Positions 1 through 64,000 of a DNA stretch of 64,000 nt are shown piece by piece. Origin of the DNA: Candidatus Kaiserbacteria bacterium (GTDB lineage Bacteria > Patescibacteriota > Minisyncoccia > Phycocordibacterales > UBA918). The stretch is taken from positions 576,317 through 640,316 of the forward strand of contig CP064968.1 of NCBI GenBank assembly GCA_016699245.1, given 5' to 3'. The notes under the pieces are model-generated. The model had not been told where the DNA came from. It ran no database searches and worked only from the letters and a program-made list of their open reading frames with translations. How positions within the stretch are numbered: the stretch's first letter is position 1; each line of letters opens with the position of its first letter. Made by a program: the position numbers and the translations under genes.

Positions 1-438
1 ACAGAAAGAAGTATGATTCCAAAAATAAAATTGTGACTGAGGGTTGTATTGAAAAAATAATACCCCATACCAAAGGACGCAAGCGCAGAGACTGAGCCAA
101 TCACGGGCACGACATCAGACGCATCGTGGTCGCGCAGTGCACTAAACATTGCGACAAGCGCGGTAAAGAAGGTGTACGCTGAAAGAAATGAAAGTGCCAC
201 CACTTCAAGGGTCGGCTTAATAACATTTGAAAAAGAAGGGATATGAAGTGACGCGGAGACAAATGGGAGAAATCCTATGAAGTACACCACGACCCACACA
301 CCTGAAATAAGACAGGTGTAGAAGGCATACACGAAAGGGCGTGGGAGCGTCTTTTCATCACTCACAATATGCTTGTCGACAAGCGCCACAAAAGCGTTGA
401 GAAATTGTGCACCTACTGCAAGAAGAATCCAGTTCATG
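1..438 (-). CDS. Integral membrane protein, partial (5' start inside window, runs off the left edge)
   Basis: Reverse-strand ORF starting at ATG 438-436. Its translation MNWILLAVGAQFLNAFVALV... is multi-pass hydrophobic. It is not in the ORF track because no stop falls inside the window. Confidence 0.4.
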
Positions 439-456
439 CTCGAGAAATTAACTGTC

Positions 457-1698
457 TCATATGTTTGTGTATTGTACCGCATTGTTCACACAAATCTCCT
501 TATACACCTGGGCAGAAGGACGCACAGTGCGCTTCAAAGTGACAAAATCAACAGCAACGAGTCCAAAGCGTTTTTCAAAACCAAGTGCCCATTCATAATT
601 ATCGAGAAGTGACCAATACATATGCCCGCGCACATCCACTCCCCTCTTCATAGCGCGCCACATAGCTTCGACCTGGCGGGTGATGTAATCAGCACGATAG
701 AGATCAGCCGCATCAGCCAGTCCTGACTCCGCCACATACAGTGGTTTTTTATATTTTGCGAGCATCACAAGTGCATCTTCAAGTCCTTCAGGATAAATAT
801 CCCAATCCATATCGGTCTTTACATACGTTTTAGTATCACCAAATTTTTTGTGGAAATAGTAATTAAGTCCTATAGAGTCGCATTTTTTATACACACGCCC
901 CATGAAAAGATACGTCCAGAAATAGTTTGCAATACATGCAATCATTTTATTGAGAGGATTCCAGTTCGCATGAAAAAGAATAACATGCTTTACCACACTC
1001 ACGTCTGCCTTTGGTGATGCTTTCTTGATTGCGTCATATGCAAGATTGTGTGCTAATGCAAGATTTTTCATCACACGAAAATAGAGGCGTAGTGGACCAA
1101 ATCCTTTTTGTGCTTGTGATTCATACGTGCGACCAGAATTGGTAATTGAAATGAGATCAGTGAGGGTAAATCGTTTAAATGGCGGCCAACTTCCTCGGAG
1201 CCATCCATTCGAACCAAAAACGTTTGGCTCATTCATGGTAGAAAAATCTCCACAGAGGTCCCCCAGACGCGATGCAACAAAAGCAGAGTAGCGCGCAAAT
1301 ACCTGAGGTGCGTTTTTTTGCTCGAATCCACCCTCCTTTGCAAACCACGTTGGCAACGTAAAGTGCCAAAGTGTGATATATGGTTTCATTCCTCTTTCAT
1401 TCAGTGCAATAAGTACCTTTCTATAGTGCTCAATTTCGTTTTCATTAAAGTTTCCTTCCTCCGGCTCAATACGCGCCCATTCTATAGAGAAACGATGGGC
1501 GTTGTGTCCCAAGGATTTTGCAATATCAAAATCCTCCTCGTAGCGATGATAGTGGTCGCAGGCAATACCACACAGAGGCACACGCCCCGCGCGTGCCGCT
1601 TCAGCCCAATCGGTATTTTCTATACCCCCTTCCACTTGATATGATGCAGTTGCTGCACCCCAAGAAAATCCTTCCGGAAATTTTTTTAGTTCAGACAT
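457..1698 (-). CDS. Glycoside hydrolase family 1 beta-glucosidase / 6-phospho-beta-glucosidase
   Basis: Family 1 glycosyl hydrolase (beta-glucosidase) N-terminal region KFPEGFSWGAATASYQVEGG is present. The conserved NEP and ITENG-like regions are also present. Start was moved to the internal Met MSELKK at 1698, because GH1 proteins begin just before this motif. Confidence 0.85.
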   Translation of the reverse strand: MSELKKFPEGFSWGAATASYQVEGGIENTDWAEAARAGRVPLCGIACDHYHRYEEDFDIAKSLGHNAHRFSIEWARIEPEEGNFNENEIEHYRKVLIALNERGMKPYITLWHFTLPTWFAKEGGFEQKNAPQVFARYSAFVASRLGDLCGDFSTMNEPNVFGSNGWLRGSWPPFKRFTLTDLISITNSGRTYESQAQKGFGPLRLYFRVMKNLALAHNLAYDAIKKASPKADVSVVKHVILFHANWNPLNKMIACIANYFWTYLFMGRVYKKCDSIGLNYYFHKKFGDTKTYVKTDMDWDIYPEGLEDALVMLAKYKKPLYVAESGLADAADLYRADYITRQVEAMWRAMKRGVDVRGHMYWSLLDNYEWALGFEKRFGLVAVDFVTLKRTVRPSAQVYKEICVNNAVQYTNI

Positions 1699-1763
1699 AC
1701 TAAAAACTATATCACAAAAGAAAACAGCCTCGAAGCGAGGCCGTTTCATCTGAGGACGAAAAA

Positions 1764-2246
1764 TCAAATCCAGGTTACTTTTTCTAGAAGAGAACGCTCC
1801 CTGAGTGCATCCCGAATGGACTCTTCACTCGCTGGTGTGAGGAACACATCGAACTGTACGACCTCACCATAACCTCCCATTTCCGACAGTGCAGCCACTT
1901 TGATTGCACGCGGACCCTCACGCATTGCAACATACGGTGTAGAAATTTTATTGAAGTAACTCATACAAGAACCCACTTCATCTGTCTCAAAGTAGATGTC
2001 GAATGCCCCTTTGTATGACGTGGAGATAACAATCCACTTCCACGTGTCGCGCCAGAATGGATCAGTTTGAGGAACGGCCTCGGAATCACCTTGAACAATT
2101 AAACAACTGACATCTGCAAGGGACTTGCCCGCAGGGAACCAAAATTTCCCTTTGAAAAGTCGTCCAACCATGCCAAAGAAATTTTGGACTTCCTTTGCAA
2201 CGTTTTTCATTACTTCTTCTCCTGTAAAATACAAAACAGAAAACAC
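1764..2246 (-). CDS. Hypothetical protein
   Basis: 160-aa ORF upstream of the GH1 gene on the same strand. No motif recognised. Confidence 0.4.
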   Translation of the reverse strand: MFSVLYFTGEEVMKNVAKEVQNFFGMVGRLFKGKFWFPAGKSLADVSCLIVQGDSEAVPQTDPFWRDTWKWIVISTSYKGAFDIYFETDEVGSCMSYFNKISTPYVAMREGPRAIKVAALSEMGGYGEVVQFDVFLTPASEESIRDALRERSLLEKVTWI

Positions 2247-2264
2247 TGTACCACAAAATATTTT

Positions 2265-2993
2265 TTATTCAATAGGAGTATTTTGGAATTTTTGAGGTGC
2301 GAGGGACTCTAGCCATTTGTGGTACAGAGCTGTTGTTGCAATGACATCGCGTGCATTATAGTGCGCGATGTCGCGGAACTTTTTCGCATGAAAAAGTTCC
2401 GCGACATCATCCCCTGCCACACCCTCTGCCTTTGGACTCTTTATCCCAAATGCCCTACAAAAAAGATGGAGTGACGGTCGACGCATCATCGCACCGTAAA
2501 AAGTCATTTGGTCTTGTAGGTCAACGTGTCGTACGTTCTTTTGTTGATAGAGATATCGTCCGTCCATCAAATCTACGGTCGGATGAATACCTAAGATTGC
2601 TGAGCGAAGATTGAGAAATGGTGCATCAAATCCTCGCCCATTGAAGGTTACAAATGTGTCATATGATTTTGCTCCTTCCCAAAAATCAAGGAGCATGTCT
2701 TTTTCGGTTCTTGGCTTCAGTACGTATTCACCCACGTCACTTTCTATTTCATCATCACTTTGGTAATACACCACACCCTGTCTTCGTTCTATATCATAGA
2801 GTCCAATCGCAACAATATGCCCCGTGAGTGGTGAGAAGCCAAGGCCTTCACGAAGATCTTTGAGTTCGACTTCACGTTCTGCTTCATTTTTTGCAGTACG
2901 CAAAATCCACCGAGAAAGCATCTCTTGCGTCGTGTGATCGAATGAGTCCCATGACTCCCCGACAGTTTCAATATCAAAGACGAGTGTTGCCAT
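2265..2993 (-). CDS. RNase H-like 3'-5' exonuclease (DnaQ / PolB-exo-like, YprB-type)
   Basis: N-terminal VFDIETVG acidic exonuclease motif I, followed by FNGRGFDAPFL. The C-terminal YNARDV resembles exonuclease motif III (YxxxD). Confidence 0.6.
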   Translation of the reverse strand: MATLVFDIETVGESWDSFDHTTQEMLSRWILRTAKNEAEREVELKDLREGLGFSPLTGHIVAIGLYDIERRQGVVYYQSDDEIESDVGEYVLKPRTEKDMLLDFWEGAKSYDTFVTFNGRGFDAPFLNLRSAILGIHPTVDLMDGRYLYQQKNVRHVDLQDQMTFYGAMMRRPSLHLFCRAFGIKSPKAEGVAGDDVAELFHAKKFRDIAHYNARDVIATTALYHKWLESLAPQKFQNTPIE

Positions 2994-3396
2994 ACAAAGG
3001 AGTCATAGTTGCGGCAGAAGTAGTCGCTATAGGTACTACAACCGGTACTACGATTGAGGTCGTAGAAGATACCGTAGGTGTAGGACTTTCTACTGCGGGA
3101 GGAGTTTCAAACTCCGATACAAAAGGAGGAAGGTTCTCCTCAGACGATAATCGTTCTGGTGCAACATATGTCCGGCGTACTTTCTCGATAAATGCATCTC
3201 GCCCCTCGCGCAAAGAATTTTCTTCGTACGGCACCACCTCATATGAGTCTTTTGGTGTAGCGAGCAGGACTGCTGATGTATCGGGTGTTGATTCTACAGT
3301 CTCGGATACTGGAGACAGCAGTATGTATATCACCCACACCAAAAACGTGAGAAAGAGAGAGACGACAACAACGAGCAAATCGCGGGTGCGTGGCAT
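2974..3396 (-). CDS. Small membrane-anchored Thr/Pro-rich protein
   Basis: N-terminal TM helix followed by a low-complexity T/S/P-rich tail. It overlaps a same-region ORF on the other strand. The minus-strand ORF was chosen because it shares strand with its neighbours. Confidence 0.3.
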   Translation of the reverse strand: MPRTRDLLVVVVSLFLTFLVWVIYILLSPVSETVESTPDTSAVLLATPKDSYEVVPYEENSLREGRDAFIEKVRRTYVAPERLSSEENLPPFVSEFETPPAVESPTPTVSSTTSIVVPVVVPIATTSAATMTPLYGNTRL

Positions 3397-3413
3397 GTAT
3401 CCACTATACTACA

Positions 3414-3444
3414 ACACCCGTGGGGGCTTTGCCCCCACGGGTGT
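3414..3444 (-). terminator. Stem-loop (13-bp GC-rich stem) downstream of the ATP-grasp gene
   Basis: acacccgtgggggc tttg cccccacgggtgt, a perfect hairpin. Confidence 0.4.
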
Positions 3445-3455
3445 GAGTACCTTTC

Positions 3456-4733
3456 TCATTTTACCTGTACTTCAATCAATTTTTCTACCCGTCTAATATC
3501 GGCAAGTAATTTGGAACGTTCGGTATTAAAAAGCGTGATTGTGAAAACGGCTTTTCCTCCATGGCGTGCAAAGACACAAGTATCACCCACTTTCTTAATC
3601 AGTTTGATTTCATTAAATGATGCCAATTCTTGGCATTTCTTTATACCTTTCAGTGCTATAATCTTCCCCTCTTTTTTTGAATACCATTTGATGGTTGCTG
3701 CGAAGCCTTTGCATTTTTTTGGTGTATGCGGTTTCTTGGGCATACGCACGAGAATATCATTGAGCGAATGATCAATATCGCAACTGAGGCGATGCAATTT
3801 ATCGCGAAATCCACCCACGCGTGGACCTATCTCGATAATTTTCCACTCATCGTCCATCTTCATGAGTTCTACATGTGCAGTCGTGTTGCGTAACCCGAGT
3901 GCGTGAATGCCCGCTTCCGCAGCAGTGTGTGCTCGCAGGATAGAAGTTTGTTTCAAATGAGTCGGACTCATGTGAAGGTAGTTAAAAAAGTCTTCATGGC
4001 CGATGTTGTGCCCCGTTAGGACACGCACCATAGGGCAAAAATACATCACGCCGCGTGAATTGACATACGCATCAACAGAATACATGTCCCCCTCCATAAA
4101 TTCCTCCACCATCATGCGTGGTTCTTCGGTGCGATTGTTTTGGGCATACGTCTGCTCAATTTTTTTACTCAGATTCGTGAGTGCTTTTTTTAATTCATCT
4201 TCGTGATAGCACAGTGACACTAAAAGACTTTGTGCGAGATTCGTAGGCTTAACAATCATTGGAAAGCCAATTTTTTCAATGATGCGCTTTCGCTCGCCTG
4301 TCGTATTACTTTTCACAACGGTATACTTTGGAGAAAAACGCGGTGCAAGGAGTTTAAACCTGCGACGCATCTCGAGTTTGTCGGTAGCCCATATGAGGGA
4401 CTCGGTGGTGGGTGTACGGAGGTATGGCACATGGGGGATAACTTCAATGAAGCGTGCCATGTGAGATTCAGAACGACAGGTGATGGCACAGAGTTGGCTT
4501 TGATACGGCGCAAGGGCTTCCGCGATGCGCGCAGGCGTATTGAGGTCGCACTCGATGAGTATATCAAGTCCTTTGTATGACTCGATTTCTTTCTGTTTCC
4601 CTTCATGTGCATCGCGAATAAGCATGACTTTAAACTTGCGTTTTTCTCTTTTCTCGTACGCACGAATACTCCCAACCGCACCCGCAGGCAGAACAGAAAC
4701 GTATACAATGATGTTTCGTTCTATTTTTTTCAT
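3456..4733 (-). CDS. ATP-grasp domain protein (carboxylate-amine ligase)
   Basis: 425 aa with a central ATP-grasp fold signature (FPMIVKP...EEFMEGDMYSVDAY...IIEIGPRVGG). Confidence 0.6.
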   Translation of the reverse strand: MKKIERNIIVYVSVLPAGAVGSIRAYEKREKRKFKVMLIRDAHEGKQKEIESYKGLDILIECDLNTPARIAEALAPYQSQLCAITCRSESHMARFIEVIPHVPYLRTPTTESLIWATDKLEMRRRFKLLAPRFSPKYTVVKSNTTGERKRIIEKIGFPMIVKPTNLAQSLLVSLCYHEDELKKALTNLSKKIEQTYAQNNRTEEPRMMVEEFMEGDMYSVDAYVNSRGVMYFCPMVRVLTGHNIGHEDFFNYLHMSPTHLKQTSILRAHTAAEAGIHALGLRNTTAHVELMKMDDEWKIIEIGPRVGGFRDKLHRLSCDIDHSLNDILVRMPKKPHTPKKCKGFAATIKWYSKKEGKIIALKGIKKCQELASFNEIKLIKKVGDTCVFARHGGKAVFTITLFNTERSKLLADIRRVEKLIEVQVK

Positions 4734-4877
4734 GAGAGTGTGTGCAACACAAGAAATGGGTCACACAAATAATGGAGTAGGATAATTATTGTTCGAGACT
4801 ATACCATAATCACATATGTATGTACAGAAATGCTGTTGCAAATCTGGGACTCGTTATAACTAAAATAGTATGGGTGT

Positions 4878-5789
4878 ATGTCCAAAATCCCTTATATAGA
4901 CTATGATACTCGAATGGAAACATCTTCAAAAGTAATATTTTTAAACGCAGGGACTGAGACACGCAAAGCATTTCTCGCGGGGATTGGCGATACTCCCTAC
5001 AAGTGGTACCACACGAAGAATATTGCACTCCATGTTTCAAAAGAAGGGGATGTAATTTTTATACGCAGAAATAAGCGTATCGACTGGACAGGTGCACAAG
5101 TCTTCACACGCCTTCGTGGTACCGATACTCAATTCTGTGGGATTCTTTATGACTATTTTGCTCATCACCACATTCCCGCAAGTGACCCTATCAATCGTTC
5201 CTATGAAAATAGCGCAGAGAAAATATCACAAATGTCACTTCTTGCGATGCATGGTATTCGCGTTCCGGAGTCATTTATTTTTCGTGAGGAATCGTATGCT
5301 CGAAATCAAGCCTACATAGAAGAGCGGCTCATCTTCCCCGCAGTGTATAAGACTGATGGGAGTAAGGGGCGCAATGTGCACTTTGCAGAAAATATTGGTG
5401 AACTGCGAAGACTTATTACAGCAAAGCAACCATATGTACTGGCGCTCGTGCAACCCTTCATTCAAAACACCTTTGATACGCGTACCCTAGTAGCGTTTGG
5501 CGAAGTACTCGGCAGCATTAAGCGAACACGCACAACCGGCTACCTCAACAACATCGCACAGGGTGCGATACCCGAAGTGTATGCGCTCACTGATATAGAA
5601 AAAGAAATTGCACTTCGTTCAGCAAAGGTATGTGGCATGGATGTCGCAGGCATCGACATGATACATACCGCAGAAGGACCAATTGTCCTCGAGGTCAACA
5701 AGTCACCCCAGATTCACGGCTTCGAATCCGTACACAATTTCAAAGTCTTCGAAAGAATCGCCGAGCTCATGCTCAAGCGAATGAAATGA
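4878..5789 (+). CDS. RimK-like ATP-grasp ligase (alpha-L-glutamate ligase family)
   Basis: Consistent with the RimK family: FPAVYKTDGSKGRNVHF...LVQPFI...GMDVAGIDMI...IVLEVNKSPQ. It is divergent from the previous ATP-grasp gene. Confidence 0.65.
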   Translation: MSKIPYIDYDTRMETSSKVIFLNAGTETRKAFLAGIGDTPYKWYHTKNIALHVSKEGDVIFIRRNKRIDWTGAQVFTRLRGTDTQFCGILYDYFAHHHIPASDPINRSYENSAEKISQMSLLAMHGIRVPESFIFREESYARNQAYIEERLIFPAVYKTDGSKGRNVHFAENIGELRRLITAKQPYVLALVQPFIQNTFDTRTLVAFGEVLGSIKRTRTTGYLNNIAQGAIPEVYALTDIEKEIALRSAKVCGMDVAGIDMIHTAEGPIVLEVNKSPQIHGFESVHNFKVFERIAELMLKRMK

Positions 5790-5829
5790 AAACAGCACTT
5801 ACAGTATGTAGTCAGATATTATAATATTA

Positions 5830-5849
5830 CCCGAGGACAGTCCTCGGGG
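5830..5849 (+). terminator. Hairpin cccgaggac-ag-gtcctcggg after the RimK-like gene
   Basis: Perfect 9-bp GC-rich stem 40 nt after the stop codon. Confidence 0.4.
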
Positions 5850-5904
5850 AAGATTATAATAAGTAATTGGCACTCTCGGGCATTTCCTGGAATTAAAATA
5901 TCAT

Positions 5905-6579
5905 ATGCAACTAGATACTGAACTCCGTATTGAACAAAACAAGGTATTGCTCCCATTCATTACACTAAAAATAGGGAATAAAACAATTATCATAATAGGA
6001 ATGCTCCATGTTGCCTCGAGGGCGTATTTCGAAGTTGTTCTTTCTCGTCTCAATTCATATGAATCTGCTGGATTTAAAATATTGTATGAAGATATCGAGA
6101 GCGTACCATCTGCATCTCAAGAGAATCTTGATAATTTGCTTAAAGGTCTAGAAATGTATGGTCTATACAGCCAACTAAGCTTCATACAACCGAAAACATC
6201 ATGGGTGTCTGCTGATGTATCACCAGAAGAAATGGTAAAAAACTTTCCTCAAGTAGAAGACTATGCTGAGAATATGAAGAATCCAGAAAAATATTTACAG
6301 GAGATACTGCTACCAGAATTACGCGGTTCTGGACCTGAAATACCGAATATTGAATTTGTAATTAATACAAGAAACCAATCCGCGGTAAATGCGATTCTCA
6401 AACACATAGAGAATGGAAACGTTGCAACCTATTGGGGTTGTGCTCACATGCCAGGAATGATTCATTTACTTGAACAGTCATCATTTACCATCAAATCAAT
6501 TGAGTGGATTGAGGCAATTGATATAGAAAAAATCAGTACGGGATTTTGCACTCTTCGAAGCAGTGGGCATCGCGATTGA
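5905..6579 (+). CDS. Hypothetical protein (possibly TraB/GumN-like)
   Basis: An IIIIGMLHVAS motif resembles the TraB family GTAHV motif. The last ~11 codons lie inside the duplicated arsR 3'-end fragment, so the native C-terminus was probably altered by the insertion. Confidence 0.4.
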   Translation: MQLDTELRIEQNKVLLPFITLKIGNKTIIIIGMLHVASRAYFEVVLSRLNSYESAGFKILYEDIESVPSASQENLDNLLKGLEMYGLYSQLSFIQPKTSWVSADVSPEEMVKNFPQVEDYAENMKNPEKYLQEILLPELRGSGPEIPNIEFVINTRNQSAVNAILKHIENGNVATYWGCAHMPGMIHLLEQSSFTIKSIEWIEAIDIEKISTGFCTLRSSGHRD

Positions 6580-6667
6580 GGGTGTAGATTCGCTCGCGTC
6601 CTTCGTCGCGCACTGAAACGGAACCACTGATTTAAGCACGCTGAGATGATGCGTAATGTTGGGTTTA
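6547..6667 (-). pseudogene. Degenerate 121-bp duplicate of the arsR-family gene 3' end
   Basis: About 90% identical to 7428-7549. Translates as TITHHLSVLKSV, then loses frame through a 1-nt deletion. Confidence 0.7.
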
Positions 6668-6680
6668 CGAAACCCAACAT
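6656..6680. repeat. REP-like 25-bp palindrome (left end of the RAYT unit)
   Basis: atgttgggtttacgaaacccaacat is a perfect palindrome. Its reverse complement occurs at 7376-7400. Confidence 0.75.
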
Positions 6681-6686
6681 ATATAC

Positions 6687-7373
6687 TTGTGTAATATGGA
6701 ATTATTTCATGTTTTGAACAGAGGGGTTGATGGTCGTATTCTTTTTAAAGACTCTGGCGACTATGTTCGATTTATACACAATATGTATGAATTCAACGAC
6801 GCGAACCCAGCACCACAATCAAATCGACGCCCTGGTGATATTGCTGACATCACAATTAAAGAACGTGAGATTTTGGTTGATGTACATGCGTGGGTACTCA
6901 TGCATAATCATTATCATCTACTCCTCTCTGAGCATAGAGAAGGTGGTATCTCTCTTTTCATGCGAAAGCTTAATGTCGGATACGCAAATTATTTTAATGA
7001 ACGATACCAGAGAAGTGGCACCCTATTTCAGGGGCGAACAAAAAAGATTCATATCGAAACAGACGCCCATTTTTTATATATTCTCCACTACATACACCTC
7101 AACCCACTCGACTATCTTGAAGGAGCGCAAGAGTGGCGAGTGCGAGATGCTTCAAAAACTTCTGAAGTAGAATTCTCACAACTCCAGACACATCTTCATC
7201 AGTACAGGTGGAGTAGTTATCAAGATTACCTCGGTAAGAAAAACTTCCCTTCCATACTCACCACAACACTGTTTCAAGAAAAACTTGGGGATGTACAAAG
7301 GAGTACAGAGAAATATCTTCAGAGCATTTCAGACGCACAAACTGCCATGCTATCAAAACTTTTCCTCGAGTAA
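6687..7373 (+). CDS. IS200/IS605-like Y1 (HUH) transposase, REP-associated tyrosine transposase (RAYT) type
   Basis: HUH motif VLMHNHYHLLL and C-terminal catalytic Tyr region YRWSSYQDY. The gene is flanked at 6 nt and 3 nt by inverted 25-bp palindromes. Confidence 0.7.
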   Translation: MCNMELFHVLNRGVDGRILFKDSGDYVRFIHNMYEFNDANPAPQSNRRPGDIADITIKEREILVDVHAWVLMHNHYHLLLSEHREGGISLFMRKLNVGYANYFNERYQRSGTLFQGRTKKIHIETDAHFLYILHYIHLNPLDYLEGAQEWRVRDASKTSEVEFSQLQTHLHQYRWSSYQDYLGKKNFPSILTTTLFQEKLGDVQRSTEKYLQSISDAQTAMLSKLFLE

Positions 7374-7375
7374 TC

Positions 7376-7400
7376 ATGTTGGGTTTCGTAAACCCAACAT
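7376..7400. repeat. REP-like 25-bp palindrome (right end of the RAYT unit)
   Basis: atgttgggtttcgtaaacccaacat is the exact reverse complement of 6656-6680. Confidence 0.75.
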
Positions 7401-7416
7401 CCAACATTGAATAAAT

Positions 7417-7770
7417 TTAATACGGAATCTTGCACTCTTCGAAGCAGTGGGCGTCGCGGTTGAGGGTGTAGATTCGCTCGCGTCCTTCGTCACGTACCGA
7501 AACGGCACCTACTGATTTGAGTACATTGAGATGATGCGTAATGGTGGGTTGCTTGAGTCCTAAACGCTCGGTAAGTTTCCCTACCGTCTCCCCTTTTTTT
7601 GCTTTCCCGAGGAAACACACTAATTTATAACGGCTCTCCACACCCACTACCTTGAAGCAGTCGGGGCAGAGTTCCTGCTCGCTCACTACCGTTTTTCTCA
7701 CCCATGCTGGACGGGGGTACGTTCGTGTTTTCGAATGCGTGTCTTTTTGTGCTTTTTTTACTTTTTCCAC
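7417..7770 (-). CDS. ArsR/SmtB-family metalloregulator (HTH)
   Basis: ELCPDCFKV metal-binding-like motif followed by a winged HTH (LGLKQPTITHHLNVLKSVGAV). Divergent from nrdD. Confidence 0.65.
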   Translation of the reverse strand: MEKVKKAQKDTHSKTRTYPRPAWVRKTVVSEQELCPDCFKVVGVESRYKLVCFLGKAKKGETVGKLTERLGLKQPTITHHLNVLKSVGAVSVRDEGRERIYTLNRDAHCFEECKIPY

Positions 7771-7875
7771 AGTCTCAAAAATTATATAGATGAGTATCTA
7801 TATATGATATATAGGCTATTATCTATTAATTGTACCAGAGGTTGCACTCGCGAGGCAACGCCTTTTAGAAACACC

Positions 7876-10032
7876 ATGCCAAATATCACAGAAAGCACCA
7901 CGCTCACCCACGTTATCAAGCGCTCTGGACGTAAAGTACCCTTCAATAAGGGGAAAATCACTCGTGCTATCGAAAAGGCCCTCCACGCTACCGGTGTGTA
8001 CAAGCCGGCCACTCCAGAGAAAATCACCAAGGCGGTCATCGCGGAACTCAATTCCCTCCACAAATCAGACCCGGCCTTTGTCCCTTCTGTGGAAGAAGTG
8101 CAAGACGTGATTGAACGTACTTTGATGGAGGTCGGATACCTTGATACGGCAAAGGCATACATTCTTTATCGCGAGCAGCACGCGCAGATTCGCAGGATGA
8201 TTCAAACCGAATCTATCGACTTGGTCGACCAATACCTCGCATCGGCAGATTGGCAGGTGAAGGAAAACAGCAACATGGCATTTTCCCTCCAAGGACTCAA
8301 CAACTACATCGCATCCGAGGTTTCAAAAAACTACTGGCTCAACAAAATCTATCCACCCGAAATTCGTGATGCTCACCAAAATGGTGACTATCATATTCAC
8401 GACCTCAATCTTCTCTCGGTGTACTGCGTGGGCTGGGACCTCTTTGACCTTCTGAAACGCGGCTTTGGTGGTGTGCCTGGCAAGGTTCAGAGCAAGCCTG
8501 CAAAGCACTTGAAGACCGCGCTCGGGCAAGTAGTGAACTTCTTCTACACCCTCCAGGGCGAAGCAGCGGGTGCACAAGCATTCTCAAATGTGGACACACT
8601 CCTTGCGCCATTCATCTGGTACGACCATCTTTCGTATGATGAGGTAAAGCAAGCAATTCAAGAATTTGTCTTTAATGTAAACATACCGACTCGCGTGGGC
8701 TTCCAAACCCCCTTCACCAACATCACGTTAGACCTCACGGTACCTGCCCACTACGAAAAGATGCGCGTCATCATAGGGGGAAAAGAGATGAAAGAGACAT
8801 ACGGTGAGTTCAATAAAGAGATGGCGATGTTTAACCGCGCATTCCTCGAAGTCATGAGCGAGGGCGATGCTTCAGGGCGCGTCTTCACCTTCCCTATTCC
8901 CACATACAACATCACCAAGGATTTTAACTGGGATGATGAAAACATCGTGTCGCTTTGGGAGTCTGCAGCAAAGTATGGTATTCCGTACTTCTCCAACTTT
9001 GTAAATTCAGACATGAGTCCCGATGACGCCCGTTCCATGTGCTGTCGCCTCCGCATCGACAACCGTGAACTCCAGAAACGTGGTGGTGGTCTCTTTGGTG
9101 CCAATCCACTTACGGGCTCTATTGGTGTCGTCACCATGAATCTCCCTCGCCTCGGCAAGACCTCAAAAAACAAAGCAGATTTCCTCGAGAAACTAGCAGT
9201 ACTTATGGACAGTGCCCGTGACAGCCTTGAGATAAAGCGCAAAATACTTGAGCAATTTACTGACAAAAATCTCTACCCATACACCAAGTACTACCTTGAA
9301 AATATAAAAATTGCCTACGGCACCTTCTGGAAAAATCACTTCTCGACAATAGGCCTTGTAGGCATGAACGAAGCAATCCAAAACCTTCTACATACCTCAA
9401 TCGCTACCGAAGAGGGACAAGCGTTTGCAGCAGATGTACTCGACTTCATGCGTAGCAGAATGTCTGACTATCAGGAAACCACGGGCAATAATTACAACCT
9501 CGAAGCAACGCCCGCAGAAGGCACCTCGTACCGCCTTGCGCTCATCGACCAAAAGAAGTTTGACGACATGATTTTTGCAAACGGTGTCGGACAAGAAGCA
9601 ATCGACCCGTACTACACCAATTCTACCCATCTTCCCGTACAACAGAGCGAGGACATCTTTGAAATTCTTGAACTTCAGGATACGCTTCAGACAAAATACA
9701 CTGGGGGTACGGTAATCCACTTCTTCCTCGGTGAACGGGTGCAGGATGTGAACGCAATAAAAAATCTGGTAAAGAAAATCTGTAGTGAATACAAACTCCC
9801 GTACTTCACCATTTCCCCCACCTTTAGTGTCTGCAAAAATCATGGATATATTCACGGTGAAGCATTCACCTGTCCTACGTGTAACAGTGAATGTGAAGTG
9901 TACACCCGTATCGTCGGTTACCTTCGTCCCGTAGAGCAGTGGAACAAGGGTAAGCGCGCAGAGTACGGCAATCGTGCGCACATAGAGCCGGAAAAAATAG
10001 AGATAACTCATAACCAGCATGCAAAGGTCTAA
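7876..10032 (+). CDS. nrdD: Anaerobic ribonucleoside-triphosphate reductase (class III)
   Basis: N-terminal ATP-cone. C-terminal Zn-ribbon TCPTCNSEC and glycine-radical motif RIVGY. Start placed at MPNITES, because the 5' extension in the ORF track is AT-rich promoter-like DNA. Confidence 0.85.
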   Translation: MPNITESTTLTHVIKRSGRKVPFNKGKITRAIEKALHATGVYKPATPEKITKAVIAELNSLHKSDPAFVPSVEEVQDVIERTLMEVGYLDTAKAYILYREQHAQIRRMIQTESIDLVDQYLASADWQVKENSNMAFSLQGLNNYIASEVSKNYWLNKIYPPEIRDAHQNGDYHIHDLNLLSVYCVGWDLFDLLKRGFGGVPGKVQSKPAKHLKTALGQVVNFFYTLQGEAAGAQAFSNVDTLLAPFIWYDHLSYDEVKQAIQEFVFNVNIPTRVGFQTPFTNITLDLTVPAHYEKMRVIIGGKEMKETYGEFNKEMAMFNRAFLEVMSEGDASGRVFTFPIPTYNITKDFNWDDENIVSLWESAAKYGIPYFSNFVNSDMSPDDARSMCCRLRIDNRELQKRGGGLFGANPLTGSIGVVTMNLPRLGKTSKNKADFLEKLAVLMDSARDSLEIKRKILEQFTDKNLYPYTKYYLENIKIAYGTFWKNHFSTIGLVGMNEAIQNLLHTSIATEEGQAFAADVLDFMRSRMSDYQETTGNNYNLEATPAEGTSYRLALIDQKKFDDMIFANGVGQEAIDPYYTNSTHLPVQQSEDIFEILELQDTLQTKYTGGTVIHFFLGERVQDVNAIKNLVKKICSEYKLPYFTISPTFSVCKNHGYIHGEAFTCPTCNSECEVYTRIVGYLRPVEQWNKGKRAEYGNRAHIEPEKIEITHNQHAKV

Positions 10033-10156
10033 AACTTTTAGAATTGAGTGTAGTTTGAGGAACGAGCGAGGCTTGCGACCAAGTTGTACGAGTGTACTAC
10101 GCATGGAGCAAACGAACGAAGTGACAAAAAAAATACGCCAATTATAAAAGTTTTAT

Positions 10157-10843
10157 ATGAAAATTGGTGGATTACAAAAGTGTTCGCTCATTGATTACCC
10201 AGGGAAAATCTCTGCAATAGTATTTACCATTGGCTGCAACTTCCGCTGTCCGTACTGTCACAACCCAGAACTCGTTGACGAGACTGCGACCGAGATGACG
10301 GAAGAGGAAATATTTAGTTTCCTCGAACGGAGGAAAAACCTCCTTGATGCCGTCACTATCACGGGTGGTGAGCCCACGGTGCACGACGACCTTATCCCCT
10401 TCATCGAACGTATTCGTGCACTCGGCTTCTTGGTGAAACTCGACAGCAACGGCACCAATCCCGACATGCTCAAAGAGGTGTTTGCACGGGGGCTCGTGGA
10501 CTACATCGCCATGGATATTAAATCCCCCCTCCAAAAATACAGCGAGACTGTAGCGAGGCCCGTAGATGTGGGAAAAATTCGCGAGAGCATTGCGCTCATT
10601 ATGAAAAGTGGTGTCGATTACGAATTTCGTACTACCGTAGTGAAGTCACTTCTCTCCCCCGAAGACATCCTCAAGATAGTCGGAGAAATTCATGGCGCAA
10701 AACAGTACTTTTTGCAGAAATTTGTACCCACCAAAACACTCAATCCTGCATTCATCAGAAAAACGACGTATACTGATGCAGAATTTGAGGACATGCGTAT
10801 CATGCTCTCGCCCTATGTGGAAGCCTGCGCAGTACGTGCATAA
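10157..10843 (+). CDS. nrdG: Anaerobic RNR activating protein (radical SAM)
   Basis: CNFRCPYCHN is a CxxxCxxC radical-SAM cluster motif. Located immediately after nrdD. Confidence 0.85.
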   Translation: MKIGGLQKCSLIDYPGKISAIVFTIGCNFRCPYCHNPELVDETATEMTEEEIFSFLERRKNLLDAVTITGGEPTVHDDLIPFIERIRALGFLVKLDSNGTNPDMLKEVFARGLVDYIAMDIKSPLQKYSETVARPVDVGKIRESIALIMKSGVDYEFRTTVVKSLLSPEDILKIVGEIHGAKQYFLQKFVPTKTLNPAFIRKTTYTDAEFEDMRIMLSPYVEACAVRA

Positions 10844-10844
10844 T

Positions 10845-12020
10845 ATGAAAACTATCTATCTCGACAACGCAGCATCAACACCCATCCGCGATGAGGTGTT
10901 TTGCGCTATGCTTCCCTTCCTTCAAGAAACATACGGAAACCCTTCTTCCATACACCACAAGGGACGCGCAGCATACGATGCACTCAGTACTGCACGAGAG
11001 GAGGTAGCGCGCGACATAGGTGCACACGGAAAAGAAATCATATTCACCAGTGGTGGCACTGAATCCAACAACCTCGCCCTCCACGGCGTCATGAAAAATG
11101 TGCGACATCGTAAGTCACACATTCTTGTATCTGCAATTGAGCATGTGTCGGTACTTGCATCGGCGGAAGATCTCAGAGGAGAAGGGTGTGATGAGGAATA
11201 TATTCCTGTCGATACATACGGACTCGTGAGTGTCAAAGAAGTAATGACGCGCGTGCGTGCAGACACCGCACTTATCTCGATCATGTACGCCAACAACGAA
11301 ATAGGTACTGTAGAGCCAATAGCAGAAATCGCAAAAGCACTTCGTGATCGCTTCGGAGCAGATAGACCCCTCCTCCACACCGACGCATGCCAAGCACCCG
11401 GACAGCTTCCTCTAGATGTTACGACACTCGGTGTGGATTTGATGACACTGAATGGCAGCAAGATGTACGGACCAAAAGGTGTGGGGATGCTCTACGTGCG
11501 TGAGGGTGTCCGATTTACACCTACAGCACGCGGCGGACACCAAGAGCACGGTATGCGTGCAGGTACCGAGAATCTTGCGGGTATCGTAGGATTTGCACGC
11601 GCGCTTACACTTGCAGAAGAAGACCAGACTCACGAATGCGCGCGACTCATCAATCTCCGTGACACACTCATTACACGTATACAAAAGTCCTTCCCGGATG
11701 CCACACTCCATGGACACCCCACCCTCCGTCTTCCGGGGAACGTGCATTTTTCATTCCCCCACATTGAAGGAGAATCTCTTGTACTTCTTTTAGACACCTT
11801 TGGTATCTGTGCGTCCACTGGTTCTGCGTGTAACGCAGAGGATCTTGTTCCCTCGCATGTACTTCGTGCCATTGGTATTTCTGTCGAACGAATCCACGGC
11901 ACCCTGCGCTTTACCCTCGGGCGTACCACCACAGAAGCAGATATTGATACAACAGTGGATGCACTCACGCACGCCGTCACTCGCCTTACCCGTATTTCAC
12001 CCTCACCACTACACTTATGA
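10845..12020 (+). CDS. iscS: Cysteine desulfurase (IscS/NifS family, PLP-dependent)
   Basis: MKTIYLDNAASTP start motif, the PLP-Lys region SGSKMYGPKG and the active-site loop SACNAED. Start at 10845 directly after the nrdG stop. Confidence 0.85.
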   Translation: MKTIYLDNAASTPIRDEVFCAMLPFLQETYGNPSSIHHKGRAAYDALSTAREEVARDIGAHGKEIIFTSGGTESNNLALHGVMKNVRHRKSHILVSAIEHVSVLASAEDLRGEGCDEEYIPVDTYGLVSVKEVMTRVRADTALISIMYANNEIGTVEPIAEIAKALRDRFGADRPLLHTDACQAPGQLPLDVTTLGVDLMTLNGSKMYGPKGVGMLYVREGVRFTPTARGGHQEHGMRAGTENLAGIVGFARALTLAEEDQTHECARLINLRDTLITRIQKSFPDATLHGHPTLRLPGNVHFSFPHIEGESLVLLLDTFGICASTGSACNAEDLVPSHVLRAIGISVERIHGTLRFTLGRTTTEADIDTTVDALTHAVTRLTRISPSPLHL

Positions 12021-12472
12021 ATACCCCATCAAACATCCCCGATGTCACCGCATGCGACAAGGGCACCTCGTGGCTCTATAACGATGTGGTAAAAGATCAC
12101 TTTCTTAATCCTCGTAATCTACTCATCGACGATATGACGTATGAGAGTGATGGCATTGGTATTGTTGGAAGTCCTGCCTGTGGTGACATGATGGTGGTCT
12201 GGATAAAGGTAGACGCTGAAACAAAGCGTATAACTGAATGTGTCTGGCGCACCTTTGGATGTGCGTCCGCTATTGCCTCCACATCGATGATGTCGGTCAT
12301 GGCAACGGAGAATGGTGGTATGACACTCAAGGAAGGAAAGCATCTCACTCCCGAAGCAATACTCGAGCGATTGGGCGGACTTCCCGACCGAAAGTATCAT
12401 TGCTCGGTACTCGGCCATCAAGCACTCCACGAAGCGATTCTTGATTATGAGTCATCACTCAATACAGATTGA
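12017..12472 (+). CDS. iscU: Fe-S cluster scaffold (IscU/NifU-like)
   Basis: Conserved Cys triad context GSPACGDMM...GCASAIASTS...HCSVL. It overlaps iscS by 4 nt. Confidence 0.8.
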   Translation: MNTPSNIPDVTACDKGTSWLYNDVVKDHFLNPRNLLIDDMTYESDGIGIVGSPACGDMMVVWIKVDAETKRITECVWRTFGCASAIASTSMMSVMATENGGMTLKEGKHLTPEAILERLGGLPDRKYHCSVLGHQALHEAILDYESSLNTD

Positions 12473-12489
12473 GCATAACAGGTCTTTAA

Positions 12490-12557
12490 TCTCAGCCGAC
12501 ATATCGTTTTTAAAAGGCGGGGGTAGGACTGGGTTTAAAAACGATATGTCGGCTGAG
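12490..12557 (+). terminator. Very long hairpin (about 25-bp stem, 18-nt loop) followed by a T-run, after iscU
   Basis: ctcagccgacatatcgtttttaaaa ... ttttaaaaacgatatgtcggctgag, then tttttcc. Confidence 0.5.
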
Positions 12558-12576
12558 GTTTTTCCAATAAACTCTA

Positions 12577-13290
12577 TTGATAGATATGCAAAATAACACC
12601 TGTAATTGGACTATTGTAGAAAAGAAGGAGGAGGCGCCGCTTGTTTCTACCCTCTTTCTTCGTGCCGAAAGTGAGCAACCCAACTTTATTGCAGGTCAAT
12701 ACCTCACCGTACAACTTCCTGGCTTCGAGCCCGCTGAGGGAAAGAGTTATAGCATCAGTAGTGCACCGCATGACCCACTCCTCACACTTACGATAAAAGA
12801 GATGGGTAATTTCTCGCGTGCCCTCCTTGCGCATGAAGTCGGCACCATCCTCACCACCTCCACCCCCTACGGCTTTTTCTATCCTGATGAGCCCCGCGCA
12901 CCACACCTCATTTTCATTGCTGGCGGTATCGGTATCACCCCCTGTATGAGTATGATTCGTTCTCTCCTCCACACCGCTCCAGACACACATATCACTCTCC
13001 TCTATAGCAATCGCACTGAGGCAGATATTATTTTCAAAGACACCCTCACTACACTCGCGTCCAACCACCCAACATTTTCCATACACCACTTTCTCACAAG
13101 AGAAGACATCGTCGAAACCGACACCCAGCACCGAGGACGCCTTACCGAAGCCAGTCTCGTCGAGTACACTAAAATCCCCGAAGCAGACTACTTTCTCTGT
13201 GGCTCCATGGACTTCACCAAGAGCCTATGGTCCCACCTCCGCACCCTCCACATCCCCTCCACCAAAATCTACACCGAAGGCTTTTTTTAG
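12577..13290 (+). CDS. FAD/NAD(P)-binding oxidoreductase (ferredoxin-NADP reductase-like)
   Basis: The RSYSISS FAD motif (RxYS) and the GGIGITP NAD-binding motif are present. Confidence 0.6.
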   Translation: MIDMQNNTCNWTIVEKKEEAPLVSTLFLRAESEQPNFIAGQYLTVQLPGFEPAEGKSYSISSAPHDPLLTLTIKEMGNFSRALLAHEVGTILTTSTPYGFFYPDEPRAPHLIFIAGGIGITPCMSMIRSLLHTAPDTHITLLYSNRTEADIIFKDTLTTLASNHPTFSIHHFLTREDIVETDTQHRGRLTEASLVEYTKIPEADYFLCGSMDFTKSLWSHLRTLHIPSTKIYTEGFF

Positions 13291-13312
13291 ATTAAAAAAA
13301 GTTGGTACCATG

Positions 13313-13347
13313 AAAAAACCCGACTCTGTGAAGAGTCGGGTTTTTGG
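13313..13347 (+). terminator. Rho-independent terminator
   Basis: aacccgactct gtga agagtcgggtt followed by ttttt. Confidence 0.6.
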
Positions 13348-13367
13348 TCTTGTGACAATGTCTTGTT

Positions 13368-13718
13368 TTAGAGCCAAATCATTTCTTCTGCCTTAGGCAG
13401 ACGAATTGCTCCTTCAAAGAATATGCTCCGTCCTGTTACTTGCCATTCACGAAGCTTCATTATGTATGCTTCTGCATAAATGTAAAAGTAATGGCGTTTC
13501 CCATTGAGATTTATATCGAACCGTGCAAGACGATTAACTCTGTACGCTACGATTTCGATACCATTACTCCATACTACCCGTTCGATCATTCCGCGAGTAG
13601 ACCTTGGCAATGCAAAAGCGAACTCGAGAACTGCGTTTGTAAAACCAGTAAACTCACACGACTCGCTCATTTTGAATAAGGGTACGAATTCTTGAAAGTG
13701 CAAAGAACGTGTTTCCAT
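13368..13718 (-). CDS. Hypothetical small protein
   Basis: 116-aa ORF with no recognised motif. A toxin-like fold is possible but unsupported. Confidence 0.35.
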   Translation of the reverse strand: METRSLHFQEFVPLFKMSESCEFTGFTNAVLEFAFALPRSTRGMIERVVWSNGIEIVAYRVNRLARFDINLNGKRHYFYIYAEAYIMKLREWQVTGRSIFFEGAIRLPKAEEMIWL

Positions 13719-13841
13719 TTCATCCTCCGGTCAACAGATTTAGCACAGCAGGGTCAACCCACTGTGGATACCACACCAAGTGGAACCGCGCGTACATTAT
13801 CATTAATCTATATACTGAGCAAATACTACTAGAAACGAGTC

Positions 13842-13911
13842 CTACTCAATAAACTCAATCTGAAAAGGGTACATGCCCATACCACAGTTACCTGTGAGGG
13901 GGCTTTTTTCA
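13842..13911 (-). repeat. Degenerate duplicate of the last ~22 codons plus stop of the gene at 15014-15415
   Basis: Reverse-strand translation ...GNCGMGMYPFQIEFIE* matches ...GSCGMGMYPFQIEFIE* at 15014-15083. No upstream ORF accompanies it. Confidence 0.75.
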
Positions 13912-13972
13912 CAAATCAAGGCCGGGCCTTGTACGAATGTACAAAGTCCGGCCTTGAACGAAGTTGTATTTA

Positions 13973-14941
13973 CTACCTGAGCATCTGGGTTACGAGTGCG
14001 ACCATCTGATCTTTCTTTTCAGGATCACTTTCTGCAATAAGAAGTGTGAGTGCGGTGAGTGCTGCGGGGTTTATCTGCGATGCGCCTCGTGCCCCTGCTT
14101 TTTTGAGGAGCCACACAAAGGCAAACGCTCCTGAGCGCTTGTTGCCATCTGAAAACGGATGATTCTTTATAACGAAGTAGAGGAGGTGTGCTGCCTTCTC
14201 TTCAAGAGTGGGATACACAGGCTTTCCACCAAATGACTGCATAACATTCCCCACAATTCCTTCGAGCGCTCCGCGACTACGTTCATTCGCAAAAAGTTCT
14301 GTCGCTTCCCCCTTTTTCATAAGTATTGTTTTGAGACTCTGAAGTGCAGTATCAAGGTCGCTCCCAAGAAGTGTTACTTTTTTCCGTGTGACACCTTTGG
14401 TAACAAGTGTTCCTTTATCATACGCATCGAGCGATACCCATGTGGTTGCAAACTCCTTAATAAGTTCAAGTACCGACTTTGGATCGAGGGTGACGTGCTC
14501 AGGAAGGAGTGCCTGCACATCCGCAACCGACTTCATAAAAGCATCGTAGTTCTTCCCTACTAACTTTTTGTTGATGGTGTATCCCTTCGTGATATGTTCA
14601 CGAAGCGTCTTCGTCGCCCACTGGCGAAAACGAATTGCGGTTACTGAATTTGTGCGATACCCCACCGCTAAAATAATATCGAGTGAATAAAGTGATATTG
14701 GTTTGTCAGAATTTGCAATGTGCATTTTTTGCACATTGCTTTTTTCCGCAATTTCATCACTCTTGAAAAGATTTCCGATGTGCTTTGTAATCACCGAACG
14801 CTCTACCCCAAACACATCAGCAATTTCTTGTTGCGTTGCCCATACCGTATCATGCCTGAAATCCCCCCGAAGTTTTACATCACCACTGGGACCTCTAAAC
14901 AATACAAGTTCAGTTTTATGCATTTCCTTTTTCATACACAC
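13973..14941 (-). CDS. Fic/DOC-family protein with an N-terminal RhuM-like domain
   Basis: Doc/Fic motif HPFSDGNKRSG near the C-terminus. The N-terminal half resembles the RhuM virulence-protein family. Confidence 0.7.
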   Translation of the reverse strand: MCMKKEMHKTELVLFRGPSGDVKLRGDFRHDTVWATQQEIADVFGVERSVITKHIGNLFKSDEIAEKSNVQKMHIANSDKPISLYSLDIILAVGYRTNSVTAIRFRQWATKTLREHITKGYTINKKLVGKNYDAFMKSVADVQALLPEHVTLDPKSVLELIKEFATTWVSLDAYDKGTLVTKGVTRKKVTLLGSDLDTALQSLKTILMKKGEATELFANERSRGALEGIVGNVMQSFGGKPVYPTLEEKAAHLLYFVIKNHPFSDGNKRSGAFAFVWLLKKAGARGASQINPAALTALTLLIAESDPEKKDQMVALVTQMLR

Positions 14942-15013
14942 AAGTATACATCTAACAATTTACAAAAGGTATGAGGATTCACTCTCTCCATCACCCTCAC
15001 GAGGGAGATATAA

Positions 15014-15415
15014 CTACTCAATAAACTCAATCTGAAAAGGGTACATGCCCATGCCGCAACTTCCTTCGAGGGGGCCTTTTTCATTCACACCTATATCAAT
15101 ATCGGTCGTACCTGATTGAGGAAGTATTTGCGACACGTCGCGGCTCGGGATACGTACTGATGCAGAGCAGTCAAAGGTGCCGGTAGTATTAAAACGCACA
15201 ATGGTTGGCACTCCCGCTTTTGCGGTGCTCACCTCGGGAAGGTAGCCGCCCTTTGCATCTATCATCACCACCTGTTTTTCTCCCTCCATAGTCACATTAC
15301 TGGTGATAGTTGTCGGTACCACTATTGATGTTTCGGTAGATTTTTCACGCAAGAAGAATGCGCCCATAATGATGAGCACACCTACCCCTACTGCAATGCC
15401 AAGATTTTTATTCAT
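15014..15415 (-). CDS. Secreted/membrane-anchored putative metal-binding (cupredoxin-like) protein
   Basis: N-terminal TM anchor and a C-terminal Cys/Met-rich tail CGMGMY. Co-directional with, and 5 nt from, the downstream permease. Confidence 0.45.
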   Translation of the reverse strand: MNKNLGIAVGVGVLIIMGAFFLREKSTETSIVVPTTITSNVTMEGEKQVVMIDAKGGYLPEVSTAKAGVPTIVRFNTTGTFDCSASVRIPSRDVSQILPQSGTTDIDIGVNEKGPLEGSCGMGMYPFQIEFIE

Positions 15416-15420
15416 ACACT

Positions 15421-16197
15421 CTAAAAATTAAAAACGGGGTTGATGAGTCCTATGATAACAAAACTATTGATGATATTGAGAAATGCAAATGCAAGCACAA
15501 TGAGCCCTGCAGTCTTGTAGAAAAGACTCGCATAGCGACTCTCTGCGAGCGATACCGAGCCCACACTCATGAGTGCAAGCATCGGAAGTGTTCCGAGCCC
15601 AAACACAAGCATGGTAAGTCCGCCCACTACAAATCCCCCTGTACTAAGTGTGTAGAGTTGCATTGACTGCGTAAATCCGCACGGCATAAAGAACGTAGCA
15701 ATACCCACAAGGAGGGGCGTTACACTCGTATCAAATGAAAGCGTACGCTCTACATGTGTATGAAAGACCCTCGGGAATGAGATGCGCATATGTTCAAAAA
15801 ACGGAATGCCAAGCAACTTACCTCCGAGGATGAGCATCACCATCCCAATGAGGAGATTAAGCACAAAGGTTGTCGTGGTGGTGAGCGTAAATACCTGTCC
15901 CAAAAGCCCAATCACACCACCAAGGATAAAGAAGGAGACGAGGCGCCCTACATGGAAATAGAATTGAGGAATGAGTCCTCCACCTGCACGAGCAAATGTT
16001 GCTGAAAGCGTAAGTACAATTCCTCCCACCACTGCCATACAAGTAGACAAAGAAGCAATAACCCCAATCATAAAAATCGCCCCATAGCCTATCTCTCCCC
16101 CACTGACGAGATGTACGAGCCCAAGAGATTGCAAAAATACAAACCCGCAAATGAGCGTCCCAGCAATGAGACTCGCCTGTATGTATTCTCGAAACAT
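15421..16197 (-). CDS. Multi-pass membrane permease (TauE/SafE- or CcdA-like)
   Basis: 258 aa with about 7-8 TM segments. Gly-rich helices are present, plus a PCG motif. Confidence 0.4.
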   Translation of the reverse strand: MFREYIQASLIAGTLICGFVFLQSLGLVHLVSGGEIGYGAIFMIGVIASLSTCMAVVGGIVLTLSATFARAGGGLIPQFYFHVGRLVSFFILGGVIGLLGQVFTLTTTTTFVLNLLIGMVMLILGGKLLGIPFFEHMRISFPRVFHTHVERTLSFDTSVTPLLVGIATFFMPCGFTQSMQLYTLSTGGFVVGGLTMLVFGLGTLPMLALMSVGSVSLAESRYASLFYKTAGLIVLAFAFLNIINSFVIIGLINPVFNF

Positions 16198-16228
16198 ACT
16201 GACTATAGTACCGAAGAATACTCGATAC

Positions 16229-16975
16229 TCAAAGTTTATTCAGCCCCTTCCTATGCAGTCCTGAACCACGTCGCTCTCCCGTACGTATACCAAATACTTC
16301 AAATACACCATTCTTCATCTCACCCCCCATAAAGACTACGTCTCCTACAGTAAGTCCCGAAGTAGTCCCGTGTACATCATCTTGCATAACCGCCGTAAAA
16401 GACTCATCTGTTACGACATCACGCACCTCAAGGTGTGTTGCATCGATAATGGCCGTCACCTCACAATGACAGCGTCCCTCACCTGGTGGTGGTGTATGAA
16501 GACGATTGAAAAACATCGGAATAGGCCGAGGCATTCCAGATCTGTTGGCTTCGCGCAAAAGAACATCGTTCATAGGTGTATGACGCTCGACCGCAAAGCC
16601 AAAGACTGAAGCCGCAACAAATACCGCACCAGCGATATAGAGAAGTGGAACACGATAGCCAAATCGAAATGTGCGCAAAAGCATAATGAGAAGTATGGTG
16701 CCAACTGCATCCACCACCAGAAGTATCCATGGAAAGAACGTAAGAAATGCATACCACCCCCGCGGGCCAAAGCCTAGAAACGCATCAGTGCTCTGTATAT
16801 GAATCGAAAAAATAATGAAATTCACCATGAGCGTTGTGGTAAGAAATACAAAAATACTCAGAAGGACCAGCGCAATGGACTTGCACACAAAAATAGCACG
16901 CGAGCGCATTTTTACTTTTCCCGAAGATATCTGAGCATTTACCTTCTCTATTATGTTGTTGTATTTTTCATTCAT
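16229..16975 (-). CDS. Membrane protein, putative anti-sigma factor
   Basis: Immediately downstream of the ECF sigma gene, overlapping it by 4 nt. Contains TM helices. Confidence 0.45.
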   Translation of the reverse strand: MNEKYNNIIEKVNAQISSGKVKMRSRAIFVCKSIALVLLSIFVFLTTTLMVNFIIFSIHIQSTDAFLGFGPRGWYAFLTFFPWILLVVDAVGTILLIMLLRTFRFGYRVPLLYIAGAVFVAASVFGFAVERHTPMNDVLLREANRSGMPRPIPMFFNRLHTPPPGEGRCHCEVTAIIDATHLEVRDVVTDESFTAVMQDDVHGTTSGLTVGDVVFMGGEMKNGVFEVFGIRTGERRGSGLHRKGLNKL

Positions 16976-17538
16976 AGTATTTTCGCTTTGAGTGTTTTTT
17001 TGAGTTCTATGCGTGCCCGCCTCAGACGAACACCGACTGTGCCAATAGGGATATGGAGTACCTCGGCTATTTCGTCATAGGAAAGTTCTTCAAAGTAATG
17101 GAGCACAATGACTTCACGATATTTTGGTGCAAGTTCCGACAGATGCTCTTCAATCACTTTTGCAAGCTTCGCTGATTCAACTTCCATTTCGTCGGGCTGT
17201 GCAAACGAGAGTGGAGAAACCAATGTGTCGAAATCATAAAATTCAAAGGTCCGATGCTTGTGTTTCCGTAAGACATTCACAAATGCATTGTGCGCTATAC
17301 GATATATCCATGGAGAAAAGCGATACGTGGAATTGTATGACTGAATGTTTTGATACGTCTTTAGAAAAACGTCTTGCATGACATCTTCTATGTCTTCATC
17401 GCGTGCGAGGTAACGTCTACCGTACCGGGTGAGGCGCGTGGCGTAGCGCTCCATAATGACACCAAACGCCGCAGACTCACCTTCCTGTACTCTGTGTGCA
17501 AGTTCCTCGTCACTCAGTACTGCTTCACTTTCTGTCAT
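16972..17538 (-). CDS. ECF-type RNA polymerase sigma factor (sigma-70 family)
   Basis: Region 2 (DVMQDVFLKTYQ) and region 4 HTH (LSYDEIAEVLHIPIGTVGVRLRRAR). Start moved to MTESEAV. Confidence 0.75.
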   Translation of the reverse strand: MTESEAVLSDEELAHRVQEGESAAFGVIMERYATRLTRYGRRYLARDEDIEDVMQDVFLKTYQNIQSYNSTYRFSPWIYRIAHNAFVNVLRKHKHRTFEFYDFDTLVSPLSFAQPDEMEVESAKLAKVIEEHLSELAPKYREVIVLHYFEELSYDEIAEVLHIPIGTVGVRLRRARIELKKTLKAKIL

Positions 17539-17574
17539 CTTTCTATAATACACTGAGTGCACATTTTTCTTTCA

Positions 17575-18396
17575 TTACCTATTTCGACCATTTCCTTGCG
17601 CTTTCCCGTGTCCGGAACCATCGTGCATTCCCTGCCTTGACCCATCTCCACGACTCATTCCTTTCATACTATTTTCGCTATCAAGAATAATTTCGAGTGT
17701 ATCCTTTGAAATAAAGGATGGTATGTACGTTTCACCCGTTACAATTTCAATATTGCGATTGAATGCACGCATGTGGTTTTCTGAACCACTTTGCAAGTAT
17801 TCATACACAACACGTATATCTTCATGTGTTACCGATGCAATTTCTTTCTTCAAATCAGCAATATCAAGGTCTTCAATGTATGCACCCACCTTGTATGCCT
17901 CTACCACCGATGCCGAACCGCGGGCGACCAATTCCGTGTAGAGCTTTGCAAGTTCTGCATTCTGGAAGACACCGCGCGTATCGTCAGTCACGGGGTCTGC
18001 AACACGGTGTGCACTGAGGAGCGACTTCACTGCCTCGGTATGGCGTGACTCACTCACTGCAATATTTTTAAAAATGGGCACACTCCAAGTTTCATCGAGT
18101 GCCTGATACACATCACGTGCAAGTTTTTCTTCCTCACGCATTTTAATGAGCCCTGCCGTCTCATCTTCTGTTAGTGTACTCGTGTCAGTAGGAATAGCGA
18201 GTCTTTGTAAAGAAGTATCATCTTCTCCTGCATCCTCAGAAAGCACTGAATACTTATTATTCATACTCTGTCGTTGATGCTGACCACCATTCCCCCGCAT
18301 CGCAATATCACTCTGTTCATTAAAATAAGCATAAAGCCCTGTGCCACCAAGTATAAGGATTGTACCTAAAAGTGCGGTGATATGTGGTTGTTTCAT
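17575..18396 (-). CDS. DUF2202 / ferritin-like domain secreted protein
   Basis: EEKLARDVY...SESRH and EYLQSGSENHMRAF are the paired ferritin-like motifs of DUF2202. An N-terminal TM/signal sequence is present. Confidence 0.55.
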   Translation of the reverse strand: MKQPHITALLGTILILGGTGLYAYFNEQSDIAMRGNGGQHQRQSMNNKYSVLSEDAGEDDTSLQRLAIPTDTSTLTEDETAGLIKMREEEKLARDVYQALDETWSVPIFKNIAVSESRHTEAVKSLLSAHRVADPVTDDTRGVFQNAELAKLYTELVARGSASVVEAYKVGAYIEDLDIADLKKEIASVTHEDIRVVYEYLQSGSENHMRAFNRNIEIVTGETYIPSFISKDTLEIILDSENSMKGMSRGDGSRQGMHDGSGHGKAQGNGRNR

Positions 18397-18495
18397 ACGT
18401 AAAAATTAGGATTGTAGTACTTGTAGTACACGTCAGTGTCGAATTTATTTCATCTCTCCCTATGCGCCCGCTCACTTTCGTGCAAAAATACAATA

Positions 18496-20598
18496 ATGCA
18501 TTTACTCTTTGCTATTCATCCTTTTTTACGGAGACATGCAAGGATTCTCATTAGTTTTTGTGTTTGTATTGCACTCTGTTTCATTGGAGCATTTGTTCTT
18601 GCACGTGAGGCGGAAAAGCGTTTTGACACACTCACATCACACATCATCTATGACAGGAACGGGGAACCACTCCGCATCACCGCAAACAGCAAAGGACTGT
18701 ACGCCTACCCAATGGGGTATATCAAACAAGACTTTTCACGTCTTCTCATAAAGAAAGAGGATCGCTTTTTTTATTTTCACCCAGGAGTCAATCCGTTCAG
18801 CACACTTCGTGCGCTCTTTCACTACATGCGATATGGAGATGCTGGTGGGGCGAGCACCATTACACAACAACTCACAAAAAATATTTTAGGAACAGAGGGA
18901 GAACGTACGTTTAAGAACAAACTTCGTGAGACACTCTACGCACTAAGTCTTGAGATGTATACAAGTAAAGATGACATTCTCCATATGTATGCGAGCACAG
19001 TCTCCTTGGGCAATCAGGTACAGGGATTTGAGGCCGGTAGCCGAGCATATTTTGATAAATCATTTTCTGAAACCACTCCATTTGAACAGGTTGCTCTGCT
19101 CGCAACACTTGCAAATCCGACAAAGAGAAACCCGTGGCGTGAAGAAAATAATACCTATGCGCAAGCGCTCTATGCACGCCTCGGACTCCCTGAGTCATAT
19201 GTTGCACCACGCATGACTGATGCATACTCATTTCAGAGTCCGAGCATTTTTGAAGTATCGTCACTCGGTATCGCCTGCAATCATTCGTGCAAGATCACGC
19301 TCGACGCCACGGTCAATGAGGACCTCCGAACAATCCTCGCACAACACATAGCACGCGAACGTACACGTGGCGCACGAAATGGGGCTATCGTAGTTATTGA
19401 CCCAAAGAGCGAAGAACTCATTGCTCTTGTAGGAAGTCCTGATCCCACAAAGGAAACGAATGGCGGAAAAATAAATATGGCACTTGAGCCGCGCCCTATT
19501 GGCTCCACAATAAAGCCATTTATATACCTCAAGGGATTTATGGAAGGCCTGCGCCCGTATTCACGGGTTGATGATCGCGAATATAAATACCCTATCGCCA
19601 CAGGGTACGCACTTTACCCCAAAAACTTTGATGGTCAGTATCGTGGTGAAGTATCTCTTCACCAAGCCCTTAGTAATAGCCTTAACGTACCCTCGGTAAA
19701 AATACTTGAGTATATTGGTCTCAGTCATTTTTATCATTTTCTTGGAGACACACTTTCATTTACCCCCCTTCAGCCATACGACAGTTACCAGTACGGCATT
19801 GCGCTTGGTGGGCTCGAGATGGATTTACTCACCCTCACTCATTACTTCACCCTGTTCCCCCGTGGAGGAACGCTTGCACCACTTGTTACCACACGCAATG
19901 GAAGTACCACACGCACACTTCCCCCTCAGTCCAACATCCACAACGTTCGCACTGTTGCAGAGGAAAAATATACTGAACTCGTCACCGCTATCTTAAGCGA
20001 CCGACTCACCGGCGTTGAACAGTTTGGTCTCAAAAGTAGTCTCAATCTGACGATTCCTTCGTACGCGGTAAAAACAGGTACCTCGAGAGATTTCCACGAT
20101 AGTTGGGTCATTGGGTATACCCCTGATTTTGTCGTGGGGGTATGGATCGGTAACAGTGAAAACGAGCCTTTGATGCAGGTAACGGGACAGTCGGGCGCAG
20201 GAACTATCTGGCATGATGTTATGGAGTATTTAAAAGAAACACCATACTACACAAGAGCATCCTTCACTGATACACACATCACTAAAATCCCTATGGATGA
20301 CTCTGTAGAATGGGGACTTCCCGGTGATACACCACGTGAACACAAAACCCTCCTGCTTACTGATGCCCTCATCATGCGCCCCCATCACGATGATACCTTT
20401 GAGTTTTCAAAGTCTATTACCATTCCGCTTCATGCATCACGTTCAGTAGTTTGGACGATTAACGGTACGTCACTCGAAGAAAGTGCTGAAGTAGTGTTTA
20501 GACCAGAGACTCCCGGTACGTATGAACTCAGCGCCCACGACCCAGAATCAGGACGCACTGAGTATATAACTATTCACGTCGTTACTCCTTCACGGTAA
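18496..20598 (+). CDS. Class A penicillin-binding protein (GT51 transglycosylase plus transpeptidase)
   Basis: GT51 motif GASTITQQLTKN. Transpeptidase motifs STIKP, SNSLN and KTGTS. Start placed at Met 18496 before the TM helix. The upstream Met at 18436 is an alternative. Confidence 0.8.
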   Translation: MHLLFAIHPFLRRHARILISFCVCIALCFIGAFVLAREAEKRFDTLTSHIIYDRNGEPLRITANSKGLYAYPMGYIKQDFSRLLIKKEDRFFYFHPGVNPFSTLRALFHYMRYGDAGGASTITQQLTKNILGTEGERTFKNKLRETLYALSLEMYTSKDDILHMYASTVSLGNQVQGFEAGSRAYFDKSFSETTPFEQVALLATLANPTKRNPWREENNTYAQALYARLGLPESYVAPRMTDAYSFQSPSIFEVSSLGIACNHSCKITLDATVNEDLRTILAQHIARERTRGARNGAIVVIDPKSEELIALVGSPDPTKETNGGKINMALEPRPIGSTIKPFIYLKGFMEGLRPYSRVDDREYKYPIATGYALYPKNFDGQYRGEVSLHQALSNSLNVPSVKILEYIGLSHFYHFLGDTLSFTPLQPYDSYQYGIALGGLEMDLLTLTHYFTLFPRGGTLAPLVTTRNGSTTRTLPPQSNIHNVRTVAEEKYTELVTAILSDRLTGVEQFGLKSSLNLTIPSYAVKTGTSRDFHDSWVIGYTPDFVVGVWIGNSENEPLMQVTGQSGAGTIWHDVMEYLKETPYYTRASFTDTHITKIPMDDSVEWGLPGDTPREHKTLLLTDALIMRPHHDDTFEFSKSITIPLHASRSVVWTINGTSLEESAEVVFRPETPGTYELSAHDPESGRTEYITIHVVTPSR

Positions 20599-23500
20599 AG
20601 CGTCCTCCGCTTGTACGACCAAAGATATCAGGGAAATACAGTTCCTCTGCACGCGCAGGAAGATGTGCAAATGTCCCTGGCACGAGCGCACGCAGATAAT
20701 ACTCATACTCATATACTCCTGGCTCAAGTGATTTAACATAGAGGAATACCCTATCATCATGAGCCTCAATATGTGAAGGATAGAGTGTCCGCGTCCCCAT
20801 CTCTCCGTCATTTGCATACACATAATCCAATGCACCATACGTCTGTGCAAGCTGCGGTTCATACCCAAAGTACGAACCCACTTGTGAGAAAGTCCGTGCG
20901 AGAAATCCTCTCTTAGTCTCTGGCGTTACGGGTGCAAAACTATAATCACCCATTTCTGCGTCTACTGCCCCACGCTCAGTATCGAGGTTTTGATTTACTA
21001 TCTCAAAACCAGCAGGAATAAAATCTTCAACGGACACATGTGCGTATGCACTTGGTACGGTGAGTGTTATCTTTCCTTTTACAATGTCGCCAATCCGCGC
21101 GTCACGGAGTGGTTTTTCTTCCTTGGTATCGGTAAGCGCATAGATGTCGCGTGTGATGGTAATACCCTCATCACGTGGTGGAAGCGACTCGACGGGCAAA
21201 AAGTATTTGAGTGACATATCGTAGTAGAGGGTGCTTTTCTGGCCTGTACTCTCTTTCTTTGTGAACGTGAATGGGAGGAGTGTATTTCGTGCAAATGAAT
21301 CAATGGGGATTGTGTGGGTGAATGTCTCAAAGATATTGGTGCCATTCCATGAGTGTTCAAAGAGTGCATTACCACCAAGTGTACCCTCGAGGGTAAATTG
21401 TGCTTCGGTCTCATGCGTAAACGCGAGATATTCAGTCATCGCGTCAATGACCACAAAGGTGTTTTGTGTTGAACCCCACACGCCGTGCACATCTCGACTT
21501 GCAAGGAGCCAACGAAGGAGGCTCGCAATGTTTGCATTCTTGTCTTCATGTGCCACAAATGCTTTGAGAAGTAGTGCCGTGTCTTTTATTGCTGTCTCAT
21601 AGTACTCGGTCTTCTGTTGTACTGATGGTTTCAAGTACGCGCCGCGTCCATCAATACTGATCCGATTCAGAAGTGTGTTGTACACGTCTGCCGACACTTT
21701 CTCATTCCATCCCTGTGCAGTGAGAACCGCAAGATACGCGAGCGTCATGCTACTTATTTCTTCTTTCACATAGAGTTGCTCGTTCAGTATTCCTGTCACG
21801 AGCGGAGTAAGTTTCGTAGATGTGTTTCCATTCATTTGTCGTAATGTATACTCCGCAAGAATAACGAGTTCACGATGAAAACGTGGATAGTATTGATGCA
21901 TTTCCGCTACTTCCGTTTCCACATATGCTGCACCACGCACGAGCACATCCTCTCGTACGGGAAACCCTGCGTTTTTAAGTTCGGTGAGTGCAGTGAGCAC
22001 ATGCATGCTGAGCCATATATCAGGAATAAGTCCTTTGTAGTATGAGAATCCCCCATTCATAGTCTGCGTTTCATATATCTTTGTAAGTCCTGTACGCACT
22101 ACGTCATCCACGGTATACGTAACCCCCTCATATTCAATTGTCTCAAAACTTCCGGGCACGTTCGGCGTCTTAAGTGCGCTCTGCAAAATGGCGATGGTGC
22201 TCAGTGCACTCGCGAGTTGTTCACTACAGCCATACGGGTACGTTGCCATAGAGGTGAGTGCATCAGTCATAAATGCAGCGAGCGTTGCATTTGTATGTAC
22301 GGTGAGTCCTCCGTCCCCTCCCACCACCTCTTCCGGCACATAGAGATACTCAGTAGTGACAGCATCAGTAGTCATCCCTGCGGTCGCGACAGTTTCATAG
22401 GTACGGTTTTTAGTAATAGGAATTGTACGCTCGACCTCATCAACATATGCATCAAACGATGCTTTGAAGGTGAAGGAGTGTTCTCCTGATTTTTTATTTT
22501 TTGGCGCAGTCACGTCAAAGTAGACGGTCTTTGTCTCACCCTTCTCTACTGTCACCACATCGGTATGTTCCCCAGTAAAAGTAAGCGTATCACTCGTGAG
22601 CGAGACAGAAACTTGTGCTGATTTTTCCGTTTCATTGAATACCTTTGCTCCGAGTTTAAAGGTGTCTCCAGGGACAATGAAACGTGGAGAGAGTGGGACT
22701 GCCATAAGATCTTTCTTTGTAGAAAACTCTTTATAGTCAACACCGACTTTTGTATCTTTCGTAACACCAATCGACTCTATCTGCCATGTGGTGAGATTAT
22801 CAGGAAGCGTGAAGGATACATGTGCACGACCATCTGCATCTGTGGTTACCGATGCACTCCAATACGCAGTATCTTTAAAGAGACCACGCTTTTTTGTTAC
22901 CAAATCATTCGGGTCTCCACCACCACCCTTTGTCCCGAGTGGAATATCCATCTCGTACAATACGTTTTTTATATTGCTTCCCGTCATGACTGAGAGAGGA
23001 AATCCGTTATAGAAATACGAGAGCGGATCACGTTTTGGATTACCTTTAAGGGCAAGGACCGAAAGGTCTGCAACCGCAATAGAAACCTCTGCAGGCACAG
23101 GATTCCCCACACTATCCTTTGTGACCACATCAAGCGTTACTTGTTCACCAGGAAGATACGATGTTTTGTTTGCAGTCACGTCAACATCGAGAACATGCTC
23201 ATCAGTATTGATGGCAAATTCAGTCGTACCATACTTCACTTCGGGAGTATCCGAGAGTAAGAGTGCAGAAAAATATACATTTGGCGCATATTCGCTTTTA
23301 ATGGGGAACTCATGAAGGAAAAGTCCACCATTCACGTCTTTGACCCAATAATCAAAGATGGTGCCACGTTCTGCAGTAATAAGGACCTTCGCGCGTGTAT
23401 AGGGTGACTTAATCAGAAGAGAACCTTTTTGCCCTACTTTCATATCATTACTCATGACCTCCATATCAAGGTCGTAGTTATTGTTGGGCGGTACCACCAC

Positions 23501-26500
23501 ACTCTCGCCATAGATATACACGGACGATGTGGTGTCGATGCGATTTCCATCGTTGTCGTCCTTCGAAACCACAATTTCATACTCACCCTCTTTAGGGAAC
23601 GTAAGAGTTCCTTCCCAATTACCTTTATCATCAGTAGCAATCGTTTCCTCACTGATCGGTGTGCGTTTCTTTTCAGAACGATAATAGAATCCACCGTCAA
23701 CTTCCTGACGCTTAAAGACATCCCAGTCAACTTTATACACAGTTCTCTGTATTCCCTTTTGTGAAATCGGTGTGCCTTTTGTATCAACCGTTTTTACCTT
23801 AAGCGTAATAGGAGCATTCACCCCAGTATAGTACTCACTCGTCACCGCACCGATGTAGAACGACCCTTTATGGACAATAAATGTACGCTGCGCAGACACC
23901 GAGCGACCATTTGTATCTTTTGCAGACACGGTGAAGGTGATGAGTTTACTCCCGACTGATTCATCATCCTTGAAAAAGTCCTTAAGATTTATTTTGCGGG
24001 ATATATGTGCATGCCCCTCACCATCAATTACTGCCTCTCCACGGAAAAGGAATCGGTCTCCATACCCACATGAGTAGCAGGAATACCAACCACTTCCAAA
24101 GTTGAAATACTCATCGGTATACCGGTCAAAGTAATAGTCTTGTGCAGTCGCGCTATAAAAGATTTCACCTCCACTGAGTGGTACGCCGAAGTAATAGTCC
24201 GCCTGTACATCAAGTTTAATTTCCTCACCATTTGTATATTCTTCCTTTCCTCCCGTTAGTTCGAGTTTGAATGGGGCAGGAACATACTCTTCCACATCAA
24301 ACCACGTACTCTGATTAAATACATCAATACGATAACTCCCCAGTGGTGCGTCAGCGGGTAATGTGAACTCAGTATTGAATGTACCGTATGGATTCACTGT
24401 GAGCATCGTGTCGTAGATACGGTTTCCCGATGCATCAAACACTTCAAGGGGAACATTATTCTGTTGCCACACTTCGTATGCACCATCAAATCCCACACGG
24501 TCAATCCCGCGGATATACACCGTATGTCCAGGGCGGTAGATTGGTCTGTCTGTATAGAGGTATGTGCGCGAACTGTTCTCTACAGTCTGATACCACCCAA
24601 GACTGTCTGCCCAGTCACTCACAATAGCCACATCGCCGTTGTACGTAACAATCGCCGCGGTCACATTGCGCTCGGTGGTGAGTCGCGCAATACCTTCACC
24701 ATTGGTACTCCCCACTGCACCACTCTTTGGATATTCGTCCCCATGGTACTGCACCACCGTCGCGCCACTCACCGCCGCAAGTGTTGCACTGTCATTTACC
24801 CAGTACAGGTTTTGGCTTGCGCCGATTTTCTTTTTAAGTACTTCATTCGCGAGTGGATTCGCTGACCCCCAGTAGTACTCATTTTCCTCATAGCGAACTT
24901 CTTTTTTCCCGACCGCAAGCCCCGTCACACTCAGGTAGGTCACATCATACAGTGGTTCCTTTGAATACGAATCGCGATAGAGTGGACTACTAAACGTCAG
25001 TACGTATTGGCCTCGGGTATCGGTAAAGTAGGTATGCAAGTCCACTTGGAAATAGTTGTTTACCCAATACCGTGGGGGTAGCGTAATACGCTCCGTTTTT
25101 ATCTCAGTACATCCTGTTCCGGAAGGAGATTGATTCCCTGTATGACTCAGTCGTTCCAAAAATGATGCCGCAGGCAATTTACAAATATGCATATCCACCT
25201 GCTCAAGATTTTCTACTGCATACGTAAGTTTGGTATGTTCAGGACGCGTCACATTGTACTGTTTTTGCATATTGTGGAAGCGCGTATACTGTTCACTCGG
25301 CTGAGTAGTAGTAAACGATATATGATTGCTTGCGGTACCACCAAATGCGTCGGTAAGTGAAAGCGAGAGTGTATACGACGTTGTCGGAAGAAGTCCGTAT
25401 TTAATCTCGGTTTCATATTCACCTGGATTACACACTGGCTTAAAGTACGAATTGTCGTCATACTGACTCACCAGGTACGAATTCGACCATCTACCATAGA
25501 CAATATAGTTTTCGGTATTCACGTATGATTTTATACCTGCATCCCCTGGTTCACGGAGTGGGGCGTTCGTACATACATAGAGTCGGTCAAGCGCTGCATC
25601 CTGTGCTCCGCTCGCGGGTACGGTGCGTAAAATAGAGAGTGTTGGATATACCGTAAGATCATGAAGAATTTCCTCTTTATTCGCTAGGAATCCATCTCGT
25701 GTATAGAGCGCATCAAACGTCAATGTAAATACTTCACCGGGTTTAAAGGCATCAGGATCAAATGTGAGCATGAGTGTGCGTGGGTCTTCTTCTTTTTCAC
25801 AATCATCCCCGAGAAGAATTTCCTCGCCACGCGCATCCTTTTTACACCGCTCTCCATACGTAACAGAACGGAGTCCTTTTGCCTTTATTTTTGAACGTTC
25901 TTTATCAATATCATCGTAGAAACGAACAATGAGCGAACCTTGTGGGTCAAATAATGCGGATGATGTGACGGGGCTACGTTCAGAAGTCGTTTCAACACCA
26001 GCAACAATACCCGGAACCCAAAGTGGCACCGTACGTTCCTCATCGAGCACAATGTCTCCCTCACTCGGCACAGCACCACTCACCGTGAATGTATACTGCG
26101 TCCCAAAGTCCCAAACATTTTTTCTGCCATATGCATCTTTCTTTTGATACACAAACACAAGACTTTGGTCTTCCTGCGTCGTCGCTTCCCCACTCACTCG
26201 ATCGTACACCGTGGTTTTGCCATACTCCACCTGTACGTTAATAGCGTCGCCATTACCATTGGTCACATGAATCAACCTTTCGGTTTCTTCAAGGTCCACT
26301 GGCTGATTGAATGCAATTACTATGGGGGAACGATACCCCACTTCACTCTCCGATATTGATACGTAGCGCAGCGGGCGTGTGGTAAAGGAGTATGTCACAG
26401 GAGCCACACTGAGCCCATCAACTGAAGTCAGCCCCTCCCCTATCGCTACCGCATAGTGTGACGAAGGTACAAGTTGGGTGTCGGGAATGAACTGCAGATT

Positions 26501-27208
26501 GCGGGTACTAATCCATTTGAATCGCCCTTTGGTTTCTGGAGTAATCGTAATGGGTAATTCTTTCATCTCCTGCTCGGTAAGCGTGGTGAGGGGTACCATG
26601 GGACGATTAAAGAGGATAGTGATTTTTGAATGTTCATCGGTCTCACTTCCGTCGCGTGGAAATACTGCCTCTACACGTGGGTCAGCATCCACAAGGAAGT
26701 CACCGGACACGCGCACCGCCCCCGTATCCAAACTCACTGCATAGTAGGTACCGAGCAGTAGTTCGTCTTCAGGTTTAAAGGTTACGTGTTCAGGAACCGT
26801 GTCTTCAATCCATTCTCCTTTAAGAGATGGAGAAAATACCACCGTTTTAATTGCTTCTTCTTCGCTCACCCCCTTTGGGAGCGAGAGAGGGATCATCGCA
26901 CTTTTCGAGATTTTTTCGGGAACAAATGTGTATACGTTTGTAAAATGCTTGAGTGGGACACTGTGTGTCTCCATATTGGAGAAATAAAATGCAAGAATGA
27001 TGAGTGCACTAAGGCCAACAACACCAAAAACGATAGCAAACATGTGTGCGCGAAGATTCGCAAACATACGCATCCGTGGTGTCTCGTGTACGACACCCTC
27101 TGTAGGCAACGGCACTTCTGTTGGCTCCGCCTCACTCGGCGTCACTACATCCTGCAGAGTTGCATCAACCACCACAGCCCCCTCACCTGCATGCGTTTCA
27201 TCATTCAT
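20582..27208 (-). CDS. Bacterial alpha-2-macroglobulin family protein (2208 aa, thioester-containing)
   Basis: N-terminal TM anchor, very long beta-rich body, and thioester motif YPYGCSEQ (the CxEQ motif). Convergent with the PBP gene, overlapping it by 17 nt. Confidence 0.8.
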   Translation of the reverse strand: MNDETHAGEGAVVVDATLQDVVTPSEAEPTEVPLPTEGVVHETPRMRMFANLRAHMFAIVFGVVGLSALIILAFYFSNMETHSVPLKHFTNVYTFVPEKISKSAMIPLSLPKGVSEEEAIKTVVFSPSLKGEWIEDTVPEHVTFKPEDELLLGTYYAVSLDTGAVRVSGDFLVDADPRVEAVFPRDGSETDEHSKITILFNRPMVPLTTLTEQEMKELPITITPETKGRFKWISTRNLQFIPDTQLVPSSHYAVAIGEGLTSVDGLSVAPVTYSFTTRPLRYVSISESEVGYRSPIVIAFNQPVDLEETERLIHVTNGNGDAINVQVEYGKTTVYDRVSGEATTQEDQSLVFVYQKKDAYGRKNVWDFGTQYTFTVSGAVPSEGDIVLDEERTVPLWVPGIVAGVETTSERSPVTSSALFDPQGSLIVRFYDDIDKERSKIKAKGLRSVTYGERCKKDARGEEILLGDDCEKEEDPRTLMLTFDPDAFKPGEVFTLTFDALYTRDGFLANKEEILHDLTVYPTLSILRTVPASGAQDAALDRLYVCTNAPLREPGDAGIKSYVNTENYIVYGRWSNSYLVSQYDDNSYFKPVCNPGEYETEIKYGLLPTTSYTLSLSLTDAFGGTASNHISFTTTQPSEQYTRFHNMQKQYNVTRPEHTKLTYAVENLEQVDMHICKLPAASFLERLSHTGNQSPSGTGCTEIKTERITLPPRYWVNNYFQVDLHTYFTDTRGQYVLTFSSPLYRDSYSKEPLYDVTYLSVTGLAVGKKEVRYEENEYYWGSANPLANEVLKKKIGASQNLYWVNDSATLAAVSGATVVQYHGDEYPKSGAVGSTNGEGIARLTTERNVTAAIVTYNGDVAIVSDWADSLGWYQTVENSSRTYLYTDRPIYRPGHTVYIRGIDRVGFDGAYEVWQQNNVPLEVFDASGNRIYDTMLTVNPYGTFNTEFTLPADAPLGSYRIDVFNQSTWFDVEEYVPAPFKLELTGGKEEYTNGEEIKLDVQADYYFGVPLSGGEIFYSATAQDYYFDRYTDEYFNFGSGWYSCYSCGYGDRFLFRGEAVIDGEGHAHISRKINLKDFFKDDESVGSKLITFTVSAKDTNGRSVSAQRTFIVHKGSFYIGAVTSEYYTGVNAPITLKVKTVDTKGTPISQKGIQRTVYKVDWDVFKRQEVDGGFYYRSEKKRTPISEETIATDDKGNWEGTLTFPKEGEYEIVVSKDDNDGNRIDTTSSVYIYGESVVVPPNNNYDLDMEVMSNDMKVGQKGSLLIKSPYTRAKVLITAERGTIFDYWVKDVNGGLFLHEFPIKSEYAPNVYFSALLLSDTPEVKYGTTEFAINTDEHVLDVDVTANKTSYLPGEQVTLDVVTKDSVGNPVPAEVSIAVADLSVLALKGNPKRDPLSYFYNGFPLSVMTGSNIKNVLYEMDIPLGTKGGGGDPNDLVTKKRGLFKDTAYWSASVTTDADGRAHVSFTLPDNLTTWQIESIGVTKDTKVGVDYKEFSTKKDLMAVPLSPRFIVPGDTFKLGAKVFNETEKSAQVSVSLTSDTLTFTGEHTDVVTVEKGETKTVYFDVTAPKNKKSGEHSFTFKASFDAYVDEVERTIPITKNRTYETVATAGMTTDAVTTEYLYVPEEVVGGDGGLTVHTNATLAAFMTDALTSMATYPYGCSEQLASALSTIAILQSALKTPNVPGSFETIEYEGVTYTVDDVVRTGLTKIYETQTMNGGFSYYKGLIPDIWLSMHVLTALTELKNAGFPVREDVLVRGAAYVETEVAEMHQYYPRFHRELVILAEYTLRQMNGNTSTKLTPLVTGILNEQLYVKEEISSMTLAYLAVLTAQGWNEKVSADVYNTLLNRISIDGRGAYLKPSVQQKTEYYETAIKDTALLLKAFVAHEDKNANIASLLRWLLASRDVHGVWGSTQNTFVVIDAMTEYLAFTHETEAQFTLEGTLGGNALFEHSWNGTNIFETFTHTIPIDSFARNTLLPFTFTKKESTGQKSTLYYDMSLKYFLPVESLPPRDEGITITRDIYALTDTKEEKPLRDARIGDIVKGKITLTVPSAYAHVSVEDFIPAGFEIVNQNLDTERGAVDAEMGDYSFAPVTPETKRGFLARTFSQVGSYFGYEPQLAQTYGALDYVYANDGEMGTRTLYPSHIEAHDDRVFLYVKSLEPGVYEYEYYLRALVPGTFAHLPARAEELYFPDIFGRTSGGRFTVKE

Positions 27209-27286
27209 ACGTGTAACACAATACGTTATTAATTACGTATAAGTGTATCACGGGATAACGGACAAAGTCGCCGTGGCTTTCCCAAA

Positions 27287-28036
27287 TTACCGTAACGCAC
27301 CCGGATGCTTCGTGCTCCATGCGTGGAGCACTACCCCTGCTGCTACTGAAGCATTGAGAGATTCTGCATTTTTATGCATAGAGATCCTAAGGGGAATATC
27401 ACAGTGTTCCAAAGTCTTTGTGCGGATACCATCGCCTTCATTGCCAAGAATAATGACGCTTGGTTTTTCAAATCCCTCGTTTGCAACCTCTTGTTCTGCA
27501 TCCCCTGCAAGGCCATAAATCCAAAAACCACGTTCTTTCAAATCCTTCACCGTAGTATTCACATTGCCAATCTGAATGAGTGGAATACGAAACGCCATTC
27601 CTGCAGACACTTTAATCACCGTACCATTCACCTGTGCCTGCCGATGCTCGGGAATGAGTACCCCCGCTATACCAAAAGCCACCGCCGAACGAATGACCGC
27701 CCCTACATTGTGCGGATCCTGCACTTCCCCGAGTAGCACGAAGGCGGAGTCACTCGTCACCGTGTATGTTGGAATAAAATCTTCGTAAGAGATGATGAGT
27801 TTCTTCGGGTTTATTTCTGCAATAATTCCCTGATGTACAGAATCAGACGGCACACCCTTGGGGAGTTTCTTTGGATTGAGGTCAATCACGGGAATATGTG
27901 CGCGCCCTAACTGCTTCATAATGCCCGCATCTATTCCTTCACGCACTCCGTGGACCGCACGCACAATGTCGGGGCGGGCATTCACCGCCTCCGCCACGGC
28001 GTGCTTTCCATATATATATGTTGCTTCTTCTATCAT
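27287..28036 (-). CDS. rlmB: SpoU/TrmH-family 23S rRNA 2'-O-methyltransferase (RlmB-like)
   Basis: SPOUT motifs DPHNVGAVIRSA, IILGNEGDGI and LNASVAAGVVLH. Start moved to MIEEATYIYGKHAV. Confidence 0.7.
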   Translation of the reverse strand: MIEEATYIYGKHAVAEAVNARPDIVRAVHGVREGIDAGIMKQLGRAHIPVIDLNPKKLPKGVPSDSVHQGIIAEINPKKLIISYEDFIPTYTVTSDSAFVLLGEVQDPHNVGAVIRSAVAFGIAGVLIPEHRQAQVNGTVIKVSAGMAFRIPLIQIGNVNTTVKDLKERGFWIYGLAGDAEQEVANEGFEKPSVIILGNEGDGIRTKTLEHCDIPLRISMHKNAESLNASVAAGVVLHAWSTKHPGALR

Positions 28037-28102
28037 GCGCGGCAGTATAGCGCAGATATGCAAAGTTTGCCAGAGGTACCTTTTTATGGTCTACTTACGC
28101 CC

Positions 28103-28804
28103 ATGAAGAAAAAACGCGGAGGAAAAGAATTCTGGAATGCAGAGTATAAAGAGGCAGGACACCTCGCGCTTTCGACGAACCAAAGTGAGGACCTCGAAAA
28201 ATTTGTACGGTGGCTCGTACGCGAAGAGGGACACTCGCTCCTCAATGTCACAAGCTCCATGCTCGACCTCGGCTGTGGCAACGGACGCAACATTCATTGG
28301 CTCGCTGAGGAATTTGGTATGCACGGTGTCGGATACGACATCTCTGAGGAGGCGGTAAAGCAAGCGGCACGACGTGCCGAAGCAGCACACCTTCCGCTCA
28401 CCTTTGCTGCACGCTCTATTGGTAAGCCCATTCCCCTTCCCGATGAATCTCAGACTTTCGTGCTCGACATGATGACCTCACACTTCCTGAAAGCAGATGA
28501 ACGTCTCGCGCTCATACAAGAAATTCATCGTGTCCTGCGCCCTGGTGGTTACTTTTACTACAAGACGTTCCTCCTCGACGAAGACAAAAACGCCGCACGT
28601 ATGATTCTCGAAAATCCTACCGATGAAGAAAATACATACATTCATCCCAAGATTGGTGCAGCAGAGCATGTGTCCACCGAAGAAGAGATTGAAGAACTCT
28701 ACGGCAAATACTTCACCATTCATAAAATATCGAAGTCCCACCGTCACCGTGGCAAGTATGCAAAAAGACGCAGTATCTCGGTGTACATGCAAAAGTTTGG
28801 TTAA
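28103..28804 (+). CDS. SAM-dependent methyltransferase
   Basis: Motif I LDLGCGNGRN and motif post-I VGYDISEEAV. Start at MKKKRGGK. Confidence 0.65.
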   Translation: MKKKRGGKEFWNAEYKEAGHLALSTNQSEDLEKFVRWLVREEGHSLLNVTSSMLDLGCGNGRNIHWLAEEFGMHGVGYDISEEAVKQAARRAEAAHLPLTFAARSIGKPIPLPDESQTFVLDMMTSHFLKADERLALIQEIHRVLRPGGYFYYKTFLLDEDKNAARMILENPTDEENTYIHPKIGAAEHVSTEEEIEELYGKYFTIHKISKSHRHRGKYAKRRSISVYMQKFG

Positions 28805-28850
28805 TATCATACCAACACCCTTCGGCAACAAAATAGGGGAACATAAAAAA

Positions 28851-28872
28851 GGCCTCCGAAATTCCGGAGGCC
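28851..28872. terminator. Bidirectional terminator hairpin between convergent genes
   Basis: ggcctccgg aatt ccggaggcc, with A-runs and T-runs on both sides. Confidence 0.65.
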
Positions 28873-28882
28873 TTTGTGGATG

Positions 28883-29278
28883 TTAGCCGAGCTTGAGCAC
28901 GGTAATCTTAAGGACTGCCTTACCTGCATGCGCATAGCCGAGTTGCTCGGCTCCCGCATACGACATATCCAACACGAAGTTGGGATCCTTGTGATATGGT
29001 CCGCGATCTTGCACTGTAACGACACTCGTCTTACCGTTTTGAGTATTCTTCACGAGAAGAATCGTACCGAGCGGCAGGGTTTTGTGTGCCACAACAGAGG
29101 GGTCATACATGTTGAACTTTTTACCGTTCGCCATACGTCGCCCATGAAACTGTTGCCCATACCACGTTGCTTTTTTTACCACAGTGTCGCCTACCGAGTA
29201 ACCTACTCCGTGTGCCGCACTAATACTGGCGAAAAAAGCAATGAGCGTGAGAACTTTTTTACCTACAAAGAACTTCAA
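28883..29278 (-). CDS. RlpA-like double-psi beta-barrel protein (septal ring lytic transglycosylase family)
   Basis: Signal peptide plus ATWYGQQFHGRRMANGKKFNMYDPSVVAHKTLPLGT...VQDRGPY, a typical RlpA DPBB signature. Confidence 0.7.
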   Translation of the reverse strand: MKFFVGKKVLTLIAFFASISAAHGVGYSVGDTVVKKATWYGQQFHGRRMANGKKFNMYDPSVVAHKTLPLGTILLVKNTQNGKTSVVTVQDRGPYHKDPNFVLDMSYAGAEQLGYAHAGKAVLKITVLKLG

Positions 29279-29484
29279 TGGTTTAATACCTCATAGTATA
29301 AAGGGTTTTGGCGCCACCATACGAACGTATGTACAGTGGAACGTCCGTTTTCAAGACGCACTAACTCCACACTTCTTACAAAACATCCAAAAATGGCTCA
29401 TATATTGGCCACAAGAGGACACATGAATGAATGTGTCAAAAAATCTGAATATTGTCGTCATCAAAACAATACGTGTCTTCTACA

Positions 29485-30216
29485 CTACCAAGGGAGTCGC
29501 TTACCTTTGTGTATTAGTTGGCCGTGTGGGAACTGGTCTCGAGGCATTGTCACAAGTTCAACGACTGTGGCTGCACCCTCGTCGACCTCCATTGGCGCGG
29601 CTTGAGTTCCGAGATCTGTCTTCACCCAGCCAGGATGGGCTGCTGCAACAGCGATTCCCTTGCTCTTTAGCGTCTTCGATTGAATTAGTGTGAGCATGTT
29701 GAGGCCTGCCTTAGATGTCGAGTATCCAACGCGCATAAAATCTGCAACGTACTCCCAGCTACTGTCTGCGGTATGCAGCGAGCCTAATGCTGACGAATGA
29801 TTAATTACTCGTGCGTCTTCACTACGCGAGAGAAGCAGTACCAGGGATTCTGTGATTGCGTAGGGAGCAATGAGGTTGACTTCAAGTGTGCGACGAATCT
29901 TATCTGCGTCGGTAGGCTCTCCATCCCACTCAAGTGCTATCCCGGCGTTATTCACGAGCACATCAAGCTTACCAAACGTTTTTTCGAGATAACTCACAAG
30001 GTTGACGATGTCATCAGAGTTGGTAACTTCGAGACGAACCGCATGAGCATCACAACCTGCAGCCACGAGTTCTGCAGCAGCTGTAGCGCCCGCCTGTTGG
30101 TCACGTGCTGTGAGAACAACCGTGTACCCGAGTACACCAAGCTGTCTCGCTATCTCCTTGCCCAGACCCTTGTTTGCTCCTGTAATGAGCGCAATCTTGT
30201 TATTCTTTATTATCAT
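29485..30216 (-). CDS. Short-chain dehydrogenase/reductase (SDR)
   Basis: N-terminal TGANKGLG Rossmann motif, NNAG, and catalytic YSTSK. Confidence 0.8.
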   Translation of the reverse strand: MIIKNNKIALITGANKGLGKEIARQLGVLGYTVVLTARDQQAGATAAAELVAAGCDAHAVRLEVTNSDDIVNLVSYLEKTFGKLDVLVNNAGIALEWDGEPTDADKIRRTLEVNLIAPYAITESLVLLLSRSEDARVINHSSALGSLHTADSSWEYVADFMRVGYSTSKAGLNMLTLIQSKTLKSKGIAVAAAHPGWVKTDLGTQAAPMEVDEGAATVVELVTMPRDQFPHGQLIHKGKRLPW

Positions 30217-30304
30217 GTATTGATTCTACATAATTTTTCCTCAGGAAACTACTATTACGTGCTGGCCGTCTGGGACGATATGAGAACTTATGTAACCACC
30301 CATT

Positions 30305-31228
30305 TCATCGAGATTGTGTACCCAGACATGCACGGAGATCTGCTGTCTCTGTCCAGCCACATTGACCACTTGCTTGACGTTCGCACACTGCACTCTGATA
30401 GCAAGCGTATTCCTCCCTGAACTCACATGTTGATGCCATATCCGGTTGATCCGAGCAGAGCTGTGAGGAACAGCCACCGCGGTAACATGTATCTGAAGGG
30501 TTTGTCACGATAGGTGCATCTTGTTTTACTACATTAAAATTAAAACGGTATTCTGTCTCTTCGACATCTATTTTTGAATTTTTTGGAGGAGTAACGTTTG
30601 TCAGTGTTATGCTCATTCCCTCCGTTGTAAACTCTTGGCCAAGTTCTACTATACTCGTGCTTGTGCCGGTACGTGAGACCACTTGAATTTTGAGACGCAC
30701 CGTTCCAGCCTGAATACAGGTTACGTCAACAGGACAACGACTATCTTCTTCTATAGAAAGTGGAAGGATAGATATTGATGTAAAGGTACCAAGTTCTCCC
30801 AATCTAAGACCAGTATCTGTATCTGGCGATACGGAAGGAATCTGAGGAATTTCCTCAGCAGACTCACATGTCTCCAAGTCAATAAAATCTACCGCGCTGG
30901 AGTTTCCTCGTTTGTATTCTCCTAGCAACGTAATTGTCCTATCATTTTTCAAGTAATAGCACTTCGCATCCAATATACCCGGCACCCCGCTTCCTCGCTG
31001 TATAAATCCAAAATACCAACCATCTCGACTTTGTTTAGACTCTATAGAACTCGGGGGCAAATCAGTAGTCTGATATACAGCTAATTGAGGATATTGTACG
31101 AGTATTGCATCGAGCGCTTCCTTTTCTCCGAGTACGCTTGTAGGCTGAGAATCAGGCTGTATGAACATCTTTACCAAAAGTATGATTAGTAAAACTAAGA
31201 TAAAGGTGGCGAGTATTTTTGTTTTCAT
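30305..31228 (-). CDS. Secreted protein with a Cys-rich C-terminal domain
   Basis: Signal/TM N-terminus. The C-terminal 60 aa contain 10 Cys. Confidence 0.5.
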   Translation of the reverse strand: MKTKILATFILVLLIILLVKMFIQPDSQPTSVLGEKEALDAILVQYPQLAVYQTTDLPPSSIESKQSRDGWYFGFIQRGSGVPGILDAKCYYLKNDRTITLLGEYKRGNSSAVDFIDLETCESAEEIPQIPSVSPDTDTGLRLGELGTFTSISILPLSIEEDSRCPVDVTCIQAGTVRLKIQVVSRTGTSTSIVELGQEFTTEGMSITLTNVTPPKNSKIDVEETEYRFNFNVVKQDAPIVTNPSDTCYRGGCSSQLCSDQPDMASTCEFREEYACYQSAVCERQASGQCGWTETADLRACLGTQSR

Positions 31229-31467
31229 ACCTTAGTATACATTTTTATTGACTGTCTGGGTGGGTTAGCTCCGAAGGTCTGACCCTTATCGCTGTCAAAG
31301 CCATTTGCTAGCCATCTGGGACGATATTTGAACGTATTTAGCACTCTCAACGTAAGTATGAACTTGGGTCTGAAAAGTTCGACTATCTGGAGAATTTAAA
31401 ATCCTATATAAAATAGAATAAGATAAGTGGAAATGTGGTCAGTGAACCGACCCTATTTCTTGTAGAC

Positions 31468-32193
31468 TTAGATGGTGGCTCCACTGGGGAGATTCATTTC
31501 AGATTTGTACTTCTCGATAACTTCAGGATGTTTGCCTTCTTTGCATTCTGCGACAAATGTATTCGCTTCTGCGCTGTCGGGGAATGTCATATAGGAAAGG
31601 GCTCCTTCGCATATGACGTCCGCGTTTAATTTTCCAGAAACATGAGTCTGCCCATTAAATGCTTTAAGCGCGTTGGATTCTACAATACGCTCTGCTTCCT
31701 CATATCCCTCATGGTAATCAAAGTTCCAGCGCGGAGGAAGCGCGAATACGTAAAGATTATTTCTTCCTAGTTCAGTTGCGAGTATAGGAGCAGCTGATAC
31801 AGAAAAATCTTCAGCGATGTATGAATCCCATTGAGCCAAGGTGAAAACCATGACAGGAATATCTTCATACGGAAGTGTTGCGGTCCACTTTGGATTTCGG
31901 ATCAAAAGTGTAACCCCTGTTTGTGTACTTTCCGTGGACGTTAAGGGATTCCCTTCCCACGTGTTTTCTACAATGGAATATCCTTCCCAGTTTTGAGGGA
32001 GTGAAAAGGTAAATCCGAAGTCAGTATTGCTATATACGATAGAGGTGCTCGAAGCAGTGGGTTCCTGTACCGGCACTGTTACTTTATTTTTGTCACGAAG
32101 AGAATATCCTACTATTCCTAATACCATCAGACTTACGACGACGAGTAGTATAGAGATTATTTTGTTGCTTTTCATGTCTAAAGTGTACCACAA
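31468..32193 (-). CDS. Secreted hypothetical protein
   Basis: N-terminal TM/signal. No recognised motif. Confidence 0.5.
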   Translation of the reverse strand: MWYTLDMKSNKIISILLVVVSLMVLGIVGYSLRDKNKVTVPVQEPTASSTSIVYSNTDFGFTFSLPQNWEGYSIVENTWEGNPLTSTESTQTGVTLLIRNPKWTATLPYEDIPVMVFTLAQWDSYIAEDFSVSAAPILATELGRNNLYVFALPPRWNFDYHEGYEEAERIVESNALKAFNGQTHVSGKLNADVICEGALSYMTFPDSAEANTFVAECKEGKHPEVIEKYKSEMNLPSGATI

Positions 32194-32462
32194 AAAACAA
32201 TATCATTTTAGTTGTGTCAAGGCTGCGGGCCATCTGGGACGATGTTCGAACTTTTGTATTTAATGAATCTACTGTATAGTCACACTTGAGTGCTTGGATT
32301 ACCAATCTCTATGTCCGGTGTCGACAACAGGTTGAGAGCACAAGTAAACCTGCTGCCCACAGCCACGACAAACGACGGCCGTAACTATAACGGTCATCTG
32401 GTGTCCAAGCACTCACCCGCCACCTTTAATGGTGGCTTTTTCTTTCATAAAACGAGCTGGCC

Positions 32463-33038
32463 TTATGGGAGGATGTTAGAACCATCCTTCTCTAGAAAAT
32501 CTTTAATCTGCAGATTAGTCATTGGCGCTGATATTTTTCCAGAAAGATACTTTATCGTAACCACATGATGCTCCTCATCCCATGAATTGATACAATCCAA
32601 AGCAAGGATCACCTCGTAATCTCTCTGATATGCATCTATTACTGCCATTCTGACGCATGCATGCGTATTGATCCCTGATATGATGAGTGTATCTATTCCA
32701 AGCGCCTGAAGCATCTCATCAAGGTTAGTTTTATAGAACGGACTATACCTCCTTTTAATAATTTCTAAATCGTACGTCTGATGGTCAAGACCATCCAAAA
32801 GCTTGCTCCCTTCAGTTCCAGCAACAACAAATCTCTTACCTAATTTGCGATCGCCTATGAAGGCATCACTTCCATCAGGTTTCATTTCCTGCCTGACCCA
32901 AATGATCGGTACGCCATGCTCCCGTATTATTCCAGACAGAATATTTATCTTTGGAACTAAATCACTTTGAATTGCATTAAGTTCTACTGACTCAAAAAAA
33001 TCCTTTTGAAGATCAATGATGAGTAAAGCTGGTTTCAT
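32463..33038 (-). CDS. Isochorismatase-family cysteine hydrolase
   Basis: ALLIIDLQKDF (the catalytic Asp region), and a GINTHACV region containing the catalytic Cys. Confidence 0.7.
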   Translation of the reverse strand: MKPALLIIDLQKDFFESVELNAIQSDLVPKINILSGIIREHGVPIIWVRQEMKPDGSDAFIGDRKLGKRFVVAGTEGSKLLDGLDHQTYDLEIIKRRYSPFYKTNLDEMLQALGIDTLIISGINTHACVRMAVIDAYQRDYEVILALDCINSWDEEHHVVTIKYLSGKISAPMTNLQIKDFLEKDGSNILP

Positions 33039-33179
33039 ATTGCGTTAAGTGTATCAAAGTTCAAAAGTAAAACTCTTGATCTAATTCAACCTCAAATAAG
33101 GCTGGATGACGTGCTGGCCATCTGGGACGATGTTCGAACTTTTTTACAAACTAATCATTTCGTATACTATAATTAAGAA

Positions 33180-33977
33180 ATGAAAACTTGGCTGATTGGA
33201 AGCGACTTGGATGGAACACTGATCTATCCAGATAATTCTCCTGAAGTAAATCTGGGTACAAAAGCTTTTAACTTAATAATCCAAAAGCATAGAGAATCAC
33301 ATACTTTAGCCTACGTAACTGGCCGTCACCTTGAAAGAGCTAAAGAAGGAGTAAAAGAAGCTGGTCTTATTGAGCCAGATTTTTATATCTGTGATGTCGG
33401 AACCACTATCTATGAACAAAATGTCTTAACTGGAGCTTTTTCTCTTGACCAAGTTTATAGGGATCAACTTACAAAATCTTGGCAAGAAACCACAAAAGAC
33501 AAATTGATTGATTGGCTACAAAATTTTCCTTTCCTTACCCTACAAGAAGATAATAGACAGGGTGAATTTAAACTGTGTTACTACGTTTCTTCCGACATTG
33601 AGCGTGAATCATTTGAAAATTCTGTTATTAAACAGATAACAGAGGAATTTAAACTTCAAGCGATATACAGCACTGACCCAAATAATAATATTGGCTACTT
33701 AGATATCCTTCCTAAAGGAGCATCTAAAGAATCTGCATTAAACTTTCTAGCTCAAAAGACTAATATTTCTAAAGATAGAATTGTCTATGCTGGAGACAGT
33801 GGTAACGACTTAGCTGTCTGCAAAGCGGGAATAAAATTTATCATTCCTCAAAAAGCCAGTGAGGAAGTTAATTCTTTTTTCTTATCACCAGAAAATTCTA
33901 GTTGTATTTATTATAAGGTTACAGAGCCCTTTTGCTTTGGTTTACTTGAAGGACTCCGTTACTTTAAAGTCTTTTAG
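33180..33977 (+). CDS. HAD-IIB family hydrolase (sucrose-phosphatase / Cof-like)
   Basis: DLDGTL motif I, and motif III/IV YAGDSGNDLAV. A TTTACA-17 nt-ACTATAAT promoter-like sequence lies between motif copy 4 and the ATG. Confidence 0.7.
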   Translation: MKTWLIGSDLDGTLIYPDNSPEVNLGTKAFNLIIQKHRESHTLAYVTGRHLERAKEGVKEAGLIEPDFYICDVGTTIYEQNVLTGAFSLDQVYRDQLTKSWQETTKDKLIDWLQNFPFLTLQEDNRQGEFKLCYYVSSDIERESFENSVIKQITEEFKLQAIYSTDPNNNIGYLDILPKGASKESALNFLAQKTNISKDRIVYAGDSGNDLAVCKAGIKFIIPQKASEEVNSFFLSPENSSCIYYKVTEPFCFGLLEGLRYFKVF

Positions 33978-34196
33978 AAAATCTATAGTTGTATTGCTGG
34001 CCGTCTGGGACGATGTTAGAACTTTTTATACAACAAAAAAGTAAATATTTGCAAAATGCGTTACAATTAAAACTATATGGGCAGAAAAAAGAATGTAACT
34101 TGCACATCGGTATTCTAGGTATGCGGATTTCTCTTTTTTTTATATGCGAAATTTTGGTCCACCTCACTATCAATCCAGTCATGGGCAGAAGTCTCA

Positions 34197-34472
34197 ATGC
34201 CAATAACAGCTTATCTGTCGAGTACTGTTGTTATAGCGATGATGCTTTGGTTTGCTATGCAAAGAAGTAATAGTGTATGGCAAAAGACTGTATGGATACT
34301 TTTCGTAGCATTAATCATCGGTGGAGTTGGAAGCTATGTATGGAGAGGCAACACACTAGTAAATCAGTGCACATCACAAGGTGGAATACTTGACCAGCAA
34401 AATAAAGTTACTTCTTTTAATTTCAAATGCGAGCAAGTTGGCACAAATAAAATATTGCCTCTTGTGAATTAA
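34197..34472 (+). CDS. Small membrane protein
   Basis: 91 aa with two TM helices. Confidence 0.4.
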   Translation: MPITAYLSSTVVIAMMLWFAMQRSNSVWQKTVWILFVALIIGGVGSYVWRGNTLVNQCTSQGGILDQQNKVTSFNFKCEQVGTNKILPLVN

Positions 34473-34527
34473 TATTATGTTAGAAGACTAAAAAGCGATT
34501 GCTGGCCGTCTGGGACGATGTGAGAAC

Positions 34528-35004
34528 TTATTTAACAAGTTCAAGAGCGACTGATGCATAGCGATATACATCATCACGTAAACGTTCATCGTTTGTATGC
34601 ATTTGATTTAATTCTTCTTTTGTTACCCAAACACACTGAGCATTTTTACTTGCCTCCTCTTGGGGTTTTATTTCACGACTATTCGACTTTGCAAAAAAAA
34701 TAAAGGAGGAATGGTCGTGGTGCTCGTTAATTGAATGTCTATTAACAAAGATCGGTGGTACCAAATCTTTATTGATGTCAAAGTCTTGTTTGGTCCACGT
34801 ACTTGGTCCGATCAATTCGACTTTCAAACCAACCTCCTCCCAAACTTCTCGAAGTACTGCCTCATTAATATCTTCTCCTGGATCCACATGACCACCTGGA
34901 GCAATCCAGAAATTATATTTTTCGTGTAAACGTAAAAGCACGGCTTTGTCGTTCACGATATACGCATCAGTACAAAGATCGACATAATAATTTAAATGAG
35001 CCAT
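34528..35004 (-). CDS. NUDIX hydrolase
   Basis: Nudix box GGHVDPGEDINEAVLREVWEEVGL. Confidence 0.75.
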   Translation of the reverse strand: MAHLNYYVDLCTDAYIVNDKAVLLRLHEKYNFWIAPGGHVDPGEDINEAVLREVWEEVGLKVELIGPSTWTKQDFDINKDLVPPIFVNRHSINEHHDHSSFIFFAKSNSREIKPQEEASKNAQCVWVTKEELNQMHTNDERLRDDVYRYASVALELVK

Positions 35005-35070
35005 ATCAAAAGTATACCAGACCTTCGACTTGAACCAATTTTTTATTGAAAGGTATGGCTAAAATAAAGA

Positions 35071-35089
35071 GCTGCCGATCAGGGACTCG
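35071..35089 (+). repeat. 19-nt exact copy of the tRNA-Gln 3' end (attR-like direct repeat)
   Basis: gctgccgatcagggactcg is identical to 44643-44661. An inverted partial copy lies at 35196-35207, and a GAACAGTCCCCCGGACTGTT-type palindromic module at 35161-35183. Confidence 0.7.
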
Positions 35090-35538
35090 GTCACGAATCA
35101 CTAAGTATATTTGTTCGTCTACGACTCCAAATCTACTAAGTGTTCTCGACCCCGGCGGGTAAAACAGTCCCCCGGACTGTTTTCTTCCGCCTTTCGAGTC
35201 CCTAGGCAACAAACACAAAAATAACCGACTTTTGTCGGTTATTTTTGTGTTAGCTGGCAGCCTTGGACGATTTACGAACGCCAAAGTGGGTAGATTTGGT
35301 GGAATACCCCTCTCTCACACTCCAAGATATCCTTGAATTTACTCACTAATTCAGACAGAGAGGTTGAAGGGCCTAGAGTGATGAATGCTGATTACTATAC
35401 AAATTCGTAACTTTGCGGGGGTTTTTTCATTTACTTTCGAACTTTTGTTTTTGAGTGGGGGTACCCCCCGAATTGACCCCACACGTCTTGCACAAAGTAC
35501 CCAACTATAGATGGAGAAAAAAATCTGGTAAATTTTGG

Positions 35539-35544
35539 TATAAT
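35539..35544 (+). promoter_or_regulatory. Extended -10 element TGgTATAAT, 7 nt upstream of the ATG
   Basis: tggtataat directly precedes the start codon at 35551. Confidence 0.4.
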
Positions 35545-35550
35545 TTCTAT

Positions 35551-36534
35551 ATGGAAAAACCAAAAATATCAAATGTCGAACATAATCAAAATTTAAGTAA
35601 CATTCATCAATTGGATGAGGCTGTGAGGCAATTATATAGTAAGCCTGAGAACGACGAAGAGCTTGTGGAGCGAGTTAGGATTCTGAAAGAGATCCCTGAA
35701 AATTTAAATACACCTAAGGTGCTTGTTAAACTCGGTGACCCTACAAAGGCAGACAAGTTTATATATATGCACGATGATGAGGGGAAGGAGTATCTTATCG
35801 CACTACCCATAAACAAGATGGATTATCATAGGCAGATAGCGAATTTTGCGAGGAAGCTCTATGGAAAAGATTTTAAAGTCGATGGTGGTGGGTATCTAAG
35901 TGTGCGTGATGGCAATCTTGTTGTGCATGGTAGTTCTGGATCATACGGAAATTTTCCCCCTCGCGTTGTGTCAATTTTAAAGGAATCATTTCCAGACATT
36001 AATGTAGTTGATGAATCTCCATCTATTGTTGAACAAGATAAGATAAACAAGGAGCACAAAGCAGTTCTTGAGTCTATTGAAGATCCAGTTCAATCTGAAT
36101 TGTATTCTGTAGTAACGGGAGATCTTGGTACGAAAATGGGGTACGACTCCACGACACTTCCGCGTCCAGTTGATAATGCTGACGAGATGTCACATATGAT
36201 ATACAGAAGTGAAAATGGTGGTTCCTTTGGAGTCGACACGCTTTTTGTGGCTCGAAGAAAGGAAGACCACACGTTAGCAGTTAATGAAGTAGCTGTTACA
36301 CGATGGGCTATTCATGATGTGAGTGCACGAGCAGAGGGAGATACGATTATATTTGAGTTCACCACTAACGGCGAAAAGCAGGTACTATCTTTACCTATGA
36401 GTGAAGTCGACAAGAGAGAAGCTTATACGGACTTAAATGAACCAGAGAAAATCATTCTCAAAATGTATAAAGACAACCAAGCTATCTACAATACTGGGAC
36501 AAAACCAAAAATAATGCACGGCTCAGCACACTAA
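35551..36534 (+). CDS. Hypothetical protein (328 aa), divergent from the vWA/AAA+ operon
   Basis: No recognised motif. Start placed at MEKPKISN. Confidence 0.55.
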   Translation: MEKPKISNVEHNQNLSNIHQLDEAVRQLYSKPENDEELVERVRILKEIPENLNTPKVLVKLGDPTKADKFIYMHDDEGKEYLIALPINKMDYHRQIANFARKLYGKDFKVDGGGYLSVRDGNLVVHGSSGSYGNFPPRVVSILKESFPDINVVDESPSIVEQDKINKEHKAVLESIEDPVQSELYSVVTGDLGTKMGYDSTTLPRPVDNADEMSHMIYRSENGGSFGVDTLFVARRKEDHTLAVNEVAVTRWAIHDVSARAEGDTIIFEFTTNGEKQVLSLPMSEVDKREAYTDLNEPEKIILKMYKDNQAIYNTGTKPKIMHGSAH

Positions 36535-36546
36535 TTAATTAGTGTG

Positions 36547-38796
36547 CTATATCTTTACTCCTCCAAGGTACTTCTTAAGAGCTTCGGAGAGCACTGGGAG
36601 TAGTTTTTGCATATCCACGCCAACAACCATTCCGCGTTTCTCATTCTCATCACTATTCCATGCATAGTTAAATGCTCTTTCTTCAGATCTACCGACTTGA
36701 CCGATCTGAAATGCGCTCGCATGAACACCAACTTCCACCATTTTTTTAACTGCTTCTTGAGTTGCTCCAGCATCGCTTGATCCACCGTCTGTAATCTCGA
36801 AGAGTATATCTAGAATCTTCCCTTGTTGTATTCTTTGTTTACTCACTTCATCTTGAGTTTCGAGTATATGATTTAAAGCGACATGATCATAGGTGTTTCC
36901 ATTTTCAGCACCAGACTGCTTCAATGTATTAAGAATCTCAATCGTCGGGTCTTCTTCTCCACTTTCTGAATCAAGCTTCTTGATGATCGATAAAGTATTA
37001 CTGAATCCGAGTACCTGTGTTTCGACTTTGAGCTTTGAACCTGTACTACCTCGAGTAAGATTGAGCATCTCGTTAAATTGTTGAAGCGATCTGAGAATGA
37101 GAACTAGGGTCTTGGCAAGCACATTTTGCTTCGTTTCATCATCCATTGAACCTGATTTGTCCACCACAAGACGAACCCTAATGACCTCGGGCTTTTCAAC
37201 TGTAGATTCCTTCGTTATCACCTTATCGTATATTCTTGGCGAGGACTGACCTGCATAGATTGCCCCCATATTGTCTATGACGGAGTCGATATTTAAGTCA
37301 AAACCAGATGAGTGTGCACTATCTCTTGTGTGTGTAATTTCAATCGAACTTCCCGTAATGATATTTTGCCACAACTCAGTAAGATCATTCAGATACGGAA
37401 GAATACTCTCCTCAATCCTTCGGAGAGAACGCAATTCTTGATATATGTTTCTACCTTGAATTTCGTGCTGGTTTGCCCAATCTTTGTCTAAGTTTTCCTG
37501 AAAGGCACGTTCACTCTTCGGTTGTTCTTTTACTTTTCCATCCTTCTGAGCGTCTTTTGCCTTTTCTTCCTCTTTACGTTCAGTAAATTTCTTTATCTCG
37601 TCCTCATTGAGTTGATCAGGGCTTTGTGATTCAAACTTTTCATGAATATTTGACCACTCTTTAAATTTTTGCTCTTGTCGCTCTTTTGACGAAGTTCCAG
37701 TTGAATTAGTATTTTGTTGCTCGTTACTAGCAGTACCATCTGATTTTTTGTCCTCATTTCCGCTACCACTTTGTGACTTATCCGTCCCTTGATCCTCAGG
37801 ATTCTTATTTTCTGACTGACCTTTATCTTCAGTACTTTCTTGATTTTTCTGTTCAGGACTTTCATTACCCTGATTTTGTTCTTGCCCATTATCTTGGTTA
37901 GGATTGGATCCGTCATTCTTCTTATCCTCAGGATTTGAATCCTTATTCTCGTTAACATCCTTTTGTATCAAAGCTTCGTATATTGGTTGGATATACCTCT
38001 TTAAGTACTCATGTCGTGCTGACGCTTTTGCATCAGTTCGACCTGGAACCATAAAAGTATGGATGAGTGACTCCACGTCATATTCTTTATTGCCGACAGT
38101 AATTTGGGTATCTAGTGCCTCTCTCACCTCAGCATCTACAACAATTTCCTCGCTAGGGAGCATGGCTTTCCGAAGTAGATAATATGCAAACTGAAGATGT
38201 CGGGGGATTTGTGAAATTGAACCATCGTCTCCTTGTACATTAGTAAAATCTGAATCTTTAAATAATTTTTCTCGGTACAAATCTTCCACATGCTTTCCAC
38301 CTTGTCTTTTGCTTTCGTAATAACTTGCCCGTCTTGATACCACTTTATTTACATAGACATCATCCAAACAGTTGAATAACGTGTGGTACGTCTTATAGGC
38401 AAGTTGCGGATCCATCTCTGTTTCCTTTGAAAGTGTATCCGCCTTTCCTTTCATGTATTCAAAACTCGCAAGCAATCCTTCTTTGTCAGTAGCAAAATCT
38501 CTAAAATGTGAAAGTTCATGAAATACTGCCCAGAGTATTTGCTCTTTATTGTACCCTCGTTCAAAAAACCATTTGCTGTCGAGTTGTACGACCCCATTCT
38601 CGTAATCAATAAGAAATTGGTCCTCCATTTTGAATCTGAGCGAGACATCCTCGGCAAAGGAGTTGAGGAGTCTTCTGTGGCTATTCACAAAATCCTCACC
38701 CTGCTTTTTATAGGCTTCAATTTCCATCTCTACAGATGGTCGTTTTATTTGATCTATCGAATTGAATTTAAACTTTGGAGGCATATTAATAACCAC
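36547..38796 (-). CDS. von Willebrand factor A domain protein with an N-terminal HExxH zincin-like region and an acidic low-complexity linker
   Basis: FHELSHF near residue 90. A ~110-aa N/Q/E/K-rich linker. C-terminal vWA with MIDAS motif VVDKSGSMDD. It overlaps the upstream AAA+ gene by 11 nt, consistent with one operon. Confidence 0.7.
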   Translation of the reverse strand: MVINMPPKFKFNSIDQIKRPSVEMEIEAYKKQGEDFVNSHRRLLNSFAEDVSLRFKMEDQFLIDYENGVVQLDSKWFFERGYNKEQILWAVFHELSHFRDFATDKEGLLASFEYMKGKADTLSKETEMDPQLAYKTYHTLFNCLDDVYVNKVVSRRASYYESKRQGGKHVEDLYREKLFKDSDFTNVQGDDGSISQIPRHLQFAYYLLRKAMLPSEEIVVDAEVREALDTQITVGNKEYDVESLIHTFMVPGRTDAKASARHEYLKRYIQPIYEALIQKDVNENKDSNPEDKKNDGSNPNQDNGQEQNQGNESPEQKNQESTEDKGQSENKNPEDQGTDKSQSGSGNEDKKSDGTASNEQQNTNSTGTSSKERQEQKFKEWSNIHEKFESQSPDQLNEDEIKKFTERKEEEKAKDAQKDGKVKEQPKSERAFQENLDKDWANQHEIQGRNIYQELRSLRRIEESILPYLNDLTELWQNIITGSSIEITHTRDSAHSSGFDLNIDSVIDNMGAIYAGQSSPRIYDKVITKESTVEKPEVIRVRLVVDKSGSMDDETKQNVLAKTLVLILRSLQQFNEMLNLTRGSTGSKLKVETQVLGFSNTLSIIKKLDSESGEEDPTIEILNTLKQSGAENGNTYDHVALNHILETQDEVSKQRIQQGKILDILFEITDGGSSDAGATQEAVKKMVEVGVHASAFQIGQVGRSEERAFNYAWNSDENEKRGMVVGVDMQKLLPVLSEALKKYLGGVKI

Positions 38797-41557
38797 GTGC
38801 TATTTGTGGTGCGACAAATCGGTGTGTAGAGAAACTCCCGTTTACTTTTGAGACTTTCCATTCTTGATCTCCAATGCGTTTTACTGAAATAAGGACATTT
38901 TCATCACTCTTTAATTTTATACAAAAAAGGACGGGGTCATCTGCGTACATTGATCCAAAACTCTTCTCAAGATGCTCATTGTCTCTCCATCTTTCTTCAT
39001 AGTAAATAAACAGTTTAATCATCCATGGCTCAGTGAATATGAAGTCACTCAATAATTCTTTCAGTTTATCGATAGAAACAGTGTATGCAGGAAGTCTTTG
39101 ATCTTCTCTCCAATCAGCACCGTAATACTGATTAAATTCAAAACTACTCTTATTTTTAAAGATATGTGCGGCCTGTTCAAAAACTTGTTCGACTTCTGGA
39201 TCTAAGGACATTTTTAGCTTTTTAAATTCTTGAGATTCTTTTTCGTCCATATCAAATGCAGTAAATTGAGATCCGCGATTGATCATACTTCTACCAGTCC
39301 TTGGCTGAAGTGTTTTTGAGTCAGTACCTGGTTTCAAGTTTGGGAAATCAGGAGTGCCACAATATAATTCTCGTTCACGTCTTTCCTTGGTGAATTCGAT
39401 AAATTTACTAAACCCCTCGTCGAGCTTACTTTGAGCATCTTTGTCACCCAATGCAACCCGAACTCTTAACTCAAGTCGTTGTCCCAGCACTTCTTTAACG
39501 TTGTGTAATTCAGACCCAAAATCTTCTTCTAGTTGGTGCAAGAAGTCAGTATGATATTTAACAAATGCTTCATTGATCTTAAATTTCTCTGTGTATGTTG
39601 CAGCAATAGATGGAAAAAGATTCTTCTCACTTTCTATCACTCTTTCGACAGAAGCAACCGCTTGTTCTACTGAATCATACTTACCAGGATCATCTAAAGC
39701 TTTTACTACCTCAGAAAACGTGCTCTGCAACAATTGTTCTTCAGTTTCGTTTAAAAGATCCGTGGTCGTATTAATCTCTTCCTTCTCTCCATTTTTTAGA
39801 TGCTTTCTTAATTTAAAGACAAGCTCCTTAATTTTTGAGAGAGATTCATTACCATACTCCAAAACAGGAGCGAGTGAGGTCTTCAGATCGGATGAAACAC
39901 CTTCTGCTGAGACAAATTTTTGCAGTGTTCTTATGTTATTTTCCAGTTTCAGAATTGTGTATTCACTTTTCTTTATTCTTTCAAAATCGTACGGAAATTC
40001 ATTTCTTTCAGGAGCTTTTCCGTATACATTTTCAACAACTTCGCGTACGGTAGTAAACTGTAGATCCCTCCCTTTATTTTCAGGAGTGTGGATCGCTGAG
40101 TCAAATGTTCCAGCCTTTGCTACAGCCTCTTTCCACGAAGCATCAGTGAGAAATCCTTCTGCTTGAAGTTGTTGGACGAAAAACTTTACGTCCATTGCAT
40201 TTGTGAGTGGTGCGATTAACTCTTTATAAATATAGAAATCAAATTCGTTTTCAAAGTTATCTCGTTTCCACGACTCAATAACTTGCTTCACGTCACGCAT
40301 GCTTACGACCGACGATGTCGCAGTAAGTGGTACATTTAAGCCAGCCTGTCCCGAAAACAGCTTCCCATCGCGCTGACCACTGTATACTTCCTGGACCTTT
40401 CGTATAAACTTTGCCAATCGCCACAAATCATCGAAAGCATCTTCTGGAGCGTTCACATCCCCTTTATCGTTCATCAGCATCGCGATCATAAGCGTATACA
40501 ATTCATTTCCTCGCTCAGCCGTTTCTTGGTATGTGCCCTCTGTGGCTTGCGGTAAATAATCGTAATCTATCGGACGGATTCTGTTTACAAAATCCGCAGA
40601 CAATTCAAAAAGTCCTTTATACCTATCTATCGCCTTTGGATTGCGGTTTAAGTTTCCAGTCATAATGACTCCGAATCCTGGTCTTGCAATCATTTTTGTC
40701 CCCTTAGGGTCGCCGATAACAGGAACTTCTTCTCCACGTTTCGCATTAATAATTATGTCATTAAGTGATTTAAGTATCTCAGGTGGAATTGCGTTAACTT
40801 CTTCGATAATGAGAGGAATTCCTTGATCCATTGCCCTATATAGGGGACCCAAAACAAAATTTGCCTGTGGACCACGTTCATCTGACGTTAAATCAATTTT
40901 CCCAAATATCTTTGTTTCATCAATACCTTTTGCACCCGCTATTCTTTCTGGCTCAACACTTAACACCTCACTACAAAAATATTTAGCAACAGACGATTTA
41001 CCTGAACCCGTTTCACCATTCAGAAAAGGGATCTTATCAATTGCATAGTAATTATCTTGAAGCTCATCTAATTTCTTTTCTGCGTATGGTGTAAGCACAA
41101 AATCACCAGACTTTAACTCCTTTCGATACTCTCGTAATTCAAGGGCATTTCGAACAATATATGCTTCTGGGTTCGACCACATAAGCTCTGCGATTGAAGT
41201 TTCTACACCCTCGATCTCAGTATTAATCTTCTTCATTGCTTCAATCACCTGCGGTGGTCGATTGAGTGCGGAATTGATTGGAAAACGCTCCTCAAATTTT
41301 AACTTTGCATCTTTGAGAGCCACAACTCTCTTATCAAAGACATGAAATGCCCGTGCGGCCTCTTTAACATTTTTTAATCTAAGCTCAATAAGAGCATTCT
41401 CTTCAACAGAAAAATCAACATCATTTGTAATAGTTTCTGTCAAAAAGACACGTAAATCGTCAGGTAGATCCAGATCAGTTGCACTAGACAAATTCTCACG
41501 CGTAACGATTTCTTTTTTGTTTACTGATTCCTCAACAGGTTTCCAACTCTCTTTCAT
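38786..41557 (-). CDS. Large AAA+ ATPase (MoxR/AAA_5-like core), paralog 1
   Basis: Walker A LNGETGSGKSS, Walker B PLIIEEVNA, sensor-1 VIMTGNLN. 923 aa with long N- and C-terminal extensions. Confidence 0.7.
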   Translation of the reverse strand: MKESWKPVEESVNKKEIVTRENLSSATDLDLPDDLRVFLTETITNDVDFSVEENALIELRLKNVKEAARAFHVFDKRVVALKDAKLKFEERFPINSALNRPPQVIEAMKKINTEIEGVETSIAELMWSNPEAYIVRNALELREYRKELKSGDFVLTPYAEKKLDELQDNYYAIDKIPFLNGETGSGKSSVAKYFCSEVLSVEPERIAGAKGIDETKIFGKIDLTSDERGPQANFVLGPLYRAMDQGIPLIIEEVNAIPPEILKSLNDIIINAKRGEEVPVIGDPKGTKMIARPGFGVIMTGNLNRNPKAIDRYKGLFELSADFVNRIRPIDYDYLPQATEGTYQETAERGNELYTLMIAMLMNDKGDVNAPEDAFDDLWRLAKFIRKVQEVYSGQRDGKLFSGQAGLNVPLTATSSVVSMRDVKQVIESWKRDNFENEFDFYIYKELIAPLTNAMDVKFFVQQLQAEGFLTDASWKEAVAKAGTFDSAIHTPENKGRDLQFTTVREVVENVYGKAPERNEFPYDFERIKKSEYTILKLENNIRTLQKFVSAEGVSSDLKTSLAPVLEYGNESLSKIKELVFKLRKHLKNGEKEEINTTTDLLNETEEQLLQSTFSEVVKALDDPGKYDSVEQAVASVERVIESEKNLFPSIAATYTEKFKINEAFVKYHTDFLHQLEEDFGSELHNVKEVLGQRLELRVRVALGDKDAQSKLDEGFSKFIEFTKERRERELYCGTPDFPNLKPGTDSKTLQPRTGRSMINRGSQFTAFDMDEKESQEFKKLKMSLDPEVEQVFEQAAHIFKNKSSFEFNQYYGADWREDQRLPAYTVSIDKLKELLSDFIFTEPWMIKLFIYYEERWRDNEHLEKSFGSMYADDPVLFCIKLKSDENVLISVKRIGDQEWKVSKVNGSFSTHRFVAPQIARGY

Positions 41558-41608
41558 AGTACTGTTGATTATAGCTCATTAAATATGAATTTGTTTGTCA
41601 TTATTCCC

Positions 41609-44470
41609 CTAGTTAAAAGCTTTTCCTGTGATTGTTGGAGCAACGAACTGCTGGGCAGAAATCGATGGCTGGGTAACTTTAGTGATACTCCATTCATGAT
41701 CCCCAGTCCTGTCTAAAGCAAGTAAGACATCCTCACCATTTTTTTGGGCAACACAAAATACTGCTGGGAAGCTATACATGTATGCCTTTGCATAATCTTC
41801 AGAGTATTCGTACAATTTCTCGGAATGGTATATAAATCCTTCAACCATCCATGTGTCACTTTTGGAAAAACCACTGAGTAGCGTGTTAATTTTTTTCGTA
41901 TCAATCTCGAATGATTTCGGGTTTGGATTACCATTCTCGTCTCTCGTATCGAAGAAATCTTTTTGAAAGAAAAGCTGAAAAGTAACTGCACTTTCTTCTT
42001 TAAAAACTCTTCTCGCATTTGCAAAGACTTCTTCGACACCAGCATCCTTATGAATGATTGTTTTTTCCAACAACTCCTTGCGGTAATAAGCTAGTCCTTT
42101 TTCATCTCTGAAATGAGGGTTAAAAATAGCTGGAATTTGATCAAGCTCAATTATTTCACTTTTCTCATCAAGATTCGGATATACATCTGTTCTCAGTGTC
42201 CAGCGCAAGTCGTTATGTTTACGAAAGAAGAAATTAAAATCACTCATTAAGACAGATGCGGGATGTTTTACGTCCTCCAATGTGTACATATCAGCCCCAA
42301 GTCTTAATTCTAAATCAAGTATACGATTTATTATTTCATTCACACGATCAGCAAGAGTCAGGTCCGAATGAAAATTTTTGACTAGTTCATTTTTTTCCTC
42401 CAGCAATCCTTCCAATTCGACAATCAATTCTTTTTTACCAAGTATCTGATCTGGATTCCTTTTTGTTTCATACTCTTCGATTCTGTTGCTTGCTGCAATA
42501 TAGTCCTCAGTGTATACATCCTTTAATTCTGACCATAACGTTTCTTCTTTTTTGATTCTTTCCTTCCATAAATCCACGAACTCCCCAGCCTTTATTATCC
42601 GTCTATTTTGAAGAGAATCAACGGTTTTAAGTACTTTTTCGATTGATCCTGCACGAAGTTGAGTCAATGACTCACTTAGCTGTTCACCGAGTATACGAAG
42701 TTTCTTTCCGTCTCGTGTTTGGTGTGCATCCTCCATTTCTTTTACTAGAGTGGTAACGTCTGCTTCAAGTTCTGCAAGACCATCACGAATGCCACGAAAT
42801 TGATTATTTTCTGCACCCTCAAGAAATGCGTCCATTTTTTCTTTTTGTGACTGTACAGTGCAGAGTTCGCTCTTTGCATAGGTAATAACATTAGGATCAT
42901 ACTGTGGGTACTCCTTTCTCTCAGGAATTTTCCCGTAAACATTTTGTACAACGTCGCGAACAGTCGAAAACTGAATTTCTTGCCCCTTATTTTCAGGAGC
43001 ATGCATAGCAGAATCGAATGTCCCAGCTTTTGAAACGACATCCTTCCATGACTGATCAGTAAGGAAACCTTCAGACTGAAGTTGTTGAACAAAAAACTTT
43101 ACATCCATTGCATTAGTGAGCGGTGCAATAAGTTCCTTATATACGTAGTAATCAAACTCTCTTTCAAAATTATCTCGCTTCCATGACTCAATAACCTGCT
43201 TCACATCGCGCATACTCACGACTGAAGATGTGGCGGTCACAGGCATATTCAGTCCGCCTTGTCCTGAAAATAATTTCCCGTCTCGCTGACCGCTGTAGAC
43301 TTCTTGTACTTTTCGGACAAACTTTGCCAAACGCCACAAATCATCGAACGCCTCTTTAGGTGCATTTACATCACCCTTATCGTTCATGAGCATTGCGATC
43401 ATGAGTGTGTAAAGTTCATTACTTTTTCCCGCCTCTTCAATGTAGTTACCTTCAGTTGATTGGGGTAGATAATCGTAATCTATTGGACGAACGCGATTAA
43501 CAAAATCGGCAGAAAGTTCAAATAGCCCTTTGTATCGATCGATAGCCTTTGGATTGCGATTGAGGTTTCCGGTCATGATCACGCCGAATCCATCCTTAGC
43601 CTTTACTTTTGAACCCTTGGGGTCACCAATAACAGATACCTCCTCACCCTTTTTCGCATTGATAATTATGTCATTGAGTGATTTTAGGATCTCAGGCGGA
43701 ATTGCATTAACTTCTTCAATAATGAGGGGAACTCCTTTTTCCATTGCACGATAAAGGGGACCTGGCACAAAGCGTGCCTGTGGTCCGTTCTCGTCTGAAG
43801 TAAGATCAATTTTGCCAAATATTTTTGTTTCATCAATTCCTTTTGCTCCCGCAATTCGCTCTGGTTCTACCTCAAGTACTTCAGCGCAGAAATACTTGGC
43901 GATTGATGATTTCCCTGACCCCGTCTCTCCATTTAGAAAGGGGATCTTATCTATTGCGTAGTAGTTATCTTGGAGCTCGTCTATCTTTCTCTCAGCGTAT
44001 GGAGTCAAAACAAAATCCCCCGACTTTAATTGCTTTCTGTACTCACGCAACTCTAAGGCATTACGCACCACATATGCTTCTGGATTTGATTGCATTAATT
44101 CTGCAGTCGAGTTTTCTATTTCCGATATTTCCGTATCAATTTTTCTCATCGCCAAAATTACTTGCGATGGACGGTTTTGTGCAGAATTGATTGGAAATTT
44201 TTCCTCAAACCTAAGCTTTGCGTGTTTAAGTGAATCTATCTTTTTGTCAAAAGCACGAAACGCTCGAGCGGCCTTCCTTACATTTTGGATTCTTAGTTCA
44301 GCAAGTACGGTTTCCTCTGCTGTTAAACCAACCTCATCTGGTATGGTTTCTGTAATGTATGACTGGAGTTCTGGAGGGAGATCAAGATCCTCGGATCGAG
44401 CTAGATTTTCACGTGCAATAACTTCCTTTTCATTGACTGACTTTTCAATCGGTTTCCAGTTTTCTTTCAT
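41609..44470 (-). CDS. Large AAA+ ATPase (MoxR/AAA_5-like core), paralog 2
   Basis: Collinear with paralog 1, with the same Walker A/B and sensor-1 motifs. Start moved to MKENWKPIEK by alignment with paralog 1. Confidence 0.7.
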   Translation of the reverse strand: MKENWKPIEKSVNEKEVIARENLARSEDLDLPPELQSYITETIPDEVGLTAEETVLAELRIQNVRKAARAFRAFDKKIDSLKHAKLRFEEKFPINSAQNRPSQVILAMRKIDTEISEIENSTAELMQSNPEAYVVRNALELREYRKQLKSGDFVLTPYAERKIDELQDNYYAIDKIPFLNGETGSGKSSIAKYFCAEVLEVEPERIAGAKGIDETKIFGKIDLTSDENGPQARFVPGPLYRAMEKGVPLIIEEVNAIPPEILKSLNDIIINAKKGEEVSVIGDPKGSKVKAKDGFGVIMTGNLNRNPKAIDRYKGLFELSADFVNRVRPIDYDYLPQSTEGNYIEEAGKSNELYTLMIAMLMNDKGDVNAPKEAFDDLWRLAKFVRKVQEVYSGQRDGKLFSGQGGLNMPVTATSSVVSMRDVKQVIESWKRDNFEREFDYYVYKELIAPLTNAMDVKFFVQQLQSEGFLTDQSWKDVVSKAGTFDSAMHAPENKGQEIQFSTVRDVVQNVYGKIPERKEYPQYDPNVITYAKSELCTVQSQKEKMDAFLEGAENNQFRGIRDGLAELEADVTTLVKEMEDAHQTRDGKKLRILGEQLSESLTQLRAGSIEKVLKTVDSLQNRRIIKAGEFVDLWKERIKKEETLWSELKDVYTEDYIAASNRIEEYETKRNPDQILGKKELIVELEGLLEEKNELVKNFHSDLTLADRVNEIINRILDLELRLGADMYTLEDVKHPASVLMSDFNFFFRKHNDLRWTLRTDVYPNLDEKSEIIELDQIPAIFNPHFRDEKGLAYYRKELLEKTIIHKDAGVEEVFANARRVFKEESAVTFQLFFQKDFFDTRDENGNPNPKSFEIDTKKINTLLSGFSKSDTWMVEGFIYHSEKLYEYSEDYAKAYMYSFPAVFCVAQKNGEDVLLALDRTGDHEWSITKVTQPSISAQQFVAPTITGKAFN

Positions 44471-44523
44471 AATGTCCATTATTATACCCAAAAAATACTG
44501 GGTAGTTTGTTGGTCCCAAAAAC

Positions 44524-44549
44524 AAAATCCACCCAAATGGGTGGATTTT
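44524..44549 (-). terminator. Terminator hairpin downstream of tRNA-Gln
   Basis: aaaatccaccc aaat gggtggatttt. Confidence 0.55.
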
Positions 44550-44640
44550 TAGTTTGGATACTGCTCTCAGCAGGTATGCCATTTCAGAATAGTCCTCGGG
44601 TGGTTTCGACGCGTCTCGTGCGCGATAACCTACCTCGAGT

Positions 44641-44714
44641 TGGCTGCCGATCAGGGACTCGAACCCCAATGACTTCCTCCAGAGGGAAGCATCCTACCAT
44701 TAGATGAATCGGCA
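44641..44714 (-). tRNA. tRNA-Gln (anticodon CTG), CCA encoded
   Basis: Manual cloverleaf: U1-A72 acceptor pair with G73, as in bacterial tRNA-Gln. Anticodon loop CTCTGGA. T-loop TTCGAGT. Confidence 0.7.
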
Positions 44715-44719
44715 ATGTG

Positions 44720-45224
44720 ATATGTGCGTTTGTACAAGGTTCTCGTTTGGACTCGATTCCTACAGAATCTGTTCAGGTTGTCGATACTTTATTTCGCATG
44801 CACTCATAAATTATCTGGCAACCTTCTTGAAAAGTCTCCCAGACTTTTCAAGCCCCAATGACTTCCTCCAGAGGGAAGCATCCTACCATTAGATGAATCG
44901 GCAATGTTTGTTTTGTACTTTGTTTGTTCTCGTTTGGACTCGATCATTACATGATCAGTACACGTTGTCGATATTTTTACAAAATATCTGGCAACGTCCT
45001 GAAATGATACCCCATATCATTTCAGCCCCAATGACTTTCTCCCGGGGGAAGAATCCCACCATTAGATGAATCGGCAATATTTTGTACGTCGCCCAGATTA
45101 CTTTTTTTGGGATGCGTGTGTGCATCGTCTGTTTTTCTTCCGTGGGGAAGAAAAACAGACGGGCTCAGAAATTATAATTGCTTCGCTCTTTAATTTCTGG
45201 CCACCATTAGATGAATCGGCAATG
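44720..45224 (-). repeat. Two and a half tandem ~180-bp units, each ending in a copy of the 5' ~55 nt of tRNA-Gln
   Basis: Fragments at 44853-44906 (near exact), 45026-45078 (diverged) and 45201-45224 (short). The spacers share blocks ttctcgtttggactcgat...gttgtcgata...atctggcaac. Confidence 0.7.
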
Positions 45225-45299
45225 TGTATTGCTTTGGAACTCCCAAATCAATAGCGTCTGAATTCTAACAGATTTTTCAATTTTTGCTATACTTTTATC

Positions 45300-45917
45300 A
45301 TGCAAAAAATACGAGTATTTATTATCCATGGTGGGATGACTTTTAAAAGTAAAAAGGATTATATTACGTACCTTACGACCCGAGAAATTTCTATTGATCG
45401 TAAGCCAAACTGGACTGAAGAATATCTGAATACCTCTCTCGGAAAACAGTTTGAGATAGTCCGGCTCCGTATGCCAACCCCCGACAACGCCCATTATGAT
45501 GAATGGAAAATTCACTTTGAGCGCTATCTTCCCTTCTTCACGAAGCAAGTCATTCTTATTGGAGAATCTCTTGGTGGCATTTTCCTTGCACGATATCTTT
45601 CTGAGAACCGCCTTCCACAAAAAGCACTTGCGACATATCTCGTTTGTCCTCCTTTTGATAACTCTCTTTCTGATGAAGACTTGGTGAATGGCTTCAAACT
45701 CAAACCAGACCTTTCCCTTCTTCCTGAAAACACGAATCATCTTTCAATTCTCTTCTCCGCAGATGATGATGTCGTCCCCGTGCAACATGCAGAAAAATAT
45801 CGTGAAAAACTTCCCACCGCAATGATACGGATACTCAAAGGAAAAAATGGACATTTCAACGTGAGCAAATTACCCGAAATAGTAAAAATGATTCTCAAAG
45901 ATACGCGTCCACGATAA
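45300..45917 (+). CDS. Alpha/beta-fold serine hydrolase (YdeN/RBBP9-like)
   Basis: GESLGG nucleophile elbow (GxSxG). Confidence 0.6.
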   Translation: MQKIRVFIIHGGMTFKSKKDYITYLTTREISIDRKPNWTEEYLNTSLGKQFEIVRLRMPTPDNAHYDEWKIHFERYLPFFTKQVILIGESLGGIFLARYLSENRLPQKALATYLVCPPFDNSLSDEDLVNGFKLKPDLSLLPENTNHLSILFSADDDVVPVQHAEKYREKLPTAMIRILKGKNGHFNVSKLPEIVKMILKDTRPR

Positions 45918-45973
45918 CACTATAAGACACAAATTATCTTGTCTACATTCAGTAGATACCTGCTATACTGGAG

Positions 45974-46627
45974 TTGATGATATTACTCAGACTTCATCAT
46001 ATAAATCCTTTTTATATGATGGGTATTTTCCTTGTTGTAGCGCAACTCTTTATTTTTAGTGCTGTCCTTCACGATCCTTCAATAGGTATCTTTTTATTCT
46101 GGTCATGTAACAATTTCTGTATTTTCTTGATGTATGCTTGTTATAAGCAGGATATGCAGATGATCAAGGGTATTAGTTACCTCGGATTAGTGTCACAGAT
46201 ACTCTGGATATTAGATTTTGGCTCGCACATATTAGGATTTGATTTGTCTGGAATCACTGACTACATATACCTTGAAGGATTCACATATACCAATGAGGTT
46301 TCAGTAGGAGTTCATATAATTATTCCTATTGCGATACTTGTTTTTAGTTTTAGAGTAAAACCAATGTATACATCGCTTCTATATGCTCTTCCCTATATCG
46401 TTTTTCTCTACATCGTCACGCTCATATGGACACCACCTGTAGAAGATATTAACTGCGTCTTTTATGGATGTGGCAACGATCAATACCTCCCCTATAATAT
46501 ATTGTTATGGCCATTGTATGCAGTTATTTCAACCTTGCTGAGTTACGGTATTCACAGCCTTTTGTATTACGGGTGGAAAAAGACTGTTGTCAGTTTAAGG
46601 TACATAGCAACGCGCAAGCATGCATGA
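45974..46627 (+). CDS. Multi-pass membrane protein
   Basis: 217 aa with about 6 hydrophobic helices. Confidence 0.45.
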   Translation: MMILLRLHHINPFYMMGIFLVVAQLFIFSAVLHDPSIGIFLFWSCNNFCIFLMYACYKQDMQMIKGISYLGLVSQILWILDFGSHILGFDLSGITDYIYLEGFTYTNEVSVGVHIIIPIAILVFSFRVKPMYTSLLYALPYIVFLYIVTLIWTPPVEDINCVFYGCGNDQYLPYNILLWPLYAVISTLLSYGIHSLLYYGWKKTVVSLRYIATRKHA

Positions 46628-46707
46628 ATATATGACGACAACAGATACTATACACATAAAACACTGGCGTTAACGCCAGTGTTTTACTTTTTCAATAATC
46701 TCAATTG

Positions 46708-47238
46708 TTAACTCGCTCTTGATTGACGGGCTTTCTTTGCTGCGGCGGCGGCATCGGCGGCTTTTTTTGCGGCAAGTGCATCTGCGGCGGCTTGCTGTTT
46801 TGCGAGTGCTGCTTTTTGGGCTGCCAAGGCATCGGCTGCGGCTTTTTGTGCAGCGAGAGCGTCTGCGGCTTTCTTTGCAGCAGCGGTTTCGGCTTGCTTC
46901 TTCGCAAGGGACGTCGCGAAGTCTGCGGCATTTTTATCTGAGGCTGCTTTCTGAGCCGCCGCTGCTGCCTCTGCTTCTAATCGTTCCGCTTCCTTTTGTG
47001 CTTGGGCAATTTCCGCTTTTAGTTTTTCTTCAGCGCGCGCTTGCTCTTCATTTTTTAAAAGAAGCAATTCTGCTTGGAGTTTTGCTTTTGCCTCCTCTTC
47101 TTTTTGTTCTTTTTCAAAGTTGAGACGTTCATTCTCAATCTCTATTGCCACCTTTTCCGCATACGCCGAAGAACCTCCATAGAGCATGATGCCAATGAGT
47201 GCAAAAGTAGCCGCTACATTTCTAATATCTTTTTTCAT
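46708..47238 (-). CDS. Secreted Ala/Lys-rich coiled-coil repeat protein
   Basis: Signal peptide followed by heptad-like repeats AKKAADALAAQKAA, iterated. Confidence 0.55.
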   Translation of the reverse strand: MKKDIRNVAATFALIGIMLYGGSSAYAEKVAIEIENERLNFEKEQKEEEAKAKLQAELLLLKNEEQARAEEKLKAEIAQAQKEAERLEAEAAAAAQKAASDKNAADFATSLAKKQAETAAAKKAADALAAQKAAADALAAQKAALAKQQAAADALAAKKAADAAAAAKKARQSRAS

Positions 47239-47243
47239 ATAGG

Positions 47244-47414
47244 TTAATCAAGTTTCTGCCACATGTGTGTCTCACCTTTTGTCACCTCACATTCACCACA
47301 CTTAAATGTATCAGGTAATGTCTCCCACTTAGTGCCCGCGAGGAAACCACGTTCGGGGAAGCCCACCGCTTCATCGTAAATCCATCCACACTCTAAGCAT
47401 ACGTATTGAGACAT
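47244..47414 (-). CDS. Rubredoxin (56 aa)
   Basis: VCLECGWIY...KCGECEV contains two CxxCG knuckles with rubredoxin spacing. It is absent from the ORF track because it is shorter than 60 aa. Confidence 0.7.
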   Translation of the reverse strand: MSQYVCLECGWIYDEAVGFPERGFLAGTKWETLPDTFKCGECEVTKGETHMWQKLD

Positions 47415-47609
47415 AATTTGTTGGTTATCTTATTACCAAATAATACTACCTTTCTAGTATGAATATTTGATGAAGATGAGGGGACGTAGAGCCCATCCAA
47501 TGACCCCAGATACGAGGCATCGAGGAGTGAAGACATGAGGCGTACTTAATGTACGATGAATGTCTGAACGACGAAGATAACGAAGTAGGTGGGGTTAGTG
47601 GATGGGCTC

Positions 47610-48644
47610 TTATGCACAGGGTACGCGGAGTTCAATAGTCGTACCTTCACTTTTTATACTTGTCACACGAAGCGTCCCCCCATGTGCATCAGCAATTTCT
47701 TTTACAATCGCAAGACCGAGGCCAGAGCCTGTGGTGGCTTTTTGGGTTCGGGCGACATCAACTTTGAAAAATCGTTCAAAGATACGTGGTATGTCTTCCT
47801 CCGCAATACCGATACCCGTATCCGTAATACGAAGTACCGCTTCACGATGCACTTTTTCGAGTGAAAGTGTCACACTACCTCCCCTGGTATTGTAGTCCAC
47901 AGCATTTTTAAGGACATTGAGCACAAGGCGTGTCATGTCATCCTGGTTACCCACAAGGGTCACCGCTGTATCTACCCGATGAGATACGGTCACCTCTTTT
48001 TGTGCGGCATAGGCAACAAGCCTTTCACACTGAGCAATACACACGTCATTGAATAAAAATGGTGCTACTGTGCGCACTCTCCCTTCGGTATTTCGGACGA
48101 GAAAAAGAAGATCGTTTGAAAGTGTGATGAGTCGATTAATTTCATCTTGCGACTCCATAAGAAACTGTCGGTACTGAGGGGTGGTGCGTTCCCCCTGAAG
48201 GAGTACTTCCCCTCCCGCTTTAAGGACCGCAAGTGGTGTACGGAGTTCATGTGCTGCATCGGCCACGAATTGCTTTTGACGCTGGTATGACTCCGCAAGT
48301 GGTGCAAGCGTTTTACGTGCGAGCAGATATGAAACAATGAGTGTCATAAAAAGAAGAACGATATCTGACACGACGAGAATATCAAAGAGATTCTCAGTTA
48401 CTTCATGGAGGAGTGGCTCATTGCGCATCTCGAGCATTTCTTTATACTCATCACTTCCGTGTTCTATCTCTAACTCACGCTCAACTCCTTGTGAAAAAAG
48501 GATGTATACGGCTACACTAAATACCACGAGAATACAAAAGACGCCGAGCGTGTAGTACGCAGTCAAGCGAATGACTGCGCCTTTAAAGTTAGTGGCTGTT
48601 GAATTTGTAACCAACGCCGCGAATCGTTTCAATATAGTGTTCAT
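47610..48644 (-). CDS. Sensor histidine kinase
   Basis: HisKA H-box AAHELRTPL. HATPase N, G1 and G2 boxes (DTGIGI, GSGLGLAIV). Confidence 0.8.
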   Translation of the reverse strand: MNTILKRFAALVTNSTATNFKGAVIRLTAYYTLGVFCILVVFSVAVYILFSQGVERELEIEHGSDEYKEMLEMRNEPLLHEVTENLFDILVVSDIVLLFMTLIVSYLLARKTLAPLAESYQRQKQFVADAAHELRTPLAVLKAGGEVLLQGERTTPQYRQFLMESQDEINRLITLSNDLLFLVRNTEGRVRTVAPFLFNDVCIAQCERLVAYAAQKEVTVSHRVDTAVTLVGNQDDMTRLVLNVLKNAVDYNTRGGSVTLSLEKVHREAVLRITDTGIGIAEEDIPRIFERFFKVDVARTQKATTGSGLGLAIVKEIADAHGGTLRVTSIKSEGTTIELRVPCA

Positions 48645-49257
48645 GTGAATCTGTGAGTTTTTTTCTTAGTTGTCGTATGTATACGTCGGTGATATTGCTA
48701 AATGCACTATAGGCGAAGTCCCAACAATGTTCAAGGAGTTGCTCACGAGTCACCACGGCGTCAGCATTTCGCATGAGGTACTCAAGTATCGAGTATTCCT
48801 TTGGCGTGAGGGTGATTTCCTTCCCTTTCTTCCTCAAGGTGTGCTCAGTGGTATTGAGTTCTAAATCTTGCATGTGAAGTGTGTCAACAAATTTTTCCTG
48901 TGGGCGACGAAGGAGTGCGCGGGCGCGTGCAAGCAGTTCTTTCATTTCAAATGGCTTCACGAGATAATCATCTGCACCGCTATCGAGCCCATCAACTTTG
49001 TCATCTATTTCCCCACACGCGGTAAGCATGAGAATAGGCATCACGTACCCTGCGGCGCGAAGTGTACGGCATACATCTTTGCCGTTTTTCTGAGGGAGCA
49101 TGACATCGAGTACAATAAGGTCGTATACCCCCGACCCAGCCATGCGCTCGCCAGACTCTCCATCACTCACCGTATCCACCGCATAGCCATGTTCCTCAAA
49201 CATTTGCTTAATGTAGGCTGCAAGTTTTTCGGTATCTTCTACTACAAGTATACGCAT
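48589..49257 (-). CDS. OmpR-family response regulator
   Basis: Receiver domain (LVVED...DLIVLDVMLP) and a C-terminal winged helix. Confidence 0.8.
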   Translation of the reverse strand: MRILVVEDTEKLAAYIKQMFEEHGYAVDTVSDGESGERMAGSGVYDLIVLDVMLPQKNGKDVCRTLRAAGYVMPILMLTACGEIDDKVDGLDSGADDYLVKPFEMKELLARARALLRRPQEKFVDTLHMQDLELNTTEHTLRKKGKEITLTPKEYSILEYLMRNADAVVTREQLLEHCWDFAYSAFSNITDVYIRQLRKKLTDSHEHYIETIRGVGYKFNSH

Positions 49258-49318
49258 GGGGATAGTATAGCGTGTATTCATCTTCTCTTCATCTTATGCT
49301 TGATACACTATATCCATT

Positions 49319-50218
49319 ATGCAGGAATTCACGTACACAGGTAAAGCGATGGGGACTGATTTTTCGGTTTCTATTGTGACTGAAAATGAAAGTGTTGCCC
49401 GCACTCTCTTTGAGAGTGCGGGCAACACTATACATGCGTACGAAGCGCGCTTTTCTCGATTCCTCCCCGAAAGTGAACTTTCACAACTCAATGCAACACG
49501 CACAGCAATTGTGTCTCCCGAGTTTCTTGAGGCACTTCTCGAAGCAGAACGACTCTTCGAGCTCACCCATGGTGTCTTTAATCCTTTAGTCCAAATAGAT
49601 CGCTTCGGATATGTGACCTCGTTTGAAACACTTGAAAGTACGACGCCTGCACCGTCTCCAGAAGAACCATACGATATCGACTTCTCTACCACATCTATTG
49701 ATCCTGAGATACGAAGCGTCATACTTAATGAGGGACAAAAATTGGACTTTGGAGGTTTTCTCAAAGGGTTCCTTGCAGAAAAAATTGCCAAAGAACTTAT
49801 GAACTCAGAAAATATAGTCCAAGGAGTCATCGTGAACCTCGGTGGTGATATTCATACTCAAGGACTTGATGCCGAAGGTGCTCCCTTCCTCTTTAGTATC
49901 TATAATCCCATTACCCAAAAAGACGATTTTCATCTTCCCCTCAAAGACGCAAGTCTCGCAACGAGTGGTATCTACAAACGTACATGGATGCATGGAGATA
50001 TTCCGACACACCACATCCTTGACCCTTCAGGTACTCATAACCCGGATTCAGACATTGTCTCAGCAAGTGTCGTACACGAACATGGTGGCATGACCGAAGC
50101 ATGTGCAAAAGTTTTTCTCTCTCTTGGGATTCAGAAAGCTTCACAGGTACTACGGGAGCACTCCATGCGCTACATTATTATTACCAAAGGCGGTACGTTA
50201 CTCACCGACACCATATGA
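49319..50218 (+). CDS. FAD:protein FMN transferase (ApbE family)
   Basis: ApbE-like motifs (THGVFNP, LDFGGFLKG, ATSGIY). Confidence 0.65.
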   Translation: MQEFTYTGKAMGTDFSVSIVTENESVARTLFESAGNTIHAYEARFSRFLPESELSQLNATRTAIVSPEFLEALLEAERLFELTHGVFNPLVQIDRFGYVTSFETLESTTPAPSPEEPYDIDFSTTSIDPEIRSVILNEGQKLDFGGFLKGFLAEKIAKELMNSENIVQGVIVNLGGDIHTQGLDAEGAPFLFSIYNPITQKDDFHLPLKDASLATSGIYKRTWMHGDIPTHHILDPSGTHNPDSDIVSASVVHEHGGMTEACAKVFLSLGIQKASQVLREHSMRYIIITKGGTLLTDTI

Positions 50219-50847
50219 AAACATATCTCAAAACAATTAAATTTTTACAAACCTTCTTCTTGGGTATTTCGATTGCGAGCATGCTCCTCTTACCCCTCAT
50301 TCTCTCGTTTCATCCTGATTGGGTAAGTCCAGCAAACACTCTGCTTTTGTATGATATTTCACATATCTCTGTCTTCTTTGTTATGCTCATACGCCCACTT
50401 GCTGACATCTTCCTCAAAGTGAAATGGATTCGCTCCCTTGTTATTCTTCGCAAAGGTGTTGGTGTCTTTTCTGCAGCGGTCGTGATGTCATTCATCTTTT
50501 CAAAGATTATTATGGACCCGGTCGGGTATTTTAGTGCATTAGGTACTTCCGCATACTGGTCACCCGCGAACTACGCACTTCTTGCACACCTTGCAGACAT
50601 TTCAGCAATCATACTTCTTGCAACTTCAAATAATCTTTCAAAGCGCATTATGGGTGCCCTATGGAAGAAGGTACAGAAACTCTCGTATGTGTTTTTCTAC
50701 GCAAGTTCACTCTTTGTGTTCCTCTCATACGGTGACATTGGCCCGTTCATATCAATGATTATTATTACGTTCGTGACCATACTCGCGTACCTCACGAATA
50801 GAACACGCGTCATAGAAGCACAACAAGCTAACCCCCAAACTGTATAA
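50215..50847 (+). CDS. Membrane protein, possibly ferric-reductase-like transmembrane component
   Basis: Six hydrophobic helices, encoded between apbE and an FNR-like reductase gene. Confidence 0.4.
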   Translation: MKTYLKTIKFLQTFFLGISIASMLLLPLILSFHPDWVSPANTLLLYDISHISVFFVMLIRPLADIFLKVKWIRSLVILRKGVGVFSAAVVMSFIFSKIIMDPVGYFSALGTSAYWSPANYALLAHLADISAIILLATSNNLSKRIMGALWKKVQKLSYVFFYASSLFVFLSYGDIGPFISMIIITFVTILAYLTNRTRVIEAQQANPQTV

Positions 50848-50850
50848 CAT

Positions 50851-51543
50851 ATGAAAAAACTCACTGCACACATTACACACATTAAAGACCTTTCAAAGAC
50901 TGCAAAAGAAATCACCCTTACCCTTCCCGAGCAGATAGATTTCATCGCTGGGCAATTCGTAAATATCTTTATGGATATCGATGGAGTTAGTGTAAGGCGC
51001 GCATACTCAATCTCTTCGTCTGATGATTACCAGTCTCACATATCACTTTCGATTCGAGAAACATTAAATGGTGTTATATCTCCTCTCTTTTGGAAAACTG
51101 ATTTAACGGGTACAACCCTAGAACTTATGGGACCACTTGGACTCAATACTGCTGACAAAATGAAAAGCCCACGTGCATATCTTTTTGCATACGGCGTCGG
51201 CGCAGGAGTCGTAAAGTCGGTGCTCGACCATGTGATTAAAAAAGGAATCGCAGAGAAAATAGTGGTTATGACCGGAAGTCGTTCAGAAGATGAAATACTG
51301 CACCGTGATTACTTTGATAGCATGGCACAAGAGCACCCCATAATTGAAGTACGTCATGTCATCTCAAAACCTGCGACCGCTGGATTCCGAGAAGGATACA
51401 TCCAAGACCATATTGACGGCATTGATTTCAATAATGCCGATGTCTATGCCTGTGGCCAAGGCGTTGCCTGTGACAGTCTCGTAGAAAAAATAAAAGCACA
51501 AAACCCTGAAAACTGTCATTTCTTTATCGAAGCATTTCATTAA
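50851..51543 (+). CDS. FAD/NAD(P)-binding oxidoreductase (FNR-like)
   Basis: RAYSISS FAD-binding motif and AYGVGAGV nucleotide-binding motif. Confidence 0.6.
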   Translation: MKKLTAHITHIKDLSKTAKEITLTLPEQIDFIAGQFVNIFMDIDGVSVRRAYSISSSDDYQSHISLSIRETLNGVISPLFWKTDLTGTTLELMGPLGLNTADKMKSPRAYLFAYGVGAGVVKSVLDHVIKKGIAEKIVVMTGSRSEDEILHRDYFDSMAQEHPIIEVRHVISKPATAGFREGYIQDHIDGIDFNNADVYACGQGVACDSLVEKIKAQNPENCHFFIEAFH

Positions 51544-51648
51544 AAATTAACAGGAAGGACCTGTTTAAACAGGTCCTTCCTGTTGATTTTGTAAAATACA
51601 AAACAGCCGATGCCCATAGGGCGCCGGCTGTTTTGATGTCACATGGCT

Positions 51649-53325
51649 TTACCCTTTTTTATGTTCGTATGATGCTTTGATGAATGCAGTAAAGAGTGGA
51701 TGTGGGGAGAGGGGGCGCGCATGGAATTCGGGATGGAATTGGGTACCCACAAAGAACGGATGCAGGTCACTCGGAAGTTCTGCTATCTCCATAAGAGTGC
51801 CGTCAGGAGAGGTTCCTGAAAATACCAATCCTTTTTCGGTAAGTGGCGCAATATATGTGGGATTTACCTCGTAACGGTGGCGGTGACGTTCACTAATCTC
51901 GCGTGCGTTATACGCTCGCGCGGCTACAGACCCCTTTGTGAGGACTGCAGGATATTCTCCAAGGCGCATTGAGCCACCCATATCGCCACGGGCAATCTTT
52001 TCTTTTTGCTCAGGCATGACGTCGACCACTATATGTTTTGAAGTAGGTTCTATTTCTGCAGTATGGGCATCTTTGTACCTAAGTATCGTGCGTGCAAACT
52101 CAATAACCAAAAGTTGCATACCATAGCAAATACCGAAGTAGGGAATCTTTTTTTCGCGTGCGTATTTAATAACTGAAAGCAGTCCTGGAATACCCGTAGC
52201 ACCAAATCCGCCCGGGACAAGGATGCCATCAAAGTCATTCAGCTTCTTTAAACTTTTTGGATTATCCTCAAAACTTGACGCAGAAACATAGTGAATCTCT
52301 GGAGTGAGATGGAGTGCATAAGCAGAGTATTTAATCGCTTCAAGAACGGAAATGTATACGTCTGAGAGAATGAAATCGCCTGAACTAAAATACTTCCCCA
52401 CCACGGCAATCTTTACCACATCCTTGCCATTCTTTGACCGTGACACAAAATTCTTCCAGGCAGTGAGGTTCACTGGCCTCGGAGCCACAATACCGAGTTG
52501 CGCACAGATAAGTGCAGAAAGATTATCTTTTTCAAAATTAACGGGAACATCGTACACACTTTTCACATCAGGTGCCGAAATGACATGCTCAACTTTCACA
52601 TTACAAAAACGAGCAATTTTTTCTTTCCGTTTTTTATCTATCACCACGGGACCACGTGCAAGAATAAAATCTGCAAAGACACCAGTGCTGTTCAAGATAC
52701 GCGCAGCGGTCTGCGTGGGCTTGGTTTTCATTTCCCCGATACTCGAGGGTACCGGGAGGTAACTCACCATAACCACAGCCACATGCTCCGGCATCTCGGT
52801 TTTCATCATGCGCACCGCCTCAAGAAAAAGAATGTTTTGGTATTCACCCACGGTACCCCCCACTTCGATTGTAATCACGTCAGCGTCTGCTGCTTCGCCC
52901 GCTTTTTTAATACGTCGAATCACCTCTTCGGGAATATGAGGAACAACCTCAACATTTTTTCCTCCGTACTCAAGATTGCGCTCCTTCCGTATCACGTCCT
53001 GATACACACTTCCTGTCGTCATGTAGTTGATACCAGGAATAGTCTTCCCCAAGAAGCGCTCGTAATTACCCATGTCTTGGTCTGTTTCGAGACCGTTTTC
53101 AAGTACAAAAACCTCACCATGCTCAGTGGGATTCATCGTGCCTGCGTCAACGTTGATGTATGGATCTATCTTGAGTGAAGTGACGGTTAGACCACGAGAC
53201 TGAAGCAAGAGTGCAATAGAGGATGAGGCAATGCCCTTCCCCACACCACTCATTACTCCTCCGACGATAAAAATGTATGAACGTGTTTTACTTTTTTGCG
53301 CAACTGAAGTTTTTTTATTGGTCAT
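51649..53325 (-). CDS. pyrG: CTP synthase
   Basis: N-terminal synthetase P-loop region GGVMSGVGKGI and C-terminal glutaminase GICYGMQ with catalytic Cys. Confidence 0.9.
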   Translation of the reverse strand: MTNKKTSVAQKSKTRSYIFIVGGVMSGVGKGIASSSIALLLQSRGLTVTSLKIDPYINVDAGTMNPTEHGEVFVLENGLETDQDMGNYERFLGKTIPGINYMTTGSVYQDVIRKERNLEYGGKNVEVVPHIPEEVIRRIKKAGEAADADVITIEVGGTVGEYQNILFLEAVRMMKTEMPEHVAVVMVSYLPVPSSIGEMKTKPTQTAARILNSTGVFADFILARGPVVIDKKRKEKIARFCNVKVEHVISAPDVKSVYDVPVNFEKDNLSALICAQLGIVAPRPVNLTAWKNFVSRSKNGKDVVKIAVVGKYFSSGDFILSDVYISVLEAIKYSAYALHLTPEIHYVSASSFEDNPKSLKKLNDFDGILVPGGFGATGIPGLLSVIKYAREKKIPYFGICYGMQLLVIEFARTILRYKDAHTAEIEPTSKHIVVDVMPEQKEKIARGDMGGSMRLGEYPAVLTKGSVAARAYNAREISERHRHRYEVNPTYIAPLTEKGLVFSGTSPDGTLMEIAELPSDLHPFFVGTQFHPEFHARPLSPHPLFTAFIKASYEHKKG

Positions 53326-53327
53326 GG

Positions 53328-54299
53328 TTATACACGAAGATATCTAGCAATGGCAAGTGTACTCGACACAACGCCGAGTACAATTCCCGAGCCGACAAGT
53401 ACAATGAAGAGATACCCAAAGTTTTCTACAAAATAGTTAAAGATATTGAATCCAAAGAATACATCAGTTCCTGGACCAAGCCACAACACGACTGGATATA
53501 ATACAAGAAGTGTGAGTACACCCGCAATAAGTCCGTAGAGTACTCCCTGAAGCACAAATGGCCCACGAATAAACATGTTGGATGCTCCCACAAGGCGCAT
53601 CACGCTAATTTCTTCACGCGATGTGTAGATAGCGAGACGAATGGTATTGAAGGCAATCAGAATTGAGGCACCGATGAGAATGAGCATCGCAAAATAACTC
53701 GTACGCTCGACAGTATTGATAATATTCGTGAGTTTGTCGATTGCCTCCTTATTTTGATTGAAATTGATACGATCAATAAGTGGTGCCTCGGATGATTCTG
53801 CGGCTTGATGGTCAGTGAGGAAGGTTGCAATACTCTCGTATTGAGAAGTCTCATTTGCTCGAATCGAGAGTGACGCACCGAGCGGATTATCACCGAGTTC
53901 TTCAAGAGCCTGAATAGTGAGTTCATCGTTTTGATGCCGTTCACGGAATTGTGCAAGCGCATCTTCACGTGAGGTATAGATGACCTCACGCACATCAGGG
54001 AGACTTTCGAGAGAAGATTTCAGTACATTGATTTCGTCTTCACTGGCGGAAGTCACCATGTACACATTAATATCTACCTTTTCGCGCACCTGCACGAGTG
54101 AGGCATCGAGGAGTTGCCCGGTAAGCATGGAACTGCCCACGACGATGAGTGTTATTGCGATAACAAAAATTGCCGAAAGCGACACGAAGCCGTTACGCCA
54201 AAACCCAACAAACCCTGCTCGAATGACCCGTTTAAGACTAGTAACCATATTTATATATTGAATTGCATACTTATAGAACGTACTTACCCTCCGCATCAT
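53328..54299 (-). CDS. ftsX: Cell-division ABC transporter permease FtsX
   Basis: FtsX topology with a C-terminal 3-TM MacB-like block. Located downstream of ftsE. Confidence 0.75.
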   Translation of the reverse strand: MMRRVSTFYKYAIQYINMVTSLKRVIRAGFVGFWRNGFVSLSAIFVIAITLIVVGSSMLTGQLLDASLVQVREKVDINVYMVTSASEDEINVLKSSLESLPDVREVIYTSREDALAQFRERHQNDELTIQALEELGDNPLGASLSIRANETSQYESIATFLTDHQAAESSEAPLIDRINFNQNKEAIDKLTNIINTVERTSYFAMLILIGASILIAFNTIRLAIYTSREEISVMRLVGASNMFIRGPFVLQGVLYGLIAGVLTLLVLYPVVLWLGPGTDVFFGFNIFNYFVENFGYLFIVLVGSGIVLGVVSSTLAIARYLRV

Positions 54300-54954
54300 C
54301 TCGTACTATCCGGCCCTCATCCATGGTAATCACACGTCTCCCGAGTGCGTCGATAACGCCTTTATTATGTGTAGTCATAATGACAGTAGTGCCGAGGTCA
54401 TTAATTTTTTTCAAAATCTGGACGACTTCATATGTAGCGATAGGATCGAGATTGCCTGTGGGCTCATCCGCAATAATAATATCGGGTTGATTCACAATGG
54501 CACGTGCAATAGCCACACGCTGTTTCTCACCACCAGAAAGTTCATGAGGGAAATTCCACACTTTGTCACCTAAATCTACCAGATCAAGTGCCTGAGGCAC
54601 GTTCTCCGCAATCTCTTCATCGGAACGGCCATTTGCCTCCATCGCAAAGGCGATATTCTCATAGGCAGTCATGTGAGGTAGGAGCTTAAAGTCCTGAAAG
54701 ACGGTACCTATTTTGCGACGAAACTTTGGCAGTGCACTTCGCGAAATAGCATGGATGTCGAGTGACTCAAAAAAAACTTGTCCTTTGGTGGGCTTATCTT
54801 CAGCAATAAGCATTTTGAGCAGTGTGGTTTTACCCGCACCTGAATGTCCCACAATAGAAACAAACTCATTGGGTGCTACCTGAAACGTTACATCGTGGAG
54901 TGCCACAGAACGGCCTGCATTGTATATCTTTGAAACGTTATCAAAATAAATCAT
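54271..54954 (-). CDS. ftsE: Cell-division ABC transporter ATPase FtsE
   Basis: Walker A GHSGAGKTT, ABC signature LSGGEKQR and Walker B IIIADE. Confidence 0.85.
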   Translation of the reverse strand: MIYFDNVSKIYNAGRSVALHDVTFQVAPNEFVSIVGHSGAGKTTLLKMLIAEDKPTKGQVFFESLDIHAISRSALPKFRRKIGTVFQDFKLLPHMTAYENIAFAMEANGRSDEEIAENVPQALDLVDLGDKVWNFPHELSGGEKQRVAIARAIVNQPDIIIADEPTGNLDPIATYEVVQILKKINDLGTTVIMTTHNKGVIDALGRRVITMDEGRIVRDDAEGKYVL

Positions 54955-55065
54955 ATATCGTACCTATTCTACTGGTATGAGGGGTGCATGTCCATTACTT
55001 TCTGATGAACATGCGCCCCTCAAAAGTGGGAACACTCAAAACAGCGCTTTTATGCGCACGTTTAA

Positions 55066-56025
55066 CTATGTTAACTCCGCCTCTGCGTCCAGAAATACTT
55101 GTATATCGCCATTAAGGACCTTGTCGGTGTCTCGCACTTCCACCTCGGTACGATGATCTTTTACCATTTGATATGGATGGAGTACGTACGAGCGAATCTG
55201 ACTCCCCCATTCTATCTTCACCGTCTTTTCTATTGAAAGTCCCTTGAGTTCACGTGCGTGTTGCTCTTCGGTAAACGCAAAGACTTTTCCTGCAAGGAGG
55301 GTGAGTGCCTTTTCTTTATTTTGCTGCTGACTACGCTCTGAAGAAACGTGCACTGAAATGCGCGTGGGCGTGTGGGTTGCACGCACCGCGGTCTCACGTT
55401 TATTTACATTCTGTCCACCCGCGCCACCTGACTTTGCATACGTAATTTCAACATCCTCCTCCGCTAGGTCTACTTCCTTCATATCAACTACCTGTGGTGA
55501 GACTTCTACGAGCGCAAATGATGTCTGCCGTTTACCATTCGCATTAAAGGGCGACATGCGTACCAAGCGATGCACCCCTGACTCACGACGCAACGTCCCA
55601 TACGCCTCCTTCCCACTCACCTCAAATACAATATTGCGATACCCGTTTTCATTGTTTGCATTTGAATCAAGGATGGTAAGCCCCCAGCCTCTCCCTTCTG
55701 CATAGCGCTTATACATCTCCACAAGCATACGTGCAAAATCCTCGGCATCGTCGCCCCCTGCCCCTGCCACTATAGTAATGACTGCGGGTGCTTTGTCGTA
55801 TTTTCCTTTCCCTAAAGCCACATCTTTAAGAGATTCGAGTTCCTTAAACATAGCCTGAGCCTTCGCCGGCTCATTCCAAAAATCAGGCCGCACCATTGCT
55901 TCCTCAATTTCTTTTATTCTTTCCTCATGAGACTGTGCCATTTGTATGAGTATAACAGAAATGTGGCCGGCTCAAAGAGAGCCGGCCACAGGGGTGCGAT
56001 TGTTACATCGCAGTATTTCAATCAT
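55066..56025 (-). CDS. prfB: Peptide chain release factor 2, with an in-frame UGA at codon 18
   Basis: SPF and GGQ motifs in the main ORF (55066-55941). An upstream 17-codon ORF MIEILRCNNRTPVAGSL ends in CTT TGA (TGA at 55972-55974). It matches the RF2 N-terminus and is in the same frame as the main ORF. Confidence 0.7.
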
Positions 56026-56107
56026 GAGAACGGGATAAAGGAACATCATGGTGACGTATCATTACACTTTCTTCTGGAGTTCTAAAGAGCGAATTCTGTG
56101 CGTGAAA

Positions 56108-56566
56108 TTATTTAAACACCTTCCACATGTCCATTTTAAGATCTAGTGGGATTGTGTCATCTGCCATTATGCTGGTTTTCCAGTCATTGAAACTGACATA
56201 ATTTACGCCTAGAACTGAATTTTCTTTCTGCCAAAGTCTTTGAATGGCGCGCAAATCTTCTGCAGTACATTCACGCCAGAACACAACGACAGGACGACGA
56301 GCATCCTCAGATTGTTGCACAATATCAAAACTGGTTTGCGTGTATTCATTCTGGCGTGGATACACGACACAATCTATCATTCGGCAGATCTCTCTGAAGG
56401 CTGAAGGATTTACCTCGCTGCATCGCAATCGATACGAAACTTCAGTGCCTGACGCAGAAACTTTAGTCGCGGTGTACAAAACACCGACACGTGGGTTGAA
56501 TTTACTCATCTTTCTCTCCTTGTAATGAACTTTTCGAAAATGAAGTACTACCTTCATGTGGTTCAC
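56108..56566 (-). CDS. Hypothetical protein
   Basis: 152-aa ORF. No recognised motif. Confidence 0.4.
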   Translation of the reverse strand: MNHMKVVLHFRKVHYKERKMSKFNPRVGVLYTATKVSASGTEVSYRLRCSEVNPSAFREICRMIDCVVYPRQNEYTQTSFDIVQQSEDARRPVVVFWRECTAEDLRAIQRLWQKENSVLGVNYVSFNDWKTSIMADDTIPLDLKMDMWKVFK

Positions 56567-56787
56567 ATTAAATCACTTTTAGAACAAAAGTCAATAGATG
56601 GTGGTAATGTGTAGACACATATGGCGGTTTTCTCTATCGTTAAAGAACGTATACGCCTCTGACACACAAAATCCCCATCGAGGGATTTATCCTTAAGTTA
56701 CCTCATTATTCGAAGTACATTAGTGGTGAAGGTGCCCACACTTCCAAAACCAGGATTAAACTACTGTAAAAATAGTAGTCTTTATAA

Positions 56788-57666
56788 TTATGTAAGGAGC
56801 AATTCAGCAACAAGCTTGTCTGCGACACGATCTGCTTCATCACGAGCAATAGTCATCTTCGCAAGAATCATTTTTCTCTCATCCTCTGAGATCCCTAGTC
56901 TAATCGGTTTAGCATGTAAATCAAAATAATGTTTGGCTACTCCTGAAAGGTCTTTCTTATCGAATAGAGAAGGTGGTACCGGAGACTTCTTACCATACGA
57001 AACCAACGGCACATTTAGTTCAGTTTCCATTGCCCTCGCTACTTTGTACGAATTAATATTTGTGGTGAGTATAACAGGTGTGATGTTATTTCCTTGCAAA
57101 GCTTTTATCACTGGAATAAGGCCCTCTCCACTTTCTATAAATTCAGTCACAATGAGTGCGTCAGAGATATTTAAGGAAGACTCAGTTTTTAATTCTGCAA
57201 TGTACGCACTTATCTCAGCTTCCTTTTTTGCCACTCCTAATTCTAGCTCCTTAAGAGATAATCCTTCTTTATTGCTATGTATTGACGTCCCGGCAATAAA
57301 ATGGGTGGGGATTTTTGGTCGACCGGTATTTTCATAAGCGACGTTGATAATCTTCCTCACGATGAGTGCTGGGATTCTGCCAGATGTATCGTCACCAATA
57401 AGTAACTGGAATTCTCCATTCTCTATCTTTTCGAGAACCGGTTCAAGCATTTTTCCTATAGACTCGTGTAATTCACTAACGATCCGTCTTATTTCCACAA
57501 CTGTCTCATCCCCAAGGAATCTAGCCGCCTGCTCTACTTGGTTAGAATCAGACTCTATCGAGAAATCCTGTGATTGTTCGGATAATTCTTCTTTATCAAT
57601 TGATGATTCCCCAGACACTGTCTCGGGTACACTTAATTTTTTATTACCAAACCCTTCGTGAATCAT
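56788..57666 (-). CDS. Hypothetical protein (possible PRTase-like fold)
   Basis: LLIGDDTSGRIPALIVRK is weakly reminiscent of a PRPP-binding loop. Confidence 0.4.
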   Translation of the reverse strand: MIHEGFGNKKLSVPETVSGESSIDKEELSEQSQDFSIESDSNQVEQAARFLGDETVVEIRRIVSELHESIGKMLEPVLEKIENGEFQLLIGDDTSGRIPALIVRKIINVAYENTGRPKIPTHFIAGTSIHSNKEGLSLKELELGVAKKEAEISAYIAELKTESSLNISDALIVTEFIESGEGLIPVIKALQGNNITPVILTTNINSYKVARAMETELNVPLVSYGKKSPVPPSLFDKKDLSGVAKHYFDLHAKPIRLGISEDERKMILAKMTIARDEADRVADKLVAELLLT

Positions 57667-57698
57667 ATTATGTTTTACCCATCACTTCGTCCTTCGTG

Positions 57699-57975
57699 AG
57701 CCATCTCCCGGGATTGAACCGGGGACCTCATCCTTCGCTTACACCCCAATTTACAAAAAGTGATATATGGGGACTAGACTGTATCTTACGCATACCTTTC
57801 GGCGTAGCGTCCCTTGTCAGTCGTTCGGGCCTCCACCACGTGGTGATTGCCACGGTCTTAACTCCACATGAGCCGTTAACCGTTATTCAGGATTCGCTTG
57901 CCTGTTTCCGGGCAAGTGGGCAAGAAGTCAATGCGACTTACCATGGATGCGCTCTACCGACTGAGCTAAGATGGC
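57699..57975 (-). tRNA. tRNA-Thr (anticodon GGT) interrupted by a 204-nt intron in the anticodon loop
   Basis: Exons 57940-57975 and 57699-57735 splice to a canonical 73-nt tRNA-Thr(GGU), closely similar to E. coli tRNA-Thr(GGU). The intron (57736-57939) follows U36 and ends in G. Confidence 0.65.
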
Positions 57976-58085
57976 TTCTTTCTGCTGCCGCAATTCGGTT
58001 ATTGCAGACAGTGACTAGAATACCAAATTGTTTGGTTGAAAACAAACGGTATCTATACTAGGATTGTGGAGTCGCCATAAAAATT

Positions 58086-58158
58086 GCCGAGGTAGCTCAG
58101 TTGGCAGAGCAGTGGTATCGTAAACCTCAGGTCGCCGGTTCGATTCCGGCCCTCGGCT
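58086..58158 (+). tRNA. tRNA-Thr (anticodon CGT)
   Basis: Manual cloverleaf: acceptor GCCGAGG/CCTCGGC, anticodon loop ATCGTAA, T-arm GCCGG-TTCGATT-CCGGC. Confidence 0.7.
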
Positions 58159-58166
58159 CAAAGATA

Positions 58167-58196
58167 AAAATAACTCTCCAAGGGGAGTTATTTTTA
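58167..58196. terminator. Hairpin terminator between tRNA-Thr(CGT) and the convergent ORF
   Basis: aaaataactctcc aa ggggagttattttt. Confidence 0.5.

Positions 58197-64000: not shown

Follow-up and report, generated by a model that had tools for sequence, protein, structure and literature searches.

How did the end of an arsR gene come to lie on both sides of a small transposase gene? The window, a stretch of 64,000 nucleotides from the genome of a Candidatus Kaiserbacteria bacterium, carries a single-tyrosine transposase gene between two short palindromes, just past the stop codon of an intact arsR gene, and beyond them a second arsR 3' end (Table 1). An earlier note on this DNA read the arrangement as an element related to RAYT and IS200 that had inserted into the arsR end and duplicated it. 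Y1 enzymes of the IS200/IS605 type cut and join single strands and produce no target duplication.

Table 1. Features of the two loci (positions within the window)
Feature	Position	Strand	Description
IPH92_02835	5905-6579	+	Strain-specific cargo gene, hypothetical; last 14 codons from the antisense of a'
Copy a'	6529-6665	-	Displaced arsR 3' end, different allele; own stop TGA, 1-nt deletion
hpL	6656-6680		Left palindrome, ATGTTGGGTTT-ACG-AAACCCAACAT; 11-bp stem, 3-nt loop ACG; left cassette boundary
Transposase gene	6696-7373	+	Y1 HUH transposase-like, 225 aa; HuH at H72-Y-H74, FQ, Y132-IHLNP
hpR	7376-7400		Right palindrome, ATGTTGGGTTT-CGT-AAACCCAACAT; stem as in hpL, loop CGT; right cassette boundary
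Tandem copy CCAACAT	7401-7407		7 nt; duplicates the final 7 nt of hpR; absent in relatives (alignment)
Copy a	7413-7550	-	Intact arsR 3' end: last 44 codons, stop TAA and 4 nt
arsR	7417-7770	-	Intact regulator gene of the ArsR/SmtB family; nrdD (7876-10032) is oriented divergently
Displaced cupredoxin 3' end	13842-13911	-	Encodes ...PLTGNCGMGMYPFQIEFIE*, an allele intact in other genomes
Imperfect 18-bp hairpin	13916-13957		Downstream of Fic; not of the family type; -17.9 kcal/mol, z = -5.8
Fic/RhuM gene	13973-14941	-	Between both cupredoxin 3' ends
Cupredoxin gene	15014-15415	-	Final 70 bp (15014-15083): intact copy in the second repeat

A transposase gene between cognate palindromes

Bases 6656-7400 appear to form a 745-bp cassette in which a functional gene for a Y1 (HUH, single-tyrosine) single-stranded DNA transposase lies between two cognate 25-nt palindromes. 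The open reading frame matches the Pfam family Y1_Tnp (PF01797) at 26.2 bits, above the cut-off of 23, and the NCBIfam equivalog REP_Tyr_transpos (NF047646) at 37.8 bits, below the cut-off of 80. H72, H74 and Y132 are invariant across an alignment of 70 homologs, and the dN/dS of the gene is 0.11-0.19. A sequence-profile search of the PDB with the transposase gave no match even at E = 10, and look-ups of the exact arsR product and transposase proteins gave none either. Only the fold search succeeded: with an AlphaFold2 model of mean pLDDT only 70, the top Foldseek match was 4ER8 (E. coli TnpA-REP), followed by the TnpA proteins of ISDra2 and IS608 (2XO6, 2A6M).

The palindromes are perfect and mutually reverse-complementary, as the earlier note had described them. 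The window palindrome begins with the letters ATGTTGGG, is symmetric and lacks a 5' GT[AG]G tetranucleotide at the hairpin foot. Folded as single-stranded DNA, hpL reaches -10.5 kcal/mol (z = -5.6) and hpR -10.1 kcal/mol (z = -4.3). hpR begins 2 nt past the transposase stop and hpL ends 15 nt ahead of the conserved ATG (MELFH...). A spacing of at most 6 nt, claimed for both sides, is thus correct on the right and holds on the left solely if an upstream TTG (6687) is the start codon. With 3 mismatches tolerated, the sequence has only 2 matches within the 64 kb, where 0 are expected. We considered and rejected an identity as intrinsic terminators: a T-tail is absent and terminator prediction made no call. 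They do not belong to a set of common terminators or to a dispersed repeat. A small tandem duplication beside hpR, like that of the window, also occurs in one relative (L010).

Hairpins that covary with the transposase lineage

The cassette belongs to a very large Patescibacteria family. Among 81 family loci, palindromes lie upstream of the gene in 70, inside it in 63 and downstream in 71; the upstream and downstream stems are the same in 54 of 62 loci, with covariation at 11 of 12 stem pairs. Every family lineage has its own covarying palindrome, upstream, downstream and usually also in frame inside the gene. The internal copy lies N-terminal to the HuH motif (residues ~45-55), in a variable surface region of low pLDDT, and has been lost in the window's own clade. 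Palindromes of some other lineages contain ATGTAGG or ATGTGGG. The RAYT-like hairpin-gene-hairpin layout proposed for the window is therefore borne out by the Y1_Tnp match, the 4ER8 fold and ~80 loci with covarying palindromes.

Family-type hairpins number 1 in 203 kb of loci without the gene, and ~25 occur alone in the ~600 kb surrounding the genes. Several metagenome-assembled genomes (MAGs) contain 2-4 transposase paralogs. A near-identical cassette at a different site was not found among 84 loci (one genome per species; 64 kb of this genome). Our literature search found no paper on this transposase family in the Candidate Phyla Radiation.

Recent spread of the cassette at one site

We compared the window with orthologous loci. 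Many of 46 metagenome loci conserve the arsR-nrdD pair, and in five other genomes (L001, L004, L007, L010 and L014) the cassette occupies the identical position beside this pair. Homology to these relatives starts exactly at hpL, and nucleotide identity steps at the hairpins from ~95% in the cassette to ~80% outside. Between genomes, dS is 0.09-0.56 for the transposase gene, 0.57-1.7 for arsR and 0.8-1.9 for nrdD. The topologies are incongruent: the transposase gene places the window closest to L014, L001 and L007, and nrdD places it closest to L004 and L010. The 745-bp cassette is about ten-fold younger (dS) than the flanking genes and must therefore have spread horizontally, though confined to one site. 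This spread among diverged Kaiserbacteria genomes was recent, with exchange points at the hairpins and always just past the arsR stop. We infer that the transposase took part in it.

How the enzyme might act is a more speculative matter. One tentative idea, which we think has a minority chance of being right, is that the cassette is a site-faithful mobile unit, whose Y1 enzyme would exchange or insert the DNA lying between two cognate hairpins, using a rare "docking" hairpin already resident at the site. Such a mechanism would account for the young cassette at a fixed site, the 2.5 kb of cargo that L014 holds between two copies of the hairpin, and the different family-type hairpin found at the same spot in L097, the closest host relative.

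The displaced arsR end is a different allele

The earlier note was right that the arsR end occurs twice, that arsR itself is intact and that the distal copy has lost one nucleotide. The direct repeat is ~137 bp long, not 121, at 89% identity with one 1-nt indel. Its outer edge coincides with the stop codon, where allele homology also ends in 46 other arsR loci. The inner end of a' merges into the hpL arm (AATGTTGGGTT, against AATGGTGGGTT in arsR). At this junction, inside the hairpin stem, arsR and the hairpin arm have a microhomology of 10/11 nt, AATG[G/T]TGGGTT. In L004 and L007 the inner junction has a microhomology of ~8/11 nt; these two genomes have one common junction type with differing outer flanks, and there are two junction types overall. 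The region is also a hot spot of variable genes.

Aligned, a and a' show 11 synonymous changes, one of them TAA to TGA, alongside 2 non-synonymous changes and 1 indel. Such counts are small (13 differences in arsR, 6 in the cupredoxin gene described below). Decay of a' in place would give so few non-synonymous changes with P = 0.002. Because a and a' differ mainly at synonymous sites, we conclude that they diverged as functional alleles in different genomes. Most of the states of a' are present in other natural arsR alleles, and L141 ends in the same TAC-TGA. The arsR fragment of L007 differs at 3 of 52 positions from the L001 allele, its closest, and at 7 from its own arsR. Comparison of the alleles shows that a' derives from the 3' end of another arsR allele, formerly functional, and is not a target-site duplication.

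The idea that a long target duplication arose from the very transposition of the Y1 element into the 3' end of arsR has some appeal, as the repeats directly flank the hairpin-gene-hairpin unit and a second family member (L031), beside an unrelated host gene, has the same layout with flanking repeats. We nevertheless consider it scarcely credible. Among 78 family loci, flanking direct repeats occur in the window's clade and L031 only. At the same site, the same cassette is accompanied by a repeat of 0, ~55 or 137 bp: in L010 the RimK stop codon TAG is directly followed by hpL without an arsR fragment, L001 has no clear fragment, L004 and L007 have only ~55 bp, and the L014 contig stops short of arsR. 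The two copies are alleles that had diverged, the inner junction falls within the hairpin stem, the edges of the repeat are unlike transposase cleavage sites, and a comparable repeat at the Fic locus has no transposase. The repeated arsR segment has no fold that an HUH enzyme could recognise (z = 0.5 and -0.2), a feature that the earlier note had suggested looking for. The claim that the insertion made the duplication has to be given up.

Duplication in situ is a separate matter. A replication template switch at the palindrome could have copied the arsR end across the cassette, with decay and occasional gene conversion afterwards. The junction microhomology would fit, as would a 33-nt tract that is common to a and a' and found in no other allele, and the small tandem duplications by hpR in the window and L010. 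The ratio of 11 synonymous to 2 non-synonymous changes, which has P = 0.002 under such a model, speaks against it, as do the displaced ends in L007 and at the cupredoxin gene, each nearer to the allele of another genome than to its own. We regard this origin as improbable.

A second repeated gene end without a transposase

At the second locus a 70-bp repeat of the cupredoxin gene end (89% identity) flanks the Fic/RhuM gene and one hairpin. The earlier note saw the same architecture here. The locus has no transposase and no palindrome pair, so the likeness is limited to the repeated gene end. The displaced end is 94% identical to the L092 allele versus 89% to the window's own gene, and encodes the TGN allele of P0125 and P0142. 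In L095 and L096 the Fic and cupredoxin genes are collinear, at 83%, and L092 retains a 71-bp relic of the Fic 3' end beside a different insert. The cupredoxin/Fic repeat is apparently the same kind of scar as the arsR repeat, made without a transposase. Two further candidates were rejected: the 226-aa gene that follows the cupredoxin gene in L092 does not encode a transposase, and a ~300-nt repeat at ~40 and 43 kb, considered as a third scar, consists of two paralogous genes.

Repeats of gene 3' ends around inserted DNA are typical of integrase-borne islands. The repeats might accordingly be attL and attR of a small non-autonomous element, served in trans by an integrase whose targets are gene 3' ends, and the abundance of variable genes in the region would suit such an element. 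Yet no integrase was found among the open reading frames in or beside either insert, and tRNA genes are involved at neither locus. Identity is not concentrated in a core: mismatches are spread along both the arsR and the cupredoxin repeats. Repeat length varies (36, 55, 70 and 137 bp), and the inner repeat ends are microhomologies to the hairpin. A site-specific recombinase scar is therefore very improbable.

Proposed origin of the repeated arsR end

We favor a reading in two parts, a horizontally spread cassette and an arsR end left by one-sided recombination between strains, and we put its probability as a whole at roughly 0.6. The exact recombination route, which we infer from the junctions, would have been as follows. 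Incoming DNA of a related strain would have brought in hpL, the transposase gene and hpR together with an arsR 3' end of its own. On one side this DNA would have recombined by homology in arsR/nrdD, and on the other it may have joined illegitimately where the hairpin arm and the resident arsR have their 10/11-nt microhomology. The resident arsR end would have been left as a scar, losing one base later. Such a process would count as homology-facilitated illegitimate recombination, or as a one-sided event equivalent to it. The likeness to the former consists of one homologous anchor, a short-microhomology joint opposite and the insertion of foreign DNA; an anchor and a joint of this kind would explain why a gene end was displaced, why the alleles diverge and why the junction has its sequence. 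A microhomology of 10/11 nt is at the long end of the reported range for such joints.

Some observations sit less easily with this scar model. Genomes that match the window's cassette at 95% identity match its arsR copy a at only 80-83%. A common arrival of the cassette and a is therefore not required, and the model must invoke a later exchange of the cassette only. A donor genome combining the cassette with the a allele was not found. The 33-nt tract of a and a' fits gene conversion within the genome or very close kinship of donor and recipient. The junction type of L004 and L007 must either have arisen again at the same microhomology or have been transferred together with the fragment.

A different route to the same layout is integration of the Campbell type. 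A circle with the cassette and an arsR 3' end would have entered by a single homologous crossover at the resident arsR end, leaving direct repeats on both sides; such repeats would permit excision and re-integration in new hosts. Direct repeats of gene ends flank an insert at three loci, the arsR copies are diverged alleles, and the topology of the joint between a' and hpL is that of a circle or tandem junction. However, the circle's own junction would still need the same microhomology event beforehand, RecA works poorly on homology of 36-137 bp at ~89%, and L010 and L001 lack the fragment, making it dispensable for the cassette. We consider this route unlikely.

Comparison with known systems

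The element is of a known kind, with a twist specific to Patescibacteria. A REPtron consists of a REP-associated tyrosine transposase (RAYT or TnpA-REP) between inverted REPs (Nunvar 2010, PMC2817692; Ton-Hoang 2012, PMC3333891; structure 4ER8). The cassette resembles it in the Y1 HUH fold, with 4ER8 as best structural match, in the Y---NP tyrosine motif, and in the placement of the gene between inverted cognate palindromes, which is found in most of the 81 loci and in which the palindrome co-varies with the protein lineage. It differs in that there is no dispersed REP population here (2 copies in 64 kb; 1 hairpin in 203 kb of gene-less loci), that the window palindrome is perfect and symmetric and the window clade lacks the GT[AG]G foot, and that the window transposase falls below the NCBIfam equivalog cut-off. 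The cassette spreads horizontally, whereas a REPtron is a vertically inherited single copy.

Within the Y1 classification, the motifs fit TnpAY1 subclass 2.1, which corresponds to Bertels group 1 (Quentin et al. 2018, PMC6006769); group 1 RAYTs are suspected of more horizontal transfer. We made this assignment by reading our alignments against Table 1 of PMC6006769, where the median length of subclass 2.1 is ~238 aa. The family has the motifs NH[YF]H, FQ and Y[IV]HLNP, a length of ~225-238 aa and a C-terminal extension. No REP-like hairpins adjoined subclass 2.1 genes in Quentin et al. 2018 (PMC6006769), whereas nearly every Patescibacteria member has hairpins, one of them in frame inside the gene. 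In-frame REPs inside tnpA-REP characterize subclass 2.4, and the likeness extends to a cognate palindrome within the open reading frame, a preserved frame and a variable surface region. The internal palindrome of Patescibacteria, however, is N-terminal to HuH and lost in the window's clade, and the motifs of subclass 2.4 are NH[IFV]H, WQ and YIxNNP. With IS200/IS605 elements (IS608, ISDra2) the cassette has in common the Y1 fold, hairpins at both ends, a compact single-gene unit and no true target duplication. It differs from them in the motif YIHLNP (Y---NP) in place of the Y---Q of TnpA-IS200 (subclass 1.1), and in that both of its ends are the same perfect palindrome, whereas IS200/IS605 ends are distinct, imperfect left and right structures.

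Implications

The long duplication at arsR is no new transposition mechanism. It provides a reusable rule for recognizing scars: where a gene's final codons recur beyond a strain-specific insert, in a diverged copy with mostly synonymous changes, they mark recombination between alleles. A cassette that moves between genomes with breakpoints exactly at its hairpins is a tractable case for the function of RAYT-like enzymes. A Y1 subclass reported as hairpin-free does carry tightly co-evolving hairpins in Patescibacteria, at three fixed positions. If the docking idea is true, the third, in-frame hairpin found family-wide would serve either as a built-in alternative end or for autoregulation.

Organization and identity of the cassette

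The cassette upstream of nrdD consists of a 225-aa ORF bounded by a left (hpL) and a right (hpR) palindrome. The ORF exceeds the Pfam Y1_Tnp threshold and scores far under the cut-off of the NCBIfam RAYT equivalog. Its homologs number >3000, nearly all from Patescibacteria MAGs, and residues H72 and H74 (HuH) and Y132 (YIHLNP) are invariant across 70 sequences. A sequence-profile search of the PDB returned no matches. The top structural match of an AlphaFold2 model (mean pLDDT 70) was E. coli TnpA-REP (4ER8), followed by the ISDra2 and IS608 transposases. The RAYT-like identity proposed in the earlier note is borne out by the Y1_Tnp match, the invariant residues and the 4ER8 match. The gene is under purifying selection, as its dN/dS is 0.11-0.19.

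Features of the cassette and its surroundings
Feature	Position	Strand	Source
RimK-like gene	4878-5789	+	sequence reading 5800-8200 and ORF list
geneA, hypothetical gene (IPH92_02835)	5905-6579	+	
a', displaced arsR 3' fragment	6529-6665	antisense	
hpL palindrome	6656-6680		
225-aa ORF (transposase)	6696-7373	+	
hpR palindrome	7376-7400		
a, 3' end of intact arsR	7413-7550		
arsR	7417-7770	-	
nrdD	7876-10032	+	

The inverted palindrome pair described around this Y1 HUH gene was also recovered: hpL and hpR have identical 11-bp stems with loops ACG and CGT, and are therefore reverse complements. As single-stranded DNA they fold at about -10 kcal/mol. A search for further copies, allowing up to three mismatches, matched only hpL and hpR (0 expected), and these are the only hairpins of this type within the 64 kb. 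Two copies in 64 kb, lacking a T-tail and not called as terminators, do not amount to the abundant terminators raised as an alternative.

Small variations adjoin these features. CCAACAT is present twice at 7394-7407, a small tandem duplication next to hpR, and in L010, a locus from another genome, a 19-nt insertion of CGAGTA-like repeats sits between the stop codon and hpR (L010:4679-4699). The last 14 codons of geneA (6538-6579) are the antisense strand of a'; the geneA homolog P0122 terminates near residue 213 in an unrelated context.

Hairpins across the transposase family

We surveyed 80 genome loci encoding transposase homologs, together with the window. An upstream palindrome lies ~40 nt before the ATG in 70 loci, a downstream one immediately past the stop in 71, and an internal one at ~+130 to +160 nt of the ORF in 63. 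The internal palindrome is translated in frame (e.g. NVGFTKPYI); it falls N-terminal to HuH, in a loop that is variable and modelled with low confidence. It is a third copy of the lineage-specific palindrome, seen in L012-L089 (e.g. L019:4142-4168 and L012:4143-4167) at about columns 110-125 of A2, the alignment of transposase homologs. It is absent from the window's clade, which has lost it. Stems vary among lineages yet agree inside one locus in 54 of 62 cases, with double changes at 11 of 12 stem pairs. The percent paired is a circular figure, the sequences having been selected as palindromes; stem diversity is free of that circularity. A single family-type hairpin was found in 203 kb of gene-less loci, and about 25 solo hairpins in about 600 kb around transposase genes. 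Given this scarcity away from the genes, the hairpins do not form a dispersed REP population in the sequence covered.

Exchange of the cassette at a single site

The hpL-gene-hpR unit is present at the same position in five other genomes. It adjoins arsR-nrdD in L001, L004, L007 and L010; in L014 it lies just past RimK, on a contig that stops short of arsR. Homology between the window and these relatives begins exactly at hpL, and each genome has its own DNA between RimK and hpL. L010 has none, its RimK stop codon lying directly against hpL; L014 has a 2.5 kb cargo enclosed by two copies of the hairpin, L001 and L007 have several genes, and the window has geneA. Within the cassette, nucleotide identity amounts to 91-97%; it falls to 67-88% immediately beyond hpR. 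Between genomes, dS is 0.09-0.56 for the transposase, 0.57-1.7 for arsR and 0.8-1.9 for nrdD. The window groups with L014, L001 and L007 by its transposase gene and with L004 and L010 by nrdD. The identity step at the hairpins, the low transposase dS and the discordant grouping therefore indicate horizontal exchange of the cassette between lineages. Its breakpoints lie at the hairpins, and it nevertheless stayed at a single site. The cassette is missing from all 46 of the more distant arsR loci, and distant members of the transposase family are not adjacent to arsR.

L014, the genome with the cassette most similar to that of the window (96%), has its palindrome copies at L014:1415-1439 and 3961-3985. 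They enclose a J-domain-like 341-aa gene and a 285-aa gene, and the first sits right against the RimK stop codon, an arrangement shared with L010. The closest host relative, L097 (NrdD 96.6% aa), carries a different family-type palindrome (ATGACGGACATCGGATGTCCGTCAT) at L097:1256-1286, 8 nt past the arsR stop; this is the position of hpR, and the contig runs out 38 nt further on.

The arsR repeat is not a target-site duplication

The earlier note described the element as inserted with a 121-bp duplication of the arsR end. The repeat is real and longer, spanning about 137 bp with 89% identity and a single 1-nt indel; its attribution to insertion fails. Among 78 loci, a flanking repeat outside the hairpins is found only in the window's clade and in L031. 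In relatives with the cassette at the same position, the arsR fragment is about 55 bp long (L004 and L007), missing (L010) or not clearly present (L001), against 137 bp in the window; the L014 contig ends ahead of arsR.

The two copies are diverged alleles. Between them are 11 synonymous changes, one of which turns the stop TAA into TGA, two non-synonymous changes and one deletion; decay of a' in place predicts about 58% non-synonymous differences (P = 0.002). The majority of a' states are found in other natural arsR alleles, its TAC-TGA ending also in L141, and the L007 fragment differs from L001 arsR at 3 of 52 sites vs 7 from its own arsR.

On its outer side the repeat is bounded by the stop codon (+0 to 4 nt). 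Alleles of arsR lose their homology at this point, since the DNA beyond it is variable. The inner edge is a junction microhomology within the hairpin stem (AATG[G/T]TGGGTT, 10 of 11 nt); in L004 and L007 the junction is of a second type, at a different patch of similarity. Cutting inside its own recognition stem is not expected of a Y1 enzyme. The suggestion that the repeated segment might fold for HUH recognition found no support, as it has no significant structure of its own.

Repeated gene ends at other loci

The Fic locus had been thought to share this architecture. It shares the repeated gene end: the 3' end of the cupredoxin gene is repeated over 70 bp on either side of the Fic/RhuM gene and one unrelated hairpin, and there is no transposase there. 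Repeats of this kind are independent of the transposase. The distal cupredoxin copy encodes PLTGNCGMGM, the allele of homologous proteins P0125 and P0142, and is 94% identical to L092 vs 89% to the window's own gene. Fic was not dropped in as a cassette, because the cupredoxin gene and the RhuM/Fic start are collinear with L095 and L096 (83%). In L092, 71 bp of the Fic 3' end remain as a relic (L092:1140-1210, 86% to window 13973-14043), which follows another, different gene of 226 aa that is inserted downstream of the cupredoxin gene. In L031, a 59%-identical transposase family member adjoins a convergent helicase gene, whose 3' end is present on both sides of the family member as a perfect direct repeat of 36 bp (L031:3900-3935 and 4742-4777). 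The left copy, left of hpL, runs on to its own alternative stop (KN* vs R*).

Other features of the window

Long homopolymer runs of C and G make up nearly all of about 260 bp at 63050-63310, in a genome that otherwise looks AT-rich by eye; this stretch may have arisen as an artefact of assembly or sequencing. The 140 nt at 59186-59325 form an isolated match to bacterial 23S rRNA (its positions 46-180). Perfect tandem repeats occur at 59579-59802 (76 nt, two copies at a spacing of 148 nt) and at 60771-61080 (155 nt, two copies); they lie downstream of tRNA-Asp (59846-59921) and tRNA-Met (61084-61158), respectively. A tandem array at 44619-45082 is made up of three units, each about 180 nt long and diverged (63-78% identity), the first including tRNA-Gln (44641-44714). 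A conserved 41-nt motif (GCTGGCCRTCTGGGACGATGT...) occurs seven times at 0.2-1-kb spacing (30258-34538), probably marking a repeated gene or domain family.

Proposed recombination between alleles, and comparison with known elements

Recombination between diverged alleles explains all repeat features, with one step per event. Homology would anchor the incoming DNA on one side, in arsR/nrdD or in the cupredoxin gene with its upstream DNA, and a microhomology within the resident gene would serve to join the other end. A complete gene would arrive with the incoming DNA, and the resident 3' end would remain as a direct repeat whose length is set by the position of the microhomology. Such a mechanism corresponds to homology-facilitated illegitimate recombination, which is described for naturally transformable bacteria. 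The sequences show that the copies are of allelic origin, that the junction carries a microhomology and that the repeats are independent of the transposase; we infer the form of transfer (transformation or another) and the order of events. A weak point of this model is that arsR a, next to the cassette, has only about 80-83% identity to the arsR of genomes with the most similar cassettes, and therefore either the cassette was also exchanged alone at its hairpins or the true donor is unsampled. A 33-nt tract common to a and a' alone points to a degree of gene conversion or to a very close donor. The arsR duplication is most likely an ordinary recombination scar.

The gene and its hairpins work like a REPtron or an IS200-type element. 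The unit differs from RAYTs in three of the defining features tested (a dispersed REP population, a GT[AG]G foot and the equivalog score), and its transposase departs from the IS200 tyrosine motif. By its motifs NHYH, FQ and YIHLNP and its length it fits TnpAY1 subclass 2.1, for which REP-like hairpins are not reported (Quentin et al. 2018, PMC6006769). The Patescibacteria family, in contrast, has hairpins, and it also has an in-frame internal palindrome copy, so far described for subclass 2.4 only. We found no paper on this transposase family in Patescibacteria.

Follow-up and report, generated by a model that had tools for sequence, protein, structure and literature searches.

The position directly 3' of the stop codon of a cupredoxin-like gene is a hotspot of accessory gene content with its edge at that stop codon, and in the stretch of DNA analysed here (the window, 64,000 nt of a Candidatus Kaiserbacteria genome) it holds two tandem cassettes split by a remnant of the cupredoxin gene end. 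On balance, this arrangement is best read as the scar of one-sided homologous recombination at the hotspot. The same core genes flank the site in close relatives and enclose varied content that includes defence systems, which places it among the core-gene-flanked defence hotspots.

Organization of the locus

The features of the locus are as follows (window coordinates, strand, description):

12577..13290, plus strand, FAD/NAD-binding oxidoreductase gene (Pfam), conserved right flank of the hotspot
13314..13345, no strand assigned, perfect 14-bp terminator-like hairpin between the convergent ORF116 and oxidoreductase genes
13368..13718, minus strand, ORF116, the gene of the second hotspot cassette, without a match in Pfam, NCBIfam or PADLOC
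13719..13841, minus strand, spacer S2, orthologous by alignment to the cupredoxin-ORF119 spacer of L002
13842..13911, minus strand, orphan repeat copy R2, remnant of the cupredoxin 3' end abutting S2 and ORF116
13916..13957, minus strand, hairpin of 18 bp with one mismatch (dG -30.3 kcal/mol, z = -7.3), followed by TTTG on the Fic strand
13973..14935, minus strand, Fic/Doc-RhuM gene, 320 aa from the ATG at 14935 (alternative start GTG at 14941, 322 aa)
14942..15013, minus strand, spacer S1 upstream of Fic, which goes along with Fic and is common to the window, L001 and L182/L183 (alignment and blastn)
15014..15083, minus strand, intact repeat copy R1, last 22 codons plus stop (+1 nt) of the cupredoxin gene
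15014..15415, minus strand, cupredoxin-like gene, 133 aa, Pfam PF13473 (Cupredoxin_1), its stop codon forming the left edge of the variable region
15421..16197, minus strand, DsbD_2-type permease gene (Pfam PF13386, E = 2e-28), conserved left flank of the hotspot

The permease and cupredoxin genes form an operon and are found together in all 80 related loci; the cupredoxin orthologs of L001, L002 and L181-L189 are 81-91% identical. The oxidoreductase gene bounds the variable region in L001, L003 and L182 as well. The ORFs examined near the insert comprise the permease, cupredoxin and oxidoreductase genes and three without a Pfam match, with no integrase among them. The sole homolog of ORF116 lies at the same position in L002 (39% aa identity), and a search of the protein database returned none but ORF116 itself.

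The repeat pair

An earlier sequence-only reading of this DNA had placed a 70-bp repeat of the cupredoxin 3' end on the far side of the Fic gene. The direct repeat (13842-13911 and 15014-15083) is confirmed as 70 nt, gap-free and 62/70 identical, and its outer limit coincides exactly with the stop codon. R1 encodes the conserved GPLEGSCGMGMYPF motif. R2 keeps the reading frame without an indel (EKSPLTGNCGMGMYPFQIEFIE vs EKGPLEGSCGMGMYPFQIEFIE, each followed by a stop) and has no ORF attached to it; it reads SPLTGN at a place where all orthologs read GPLEGS, and its description as a degenerate orphan is borne out by these changes at residues invariant among all cupredoxin orthologs. The same reading had named dispersal of the 70-mer as a finding that would speak against an insertion, and this is not the case, the 39-nt identical core occurring in the 64-kb window at these two copies only (0 expected by chance).

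The repeat is a mosaic: no difference occurs in the 39 nt next to the stop codon, the 8 differences all falling in the other 31 nt (p = 8e-4). Compared with either R1 or L181, R2 matches at 39/39 positions of the stop-proximal part and at 23/31 of the remainder, and a donor search matched the variable 31 nt of R2 to no relative's cupredoxin end (18-23/31). The 39-mer is not conserved, with 31-32/39 matches in L001, L002 and L003, and in identical form it precedes three unrelated cassettes (those behind window R1, window R2 and the cupredoxin gene of L181). Between the window and L181 the last ~48 nt of the cupredoxin gene are identical, with 55/369 sites differing elsewhere in the gene (p = 0.0026). 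A diversity-generating retroelement was rejected as the source of the variation: the 8 differences between R1 and R2 include transitions and transversions, are not confined to the adenines of either copy, and no reverse-transcriptase ORF lies nearby. The variant bases of R2 give rise to a small hairpin with a T-run that falls short of significance (z = -1.6), and terminator prediction gave no call at this place.

The Fic/Doc-RhuM gene and its hairpin

The 1102 nt between R1 and R2 contain, as the earlier reading had it, one ORF and one hairpin with an 18-bp stem as the only cargo. The encoded protein matches the Pfam families Virulence_RhuM (PF13310) and Fic (PF02661), the latter at residues 200-279 with 46 bits against a cut-off of 24, and shows weak matches to the solved Doc protein 9vzc and to DOC_P1. 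Its translation contains the motif HPFSDGNKR, which fits the Doc-type active-site motif HxFx(D/N)(A/G)NKR. The match to the PADLOC profile PDC-S23 is full-length (E = 7e-101; residues 5-319 on profile positions 1-323 of 327), and the N-terminal part also matches PDC-S05; the earlier assignment of the Fic gene to defence or toxin cargo is thereby upheld, and the gene product is a candidate single-gene phage-defence protein, PDC-S23. Of the two families, it is the related PDC-S05 for which activity has been published: one of its representatives lowered the plating of phages T7 and T5 on E. coli about 1000-fold (PMC12881386).

The search for an antitoxin or other partner of Fic, as suggested in the earlier reading, came out negative. 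No Phd-type antitoxin precedes the Fic gene directly, there being no ORF in the 72 nt after the cupredoxin stop codon, and a RhuM domain is fused to the N-terminus of the protein in place of a separate upstream antitoxin. ORF116 was rejected as a partner, because it is absent from L001 and occurs in L002 without Fic.

The protein itself is a mosaic with respect to L001, being ~45% identical over aa 1-107 and ~96% identical over aa 108-320; the N-terminal part is 83-93% identical to that of L182/L183. Synonymous divergence between the window and L001 in the C-terminal part (0.88) is the same as that of the flanking genes, so the Fic gene is old. Recent hopping of the gene was rejected, as identical Fic proteins (P0111 on 24 contigs, and P0044) occur in one context or in one defence island only. 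A phage vehicle was rejected as well, with one partial match to a viral contig and only distant matches among phage records. Literature searches on RhuM/Fic in Patescibacteria returned nothing on insertion.

The hairpin at 13916-13957 is most likely the terminator of the Fic gene. It stands 4 nt from R2 and forms the sole non-native joint of the locus. Within the window its arm sequence matches its own two arms only; it is absent 3' of Fic in L001 and is not conserved across other Fic loci, and no known RNA family was found at the locus in Rfam. The ends of the insert (13912 and 15013) are not joined by an inverted repeat, and the insert encodes neither a recombinase nor a transposase. Among about 100 Fic loci no conserved termini were detected, similarity stopping at the ORF ends. 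A transposon or IS with target-site duplication was therefore rejected, lacking transposase, terminal inverted repeats, conserved termini and a characteristic duplication length. An integron attC site was rejected on a reading of the sequence: the hairpin ends (GTTCAAGG ... CCTTGATT) do not fit GTTRRRY/RYYYAAC, and no IntI lies nearby.

The same site in related genomes

At least 7 different contents follow the cupredoxin stop codon across relatives:

Window and L001, Fic
L182/L183 and L188/L189, truncated RhuM gene and ORFs
L181, PemK toxin
L184, ORF of at least 197 aa
L002/L187, ORF119
L003, membrane proteins
L186, Cas12a-Cas4-Cas1-Cas2

The edge is sharpest between L186 and L187, which are 99.66% identical as far as the stop codon and unrelated beyond it (Cas12a locus vs ORF119). 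L002 displays the uninterrupted arrangement that the earlier reading had predicted, namely the cupredoxin gene, a spacer orthologous to S2 and a homolog of ORF116, without Fic; in this metagenome-assembled genome a Fic homolog is located on another contig. L001 and L182 carry S1 and Fic directly after the cupredoxin gene, without an orphan. Each half of the window locus is thus native elsewhere, R2 with S2 and ORF116 in L002, and R1 with S1 and Fic in L001 and L182, and the only novel joint, that between hairpin and orphan, is found in the window alone. The uninterrupted site of L002 agrees with Fic as the later insert; as L001 and L182 carry spacer and Fic without an orphan, ORF116 may equally be the later arrival.

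The presence of Fic does not follow a tree. In core genes L184 (89% nt) and L181 (88%) come closest to the window, and both are without Fic, which more distant relatives have. Similarity of the flanks among relatives is itself mosaic and gives only a weak signal for the direction of the event: L184 is the closest sequence over the first 350 nt of the permease gene, but not in the cupredoxin gene. None of the other fetched hotspot loci contains a cupredoxin-end orphan, so additive outcomes are rare.

Bracketed inserts at other loci

Further gene-end duplications around single genes, which the earlier reading had proposed to look for, are present in the window and in other Patescibacteria. In the window they concern an ArsR-like gene and a Y1 transposase, the RAYT (REP-associated tyrosine transposase) locus of the earlier reading, to which the Fic locus had been likened, and the likeness holds: the gene-end-duplicate architecture occurs at the Y1 locus in two independent assemblies (window and L001). 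The features of this second locus are:

6537..6665, minus strand, orphan copy of the ArsR 3' end, 89% identical, 1-nt deletion
6656..7400, plus strand, IS200-like Y1 transposase region, ORF 6687-7373 between inverted hairpins 6656-6680 and 7376-7400
7417..7770, minus strand, ArsR-family regulator gene, its 3' 130 nt (7421-7550) forming the intact repeat copy

The transposase ORF matches Y1_Tnp of Pfam (26.2 bits vs cut-off 23) and scores 37.8 against a cut-off of 80 for the NCBIfam REP_Tyr_transpos equivalog, and the inverted hairpins are the only two copies within the 64 kb. The ArsR orphan overlaps the 3' end of the convergent gene 5905-6579 and, by about 10 nt of microhomology, a hairpin arm. 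The joints of the Y1 locus show microhomology in both genomes (AAACCCAACAT vs CAACCCACCAT in the window, AACATGTATACACCC vs AACGTGTCTACACCC in L001). No microhomology is evident at the joint between Fic hairpin and orphan or in the 5'-end cases.

In other Patescibacteria, similar brackets surround other Fic genes and one ORFan. At other Fic loci the repeats on either side are pieces of genes that are specific to each locus and unrelated to one another. They range from 22 to 139 nt and, at the upper extreme, to whole genes and 1.7 kb, and duplicate the 5' end of a gene no less often than its 3' end; in several bracketed loci the insert amounts to about 1.0-1.1 kb. In 6/7 clean cases the repeat has its outer limit at a stop codon (+0 to 3 nt) or at a start codon, and for the three 3' boundary cases random staggered cuts would yield this with a probability of about 6e-5. 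For other bracketed genes no empty sites were found in the fetched loci. Fic is over-represented as cargo in tight brackets (7/76 vs 27/1182, p = 0.003, 80 loci having been fetched for containing Fic), which could hint at something Fic-specific. A mechanism dependent on hairpins was rejected, since orphans abut hairpins in the 3'-end cases (window, L055 and Y1 loci) yet the 5'-end cases are hairpin-free; the hairpins beside 3'-end orphans resemble terminators that belong to the cargo gene itself.

A comparison of orphan with intact copies at six loci gave 31 synonymous and 28 nonsynonymous changes, with a pN/pS of 0.25, at which neutrality is rejected (p = 2e-7), as is an in-situ duplication with a neutral orphan (p about 0.002). 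As the differences are mainly synonymous at six loci, the two copies would stem from different lineages, and since a pure two-lineage model is rejected too (p = 5e-4), later decay must be added. The substitution pattern therefore suggests donor and recipient versions that diverged under purifying selection, with later decay superimposed, as the origin of copies of the R1/R2 type. In L055 and L134 the copies are 98-100% identical.

Origin of the arrangement

The favoured reading, one-sided homologous recombination, builds on observed facts: the repeat, the hotspot with its edge at the stop codon, the orthology of each half of the locus to a different relative, copies that bear the mark of two lineages, and a lack of element hallmarks. 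Related Kaiserbacteria/Paceibacteria lineages differ in the accessory or defence cassette placed between the cupredoxin stop codon and the convergent oxidoreductase gene, and homologous recombination anchored in the conserved flanking genes would exchange these cassettes. Cassette one comprises S1, the Fic/Doc-RhuM gene (PDC-S23) and the probable terminator hairpin, and cassette two S2 and ORF116; the 70-nt orphan would derive from a cupredoxin gene end that was, or that accompanied, the left homology arm of one of the two. DNA from a diverged relative would have recombined homologously at one end, with an illegitimate joint at the other that links the hairpin to position -70 of the cupredoxin gene. 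We infer from the sequence comparisons both the route, either homology-facilitated illegitimate recombination or, equivalently, Campbell-type insertion-duplication, and the direction, i.e. which cassette came second. The cupredoxin gene would be intact because only such products survive selection, and not because gene ends are targeted, and repeat boundaries at codon ends would be expected because donor and recipient arrangements diverge there. The 39/39 identity beside 8/31 differences needs an extra step (gene conversion, hitch-hiking or clustered mutation), and we infer a later homogenisation or hitch-hiking of the 39-nt part. Both homology-facilitated illegitimate recombination (PMC3240628) and transformation-driven duplications (PMC3784515) are documented processes.

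Alternative explanations

The earlier reading had suggested a shared insertion mechanism that targets gene ends, and this was not sustained: recombinase, inverted ends and conserved termini are lacking, 5' ends are duplicated as often as 3' ends, identical Fic proteins are never found in two contexts, and the site is a general hotspot (PemK, RhuM, ORFans, CRISPR-Cas12a). A specific form of such a mechanism would be an integrative cassette that circularises with one cupredoxin 3'-end copy and replaces the gene end by means of a recombinase encoded elsewhere, with the 39-nt identical block as core site and phage 21 and e14 at icd as the model. Repeats that equal the 3' end of the target gene and stop exactly at its stop codon would suit this att-like mimic, as would the 39-mer ahead of three unrelated cassettes, the bias of copy differences to synonymous sites known from element-borne mimics, and the common architecture of the Y1-transposase locus. 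It appears unlikely nonetheless, given that no integrase is encoded in the insert or the neighbouring ORFs examined, that conserved termini are missing, that identical Fic proteins never occur at a second site and that only 31-32 of the 39 positions are kept in L001, L002 and L003; moreover, the duplications at other loci vary in sequence, length (22 nt to 1.7 kb) and gene end involved, so there is no common attachment site. A prophage or integrative island might instead have entered the cupredoxin 3' end by its integrase, with Fic/Doc as maintenance toxin, and later have lost all but Fic and two att copies. Fic/Doc genes are classic maintenance cargo of prophages and plasmids, full-length homologs of the Fic protein are found on many plasmids and in few phage records, and some sources name homologs 'prophage maintenance system killer protein'. 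We regard this origin as very improbable: deletions would have had to spare both repeats and one gene repeatedly, in several loci with inserts of ~1.0-1.1 kb, in L001 and L182 the gene is followed at once by S1 and Fic, without further traces of an element, and just one viral contig has a partial homolog. A bolder proposal is that the last 40-70 nt of a conserved gene (by analogy also the tRNA-Met 3' end, 60771-61158) might act as a reusable, integrase-free attachment site. Patescibacteria would add defence cassettes of one gene each at such a site, one behind the other, and every addition would leave behind a copy of the gene end; the result would be akin to an integron array, run by host recombination or by factors acting in trans, and its preferred cargo would be Fic/RhuM (PDC-S23) and Y1-transposase genes. 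This we hold to be quite improbable.

Duplication in situ would have foreign DNA with Fic enter an ancestral cupredoxin-S2-ORF116 arrangement through a staggered break or replication template switching, duplicating 70 nt of the target as a long target-site duplication whose orphan copy decayed, and L001 would have deleted orphan and ORF116. Some IS elements (IS1634, IS1549) are known to generate long duplications of variable length, three-taxon parsimony permits one gain and one loss, the age of Fic agrees with its C-terminal divergence from L001 (0.88, as in the flanking genes), and the nearly identical copies of L055 and L134 resemble fresh duplications. Set against this are the pN/pS of 0.25 where at least 0.5 is expected (p about 0.002), the chance of about 1e-6 that a neutral orphan as old as the split of window and L001 keeps 39/39 identity, the start- and stop-codon boundaries in 6/7 cases, which random staggered cuts leave unexplained, and the want of Fic in the nearest core-gene relatives, and the explanation is rather unlikely. 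An assembly chimera, in which co-existing strains with a Fic allele and an ORF116 allele were joined into an apparent tandem, draws on the facts that both alleles exist in related lineages and that strain-level variation of alleles at the site is real. It is extremely improbable, as the orphan is no copy of a functional allele (SPLTGN vs GPLEGS), the joint lies at an arbitrary intragenic position with no shared sequence to mislead an assembler, the Y1 locus has the same architecture in two independent assemblies, and the source contig spans 1.05 Mb.

Comparison with known systems

Defence and accessory hotspots flanked by core genes (flexible genomic islets) have been described in the pan-genomes of E. 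coli and Pseudomonas. The window locus resembles them in its fixed position, conserved flanks and strain-variable content rich in defence and toxin genes (Fic/PDC-S23, RhuM, PemK, Cas12a CRISPR), and in being without hallmarks of mobile elements, with exchange attributable to homologous recombination in the flanks. It differs in that the host is a member of the Patescibacteria with a genome of ~1 Mb, most cassettes consist of one gene, the left edge lies exactly at a stop codon, and a gene-end remnant is retained between two stacked cassettes.

In Campbell-type insertion-duplication a circle with a homologous fragment is inserted by a single crossover, which is used for insertion-duplication mutagenesis. 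It likewise places the insert between direct repeats, leaves the gene intact if the fragment includes the gene end, and allows the repeats to recombine later and delete the insert; unlike that case, no circular intermediate is known at the window locus. Competent cells import DNA as linear single strands. Homology-facilitated illegitimate recombination, with one homologous anchor and one illegitimate joint, is known from naturally transformable bacteria and from conjugation in E. coli (PMC3240628). It shares with the present case one homologous and one novel junction (with microhomology at the Y1 locus), foreign DNA beside a conserved gene, and donor and recipient versions of the anchor whose differences are largely synonymous. 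In laboratory events recipient DNA is usually lost; at the window locus the gene end of donor or recipient would have been kept as an orphan, and the Fic joint is without visible microhomology. Transformation-induced duplications in pneumococcus span 100-900 kb between IS copies (PMC3784515), compared with 70 nt at the window locus.

The window insert shares with integron cassettes small size, often a single gene, poverty in promoters, tandem order at one site and a hairpin-forming sequence with which each cassette ends; it differs by the absence of attC core sites or their usual imperfect pairing and of a nearby IntI, and by separators that are copies of host gene ends. Phage 21 and e14 integrate into the 3' end of icd, and islands target tRNA genes. 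There too the element side rebuilds the 3' end of the target gene, the displaced orphan lies at the far junction and the differences are mostly silent. Those elements are large, carry their own integrase beside the attachment site and use one specific site; in contrast, the window insert is one gene without an integrase, and the duplicated sequence differs at every locus. Among RhuM-domain proteins of PADLOC, the window Fic protein matches PDC-S23 over its full length and PDC-S05 N-terminally, and the published work on PDC-S05 (PMC12881386) concerns defence activity, with nothing on gene insertion.

Implications

The locus most likely marks a site where related strains swap defence genes by ordinary recombination, and not a new kind of mobile element; no new class of such elements is revealed by it. 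That the hotspot holds a Cas12a CRISPR locus or PemK in sister strains supports a defence role of the PDC-S23 Fic/Doc-RhuM gene with its hyper-variable N-terminal domain. If the favoured reading of one-sided recombination is true, the locus would be a clear natural example of how the very small, integrase-poor genomes of Patescibacteria gain and stack single defence genes, by a route anchored in the end of a conserved gene that leaves a dated scar. Gene-end orphans could then serve as markers of exchange hotspots and allow additive and replacement events to be counted in metagenome-assembled genomes.

Organization of the Fic locus

The window derives from Candidatus Kaiserbacteria (Patescibacteria), and the Fic protein of this host is recorded from a 1,054,716-bp contig. 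The Fic/Doc-RhuM gene lies between two copies of the 3' end of the preceding cupredoxin-like gene, in the following order.

Features of the cupredoxin-Fic region of the window, in the direction of transcription of the Fic gene
16197-15421, minus: DsbD_2 permease gene
15415-15014, minus: cupredoxin-like gene, next after the permease gene
72 nt: spacer S1, between the cupredoxin-like and Fic/Doc-RhuM genes
14935-13973, minus: Fic/Doc-RhuM gene
13957-13916, minus: hairpin 3' of the Fic/Doc-RhuM gene
13911-13842, minus: orphan 70-nt copy of the cupredoxin 3' end (R2)
123 nt: spacer S2, from the orphan to ORF116
13718-13368, minus: ORF116
between ORF116 and the oxidoreductase gene: terminator-like hairpin
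12577-13290, plus: convergent oxidoreductase gene

The 70-nt duplication noticed in the sequence-only reading was confirmed: the intact copy (R1) and R2 are identical at 62/70 nt without gaps, the edge of the repeat is exactly the stop codon, and no ORF is attached to the orphan. The 39-nt identical core of the repeat occurs only at these two places in the 64-kb window (0 expected by chance). The hairpin 3' of Fic is very stable (dG -30.3 kcal/mol, z = -7.3) and is probably a terminator. The likeness to the Y1-transposase ('RAYT') locus of the window also stands; there, the 3' 130 nt of an ArsR gene are repeated around the Y1 transposase gene, which has inverted hairpins on both flanks. Within about 18 nt of R2 (13882-13904) lie six base changes specific to the orphan, which on the plus strand give rise to a CACAG/CTGTG stem and, after it, a longer T-run; this fold is statistically non-significant.

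Related loci

The closest species representative (L001, about 80% nt identity) carries cupredoxin-S1-Fic followed directly by the oxidoreductase gene, with hairpin, orphan and ORF116 all absent. The uninterrupted arrangement suggested earlier was found in the related locus L002, where the permease and cupredoxin genes are followed by a 147-nt spacer, the ortholog of S2, and by ORF119, the ORF116 homolog; the MAG of L002 has a Fic homolog (74% identical) on a different contig. Closer relatives were retrieved via a cupredoxin protein search. The cupredoxin stop codon is followed by a PemK toxin gene in L181 (cupredoxin 91% aa), by an unrelated ORF in L184 (89% nt) and by RhuM genes in L188 and L189, while L182 and L183 have a truncated RhuM gene and small ORFs between the stop codon and the oxidoreductase gene. 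L186 encodes the same cupredoxin protein as L002, and a complete Cas12a-Cas4-Cas1-Cas2 locus comes after the gene. As far as the stop codon (TAG vs TAA) it shares 99.66% nt identity with L187 (= L002), and it has no relation to it beyond; the stretches compared are L186 6661-12402, which carries the Cas12a locus, and L187 6403-6909, which carries ORF119. Since such unlike contents follow the cupredoxin stop codon in related loci, the site is a hotspot for defence and accessory genes, with the stop codon as its left edge and the oxidoreductase gene as its right edge. The distribution of Fic is not tree-like, as the gene is absent from the relatives nearest in core genes.

The Fic/Doc-RhuM cargo

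In the Fic ORF, an N-terminal domain of RhuM type precedes a Fic domain that carries the Doc-type motif HPFSDGNKR. The whole protein matches the PADLOC phage-defence candidate PDC-S23 (E = 7e-101), and its N-terminal half matches PDC-S05, a representative of which protects E. coli against T7, T5 and T4 (PMC12881386). Plasmids from many phyla commonly carry full-length homologs, and phage records rarely do. A search for the cognate antitoxin proposed earlier revealed no Phd-like partner at the window locus, and ORF116 was rejected in this role because it is absent from L001 and its homolog in L002 has no adjacent Fic gene. The gene is a domain mosaic (copies compared: window 13973-14935, L001 11278-12258, L182 1768-2319, L183 1094-1342). 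In the N-terminal ~107 aa, identity is 45% with L001 and 83-93% with L182 and L183; in the C-terminal Doc part it is 96% with L001. Synonymous divergence between the window and L001 is 0.88 in the C-terminal part, equal to that of the flanking genes (0.85-1.8), and divergence is extreme in the first 110 codons (dN 0.54). L182 retains the N-terminal part alone, followed by unrelated ORFs. The mosaic suggests that a putative specificity domain has been shuffled or has been under diversifying selection.

Recurrence of bracketing repeats

Direct repeats with one copy per side were found at 14/75 metagenome Fic-homolog loci and at 3/51 sham positions (p = 0.03); under a tight criterion, 7/76 Fic genes were bracketed versus 27 of 1182 other ORFs (p = 0.003). 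The repeats differ by locus and are pieces of neighbouring genes.

Bracketing repeats that copy the 5' end of the downstream gene
L097: TspO-like gene, 87 nt
L157: HsdR-like gene, 43 nt
L134: gene for a Rossmann protein, 45 nt

Other bracketing repeats copy a promoter or RBS region, or consist of complete paralogous genes, as in L089 (4203-8668; = L161), where the Fic homolog lies between full-length paralogs of 574 and 565 aa. This site is within a purine-biosynthesis gene cluster, the same context being present in 24/24 contigs read with the exact protein. The freshest example of the architecture, L055, is unrelated to Fic: the 58-nt 3' end of gene 12342-12968, with its stop codon plus 3 nt (12914-12971), recurs 100% identical (14174-14231) beyond a single 338-aa ORFan that has its own terminator hairpins. 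In an unbiased survey of 1.94 Mb, repeats with an edge no more than 4 nt from a gene end were found only at the window Fic and Y1-transposase loci, L055, L097 and L157; L134 and the Y1-transposase locus of L001 were added on visual inspection. In 6/7 clean cases the outer boundary is a stop or start codon.

Other repeats of the window

The tRNA-Met gene (61084-61158, minus) is followed immediately by a 155-nt unit in 2.1 perfect tandem copies (60771-61158). Each unit starts with GTCGACGG, and its last 23 nt repeat those of the tRNA 3' end, so that a small insert is followed by a copy of the gene 3' end, as at the other loci; the unit ends could form acceptor-stem-like pairing. The tRNA-Gln gene (44641-44714, minus) is preceded by about three partial and degenerate copies of its 5' two-thirds (44641-45240). 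They are spaced at about 175-190 nt, and behind each comes an insert about 110 nt long. The motif GGTTGCCAG...CGACAACCTG is common to these inserts and the tRNA-Met-associated units. Between tRNA-Asp and tRNA-Met there is a LAGLIDADG-type ORF (59988-60665, minus), with an 84-nt direct repeat (59571-59654 and 59720-59802, 98.8% identical) close by. A 140-nt match to 23S rRNA positions 46-180 at 59186-59325 is borderline (52.9 bits vs 50) and was missing from a second scan. Intergenic direct repeats of 32-39 nt occur in 30260-34538 (at about 30260, 31306, 32224, 33112, 33995 and 34500), between unrelated genes for an isochorismatase, a sucrose-6F-phosphate phosphohydrolase-like HAD hydrolase and products of unknown function. 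Paralogous genes form a 1.28-kb direct duplication (40002-41284 and 42915-44197, 76% identity). The region 63071-63271 is of low complexity with long G and C homopolymer runs, and large imperfect palindromes are close by (62920-63013).

Origin of the repeats

Orphan and intact copies, pooled over six pairs, show 31 synonymous and 28 nonsynonymous differences (pN/pS 0.25), a ratio that rejects neutral divergence (p = 2e-7). The counts also reject a pure two-lineage model (p = 5e-4), and later decay was therefore added; the ArsR orphan has a frameshift, and the cupredoxin orphan reads SPLTGN where GPLEGS is invariant. On these substitution patterns, the two copies would represent different lineages with later decay on top. 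The cupredoxin repeat is itself a mosaic, 39/39 identical beside 23/31 (p = 8e-4). The 39-mer also ends the cupredoxin gene of L181, which elsewhere differs from the window at 15% of sites (p = 0.0026) and is followed by a third, unrelated cassette; the 39-mer may have been homogenised later or have hitch-hiked. At the Y1-transposase locus the orphan homology extends into the hairpin arm, a microhomology, and the joints are at unlike positions (130 nt from the stop codon in the window, 61 nt in L001).

Both halves of the window locus are native in other lineages, R1-S1-Fic in L001 and L182 and R2-S2-ORF116 in L002, leaving the hairpin-orphan joint as the sole novel one. The simplest and most likely account is one-sided recombination between two lineages with different hotspot cassettes, in which one end would arise by homologous recombination and the other by illegitimate joining. 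The event is read as homology-facilitated illegitimate recombination (PMC3240628), for which Campbell-type insertion-duplication (compare PMC3784515) is an equivalent name. We infer both its route and its direction. A fragment carrying the cupredoxin 3' part, S1, Fic and the hairpin may have recombined homologously on the left and joined illegitimately at position -70 of a resident cupredoxin-S2-ORF116 chromosome. Alternatively, the incoming fragment may have begun with the cupredoxin 3' 70 nt, extended through S2 and ORF116 into the oxidoreductase gene and recombined homologously on the right, with the illegitimate joint behind the hairpin of a chromosome of the Fic type. The two directions are equally parsimonious, and the flank mosaic gives only a weak hint of an incoming Fic fragment. 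One-sided recombination would explain the codon-exact outer boundary, because donor and recipient arrangements diverge there, and it covers the variable repeat length and the 5'-end as well as 3'-end cases. It would likewise account for the synonymous bias, the microhomology and the missing hallmarks of a mobile element; the neighbouring gene stays intact since gene-destroying products are lost.

In-situ duplication of a long target would be parsimonious and fits the near-identical repeats of L055 and L134. However, with a neutrally decaying orphan it predicts a pN/pS of at least 0.5, which is rejected at about p = 0.002; it also fails on the boundaries, and the 39/39 identity is at odds with the age of Fic. 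Site-specific integration in trans through a mimic of the gene end, as for phage 21 and e14 at icd, agrees with the codon-exact repeat and the shared 39-mer, but integrase, common site and conserved ends are all missing. Neither a recombinase nor inverted ends were found in the Fic insert, and comparison of the window Fic region with about 100 non-syntenic Fic loci revealed no conserved termini: nucleotide similarity stops at the ORF ends, and neither S1 nor the hairpin is conserved. The nearest Fic homologs occupy at least four different contexts, and no identical Fic proteins were found in two contexts. That the window locus is a decayed larger element, or an assembly chimera, is unlikely; an integron-like gene end acting as a reusable attachment site is quite improbable. 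The shared insertion mechanism targeting gene ends that the sequence-only reading had proposed was not upheld, and the best reading of the feature is a recombination scar within a defence-gene hotspot. Under one-sided recombination, precise deletion of Fic via the 39-nt perfect repeats is predicted to be possible. The scar is a known kind of genome dynamics, with an unusually clear anatomy in a Patescibacteria genome.

Follow-up and report, generated by a model that had tools for sequence, protein, structure and literature searches.

Co-oriented repeats between single-gene units beside a tRNA-Gln gene of a Candidatus Kaiserbacteria bacterium as probable attachment half-sites of large serine recombinases (LSRs)

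The window analysed here, a 64,000-nucleotide stretch of contig CP064968.1 from a Candidatus Kaiserbacteria bacterium (assembly GCA_016699245.1), holds a run of small unrelated genes punctuated by a short repeat, which raises the question of what the repeat is and how such an array was assembled. The initial annotation described seven co-oriented copies of a 30-bp motif, one per intergenic gap, and proposed a chromosomal integron or another site-specific cassette system. The pattern proved real, each intergenic gap between 30.26 and 35.28 kb containing one copy, but a search of the whole window brought the total to eight, six of them strong and two degenerate, and every one lies on the + strand. 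Specifically, the motif as first described, with up to 3 mismatches allowed, gave six matches, as compared with 0 in 100 shuffles: copy 1 (30261–30289; 0 mismatches, nhmmer 37 bits), which is the distal-most junction of the array, copy 2 (31307–31335; 3 mismatches, 34 bits), copy 3 (32225–32253), copy 4 (33113–33141; 42 bits), copy 5 (33996–34024; 43 bits) and copy 6 (34501–34529), whose GAAC end is overlapped by the stop codon of a NUDIX gene. A repeat finder and an nhmmer profile added the degenerate copy 3b (32456–32484; repeat family D2, 62%; 13 bits), and comparison with the consensus added a diverged copy 7 (35253–35281; ~21/26 consensus positions matched). Neither the pattern search nor the nhmmer profile revealed a further copy in the 64 kb, in agreement with the reported absence of the motif from the other 59 kb. 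Conservation reaches slightly past 29 nt, to about 34–37 nt (TGCTGG...GAACnnttnT).

The gene identities given initially held, with isochorismatase, S6PP/HAD and NUDIX families assigned and three ORFs left without a confident Pfam family. The gene of cassette 1 (30305–31228, − strand, tRNA sense), whose stop codon lies 16 nt from copy 1, encodes a 307-aa Cys-rich secreted protein with no Pfam family, an identical protein giving a weak Heavy_Cys_CGP match. The 241-aa product of cassette 2 (31468–32193, −, tRNA sense) has a signal or transmembrane segment and gave only a sub-threshold PsbP_2 match. The 231 bp between copies 3 and 3b contain no ORF, only a terminator-like hairpin (32417–32436), and copy 3b makes up the in-frame 3′ end of the ORF for a 191-aa isochorismatase-family hydrolase (32463–33038, −, tRNA sense; PF00857, E 2e-40), encoding its C-terminus ...GSNILP and the stop codon. 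Then follow a 265-aa HAD-IIB/sucrose-6F-phosphate-phosphatase-like (S6PP) hydrolase (33180–33977, +, antisense to the tRNA; PF05116, E 2e-47), a small 91-aa membrane protein of no family (34197–34472, +, antisense to the tRNA) and a 158-aa NUDIX hydrolase (34528–35004, −; PF00293), the entire NUDIX cassette spanning 34501–35070. The array had been said to end at a copy of the tRNA-Gln 3′ end; the sequence at 35253–35281 is instead diverged motif copy 7, and the true displaced tRNA-Gln 3′-end copy (reverse complement, + strand; family D17) lies at 35071–35102, 84% identical to the gene at 44641–44714, and would be a B-arm remnant. Copy 7 closes the distal end of a 9.4-kb low-GC island, the tRNA-proximal unit (35282–44640), which contains ORFs of 359 and 749 aa and a paralogous pair of AAA_5 proteins (923 and 975 aa) at a G+C of 36–42% versus about 45% in the remainder of the window; tblastn found no LSR or Rep in this unit, which also contains no recombinase. 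The live tRNA-Gln(CTG) gene (44641–44714, −), upstream of which tRNA-Gln 5′ fragments are present, ends in GGTTCGAGTCCCTGATCGG|CA|GC, and this 3′ end is a candidate attB-type half-site that would anchor the entire array.

Using a 23-nt core pattern, the motif was found in 176 public contigs (the pattern matched 62 stretches of genome contigs and 114 of metagenome contigs), and all named genome records among them are MAGs of the ultra-small Patescibacteria (CPR). The 178 sequences examined include 43 tRNA-Gln genes, and in 80/80 motif/tRNA-Gln pairs the motif lies downstream of the tRNA 3′ end in one relative orientation (opposite, 0); no locus among the 178 has copies of mixed orientation. Arrays reach up to 10–11 copies, and most of their units consist of one gene of roughly 0.7 kb, with a single ORF in 101/155 intervals. 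The ORFs between motifs run in the tRNA sense in 152 cases versus 67 antisense, and stop codons commonly adjoin the motif, which stands at the 3′ ends of most genes. Contigs often terminate at the motif. Near-identical contigs of related genomes lose homology exactly at its edge, and one gene-plus-motif unit was found repeatedly among differing neighbors in related genomes, which bears out the suggestion of recombination-site-like repeats around unrelated single-gene units in a site-specific cassette system.

Read in the tRNA sense, the motif is GGTTCCAACATCGTCCCAGACGGC|CA|GC (P arm and core) and the tRNA-Gln 3′ end is GGTTCGAGTCCCTGTCGGG|CA|GC (B arm and core), with 13/16 identical positions over the inner 16 nt. 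A GGTTC box occupies positions 16–24 in the motif and 11–19 in the tRNA, that is, 5 bp further from the center in the motif. The zinc-ribbon-domain motif of serine integrases has the identical positions and 5-bp shift in attP versus attB (PMC3783163), and the geometry of motif and tRNA is that published for attP and attB; each copy would thus represent an attR-type junction. CA is the likely central dinucleotide, which in copy 1 would correspond to its complement TG at 30263–30264, preceded by GC and followed by the 24-nt P arm as reverse complement. At the site shared by loci L158 and L111, attL and attR both carry TA in place of CA, and a motif variant beside tRNA-Arg(GCG) ends, like that tRNA, in ...GGCG|CA|CC, the arms measuring 25 and 20 nt, suggesting a retargeting of the system. 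While the P and B arms are conserved, the right-hand half-sites P′ and B′ are neither conserved nor symmetric and show no resemblance to P and B in inverted form.

The sites are probably acted on by an LSR, as judged from related loci since no LSR or other recombinase is encoded in the 64-kb window. Eleven loci selected by the motif encode a 486–502-aa protein with Resolvase, Recombinase and Zn_ribbon_recom domains, for which the SPbeta integrase is the nearest solved structure, and most of them also encode a rolling-circle Rep (REP_ORF2-G2P/RepSA). In every case the LSR-Rep module comes before the first motif as counted from the tRNA side. Where the 3′ end of the LSR gene falls in the locus, it adjoins the tRNA-Gln 3′ end (L153), a tRNA-Gln 3′ fragment (L158 and L111) or a B-type pseudo-site (L095). 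This was examined independently with LSR homologues chosen without regard to the motif: tRNA-Gln overlaps the LSR 3′ end in four out of five chromosomal contexts, the fifth having a B-type pseudo-site, and upstream at least four of the five also have co-oriented motif copies, the remaining one showing a weak match only. In addition, eight contigs from different samples, mutual circular permutations, show the P0019 element to be a circle of 5,696 bp, in which the motif lies directly at the LSR gene 3′ end, as expected of attP. Mobility is suggested by L158 and L111, which have both flanks in common whereas their elements differ, the two LSRs sharing only about 41% identity. LSR elements also occupy the tRNA-proximal end of arrays in L138 (10 copies), L046, L036, L178 and L193.

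Taken together, we consider it probable that the motif is the attP-type half-site and core of Patescibacteria LSR elements targeting tRNA-Gln, and that the array is a stack of their cargo modules. Small elements carrying an LSR and a rolling-circle Rep would integrate at the tRNA-Gln 3′ end to give tRNA(B arm)|CA|P′-LSR-Rep-cargo-P arm|CA|old flank, so that each integration would leave one P arm at the far end of the inserted DNA, and the P arms would share an orientation that does not depend on which way the cargo genes point. Serial integration of this kind would push older units away from the tRNA, the oldest therefore lying at 30.26 kb and the newest being the 9.4-kb island, presumably so because it is closest to the tRNA. 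The present units would be LSR-less cargo cassettes between stacked attR-type junctions, usually with one gene that stops directly at the P arm, the LSR-Rep module having probably been lost from, or absent from the start in, each cassette. Such an insertion order is supported by the tRNA-proximal position of LSR elements elsewhere and by the NUDIX cassette: in the window it directly follows the B-arm remnant at 35071–35102, and its homologues in other arrays (L090, L143 and L076) follow the P arms of other cassettes, which hold that slot in L090 and L143. Several observations count against this reading. The window itself encodes no LSR. Simple decay would be expected to leave some debris, and no LSR or Rep pseudogene fragment was found inside any array. 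Canonical LSR sites are quasi-symmetric, to which the asymmetry of P′ and B′ seems contrary, and a canonical attL is not known to serve as substrate for a second integration.

Alternatively, the array is an active, integron-like platform on which an LSR supplied in trans could excise, capture and reshuffle LSR-less cassettes singly or in blocks, a possibility that we regard as appreciable but rather unlikely. Only the left half-sites would matter to such an LSR, so the tRNA end would remain a functional attB-like site after each insertion, and each unit of gene plus P arm would retain a functional attP-like site. The conservation of P and B arms alone, the single-ORF intervals with their tRNA-sense bias and stop codons at the motif, the missing LSR and Rep debris and the placement of the NUDIX cassette, behind a B arm in the window and behind P arms elsewhere, all fit this proposal. 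The frequent contig ends at the motif suggest polymorphism within populations, and L092 and L114, contigs that are 99–100% identical, differ where one internal cassette has been swapped, the breakpoints falling precisely on the edge of the core. Many P arms are still highly conserved, and together with such swaps this resembles ongoing site-specific exchange more closely than it does passive scarring, a point against simple stacking as well. However, homologous recombination between identical flanks could instead produce the internal swaps. Cassettes lacking an LSR were not encountered in circular form, and cassettes in general have no conserved 5′ end (P′). Moreover, attL and attR of known LSRs recombine with other sites only given a directionality factor (PMC3783163), which also counts against an active platform.

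The similarity of the motif to the tRNA-Gln 3′ end, the true displaced copy at 35071–35102 and the 5′ fragments upstream of the gene could suggest that ordinary tyrosine-integrase islands or prophages, integrating inside the host tRNA gene, left duplicates of its 3′ end that have since decayed into the motif copies. This is very unlikely, as a distinct consensus, including a constant insertion of 5 nt, characterizes the motif, whose sequence varies less between genomes than tRNA-Gln acceptor stems do, whose acceptor-like part could not pair with the host tRNA 5′ strand and which adjoins the LSR gene in the circular element. Tyrosine recombinases were represented by one XerD-like match in the 178 sequences, and none was associated with the motif. 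Co-oriented repeats between unrelated single-gene units would also suit a classical chromosomal integron or an integrase-less attC cluster (CALIN), with the motif part of an IntI-recombined attC; the site-specific cassette half of the original proposal stands, but its integron half is highly improbable. No intI-like gene was visible initially, and neither IntI nor an Xer-like recombinase was found in the window or beside the arrays. The attC-like folds that had been envisaged were not found, flank-to-flank pairing being no better than in permuted controls (Mann-Whitney p 0.26–0.47) and flank columns showing no covariation, and across classes it is the sequence rather than the structure that is conserved. 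That the motif is an operator, promoter element or terminator common to the small genes and regulating them, as its intergenic position and one promoter-like site after copy 4 could suggest, is scarcely credible. That site is TTTACA-16-TACTAT (TATAAT sits at spacing 19) and not the TTTACA-17-TATAAT first reported. Promoter-like matches in the region number 8 versus 12.7 expected, and the motif keeps one orientation among genes pointing both ways, has a fixed polarity to tRNA-Gln and marks mobile-element ends and the circular junction besides the 3′ ends of most genes.

Among known systems, the att sites of LSRs (phage serine integrases such as A118/LI, Bxb1, phiC31 and SPbeta) share with the motif system a Resolvase, Recombinase and zinc-ribbon protein, an attP beside the integrase gene in the circular form, arms of 24 nt (element) and 19 nt (host) with a 9-bp box at 16–24 and 11–19, and a non-palindromic dinucleotide common to attL and attR. 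The present sites differ in that the target is a tRNA gene 3′ end, only one half-site per att site is recognizably conserved, attR-type junctions pile up (to 10–11) around single-gene recombinase-less units and the hosts are Patescibacteria. Accretions of integrative elements and cis-mobilizable elements (CIMEs) at tRNA or other att sites, as with Streptococcus ICEs, likewise form tandem arrays bounded by att repeats, some units lacking their own recombinase; they involve tyrosine integrases, symmetric att repeats and few, large units in place of the single-gene cassette arrays described here. Prochlorococcus tycheposons also integrate repeatedly at one tRNA, newer ones pushing older ones further in, and combine integration, replication and cargo modules; a minority carry an LSR, and most rely on tyrosine recombinases, partial copies of the tRNA and integrase fragments being left behind (bioRxiv 10.1101/2020.12.28.424599). 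Here, in contrast, the repeat is an element-type half-site and not a tRNA fragment, and the units are mostly single ~0.7-kb genes free of recombinase debris. As in integrons, co-oriented sites extend from a single fixed entry site and each closes the 3′ side of a mostly single-ORF cassette, gene content is unrelated and variable, and the presumed newest unit adjoins the entry site. Unlike integrons, the arrays lack a tyrosine IntI, folded attC sites and an attI beside an integrase gene, the entry site is the end of a tRNA gene and the mobile element brings its own candidate enzyme, a serine recombinase. The layout is thus integron-like, but the enzyme that built it is most likely a different one.

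The repeat array is real, non-random and widespread in Patescibacteria. A search of the window with the 29-nt pattern proposed in the initial annotation, allowing up to 3 mismatches, gave six matches (at 30261, 31307, 32225, 33113, 33996 and 34501; copies 1 to 6), all on the + strand, with none in shuffled sequence and none outside the array within the 64-kb window. A degenerate copy (3b, 32456-32484), located with a repeat finder and a profile search, is joined to the 3' end of the isochorismatase ORF, and a diverged copy (copy 7) lies at 35253-35281. The gene content was also as described in the annotation, with six unrelated small genes on both strands between the motif copies, encoding a Cys-rich secreted protein, a second protein that is secreted or membrane-bound, an isochorismatase, an S6PP/HAD hydrolase, a 91-aa membrane protein and a NUDIX hydrolase. 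Two details required correction: the seventh motif had been taken for the tRNA-Gln 3'-end copy, which is in fact at 35071-35102, and the promoter placed after copy 4 with a spacing of 17 has a spacing of 16 (TACTAT) or 19 (TATAAT). Read in the sense of the tRNA, the live tRNA-Gln(CTG) gene (44641-44714, - strand) is followed by a 9.4-kb low-GC island ending in copy 7, then by 150 nt with two hairpins and a displaced tRNA-Gln 3' remnant (35071-35102), and finally by the NUDIX cassette ending in copy 6 and five further cassettes to copy 1, adjoined by an SDR gene. The G+C content drops from about 45% to 35–42% at 31-46 kb of the window.

Several other features of the window were recorded. Two giant AAA_5 paralogues (dynein/MoxR-like; 923 and 975 aa) are encoded in the 9.4-kb unit (35282-44640), with 77% DNA identity between them across a 300-nt repeat. 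The unit also encodes an acidic-linker protein of 749 aa and a further protein of 359 aa; no recombinase was found in it, and it may be a defence or vWA-MoxR-type module. The 150 nt between copy 7 and the tRNA remnant (35103-35252) comprise a perfect hairpin with 23-bp arms at 35207-35256 and a second, terminator-like hairpin, and share 81% identity with positions 3884-3996 of L027 (L-numbers denote the related sequences collected), the neighbourhood being partly kept in L006. Upstream of the live tRNA gene, three additional tRNA-Gln 5' fragments (44852-44906, 45025-45079 and 45210-45233, - strand) form tandem units of about 175–190 nt; two of them extend to the T-stem (…CATTGGGG) and go on with a hairpin and about 100 nt, ending in a degenerate T-loop/acceptor-like ATCGAGTCCAAACGAGAAC. 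These fragments may be tandem pseudo-tRNAs or may have arisen by T-loop insertion. A serine-hydrolase gene (45300-45917, +) also lies upstream of the tRNA-Gln. In L091, L099 and L086, its homologue (57% aa identity) lies on the tRNA strand downstream of tRNA-Gln as the first cassette; the upstream side in the window may therefore contain an inversion or another tRNA-Gln anchor that has decayed. Further along, a lone 140-nt match to bacterial LSU rRNA (59186-59325, - strand; model positions 46-180) lies amid tRNA genes, and one scanned window ORF carries a LAGLIDADG_3 domain; together these might represent an intron-interrupted or fragmented 23S gene.

Outside the window, the genome collection contained the core pattern GCCRTCTGGGACGATRTNNGAAC in 62 stretches, each of them from a Patescibacteria MAG (Paceibacteria, Kaiserbacteria, Adlerbacteria, Berkelbacteria and bins labelled Saccharibacteria), and the metagenome collection contained it in 114. 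The viral collection gave no match, nor was a close relative of the recombinase described below found there. In a profile search, 77 of 178 sequences carried co-oriented arrays, with a maximum of 10–11 copies, and mixed-orientation loci were absent from all 178. The intervals between motifs had a median length of 694 bp (IQR 504–1105, n = 157) and mostly held a single ORF (101/155). ORFs in the arrays ran in the tRNA sense in 152 cases and antisense in 67, with their stop codons concentrated 0–10 nt from the motif. A total of 43 tRNA-Gln genes were present in these sequences, and in 80 out of 80 motif/tRNA-Gln pairs the motif lay downstream of the tRNA 3' end in one relative orientation, a polarity matched by the window. 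Upstream of tRNA-Gln were core genes (DnaX, Dus, SerRS, CTP synthase-FtsX-FtsE-RF), as is the case in the window. A strain comparison through the identical SDR protein retrieved a single 3-kb contig. Several contigs, from MAGs and metagenomes, start or end exactly at the motif, or overlap only there (L024, L042, L055/L057, L134, L066/L142, L068/L072); the repeat thus breaks assemblies, and arrays are probably under-represented in bins.

Eleven of the motif-selected loci encode a protein of 486–502 aa with Resolvase, Recombinase and Zn_ribbon_recom domains, a large serine recombinase (LSR) for which the closest solved structure is the SPbeta serine integrase, and in most of them a rolling-circle replication protein (Rep; REP_ORF2-G2P/RepSA) lies beside it. 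This module is always located between the tRNA side and the first motif, with the LSR gene antisense to the tRNA. Among loci where the LSR 3' end falls inside the locus, in L153 this end adjoins the 3' end of tRNA-Gln, in L158 and L111 a 3' fragment of tRNA-Gln, and in L095 a pseudo-site GGTTCATGACCGTGACAGT-CA-GC, with no tRNA-like sequence recognised in L036/L106 (one population in two assemblies). L158 and L111 have both flanks in common and different elements, with LSRs about 41% identical. This indicates that the units are mobile and that their ends are a tRNA-type arm and the motif.

This was examined independently with LSR homologues taken from a protein search that ignored the motif, in a family of at least 1,846 proteins at E ≤ 1e-30. 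In four of five chromosomal contexts (L178, L179, L192 and L193) a tRNA-Gln overlaps the 3' end of the LSR gene, in the same relative position throughout, and in the fifth (L191) a B-type pseudo-site, GGTTCCAGACCCGTGATGC-CA-GC, takes the place of the tRNA. Co-oriented motif copies were present upstream of the LSR in L178, L179, L191 and L193, with a weak match only in L192. A sixth homologue, P0019, was encoded on eight contigs from different samples (L183-L190), each a circular permutation of the same 5,696-bp circle. The motif in this circle immediately adjoins the 3' end of the LSR gene, and both ends of the integrated form come together there, as expected of an attP site. A linked LSR gene was present in the 11 motif-selected loci and the five independent contexts, and absent from the window. 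The cargo of intact LSR-Rep elements (L179 4711-9270, L191 6297-9200, L183-L190, L192, L153, L087) is rich in defence and selfish genes, for example ThsB-TIR with 8xMP (Thoeris), BsaWI/DpnI/Mrr restriction genes, methyltransferases, SduA_C (Shedu), HEPN, MutH, an HNH nuclease and a group II intron-type reverse transcriptase.

Read in the tRNA sense, the motif is GGTTCCAACATCGTCCCAGACGGC-CA-GC and tRNA-Gln 3' ends are GGTTCGAGTCCCTGTCGGG-CA-GC. In the end-proximal 16 nt the motif is identical at 13 positions to a typical tRNA-Gln 3' end (L074, L118), and five extra bases separate this part from the GGTTC box. Counted outward from CA, the box occupies positions 16–24 in the motif and 11–19 in the 43 tRNA-Gln 3' ends. 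In serine integrases, the zinc-ribbon-domain motif lies at bp 16–24 of attP half-sites and at 11–19, 5 bp centreward, in attB (Rutherford et al. 2013, PMC3783163). The central dinucleotide CA is common to tRNA-Gln ends and motif copies, and at the L158/L111 site TA is found in both attL and attR. In one lineage the tRNA-Arg(GCG) 3' end is GGTTCGAATCCTCTCAGGCG-CA-CC and the local motif variant GGTTCGAACATCGTCCCAGATGGCG-CA-CC, the arms being 25 nt in the motif and 20 nt in the tRNA; the 5-nt difference is thus kept, and the core-proximal bases match the new tRNA. The TA core and the tRNA-Arg variant support CA as the crossover dinucleotide, and we infer from the sequence that cleavage would fall at this position. 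Together with the box positions they also lead us to read the motif as the element-side (attP-type) arm, or P arm, plus core of an LSR attachment site, the tRNA-Gln 3' end being the attB-type B arm; each chromosomal motif copy may then be read as an attR-type junction consisting of P arm, core and former downstream DNA. The tRNA-Arg variant (GGCG-CA-CC; L166 104-566, L088, and L075, downstream of tRNA-Arg(GCG)) looks like a case in which the system was naturally retargeted to a different tRNA; these three contigs lack an LSR.

The right-hand half-sites (P' and B') did not show the quasi-palindromic counterpart of the P arm, being unconserved in the arrays and, in LSR elements, unlike an inverted P arm. 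No conserved cassette 5' end (P') was found in general, and a P'-like AAATCACC..GGTG string was discarded as largely LSR C-terminal coding region or hairpin. A functional tRNA 3' half was likewise rejected for the motif, given the 5-nt insertion and an acceptor strand unable to pair with the host 5' strand. A conserved element of about 40 nt, CAACTCGnG..AGGTTATCGCGCACGAGACGCGTC (also CAACTCGnG..GGTTATCGCGCACGAGACGCGTC), occurs directly after the crossover core in the window (44603-44642) and in L148, L031, L137, L141, L165, L170, L177 and L087. It follows the live tRNA-Gln (window, L148), P arms (L031, L137, L141) or B-like remnants and pseudo-sites, and may represent either the native trailer of the tRNA (B') or the conserved 5' end of a cassette. 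In addition, beside some motifs (L004 ~1400-1600, L020 ~910-1120, L086 2940-3100, L158 4125-4200) there is an inverted tRNA-Gln 3' half (T-loop to CCA), split by a 15–22-nt hairpin insertion and followed by a terminator and sometimes by a tRNA 3' remnant broken in the T-loop; this may be a product of att-site inversion or a small non-autonomous module.

We consider it likely that the array is built of serine-recombinase attachment junctions stacked downstream of tRNA-Gln. Each insertion at the tRNA end would yield the order tRNA, P'-LSR-Rep-cargo-P arm and old flank, and repeated integrations would push older units away from the tRNA, leaving co-oriented P arms behind. The observed arrays match this co-oriented pattern, and intact LSR elements are always tRNA-proximal with arrays beyond them (L138 with 10 copies, L046, L036, L178, L193). 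As in tRNA-seeded islands, the array starts at the tRNA, the window consisting of live tRNA, island and array. Homologues of the window NUDIX cassette in L090, L143 and L076 (64–74% aa identity) share its layout of gene, TGnTATACT -10-like box and motif abutting the stop codon. Ahead of this cassette there is a tRNA B-arm remnant in the window and, at the same place in the alignment, the P arm of another cassette in L090 and L143, which indicates that the window cassette was once the first unit behind a tRNA-Gln end. A circle of this cassette would join the P arm of copy 6 to 35070...TCTTTATTTTAGCC.

Other observations leave room for a more active reading. A tblastn search with three LSRs and three Reps detected no fragments of either in the arrays or the window, many P arms are near consensus, and the arrays contain lineage-specific P-arm variants (AAGTTC..., GGCCAGC in the window). 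L092 and L114 are 99–100% identical on both sides of a wholly different 2.1/2.2-kb segment with both breakpoints exactly at the motif GCTG (core) edge, so that the swapped unit is a cassette with its own P arm; the homology boundary is likewise at the motif in L043/L045 and L004/L020. The ends of several contigs also coincide with it. This absence of debris, the conserved P arms, the swaps and contig ends at the motif edge and P'/B' half-sites that lack both conservation and symmetry with P and B would fit an integron-like platform in which the LSR needs the left half-sites only, one per partner. The 3' end of tRNA-Gln (tRNA-Arg in one lineage) would then be a permanent entry point that stays a target, each cassette would end in a one-sided attP-type half-site of 24 nt, and junctions at the P arms would remain recombinogenic in trans, an LSR supplied by a small episome inserting, excising and reshuffling recombinase-less single-gene cassettes. 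However, known LSRs behave otherwise, no cassette circle was seen and the swaps could be explained by homologous recombination in the flanks, and we regard such a platform as rather unlikely.

The resemblance to a chromosomal integron noted in the initial annotation was borne out in layout, the arrays resembling integrons in their mostly single-ORF cassettes, sites at ORF 3' ends and co-orientation of all sites, but differing in that the defining IntI and attC tests failed. In line with the annotation, no intI-like gene was visible, and no recombinase, IntI-type or other, was found in the window when about 60 of its ORFs were scanned against Pfam and when XerD, Hin, LSR and Rep served as queries for phmmer and tblastn. 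Nor did a recombinase recur in cis among these ORFs and 150 ORFs of the first 62 loci (Pfam and ORF clustering), and phmmer with E. coli XerD gave one unrelated match in the 178 sequences (L042), not next to an array. In integrons, the attC sites consist of imperfect inverted repeats (R''-L''...L'-R') that fold in single-stranded form and are conserved in structure, not sequence. Here it is the motif sequence that is kept, without any conservation in its flanks, and the motif lacks dyad symmetry; the duplex energy of left and right flanks (72 copies; 15, 25 and 40 nt) was the same as for permuted pairs, and mutual information revealed no covarying flank columns, only a neighbour effect; on these grounds an attC-like structure can be excluded. 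A short hairpin (GATATT..AATATC) 3' of GAAC in some copies failed both the flank-pairing and mutual-information tests. The alternative of a shared operator or promoter does not fit the fixed motif orientation beside genes on both strands, the occurrence of the motif at mobile-element ends and the lack of promoter enrichment, a consensus scan giving fewer promoter-like sites than shuffled sequences. A Xer/dif-type site was dismissed on reading the sequence, as the motif is without inverted arms around a 6–8-bp spacer.

Patescibacteria (CPR) have tiny genomes in which few mobile elements have been characterised, and the literature consulted, in which paper coverage was incomplete, held no account of LSR-Rep elements at Patescibacteria tRNA-Gln or of arrays of attP-type half-sites. 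The 176 contigs with the motif and the large LSR family point to a widespread route of gene gain focused at one tRNA; small hydrolases and genes for defence (Thoeris, Shedu, restriction-modification, HEPN) are among the cargo. The sites would be serine-integrase sites with one half-site specified, in arrays that are integron-like in layout. Should they stay recombinogenic, they would be a natural exception to the rule that integration products are inert without a directionality factor, and were the active reading true, Patescibacteria would harbour a second, independently evolved gene-cassette platform, a serine-recombinase "integron". The tRNA-Gln/tRNA-Arg site pair, in which the core-proximal bases of the attP arm track the new target, is relevant to retargeting integrases for genome engineering, and the motif can serve in annotation as a simple marker of cassette boundaries and assembly breakpoints in CPR MAGs.

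Among known systems, tycheposon islands, in which older elements are displaced inward by newer arrivals and LSRs occur in a minority of elements (bioRxiv 10.1101/2020.12.28.424599), follow the same tRNA-seeded logic of island building, but leave partial tRNAs and integrase debris, whereas no LSR or Rep debris is left here. Compared with LSR attachment sites, the present site departs in its lack of symmetry and in the absence of the enzyme from the window; it shares with them the domain architecture of the recombinase, the position of attP by the integrase gene, the 5-bp half-site rule and the common dinucleotide, and by these sequence features it would belong functionally with the LSR attachment sites.

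Follow-up and report, generated by a model that had tools for sequence, protein, structure and literature searches.

A predicted MoxR/midasin-type ATPase and zincin-like vWA module in a variable slot beside tRNA-Gln of a Candidatus Kaiserbacteria bacterium

Two large paralogous ATPases, encoded together with a vWA protein beside a tRNA-Gln gene, raise the question of what such a set of genes does and how it came to lie there. The genes form part of a 64-kb window (the whole stretch of DNA analysed here) within a 1.05-Mb contig of a Candidatus Kaiserbacteria bacterium, and the original prediction took them for a horizontally acquired defence-like or conflict-like module on a tRNA-integrated island. 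Open reading frame (ORF) calls, ARAGORN and an exact-repeat search confirm that these genes, tRNA-Gln and a 19-nt repeat exist (Table 1), with corrections to their description given below.

Table 1. Features of the block, in window coordinates
Feature	Position	Strand	Basis or remark
tRNA-Gln, anticodon CTG, intact	44641..44714	(-)	ARAGORN; Rfam tRNA 50.3 bits
Predicted tRNA-Gln trailer with intrinsic terminator	44522..44640	(-)	terminator scan; blastn
ATPase-1 gene, 953 aa, P0005	41609..44470	(-)	ORF to TTG at 44536
ATPase-2 gene, 923 aa, P0001	38786..41557	(-)
Zincin-like/vWA gene, 745 aa, P0014	36547..38784	(-)	ORF start GTG 38796
327-aa protein gene, P0058	35551..36534	(+)	ORF 35455-36534
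Structured tRNA-derived repeat unit, ~145 nt	35069..35215	(-)	exact repeat; folding; alignment

The gene block and its slot at tRNA-Gln

The deposited proteins are 953, 923, 745 and 327 aa long, where ~950 aa had been given for both ATPases and 749 aa for the vWA protein. Three genes had been described as overlapping; this holds for the ATPase-2 and vWA genes, the only abutting or overlapping pair, and not for the two ATPase genes, which are spaced 51 nt apart. The remaining gene, thought to be divergent and to encode 328 aa, in fact encodes 327 aa and is convergent with the vWA gene, with 12 nt between their 3' ends and a hairpin (36525-36548) common to both. The GC content of the block is 0.38-0.40 vs 0.44-0.49 outside, and the dip covers ~31-47 kb. 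In a crude check none of the four proteins had a long hydrophobic run (at least 14 residues) or a hydrophobic N-terminus; thus, all four appear cytoplasmic.

The 19-mer GCTGCCGATCAGGGACTCG is present exactly at 35071-35089 and 44643-44661, and allowing up to 3 mismatches brought no further copy in the window (0 expected in shuffles), in agreement with the exact direct repeat of the tRNA 3' end that had been predicted. The copy at 35071-35089 matches the T-loop-to-acceptor segment of tRNA-Gln and lies at the 3' end of the repeat unit, where it forms the 3' side of the stems; the unit folds with an energy of -70.8 kcal/mol (z -7.9). An 11-nt match at 35193-35203 was considered as a chance resemblance, which we rejected when it proved to pair with the 19-mer inside the unit. 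Alignment revealed related units in one locus without any cargo (L032) and as tandem copies after tRNA-Met. The 19-mer is not a plain attR, being part of a structured unit that is also found where there is no cargo. The repeat unit is the far boundary of the cargo.

At the tRNA end, the predicted terminator is made up of a stem (44549-44524) and the T run that comes after it. Homology by blastn with L033, L035, L037, L038 and L039 stops at window positions 44520-44524. In L037-L039 the tRNA-Gln is identical and its flank 93-95% identical, with other genes past ~44522, and L033 and L035 too carry different genes beyond that point. On these alignments, the putative trailer and terminator are the last stretch in common with close relatives, and the variable cargo begins to the left of ~44522. 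The attL/attR reading is too simple, because homology ends after the terminator and not at the tRNA 3' end. In L035, L036, L040 and L041 the tRNA-Gln lies 0.4-1 kb from a homolog of the CTP synthase gene (pyrG) at window 51649-53325.

The comparison with relatives thus yielded other cargo at tRNA-Gln in five loci, but the expected empty site with a single tRNA was not seen, as none of the 10 metagenome loci had an empty junction of tRNA-Gln to the NUDIX gene. There was no integrase or recombinase in 35090-44640, as had been stated for the interval between the 19-mers, nor in the flanking ORFs examined. No tRNA-fragment repeats were found near the modules of L002 and L003, and Rfam over the intergenic regions returned the tRNA plus chance sub-threshold matches only. 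The module is accessory and sporadic, and lies in a variable low-GC region at tRNA-Gln.

The proteins and their DGR-linked relatives

Both ATPases match Pfam AAA_5 above the cut-off of 22 (ATPase-1, 55.3 bits, E 9e-15; ATPase-2, 50.0 bits, E 3.9e-13). ATPase-1 has the Walker A motif GETGSGKS and the Walker B motif LIIEEVN, and in an alignment of 10 homologs, both paralogs included, GETGSGKS and the Walker B pattern hhhhEE(V)N do not vary. The two are predicted to be MoxR/midasin-type AAA_5 proteins, and midasin is the only PDB sequence match of the family profile (E 4.5e-15); the paralogous pair with a MoxR/AAA_5-like core was thus correctly called. ATPase-1 consists of an N-terminal helical domain, the AAA_5 core, a conserved post-AAA region to ~residue 545, a divergent helical bundle and an alpha/beta C-terminal domain. 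ATPase-2 has the same architecture (1-525 conserved, 526-760 helical bundle, 761-923 C-terminal domain), and identity between the two by region, N to C, is 68/89/83/17/30%. The paralog genes are only ~78% identical in DNA across the N-half, which argues that the duplication is old. An AF2 model of the ATPase had low confidence (pLDDT 63.6), and an exact-protein look-up with the window ATPase gave no record. A CLec fold like that of the targets of diversity-generating retroelements (DGRs) was considered for the C-terminal domain and rejected (hhalign probability 0.15%).

The division into a conserved motor and a divergent tail was seen in all ATPase pairs compared. P0002 and P0003, from L001 and the P0003/P0018 contig, are 90-100% identical in the first 500 residues; over the C-terminal ~400 residues identity is 26-72% per window, falling from 70% at 501-550 to 26-30% next. 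Between the vWA proteins of the same two systems, identity in windows of 50 residues is 67-96% and for the most part 82-96%. Quick divergence of a coiled-coil region can also mean weak constraint.

The 745-aa protein is built of an N-domain with HExxH (17-280), a disordered linker rich in N/S/Q/E/D (282-362), a helical region (366-476) and a MIDAS-type vWA domain (481-740). None of 42 homologs departs from the HExxH motif (H89, E90, H93) or from the MIDAS motif DxSxS...T...D; D100, N138 and D142, also invariant, are candidate third zinc ligands. Both the description as a vWA protein with HExxH and an acidic linker and that of the locus as a MoxR-vWA module with a peptidase-like partner were borne out. 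Pfam DUF2201_N/DUF2201 matches are weak (E 0.0028 and 0.033) and under the Pfam thresholds. A profile of the N-domain had no meaningful match among PDB sequences, and none of the structural matches listed was to a peptidase. The vWA domain is structurally closest to NorD in NorQD (best Foldseek match) and to the Rea1/MDN1 MIDAS; by analogy with NorD and Rea1, it probably belongs to those MIDAS domains that dock onto AAA+ rings.

Residues ~55-160 of the 327-aa protein form a PHPT1/Janus-like domain, in which His93 is invariant, and a second domain follows at the C-terminus. Pfam Ocnus scores 18.8 bits (E 0.0018), below the cut-off of 23, and PF05005 is precomputed for 4 homologs. PHPT1 is the sole PDB profile match of the family, a weak one (E 0.011) that places the invariant His over the catalytic His53. 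Homologs adjoin the module in L001 and L002 and stand alone in L042 and L043. The protein is a facultative, separable neighbour of the module.

The original prediction recognised no described precedent for this configuration. [quoted passage not shown] The vWA/zincin protein aligns with this clade at full length (29-41% identity, E 1e-92 to 1e-133), and the ATPase over residues 1-525 only (30-39% identity, E 1e-71 and 1e-60), the sister-clade ATPases being 650-1090 aa long. Their gene order is reversed, with the vWA gene first and the ATPase gene adjacent. In 12 sister-clade loci an RT gene immediately precedes the vWA gene, and 11 loci have A-biased TR/VR pairs; all mismatches fall at template A in 14 of 16 TR/VR pairs, and 12/14 and 20/22 do so in the other two. 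DGR hypermutation is aimed either at a lectin-fold protein whose gene separates the two (a CLec target gene in L009, L013 and L022) or at the ATPase C-terminus itself. The latter is the case in L019, where the 3' ends of ATPase ORFs serve as DGR variable repeats. By eye, the N-termini of L009-type CLec proteins are non-hydrophobic. RT, Avd and TR/VR are absent from the 64-kb window and from L001-L006. DGR-diversified sensors coupled to MoxR ATPases have been described (PMC10907252), as have "Midasin-domain" UVR4 DGR targets (PMC5758913). One passage of the former, citing Paul 2017, already notes AAA-ATPase-fused DGR targets in CPR, and CPR DGR targets are also summarised there as proposed for host interaction, not immunity.

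The close family comprises ~10 homolog clusters among 5.8 billion proteins; the family as a whole numbers some 545 clusters. A search of 185,579 species genomes gave 20 loci, of which 15 are labelled Patescibacteria (CPR), 4 just "bacterium" and 1 "Bdellovibrionales" (L017); the family appears to be confined to CPR/DPANN. The ATPase and vWA genes are neighbours in every locus with enough sequence (L001-L031). Large serine recombinases adjoin the module in L001, L004/L005, L009 and L022, a terminase/methylase (prophage-like) block lies beside it in L001, and R-M genes adjoin it in some loci. Contexts are otherwise unrelated, and most loci have no recombinase adjoining the module. L003 and L007 have it in the same position, upstream of gapdh-rpiB-rpe-tkt, which hints at stable residence in some lineages. 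Apart from this shared position beside metabolic genes, the patchy and rare occurrence in mostly unrelated contexts agrees with the view that these are not core-genome genes with syntenic housekeeping neighbours. T2SSE/F genes lie a few kb off in L009 only, and no secretion genes are consistently linked. L001 and L002 have NUDIX genes close to the module; none of the loci examined showed homology to the window's own NUDIX gene. The module is not a chaperone, in the manner of RavA or CbbQ, of an adjacent enzyme, and no conserved client gene lies beside it across the loci examined. NCBIfam and PHROGs gave nothing past generic AAA matches, and INPHARED generic AAA matches or nothing. Neither both family profiles against IMG/VR (2.9 million contigs) nor tblastn against 50,697 phage genomes found a relative. 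PADLOC gave no significant match.

Proposed function and rival explanations

Sensing of and response to invaders is the most likely role, because relatives sit inside mutation-generating DGR cassettes. We give about even chances to the block being an accessory module of the conflict type, made of MoxR/midasin-AAA+ and MIDAS-vWA parts, that works in the cytoplasm as an ATP-driven sensor, switch and effector. The ATPase tails would be the ligand-recognition parts, with two fixed variants encoded in the DGR-less clade. Binding of a ligand (a phage or mobile-element protein) would alter the ATPase ring, which may work via the docked MIDAS domain and the linker to free or activate the zincin domain. 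This domain would then cut host or invader proteins in an abortive-infection or restriction-type response, which the PHPT1-like neighbour may modulate without being obligatory. As for the defence-like or conflict-like module first suggested to be horizontally acquired, its accessory nature, the variable slot and the mobile contexts elsewhere stand; the role in defence, which PADLOC does not match, is still inferred.

There are three other possibilities for this block. A dedicated assembly or maturation chaperone of the NorQ-NorD, CbbQ-CbbO, CoxD-CoxE or RavA-ViaA type, with two tails for two clients, would fit the fact that every characterised MoxR/vWA pair is chaperone-like (PMC9976466, PMC3893208). 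The rank of NorD among the Foldseek matches and the central-metabolism genes beside the L003 and L007 modules point the same way. We nevertheless consider a chaperone unlikely: the neighbours differ among loci with no conserved client gene, the family is very rare and patchy for a housekeeping role, the tails diverge sharply between systems that are otherwise 90-100% identical, and DGR hypermutation in the sister clade would be senseless for a fixed client. The invariant HExxH domain also argues against it, since to our knowledge no known MoxR chaperone partner has one.

CPR and DPANN are episymbionts, and a family apparently restricted to them could be a host-interaction device in which variable tails or DGR targets bind changing host molecules and the ATPase, vWA and zincin parts process or deliver. 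The proposal, in the summary in PMC10907252, that DGR targets in these lineages serve host-cell contact would favour this reading, which we find similarly improbable given that the window proteins (crude check) and the L009-type CLec proteins (by eye) appear cytoplasmic and that linkage to secretion genes is limited to the T2SSE/F genes of L009. Least probable to us is that the block is selfish cargo of an integrative element, serving the element rather than the cell through addiction, anti-defence or element maintenance. The variable tRNA-linked slot, the large serine recombinases of the loci named above and the terminase/methylase block of L001 speak for it; against it are the lack of relatives in the IMG/VR contigs and phage genomes searched, the absence of a recombinase beside the module in most loci, and the window block itself, which has no element genes.

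For the conflict module, a more far-reaching version is possible, which we put forward tentatively. The block may encode a CPR/DPANN-specific intracellular immune receptor, germline-encoded and DGR-independent, in which a midasin-like AAA+ ring carries interchangeable tails (two alleles side by side) that would recognise invaders, and the docked MIDAS would unleash the zincin protease. With the DGR-coupled sister clade it would then form a lineage-wide "adaptive versus hard-wired" receptor pair on one motor.

In CPR bacteria, CRISPR and other recognised defences are rare and DGRs are abundant. The locus and its relatives join DGR-diversified binding domains, a MoxR/midasin-type motor and a protease-like MIDAS partner, and the window clade is a natural DGR-less form whose variable part, carried on the motor itself, is duplicated. 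The model, with tail as putative sensor, ring as switch and zincin as effector, is a concrete one with few proteins to express. The tRNA-derived structured units may also show how genes insert beside tRNA genes in these genomes.

Comparison with known systems

The nearest known system is the ATPase/vWA pair of the DGR cassettes, with which the window module shares a homologous vWA/zincin protein and motor, their adjacency, the lineages and an occasional large serine recombinase. It differs in that the window clade has no RT, Avd, TR or VR, the tail is not CLec by profile, the ATPase is duplicated and extended by a ~400-aa bundle plus C-terminal domain, and a PHPT1-like gene is often beside it.

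The vWA-MoxR ternary conflict systems, of VMAP, iSTAND, FtsH and beta-propeller types (Kaur et al. 2020, PMC7159879), likewise combine a MoxR-clade AAA+/vWA core with a peptidase-type effector, have DGR-linked relatives and are proposed to work as threshold switches. By Pfam, NCBIfam and PADLOC, the four window proteins lack any VMAP, iSTAND, FtsH or propeller component, and the third gene is PHPT1-like. In those systems the vWA domain is N-terminal and the effector C-terminal; the window protein has the reverse order, with an N-terminal HExxH. The window ATPase is three times the size of theirs and ends in a variable tail of its own, and the hosts there are multicellular bacteria, here ultra-small CPR bacteria.

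DUF2201_N/DUF2201 proteins (metallopeptidase + VWA-like) resemble the window protein in their HExxH-then-vWA order, AAA_5 neighbour and weak Pfam matches, but the window protein, which includes a disordered linker and a helical insert, is roughly double their length. In Midasin/Rea1 the motor and MIDAS are on one chain with six AAA modules, whereas here they are separate polypeptides with one AAA each, with an HExxH domain and without an evident UBL-domain substrate. NorQ-NorD, CbbQ-CbbO and RavA-ViaA, for which a MoxR/VWA docking model is available (PMC9976466), share the MoxR-type ATPase with a vWA partner, and the best Foldseek match is to the VWA of NorD; the window module differs from them in having no client operon, in its HExxH and hypervariable tails, and in its rarity and mobile contexts.

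Gene layout and partner proteins

Most of the original description of the locus holds up. The three module genes, which encode two paralogous ATPases and a zincin-like/vWA protein, are same-direction ORFs on the minus strand, and their products and that of the neighbouring 327-aa gene match deposited Candidatus Kaiserbacteria bacterium (CPR) proteins on a 1,054,716-nt contig. The ATPase genes, thought at first to overlap, are instead 51 nt apart, and the 327-aa gene, taken to be divergent, is convergent with the vWA gene: 12 nt separate their 3' ends, which have a common hairpin at 36525-36548.

Coordinates of the module, its partner domains and the tRNA-associated elements (L numbers, loci or contigs of other genomes)
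Feature	Position	Strand	Remarks
ATPase-1 ORF	41609-44536	minus	953 aa; real start probably 44470
ATPase-2 ORF	38786-41557	minus	923 aa
vWA gene ORF	36547-38796	minus	deposited as 745 aa, start 38784
327-aa gene ORF	35455-36534	plus	real start 35551
tRNA-Gln(CTG)	44641-44714	minus	
vWA protein, N-domain	residues 17-280		AF2, confident; three-stranded sheet, then HExxH helix
vWA protein, linker	residues 282-362		disordered, N/S/Q/E/D-rich
vWA protein, helical region	residues 366-476		AF2 model
vWA protein, vWA domain	residues 481-740		AF2 model
Structured unit	35069-35215	minus	~145 nt; -70.8 kcal/mol, z -7.9; 3' end is the 19-mer
Unit in L032	L032:641-764		directly 3' of tRNA-Gln terminator; z -7.5
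Tandem units after tRNA-Met	60927-61047, 60772-60892 (region 60736-61158)	minus	z -8.1
Further units	L036:455-582, L037:464-591		
tRNA 5'-part copies	44853-44903, 45026-45076, 45203-45221		exact, diverged and 19 nt, respectively
~30-nt motif copies	30261-30281, 31307-31327, 32225-32245, 32456-32476, 33113-33133, 33996-34016, 34501-34521	plus	
~30-nt motif copies outside the window	L033:7091-7111, L041:4282-4302		

The vWA protein carries the HExxH motif and the acidic linker ascribed to it. HExxH (H89, E90, H93) is invariant across 42 homologs, as are D100, N138 and D142, and the full MIDAS motif (D542, S544, S546, T631, D666) is found across the same set; the AF2 model (mean pLDDT 76.6) divides into four regions. 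The partner combines a MIDAS domain, a conserved HExxH domain and a flexible linker. A PDB sequence search with its N-domain returned no relative, and matches to Pfam DUF2201_N are marginal only. A crude check of the four proteins found no long hydrophobic run or hydrophobic N-terminus. In some distant relatives (P0208 and P0209, 922-924 aa), an inserted transglutaminase-core domain separates the HExxH N-domain from the vWA domain, a predicted second peptidase-type or crosslinking-type effector on the common scaffold.

The 327-aa protein contains a PHPT1/Janus-like domain. The window copy scores under the Pfam threshold; four homologs have precomputed PF05005 matches, PHPT1 is the sole PDB profile match of the family (10 clusters; E 0.011). 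In that alignment the His that is invariant in the family falls on the PHPT1 catalytic His53. The gene adjoins the module in the window, L001 and L002 and is solitary in L042 and L043, and is therefore a facultative partner.

Conserved motor, divergent tail and DGR-coupled relatives

As predicted, both ATPases have a MoxR/AAA_5-like core, scoring 55.3 and 50 bits on Pfam AAA_5 (cut-off 22) with Walker A and Walker B retained. Midasin chains are the only PDB sequence matches of the family profile (E 4.5e-15), and the motor is of the MoxR/midasin type. Among close homologs (n=10), residues 171-525 are ~73-98% identical (the AAA core highest) and the N-terminal 170 residues ~50-90%; identity is 16-48% in the helical bundle (residues 526-760) and 29-59% in the alpha/beta C-terminal domain (residues 761-923). 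The window paralogs show the same pattern (68/89/83/17/30% by region), and because their DNA is ~78% identical over the N-half, the duplication is old and the N-half of both copies is under purifying selection. The contrast between motor and tail is sharpest between L001 and a contig with a near-identical system (P0003 and P0018). Compared in steps of 50 residues, the vWA partners keep 67-96% identity throughout (mostly 82-96%) and the ATPases 90-100% to residue 500, after which the C-terminal ~400 residues drop to 26-72%, with 26-30% right past the junction. The tail is the sole fast-evolving part in the window's clade.

The sister clade consists of CPR/DPANN relatives inside diversity-generating retroelement (DGR) cassettes. 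Its vWA protein is 29-41% identical to the window's, and its ATPase (650-1090 aa) can be aligned to residues 1-525 of the window ATPases only. In 12 of the 20 informative loci the gene immediately 5' of the vWA gene encodes a DGR reverse transcriptase (RT), usually accompanied by bAvd and a lectin-fold target (CLec). Template/variable repeat (TR/VR) pairs (n=16, 110-128 nt) have all mismatches at template A in 14 cases, and 12/14 and 20/22 in the other two. The VR is located 3'-terminally, either in the gene for a 350-400-aa CLec protein that is flanked by the vWA and ATPase genes (L009, L013, L022) or in ATPase ORFs (L019: 4416-6680 and 11489-14761). Published remarks on CPR DGR targets agree with this: targets fused to AAA ATPases have been noted (PMC10907252, citing Paul 2017), and the midasin AAA domain is matched by one target class (PMC5758913). 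The tail occupies a position that relatives put under programmed hypermutation. No RT, Avd or TR/VR was found in the window's clade. Profile comparison shows the tail of this clade to be unrelated to the CLec targets (probability 0.15%).

The module belongs to the DGR-associated AAA_5/MIDAS-zincin family of CPR/DPANN, as a member that has a duplicated tail and no DGR. The configuration had been put forward as unrecognised; this holds for the duplicated ATPase, found only in the window among the close-clade contexts compared, but not for the family, which is known from its DGR association. The close ATPase family comprises only ~10 clusters among 5.8 billion proteins. The vWA/zincin family is broader, with 44 word-indexed matches (including Taylorbacteria, Woesearchaeota and Micrarchaeaceae) and 545 clusters when 1.84 billion representatives were scanned in full by HMM, nearly all of one and the same 650-850-aa architecture. 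A one-genome-per-species scan gave 20 loci in 185,579 genomes, labelled Patescibacteria (15), 'bacterium' only (4) and Bdellovibrionales (1).

Surroundings of the close-clade module differ in every genome: a NUDIX gene on one side and a large serine recombinase, then terminase-like and methylase genes, on the other (L001); housekeeping genes, with the PHPT1-like gene on the same strand (L002); tRNA-Trp directly 5' and gapdh following (L003); or an adjoining large serine recombinase and R-M genes (L004/L005). The L003 module and the L007 module, of a DGR-less distant clade, occupy the same position directly upstream of gapdh-rpiB-rpe-transketolase (L003:9816-15108, L007:10001-15141), which reflects either a common hot spot or long-term residence.

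The tRNA-Gln site and its structured units

The tRNA-Gln is intact, and an exact copy of its 3' end is present as described: the 19-mer GCTGCCGATCAGGGACTCG occurs at 35071-35089 and 44643-44661, with 0 copies expected by chance. No further copy exists in the window at <=3 mismatches. The copy at 35071-35089 pairs with complements inside its structured unit, one of a gene-less family (about 120-155 nt, fold z -7.5 to -8.1) beside tRNA genes. Each unit's 5' end is base-paired to a stretch that duplicates the 3' acceptor and T-stem strand of the tRNA; stem sequence covaries with that of the adjoining tRNA (Gln or Met). No Rfam family reached gathering score over the unit positions. The window order is tRNA-Gln, terminator, about 9.3 kb of cargo and unit; in L032, whose unit ends in a second exact 19-mer copy, the unit follows the terminator without cargo. 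The repeat is thus genuine and associated with T-loop recombination. The original attL/attR reading is too simple: the repeat is a lineage-wide structured element and not simply the attR of the ATPase island. The units may represent tRNA-mimic RNAs, MITE-like elements or folded recombination sites and are worth studying independently of the ATPase module. Upstream of tRNA-Gln (44715-45225), three related tandem units carry tRNA 5'-part copies (positions 1-51/53 in two, 19 nt in the third). After every copy come a hairpin and a spacer with homology to the tRNA-Met units; such tandem units are also present in L037 and L038.

GC content is 0.36-0.42 over about 31-47 kb and 0.44-0.49 elsewhere in the window. 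The site was compared with 10 metagenome contigs carrying the tRNA-Gln 3' 30-mer. On the 3' side, the nearest relatives (L037-L039) match the tRNA exactly and its flanks at 93-95% identity; in these, L033 and L035, common sequence ends at about 44522, where the terminator that belongs to the tRNA (44549-44524) stops. Past this point L037/L039 carry CsoR-like and HMA metal genes and L035 DsbA-like and cysteine-desulfurase genes, so the ATPase block is probably variable cargo. This cargo starts past the terminator and does not reach up to the 3' end of the tRNA. Neither the block nor the other window ORFs examined yielded a recombinase, in line with the integrase-free island proposed. On the 5' side, the gap from tRNA-Gln to the homolog of the CTP synthase gene pyrG (window 51649-53325) is only 0.4-1 kb in L035, L036, L040 and L041; hence 44715-51648 is extra, a second insertion opposite the first. 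These ~6.9 kb hold Ser-hydrolase and membrane protein genes and, by sequence look, ORFs resembling a putative histidine kinase/response regulator pair.

In the low-GC 30-35 kb stretch, a ~30-nt motif, TGCTGGCCGTCTGGGACGATGT.AGAACTT, is dispersed between single genes. Every copy has the same orientation and resembles a tRNA 3' end, and the L033 copy is followed by a tRNA-Gln trailer copy, which suggests that small cassettes are arrayed downstream of tRNA-Gln. Near tRNA-Asp, a lone 140-nt stretch, 59186-59325 (minus), matches positions 46-180 of bacterial 23S rRNA (52.9 bits, barely over the gathering score), with no full rRNA gene nearby. A 2208-aa bacterial alpha-2-macroglobulin (20582-27208, minus; MG2, A2M, bait region, TED and MG10 domains) adjoins a PBP1-type transglycosylase/transpeptidase (18436-20598), the usual pairing, here within a CPR genome. 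The 322-aa product of 13973-14941 (minus) has RhuM and Fic/DOC domains and is of toxin-like or mobile-element type.

Proposed mechanism and known systems

The ATPase tails may act as ligand sensors, here with two fixed specificities and one common partner. Ligand binding by a tail would alter the ATPase ring, which would act on the MIDAS domain docked to it, in the manner of NorQD and Rea1, and this action might activate or release the zincin domain. The scheme takes its logic from proposals made for vWA-MoxR conflict systems (PMC7159879) and for sensors that are diversified by DGRs and coupled to MoxR ATPases (PMC10907252). A conflict module remains the best available reading of the locus, though we give it only about an even chance, with a putative role in defence; PADLOC, PHROGs, INPHARED and IMG/VR returned nothing specific for the module. 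Compared with the vWA-MoxR ternary systems (PMC7159879), the window module has no component of the VMAP, iSTAND, FtsH or propeller kind, and its vWA protein carries its domains in the reverse order.
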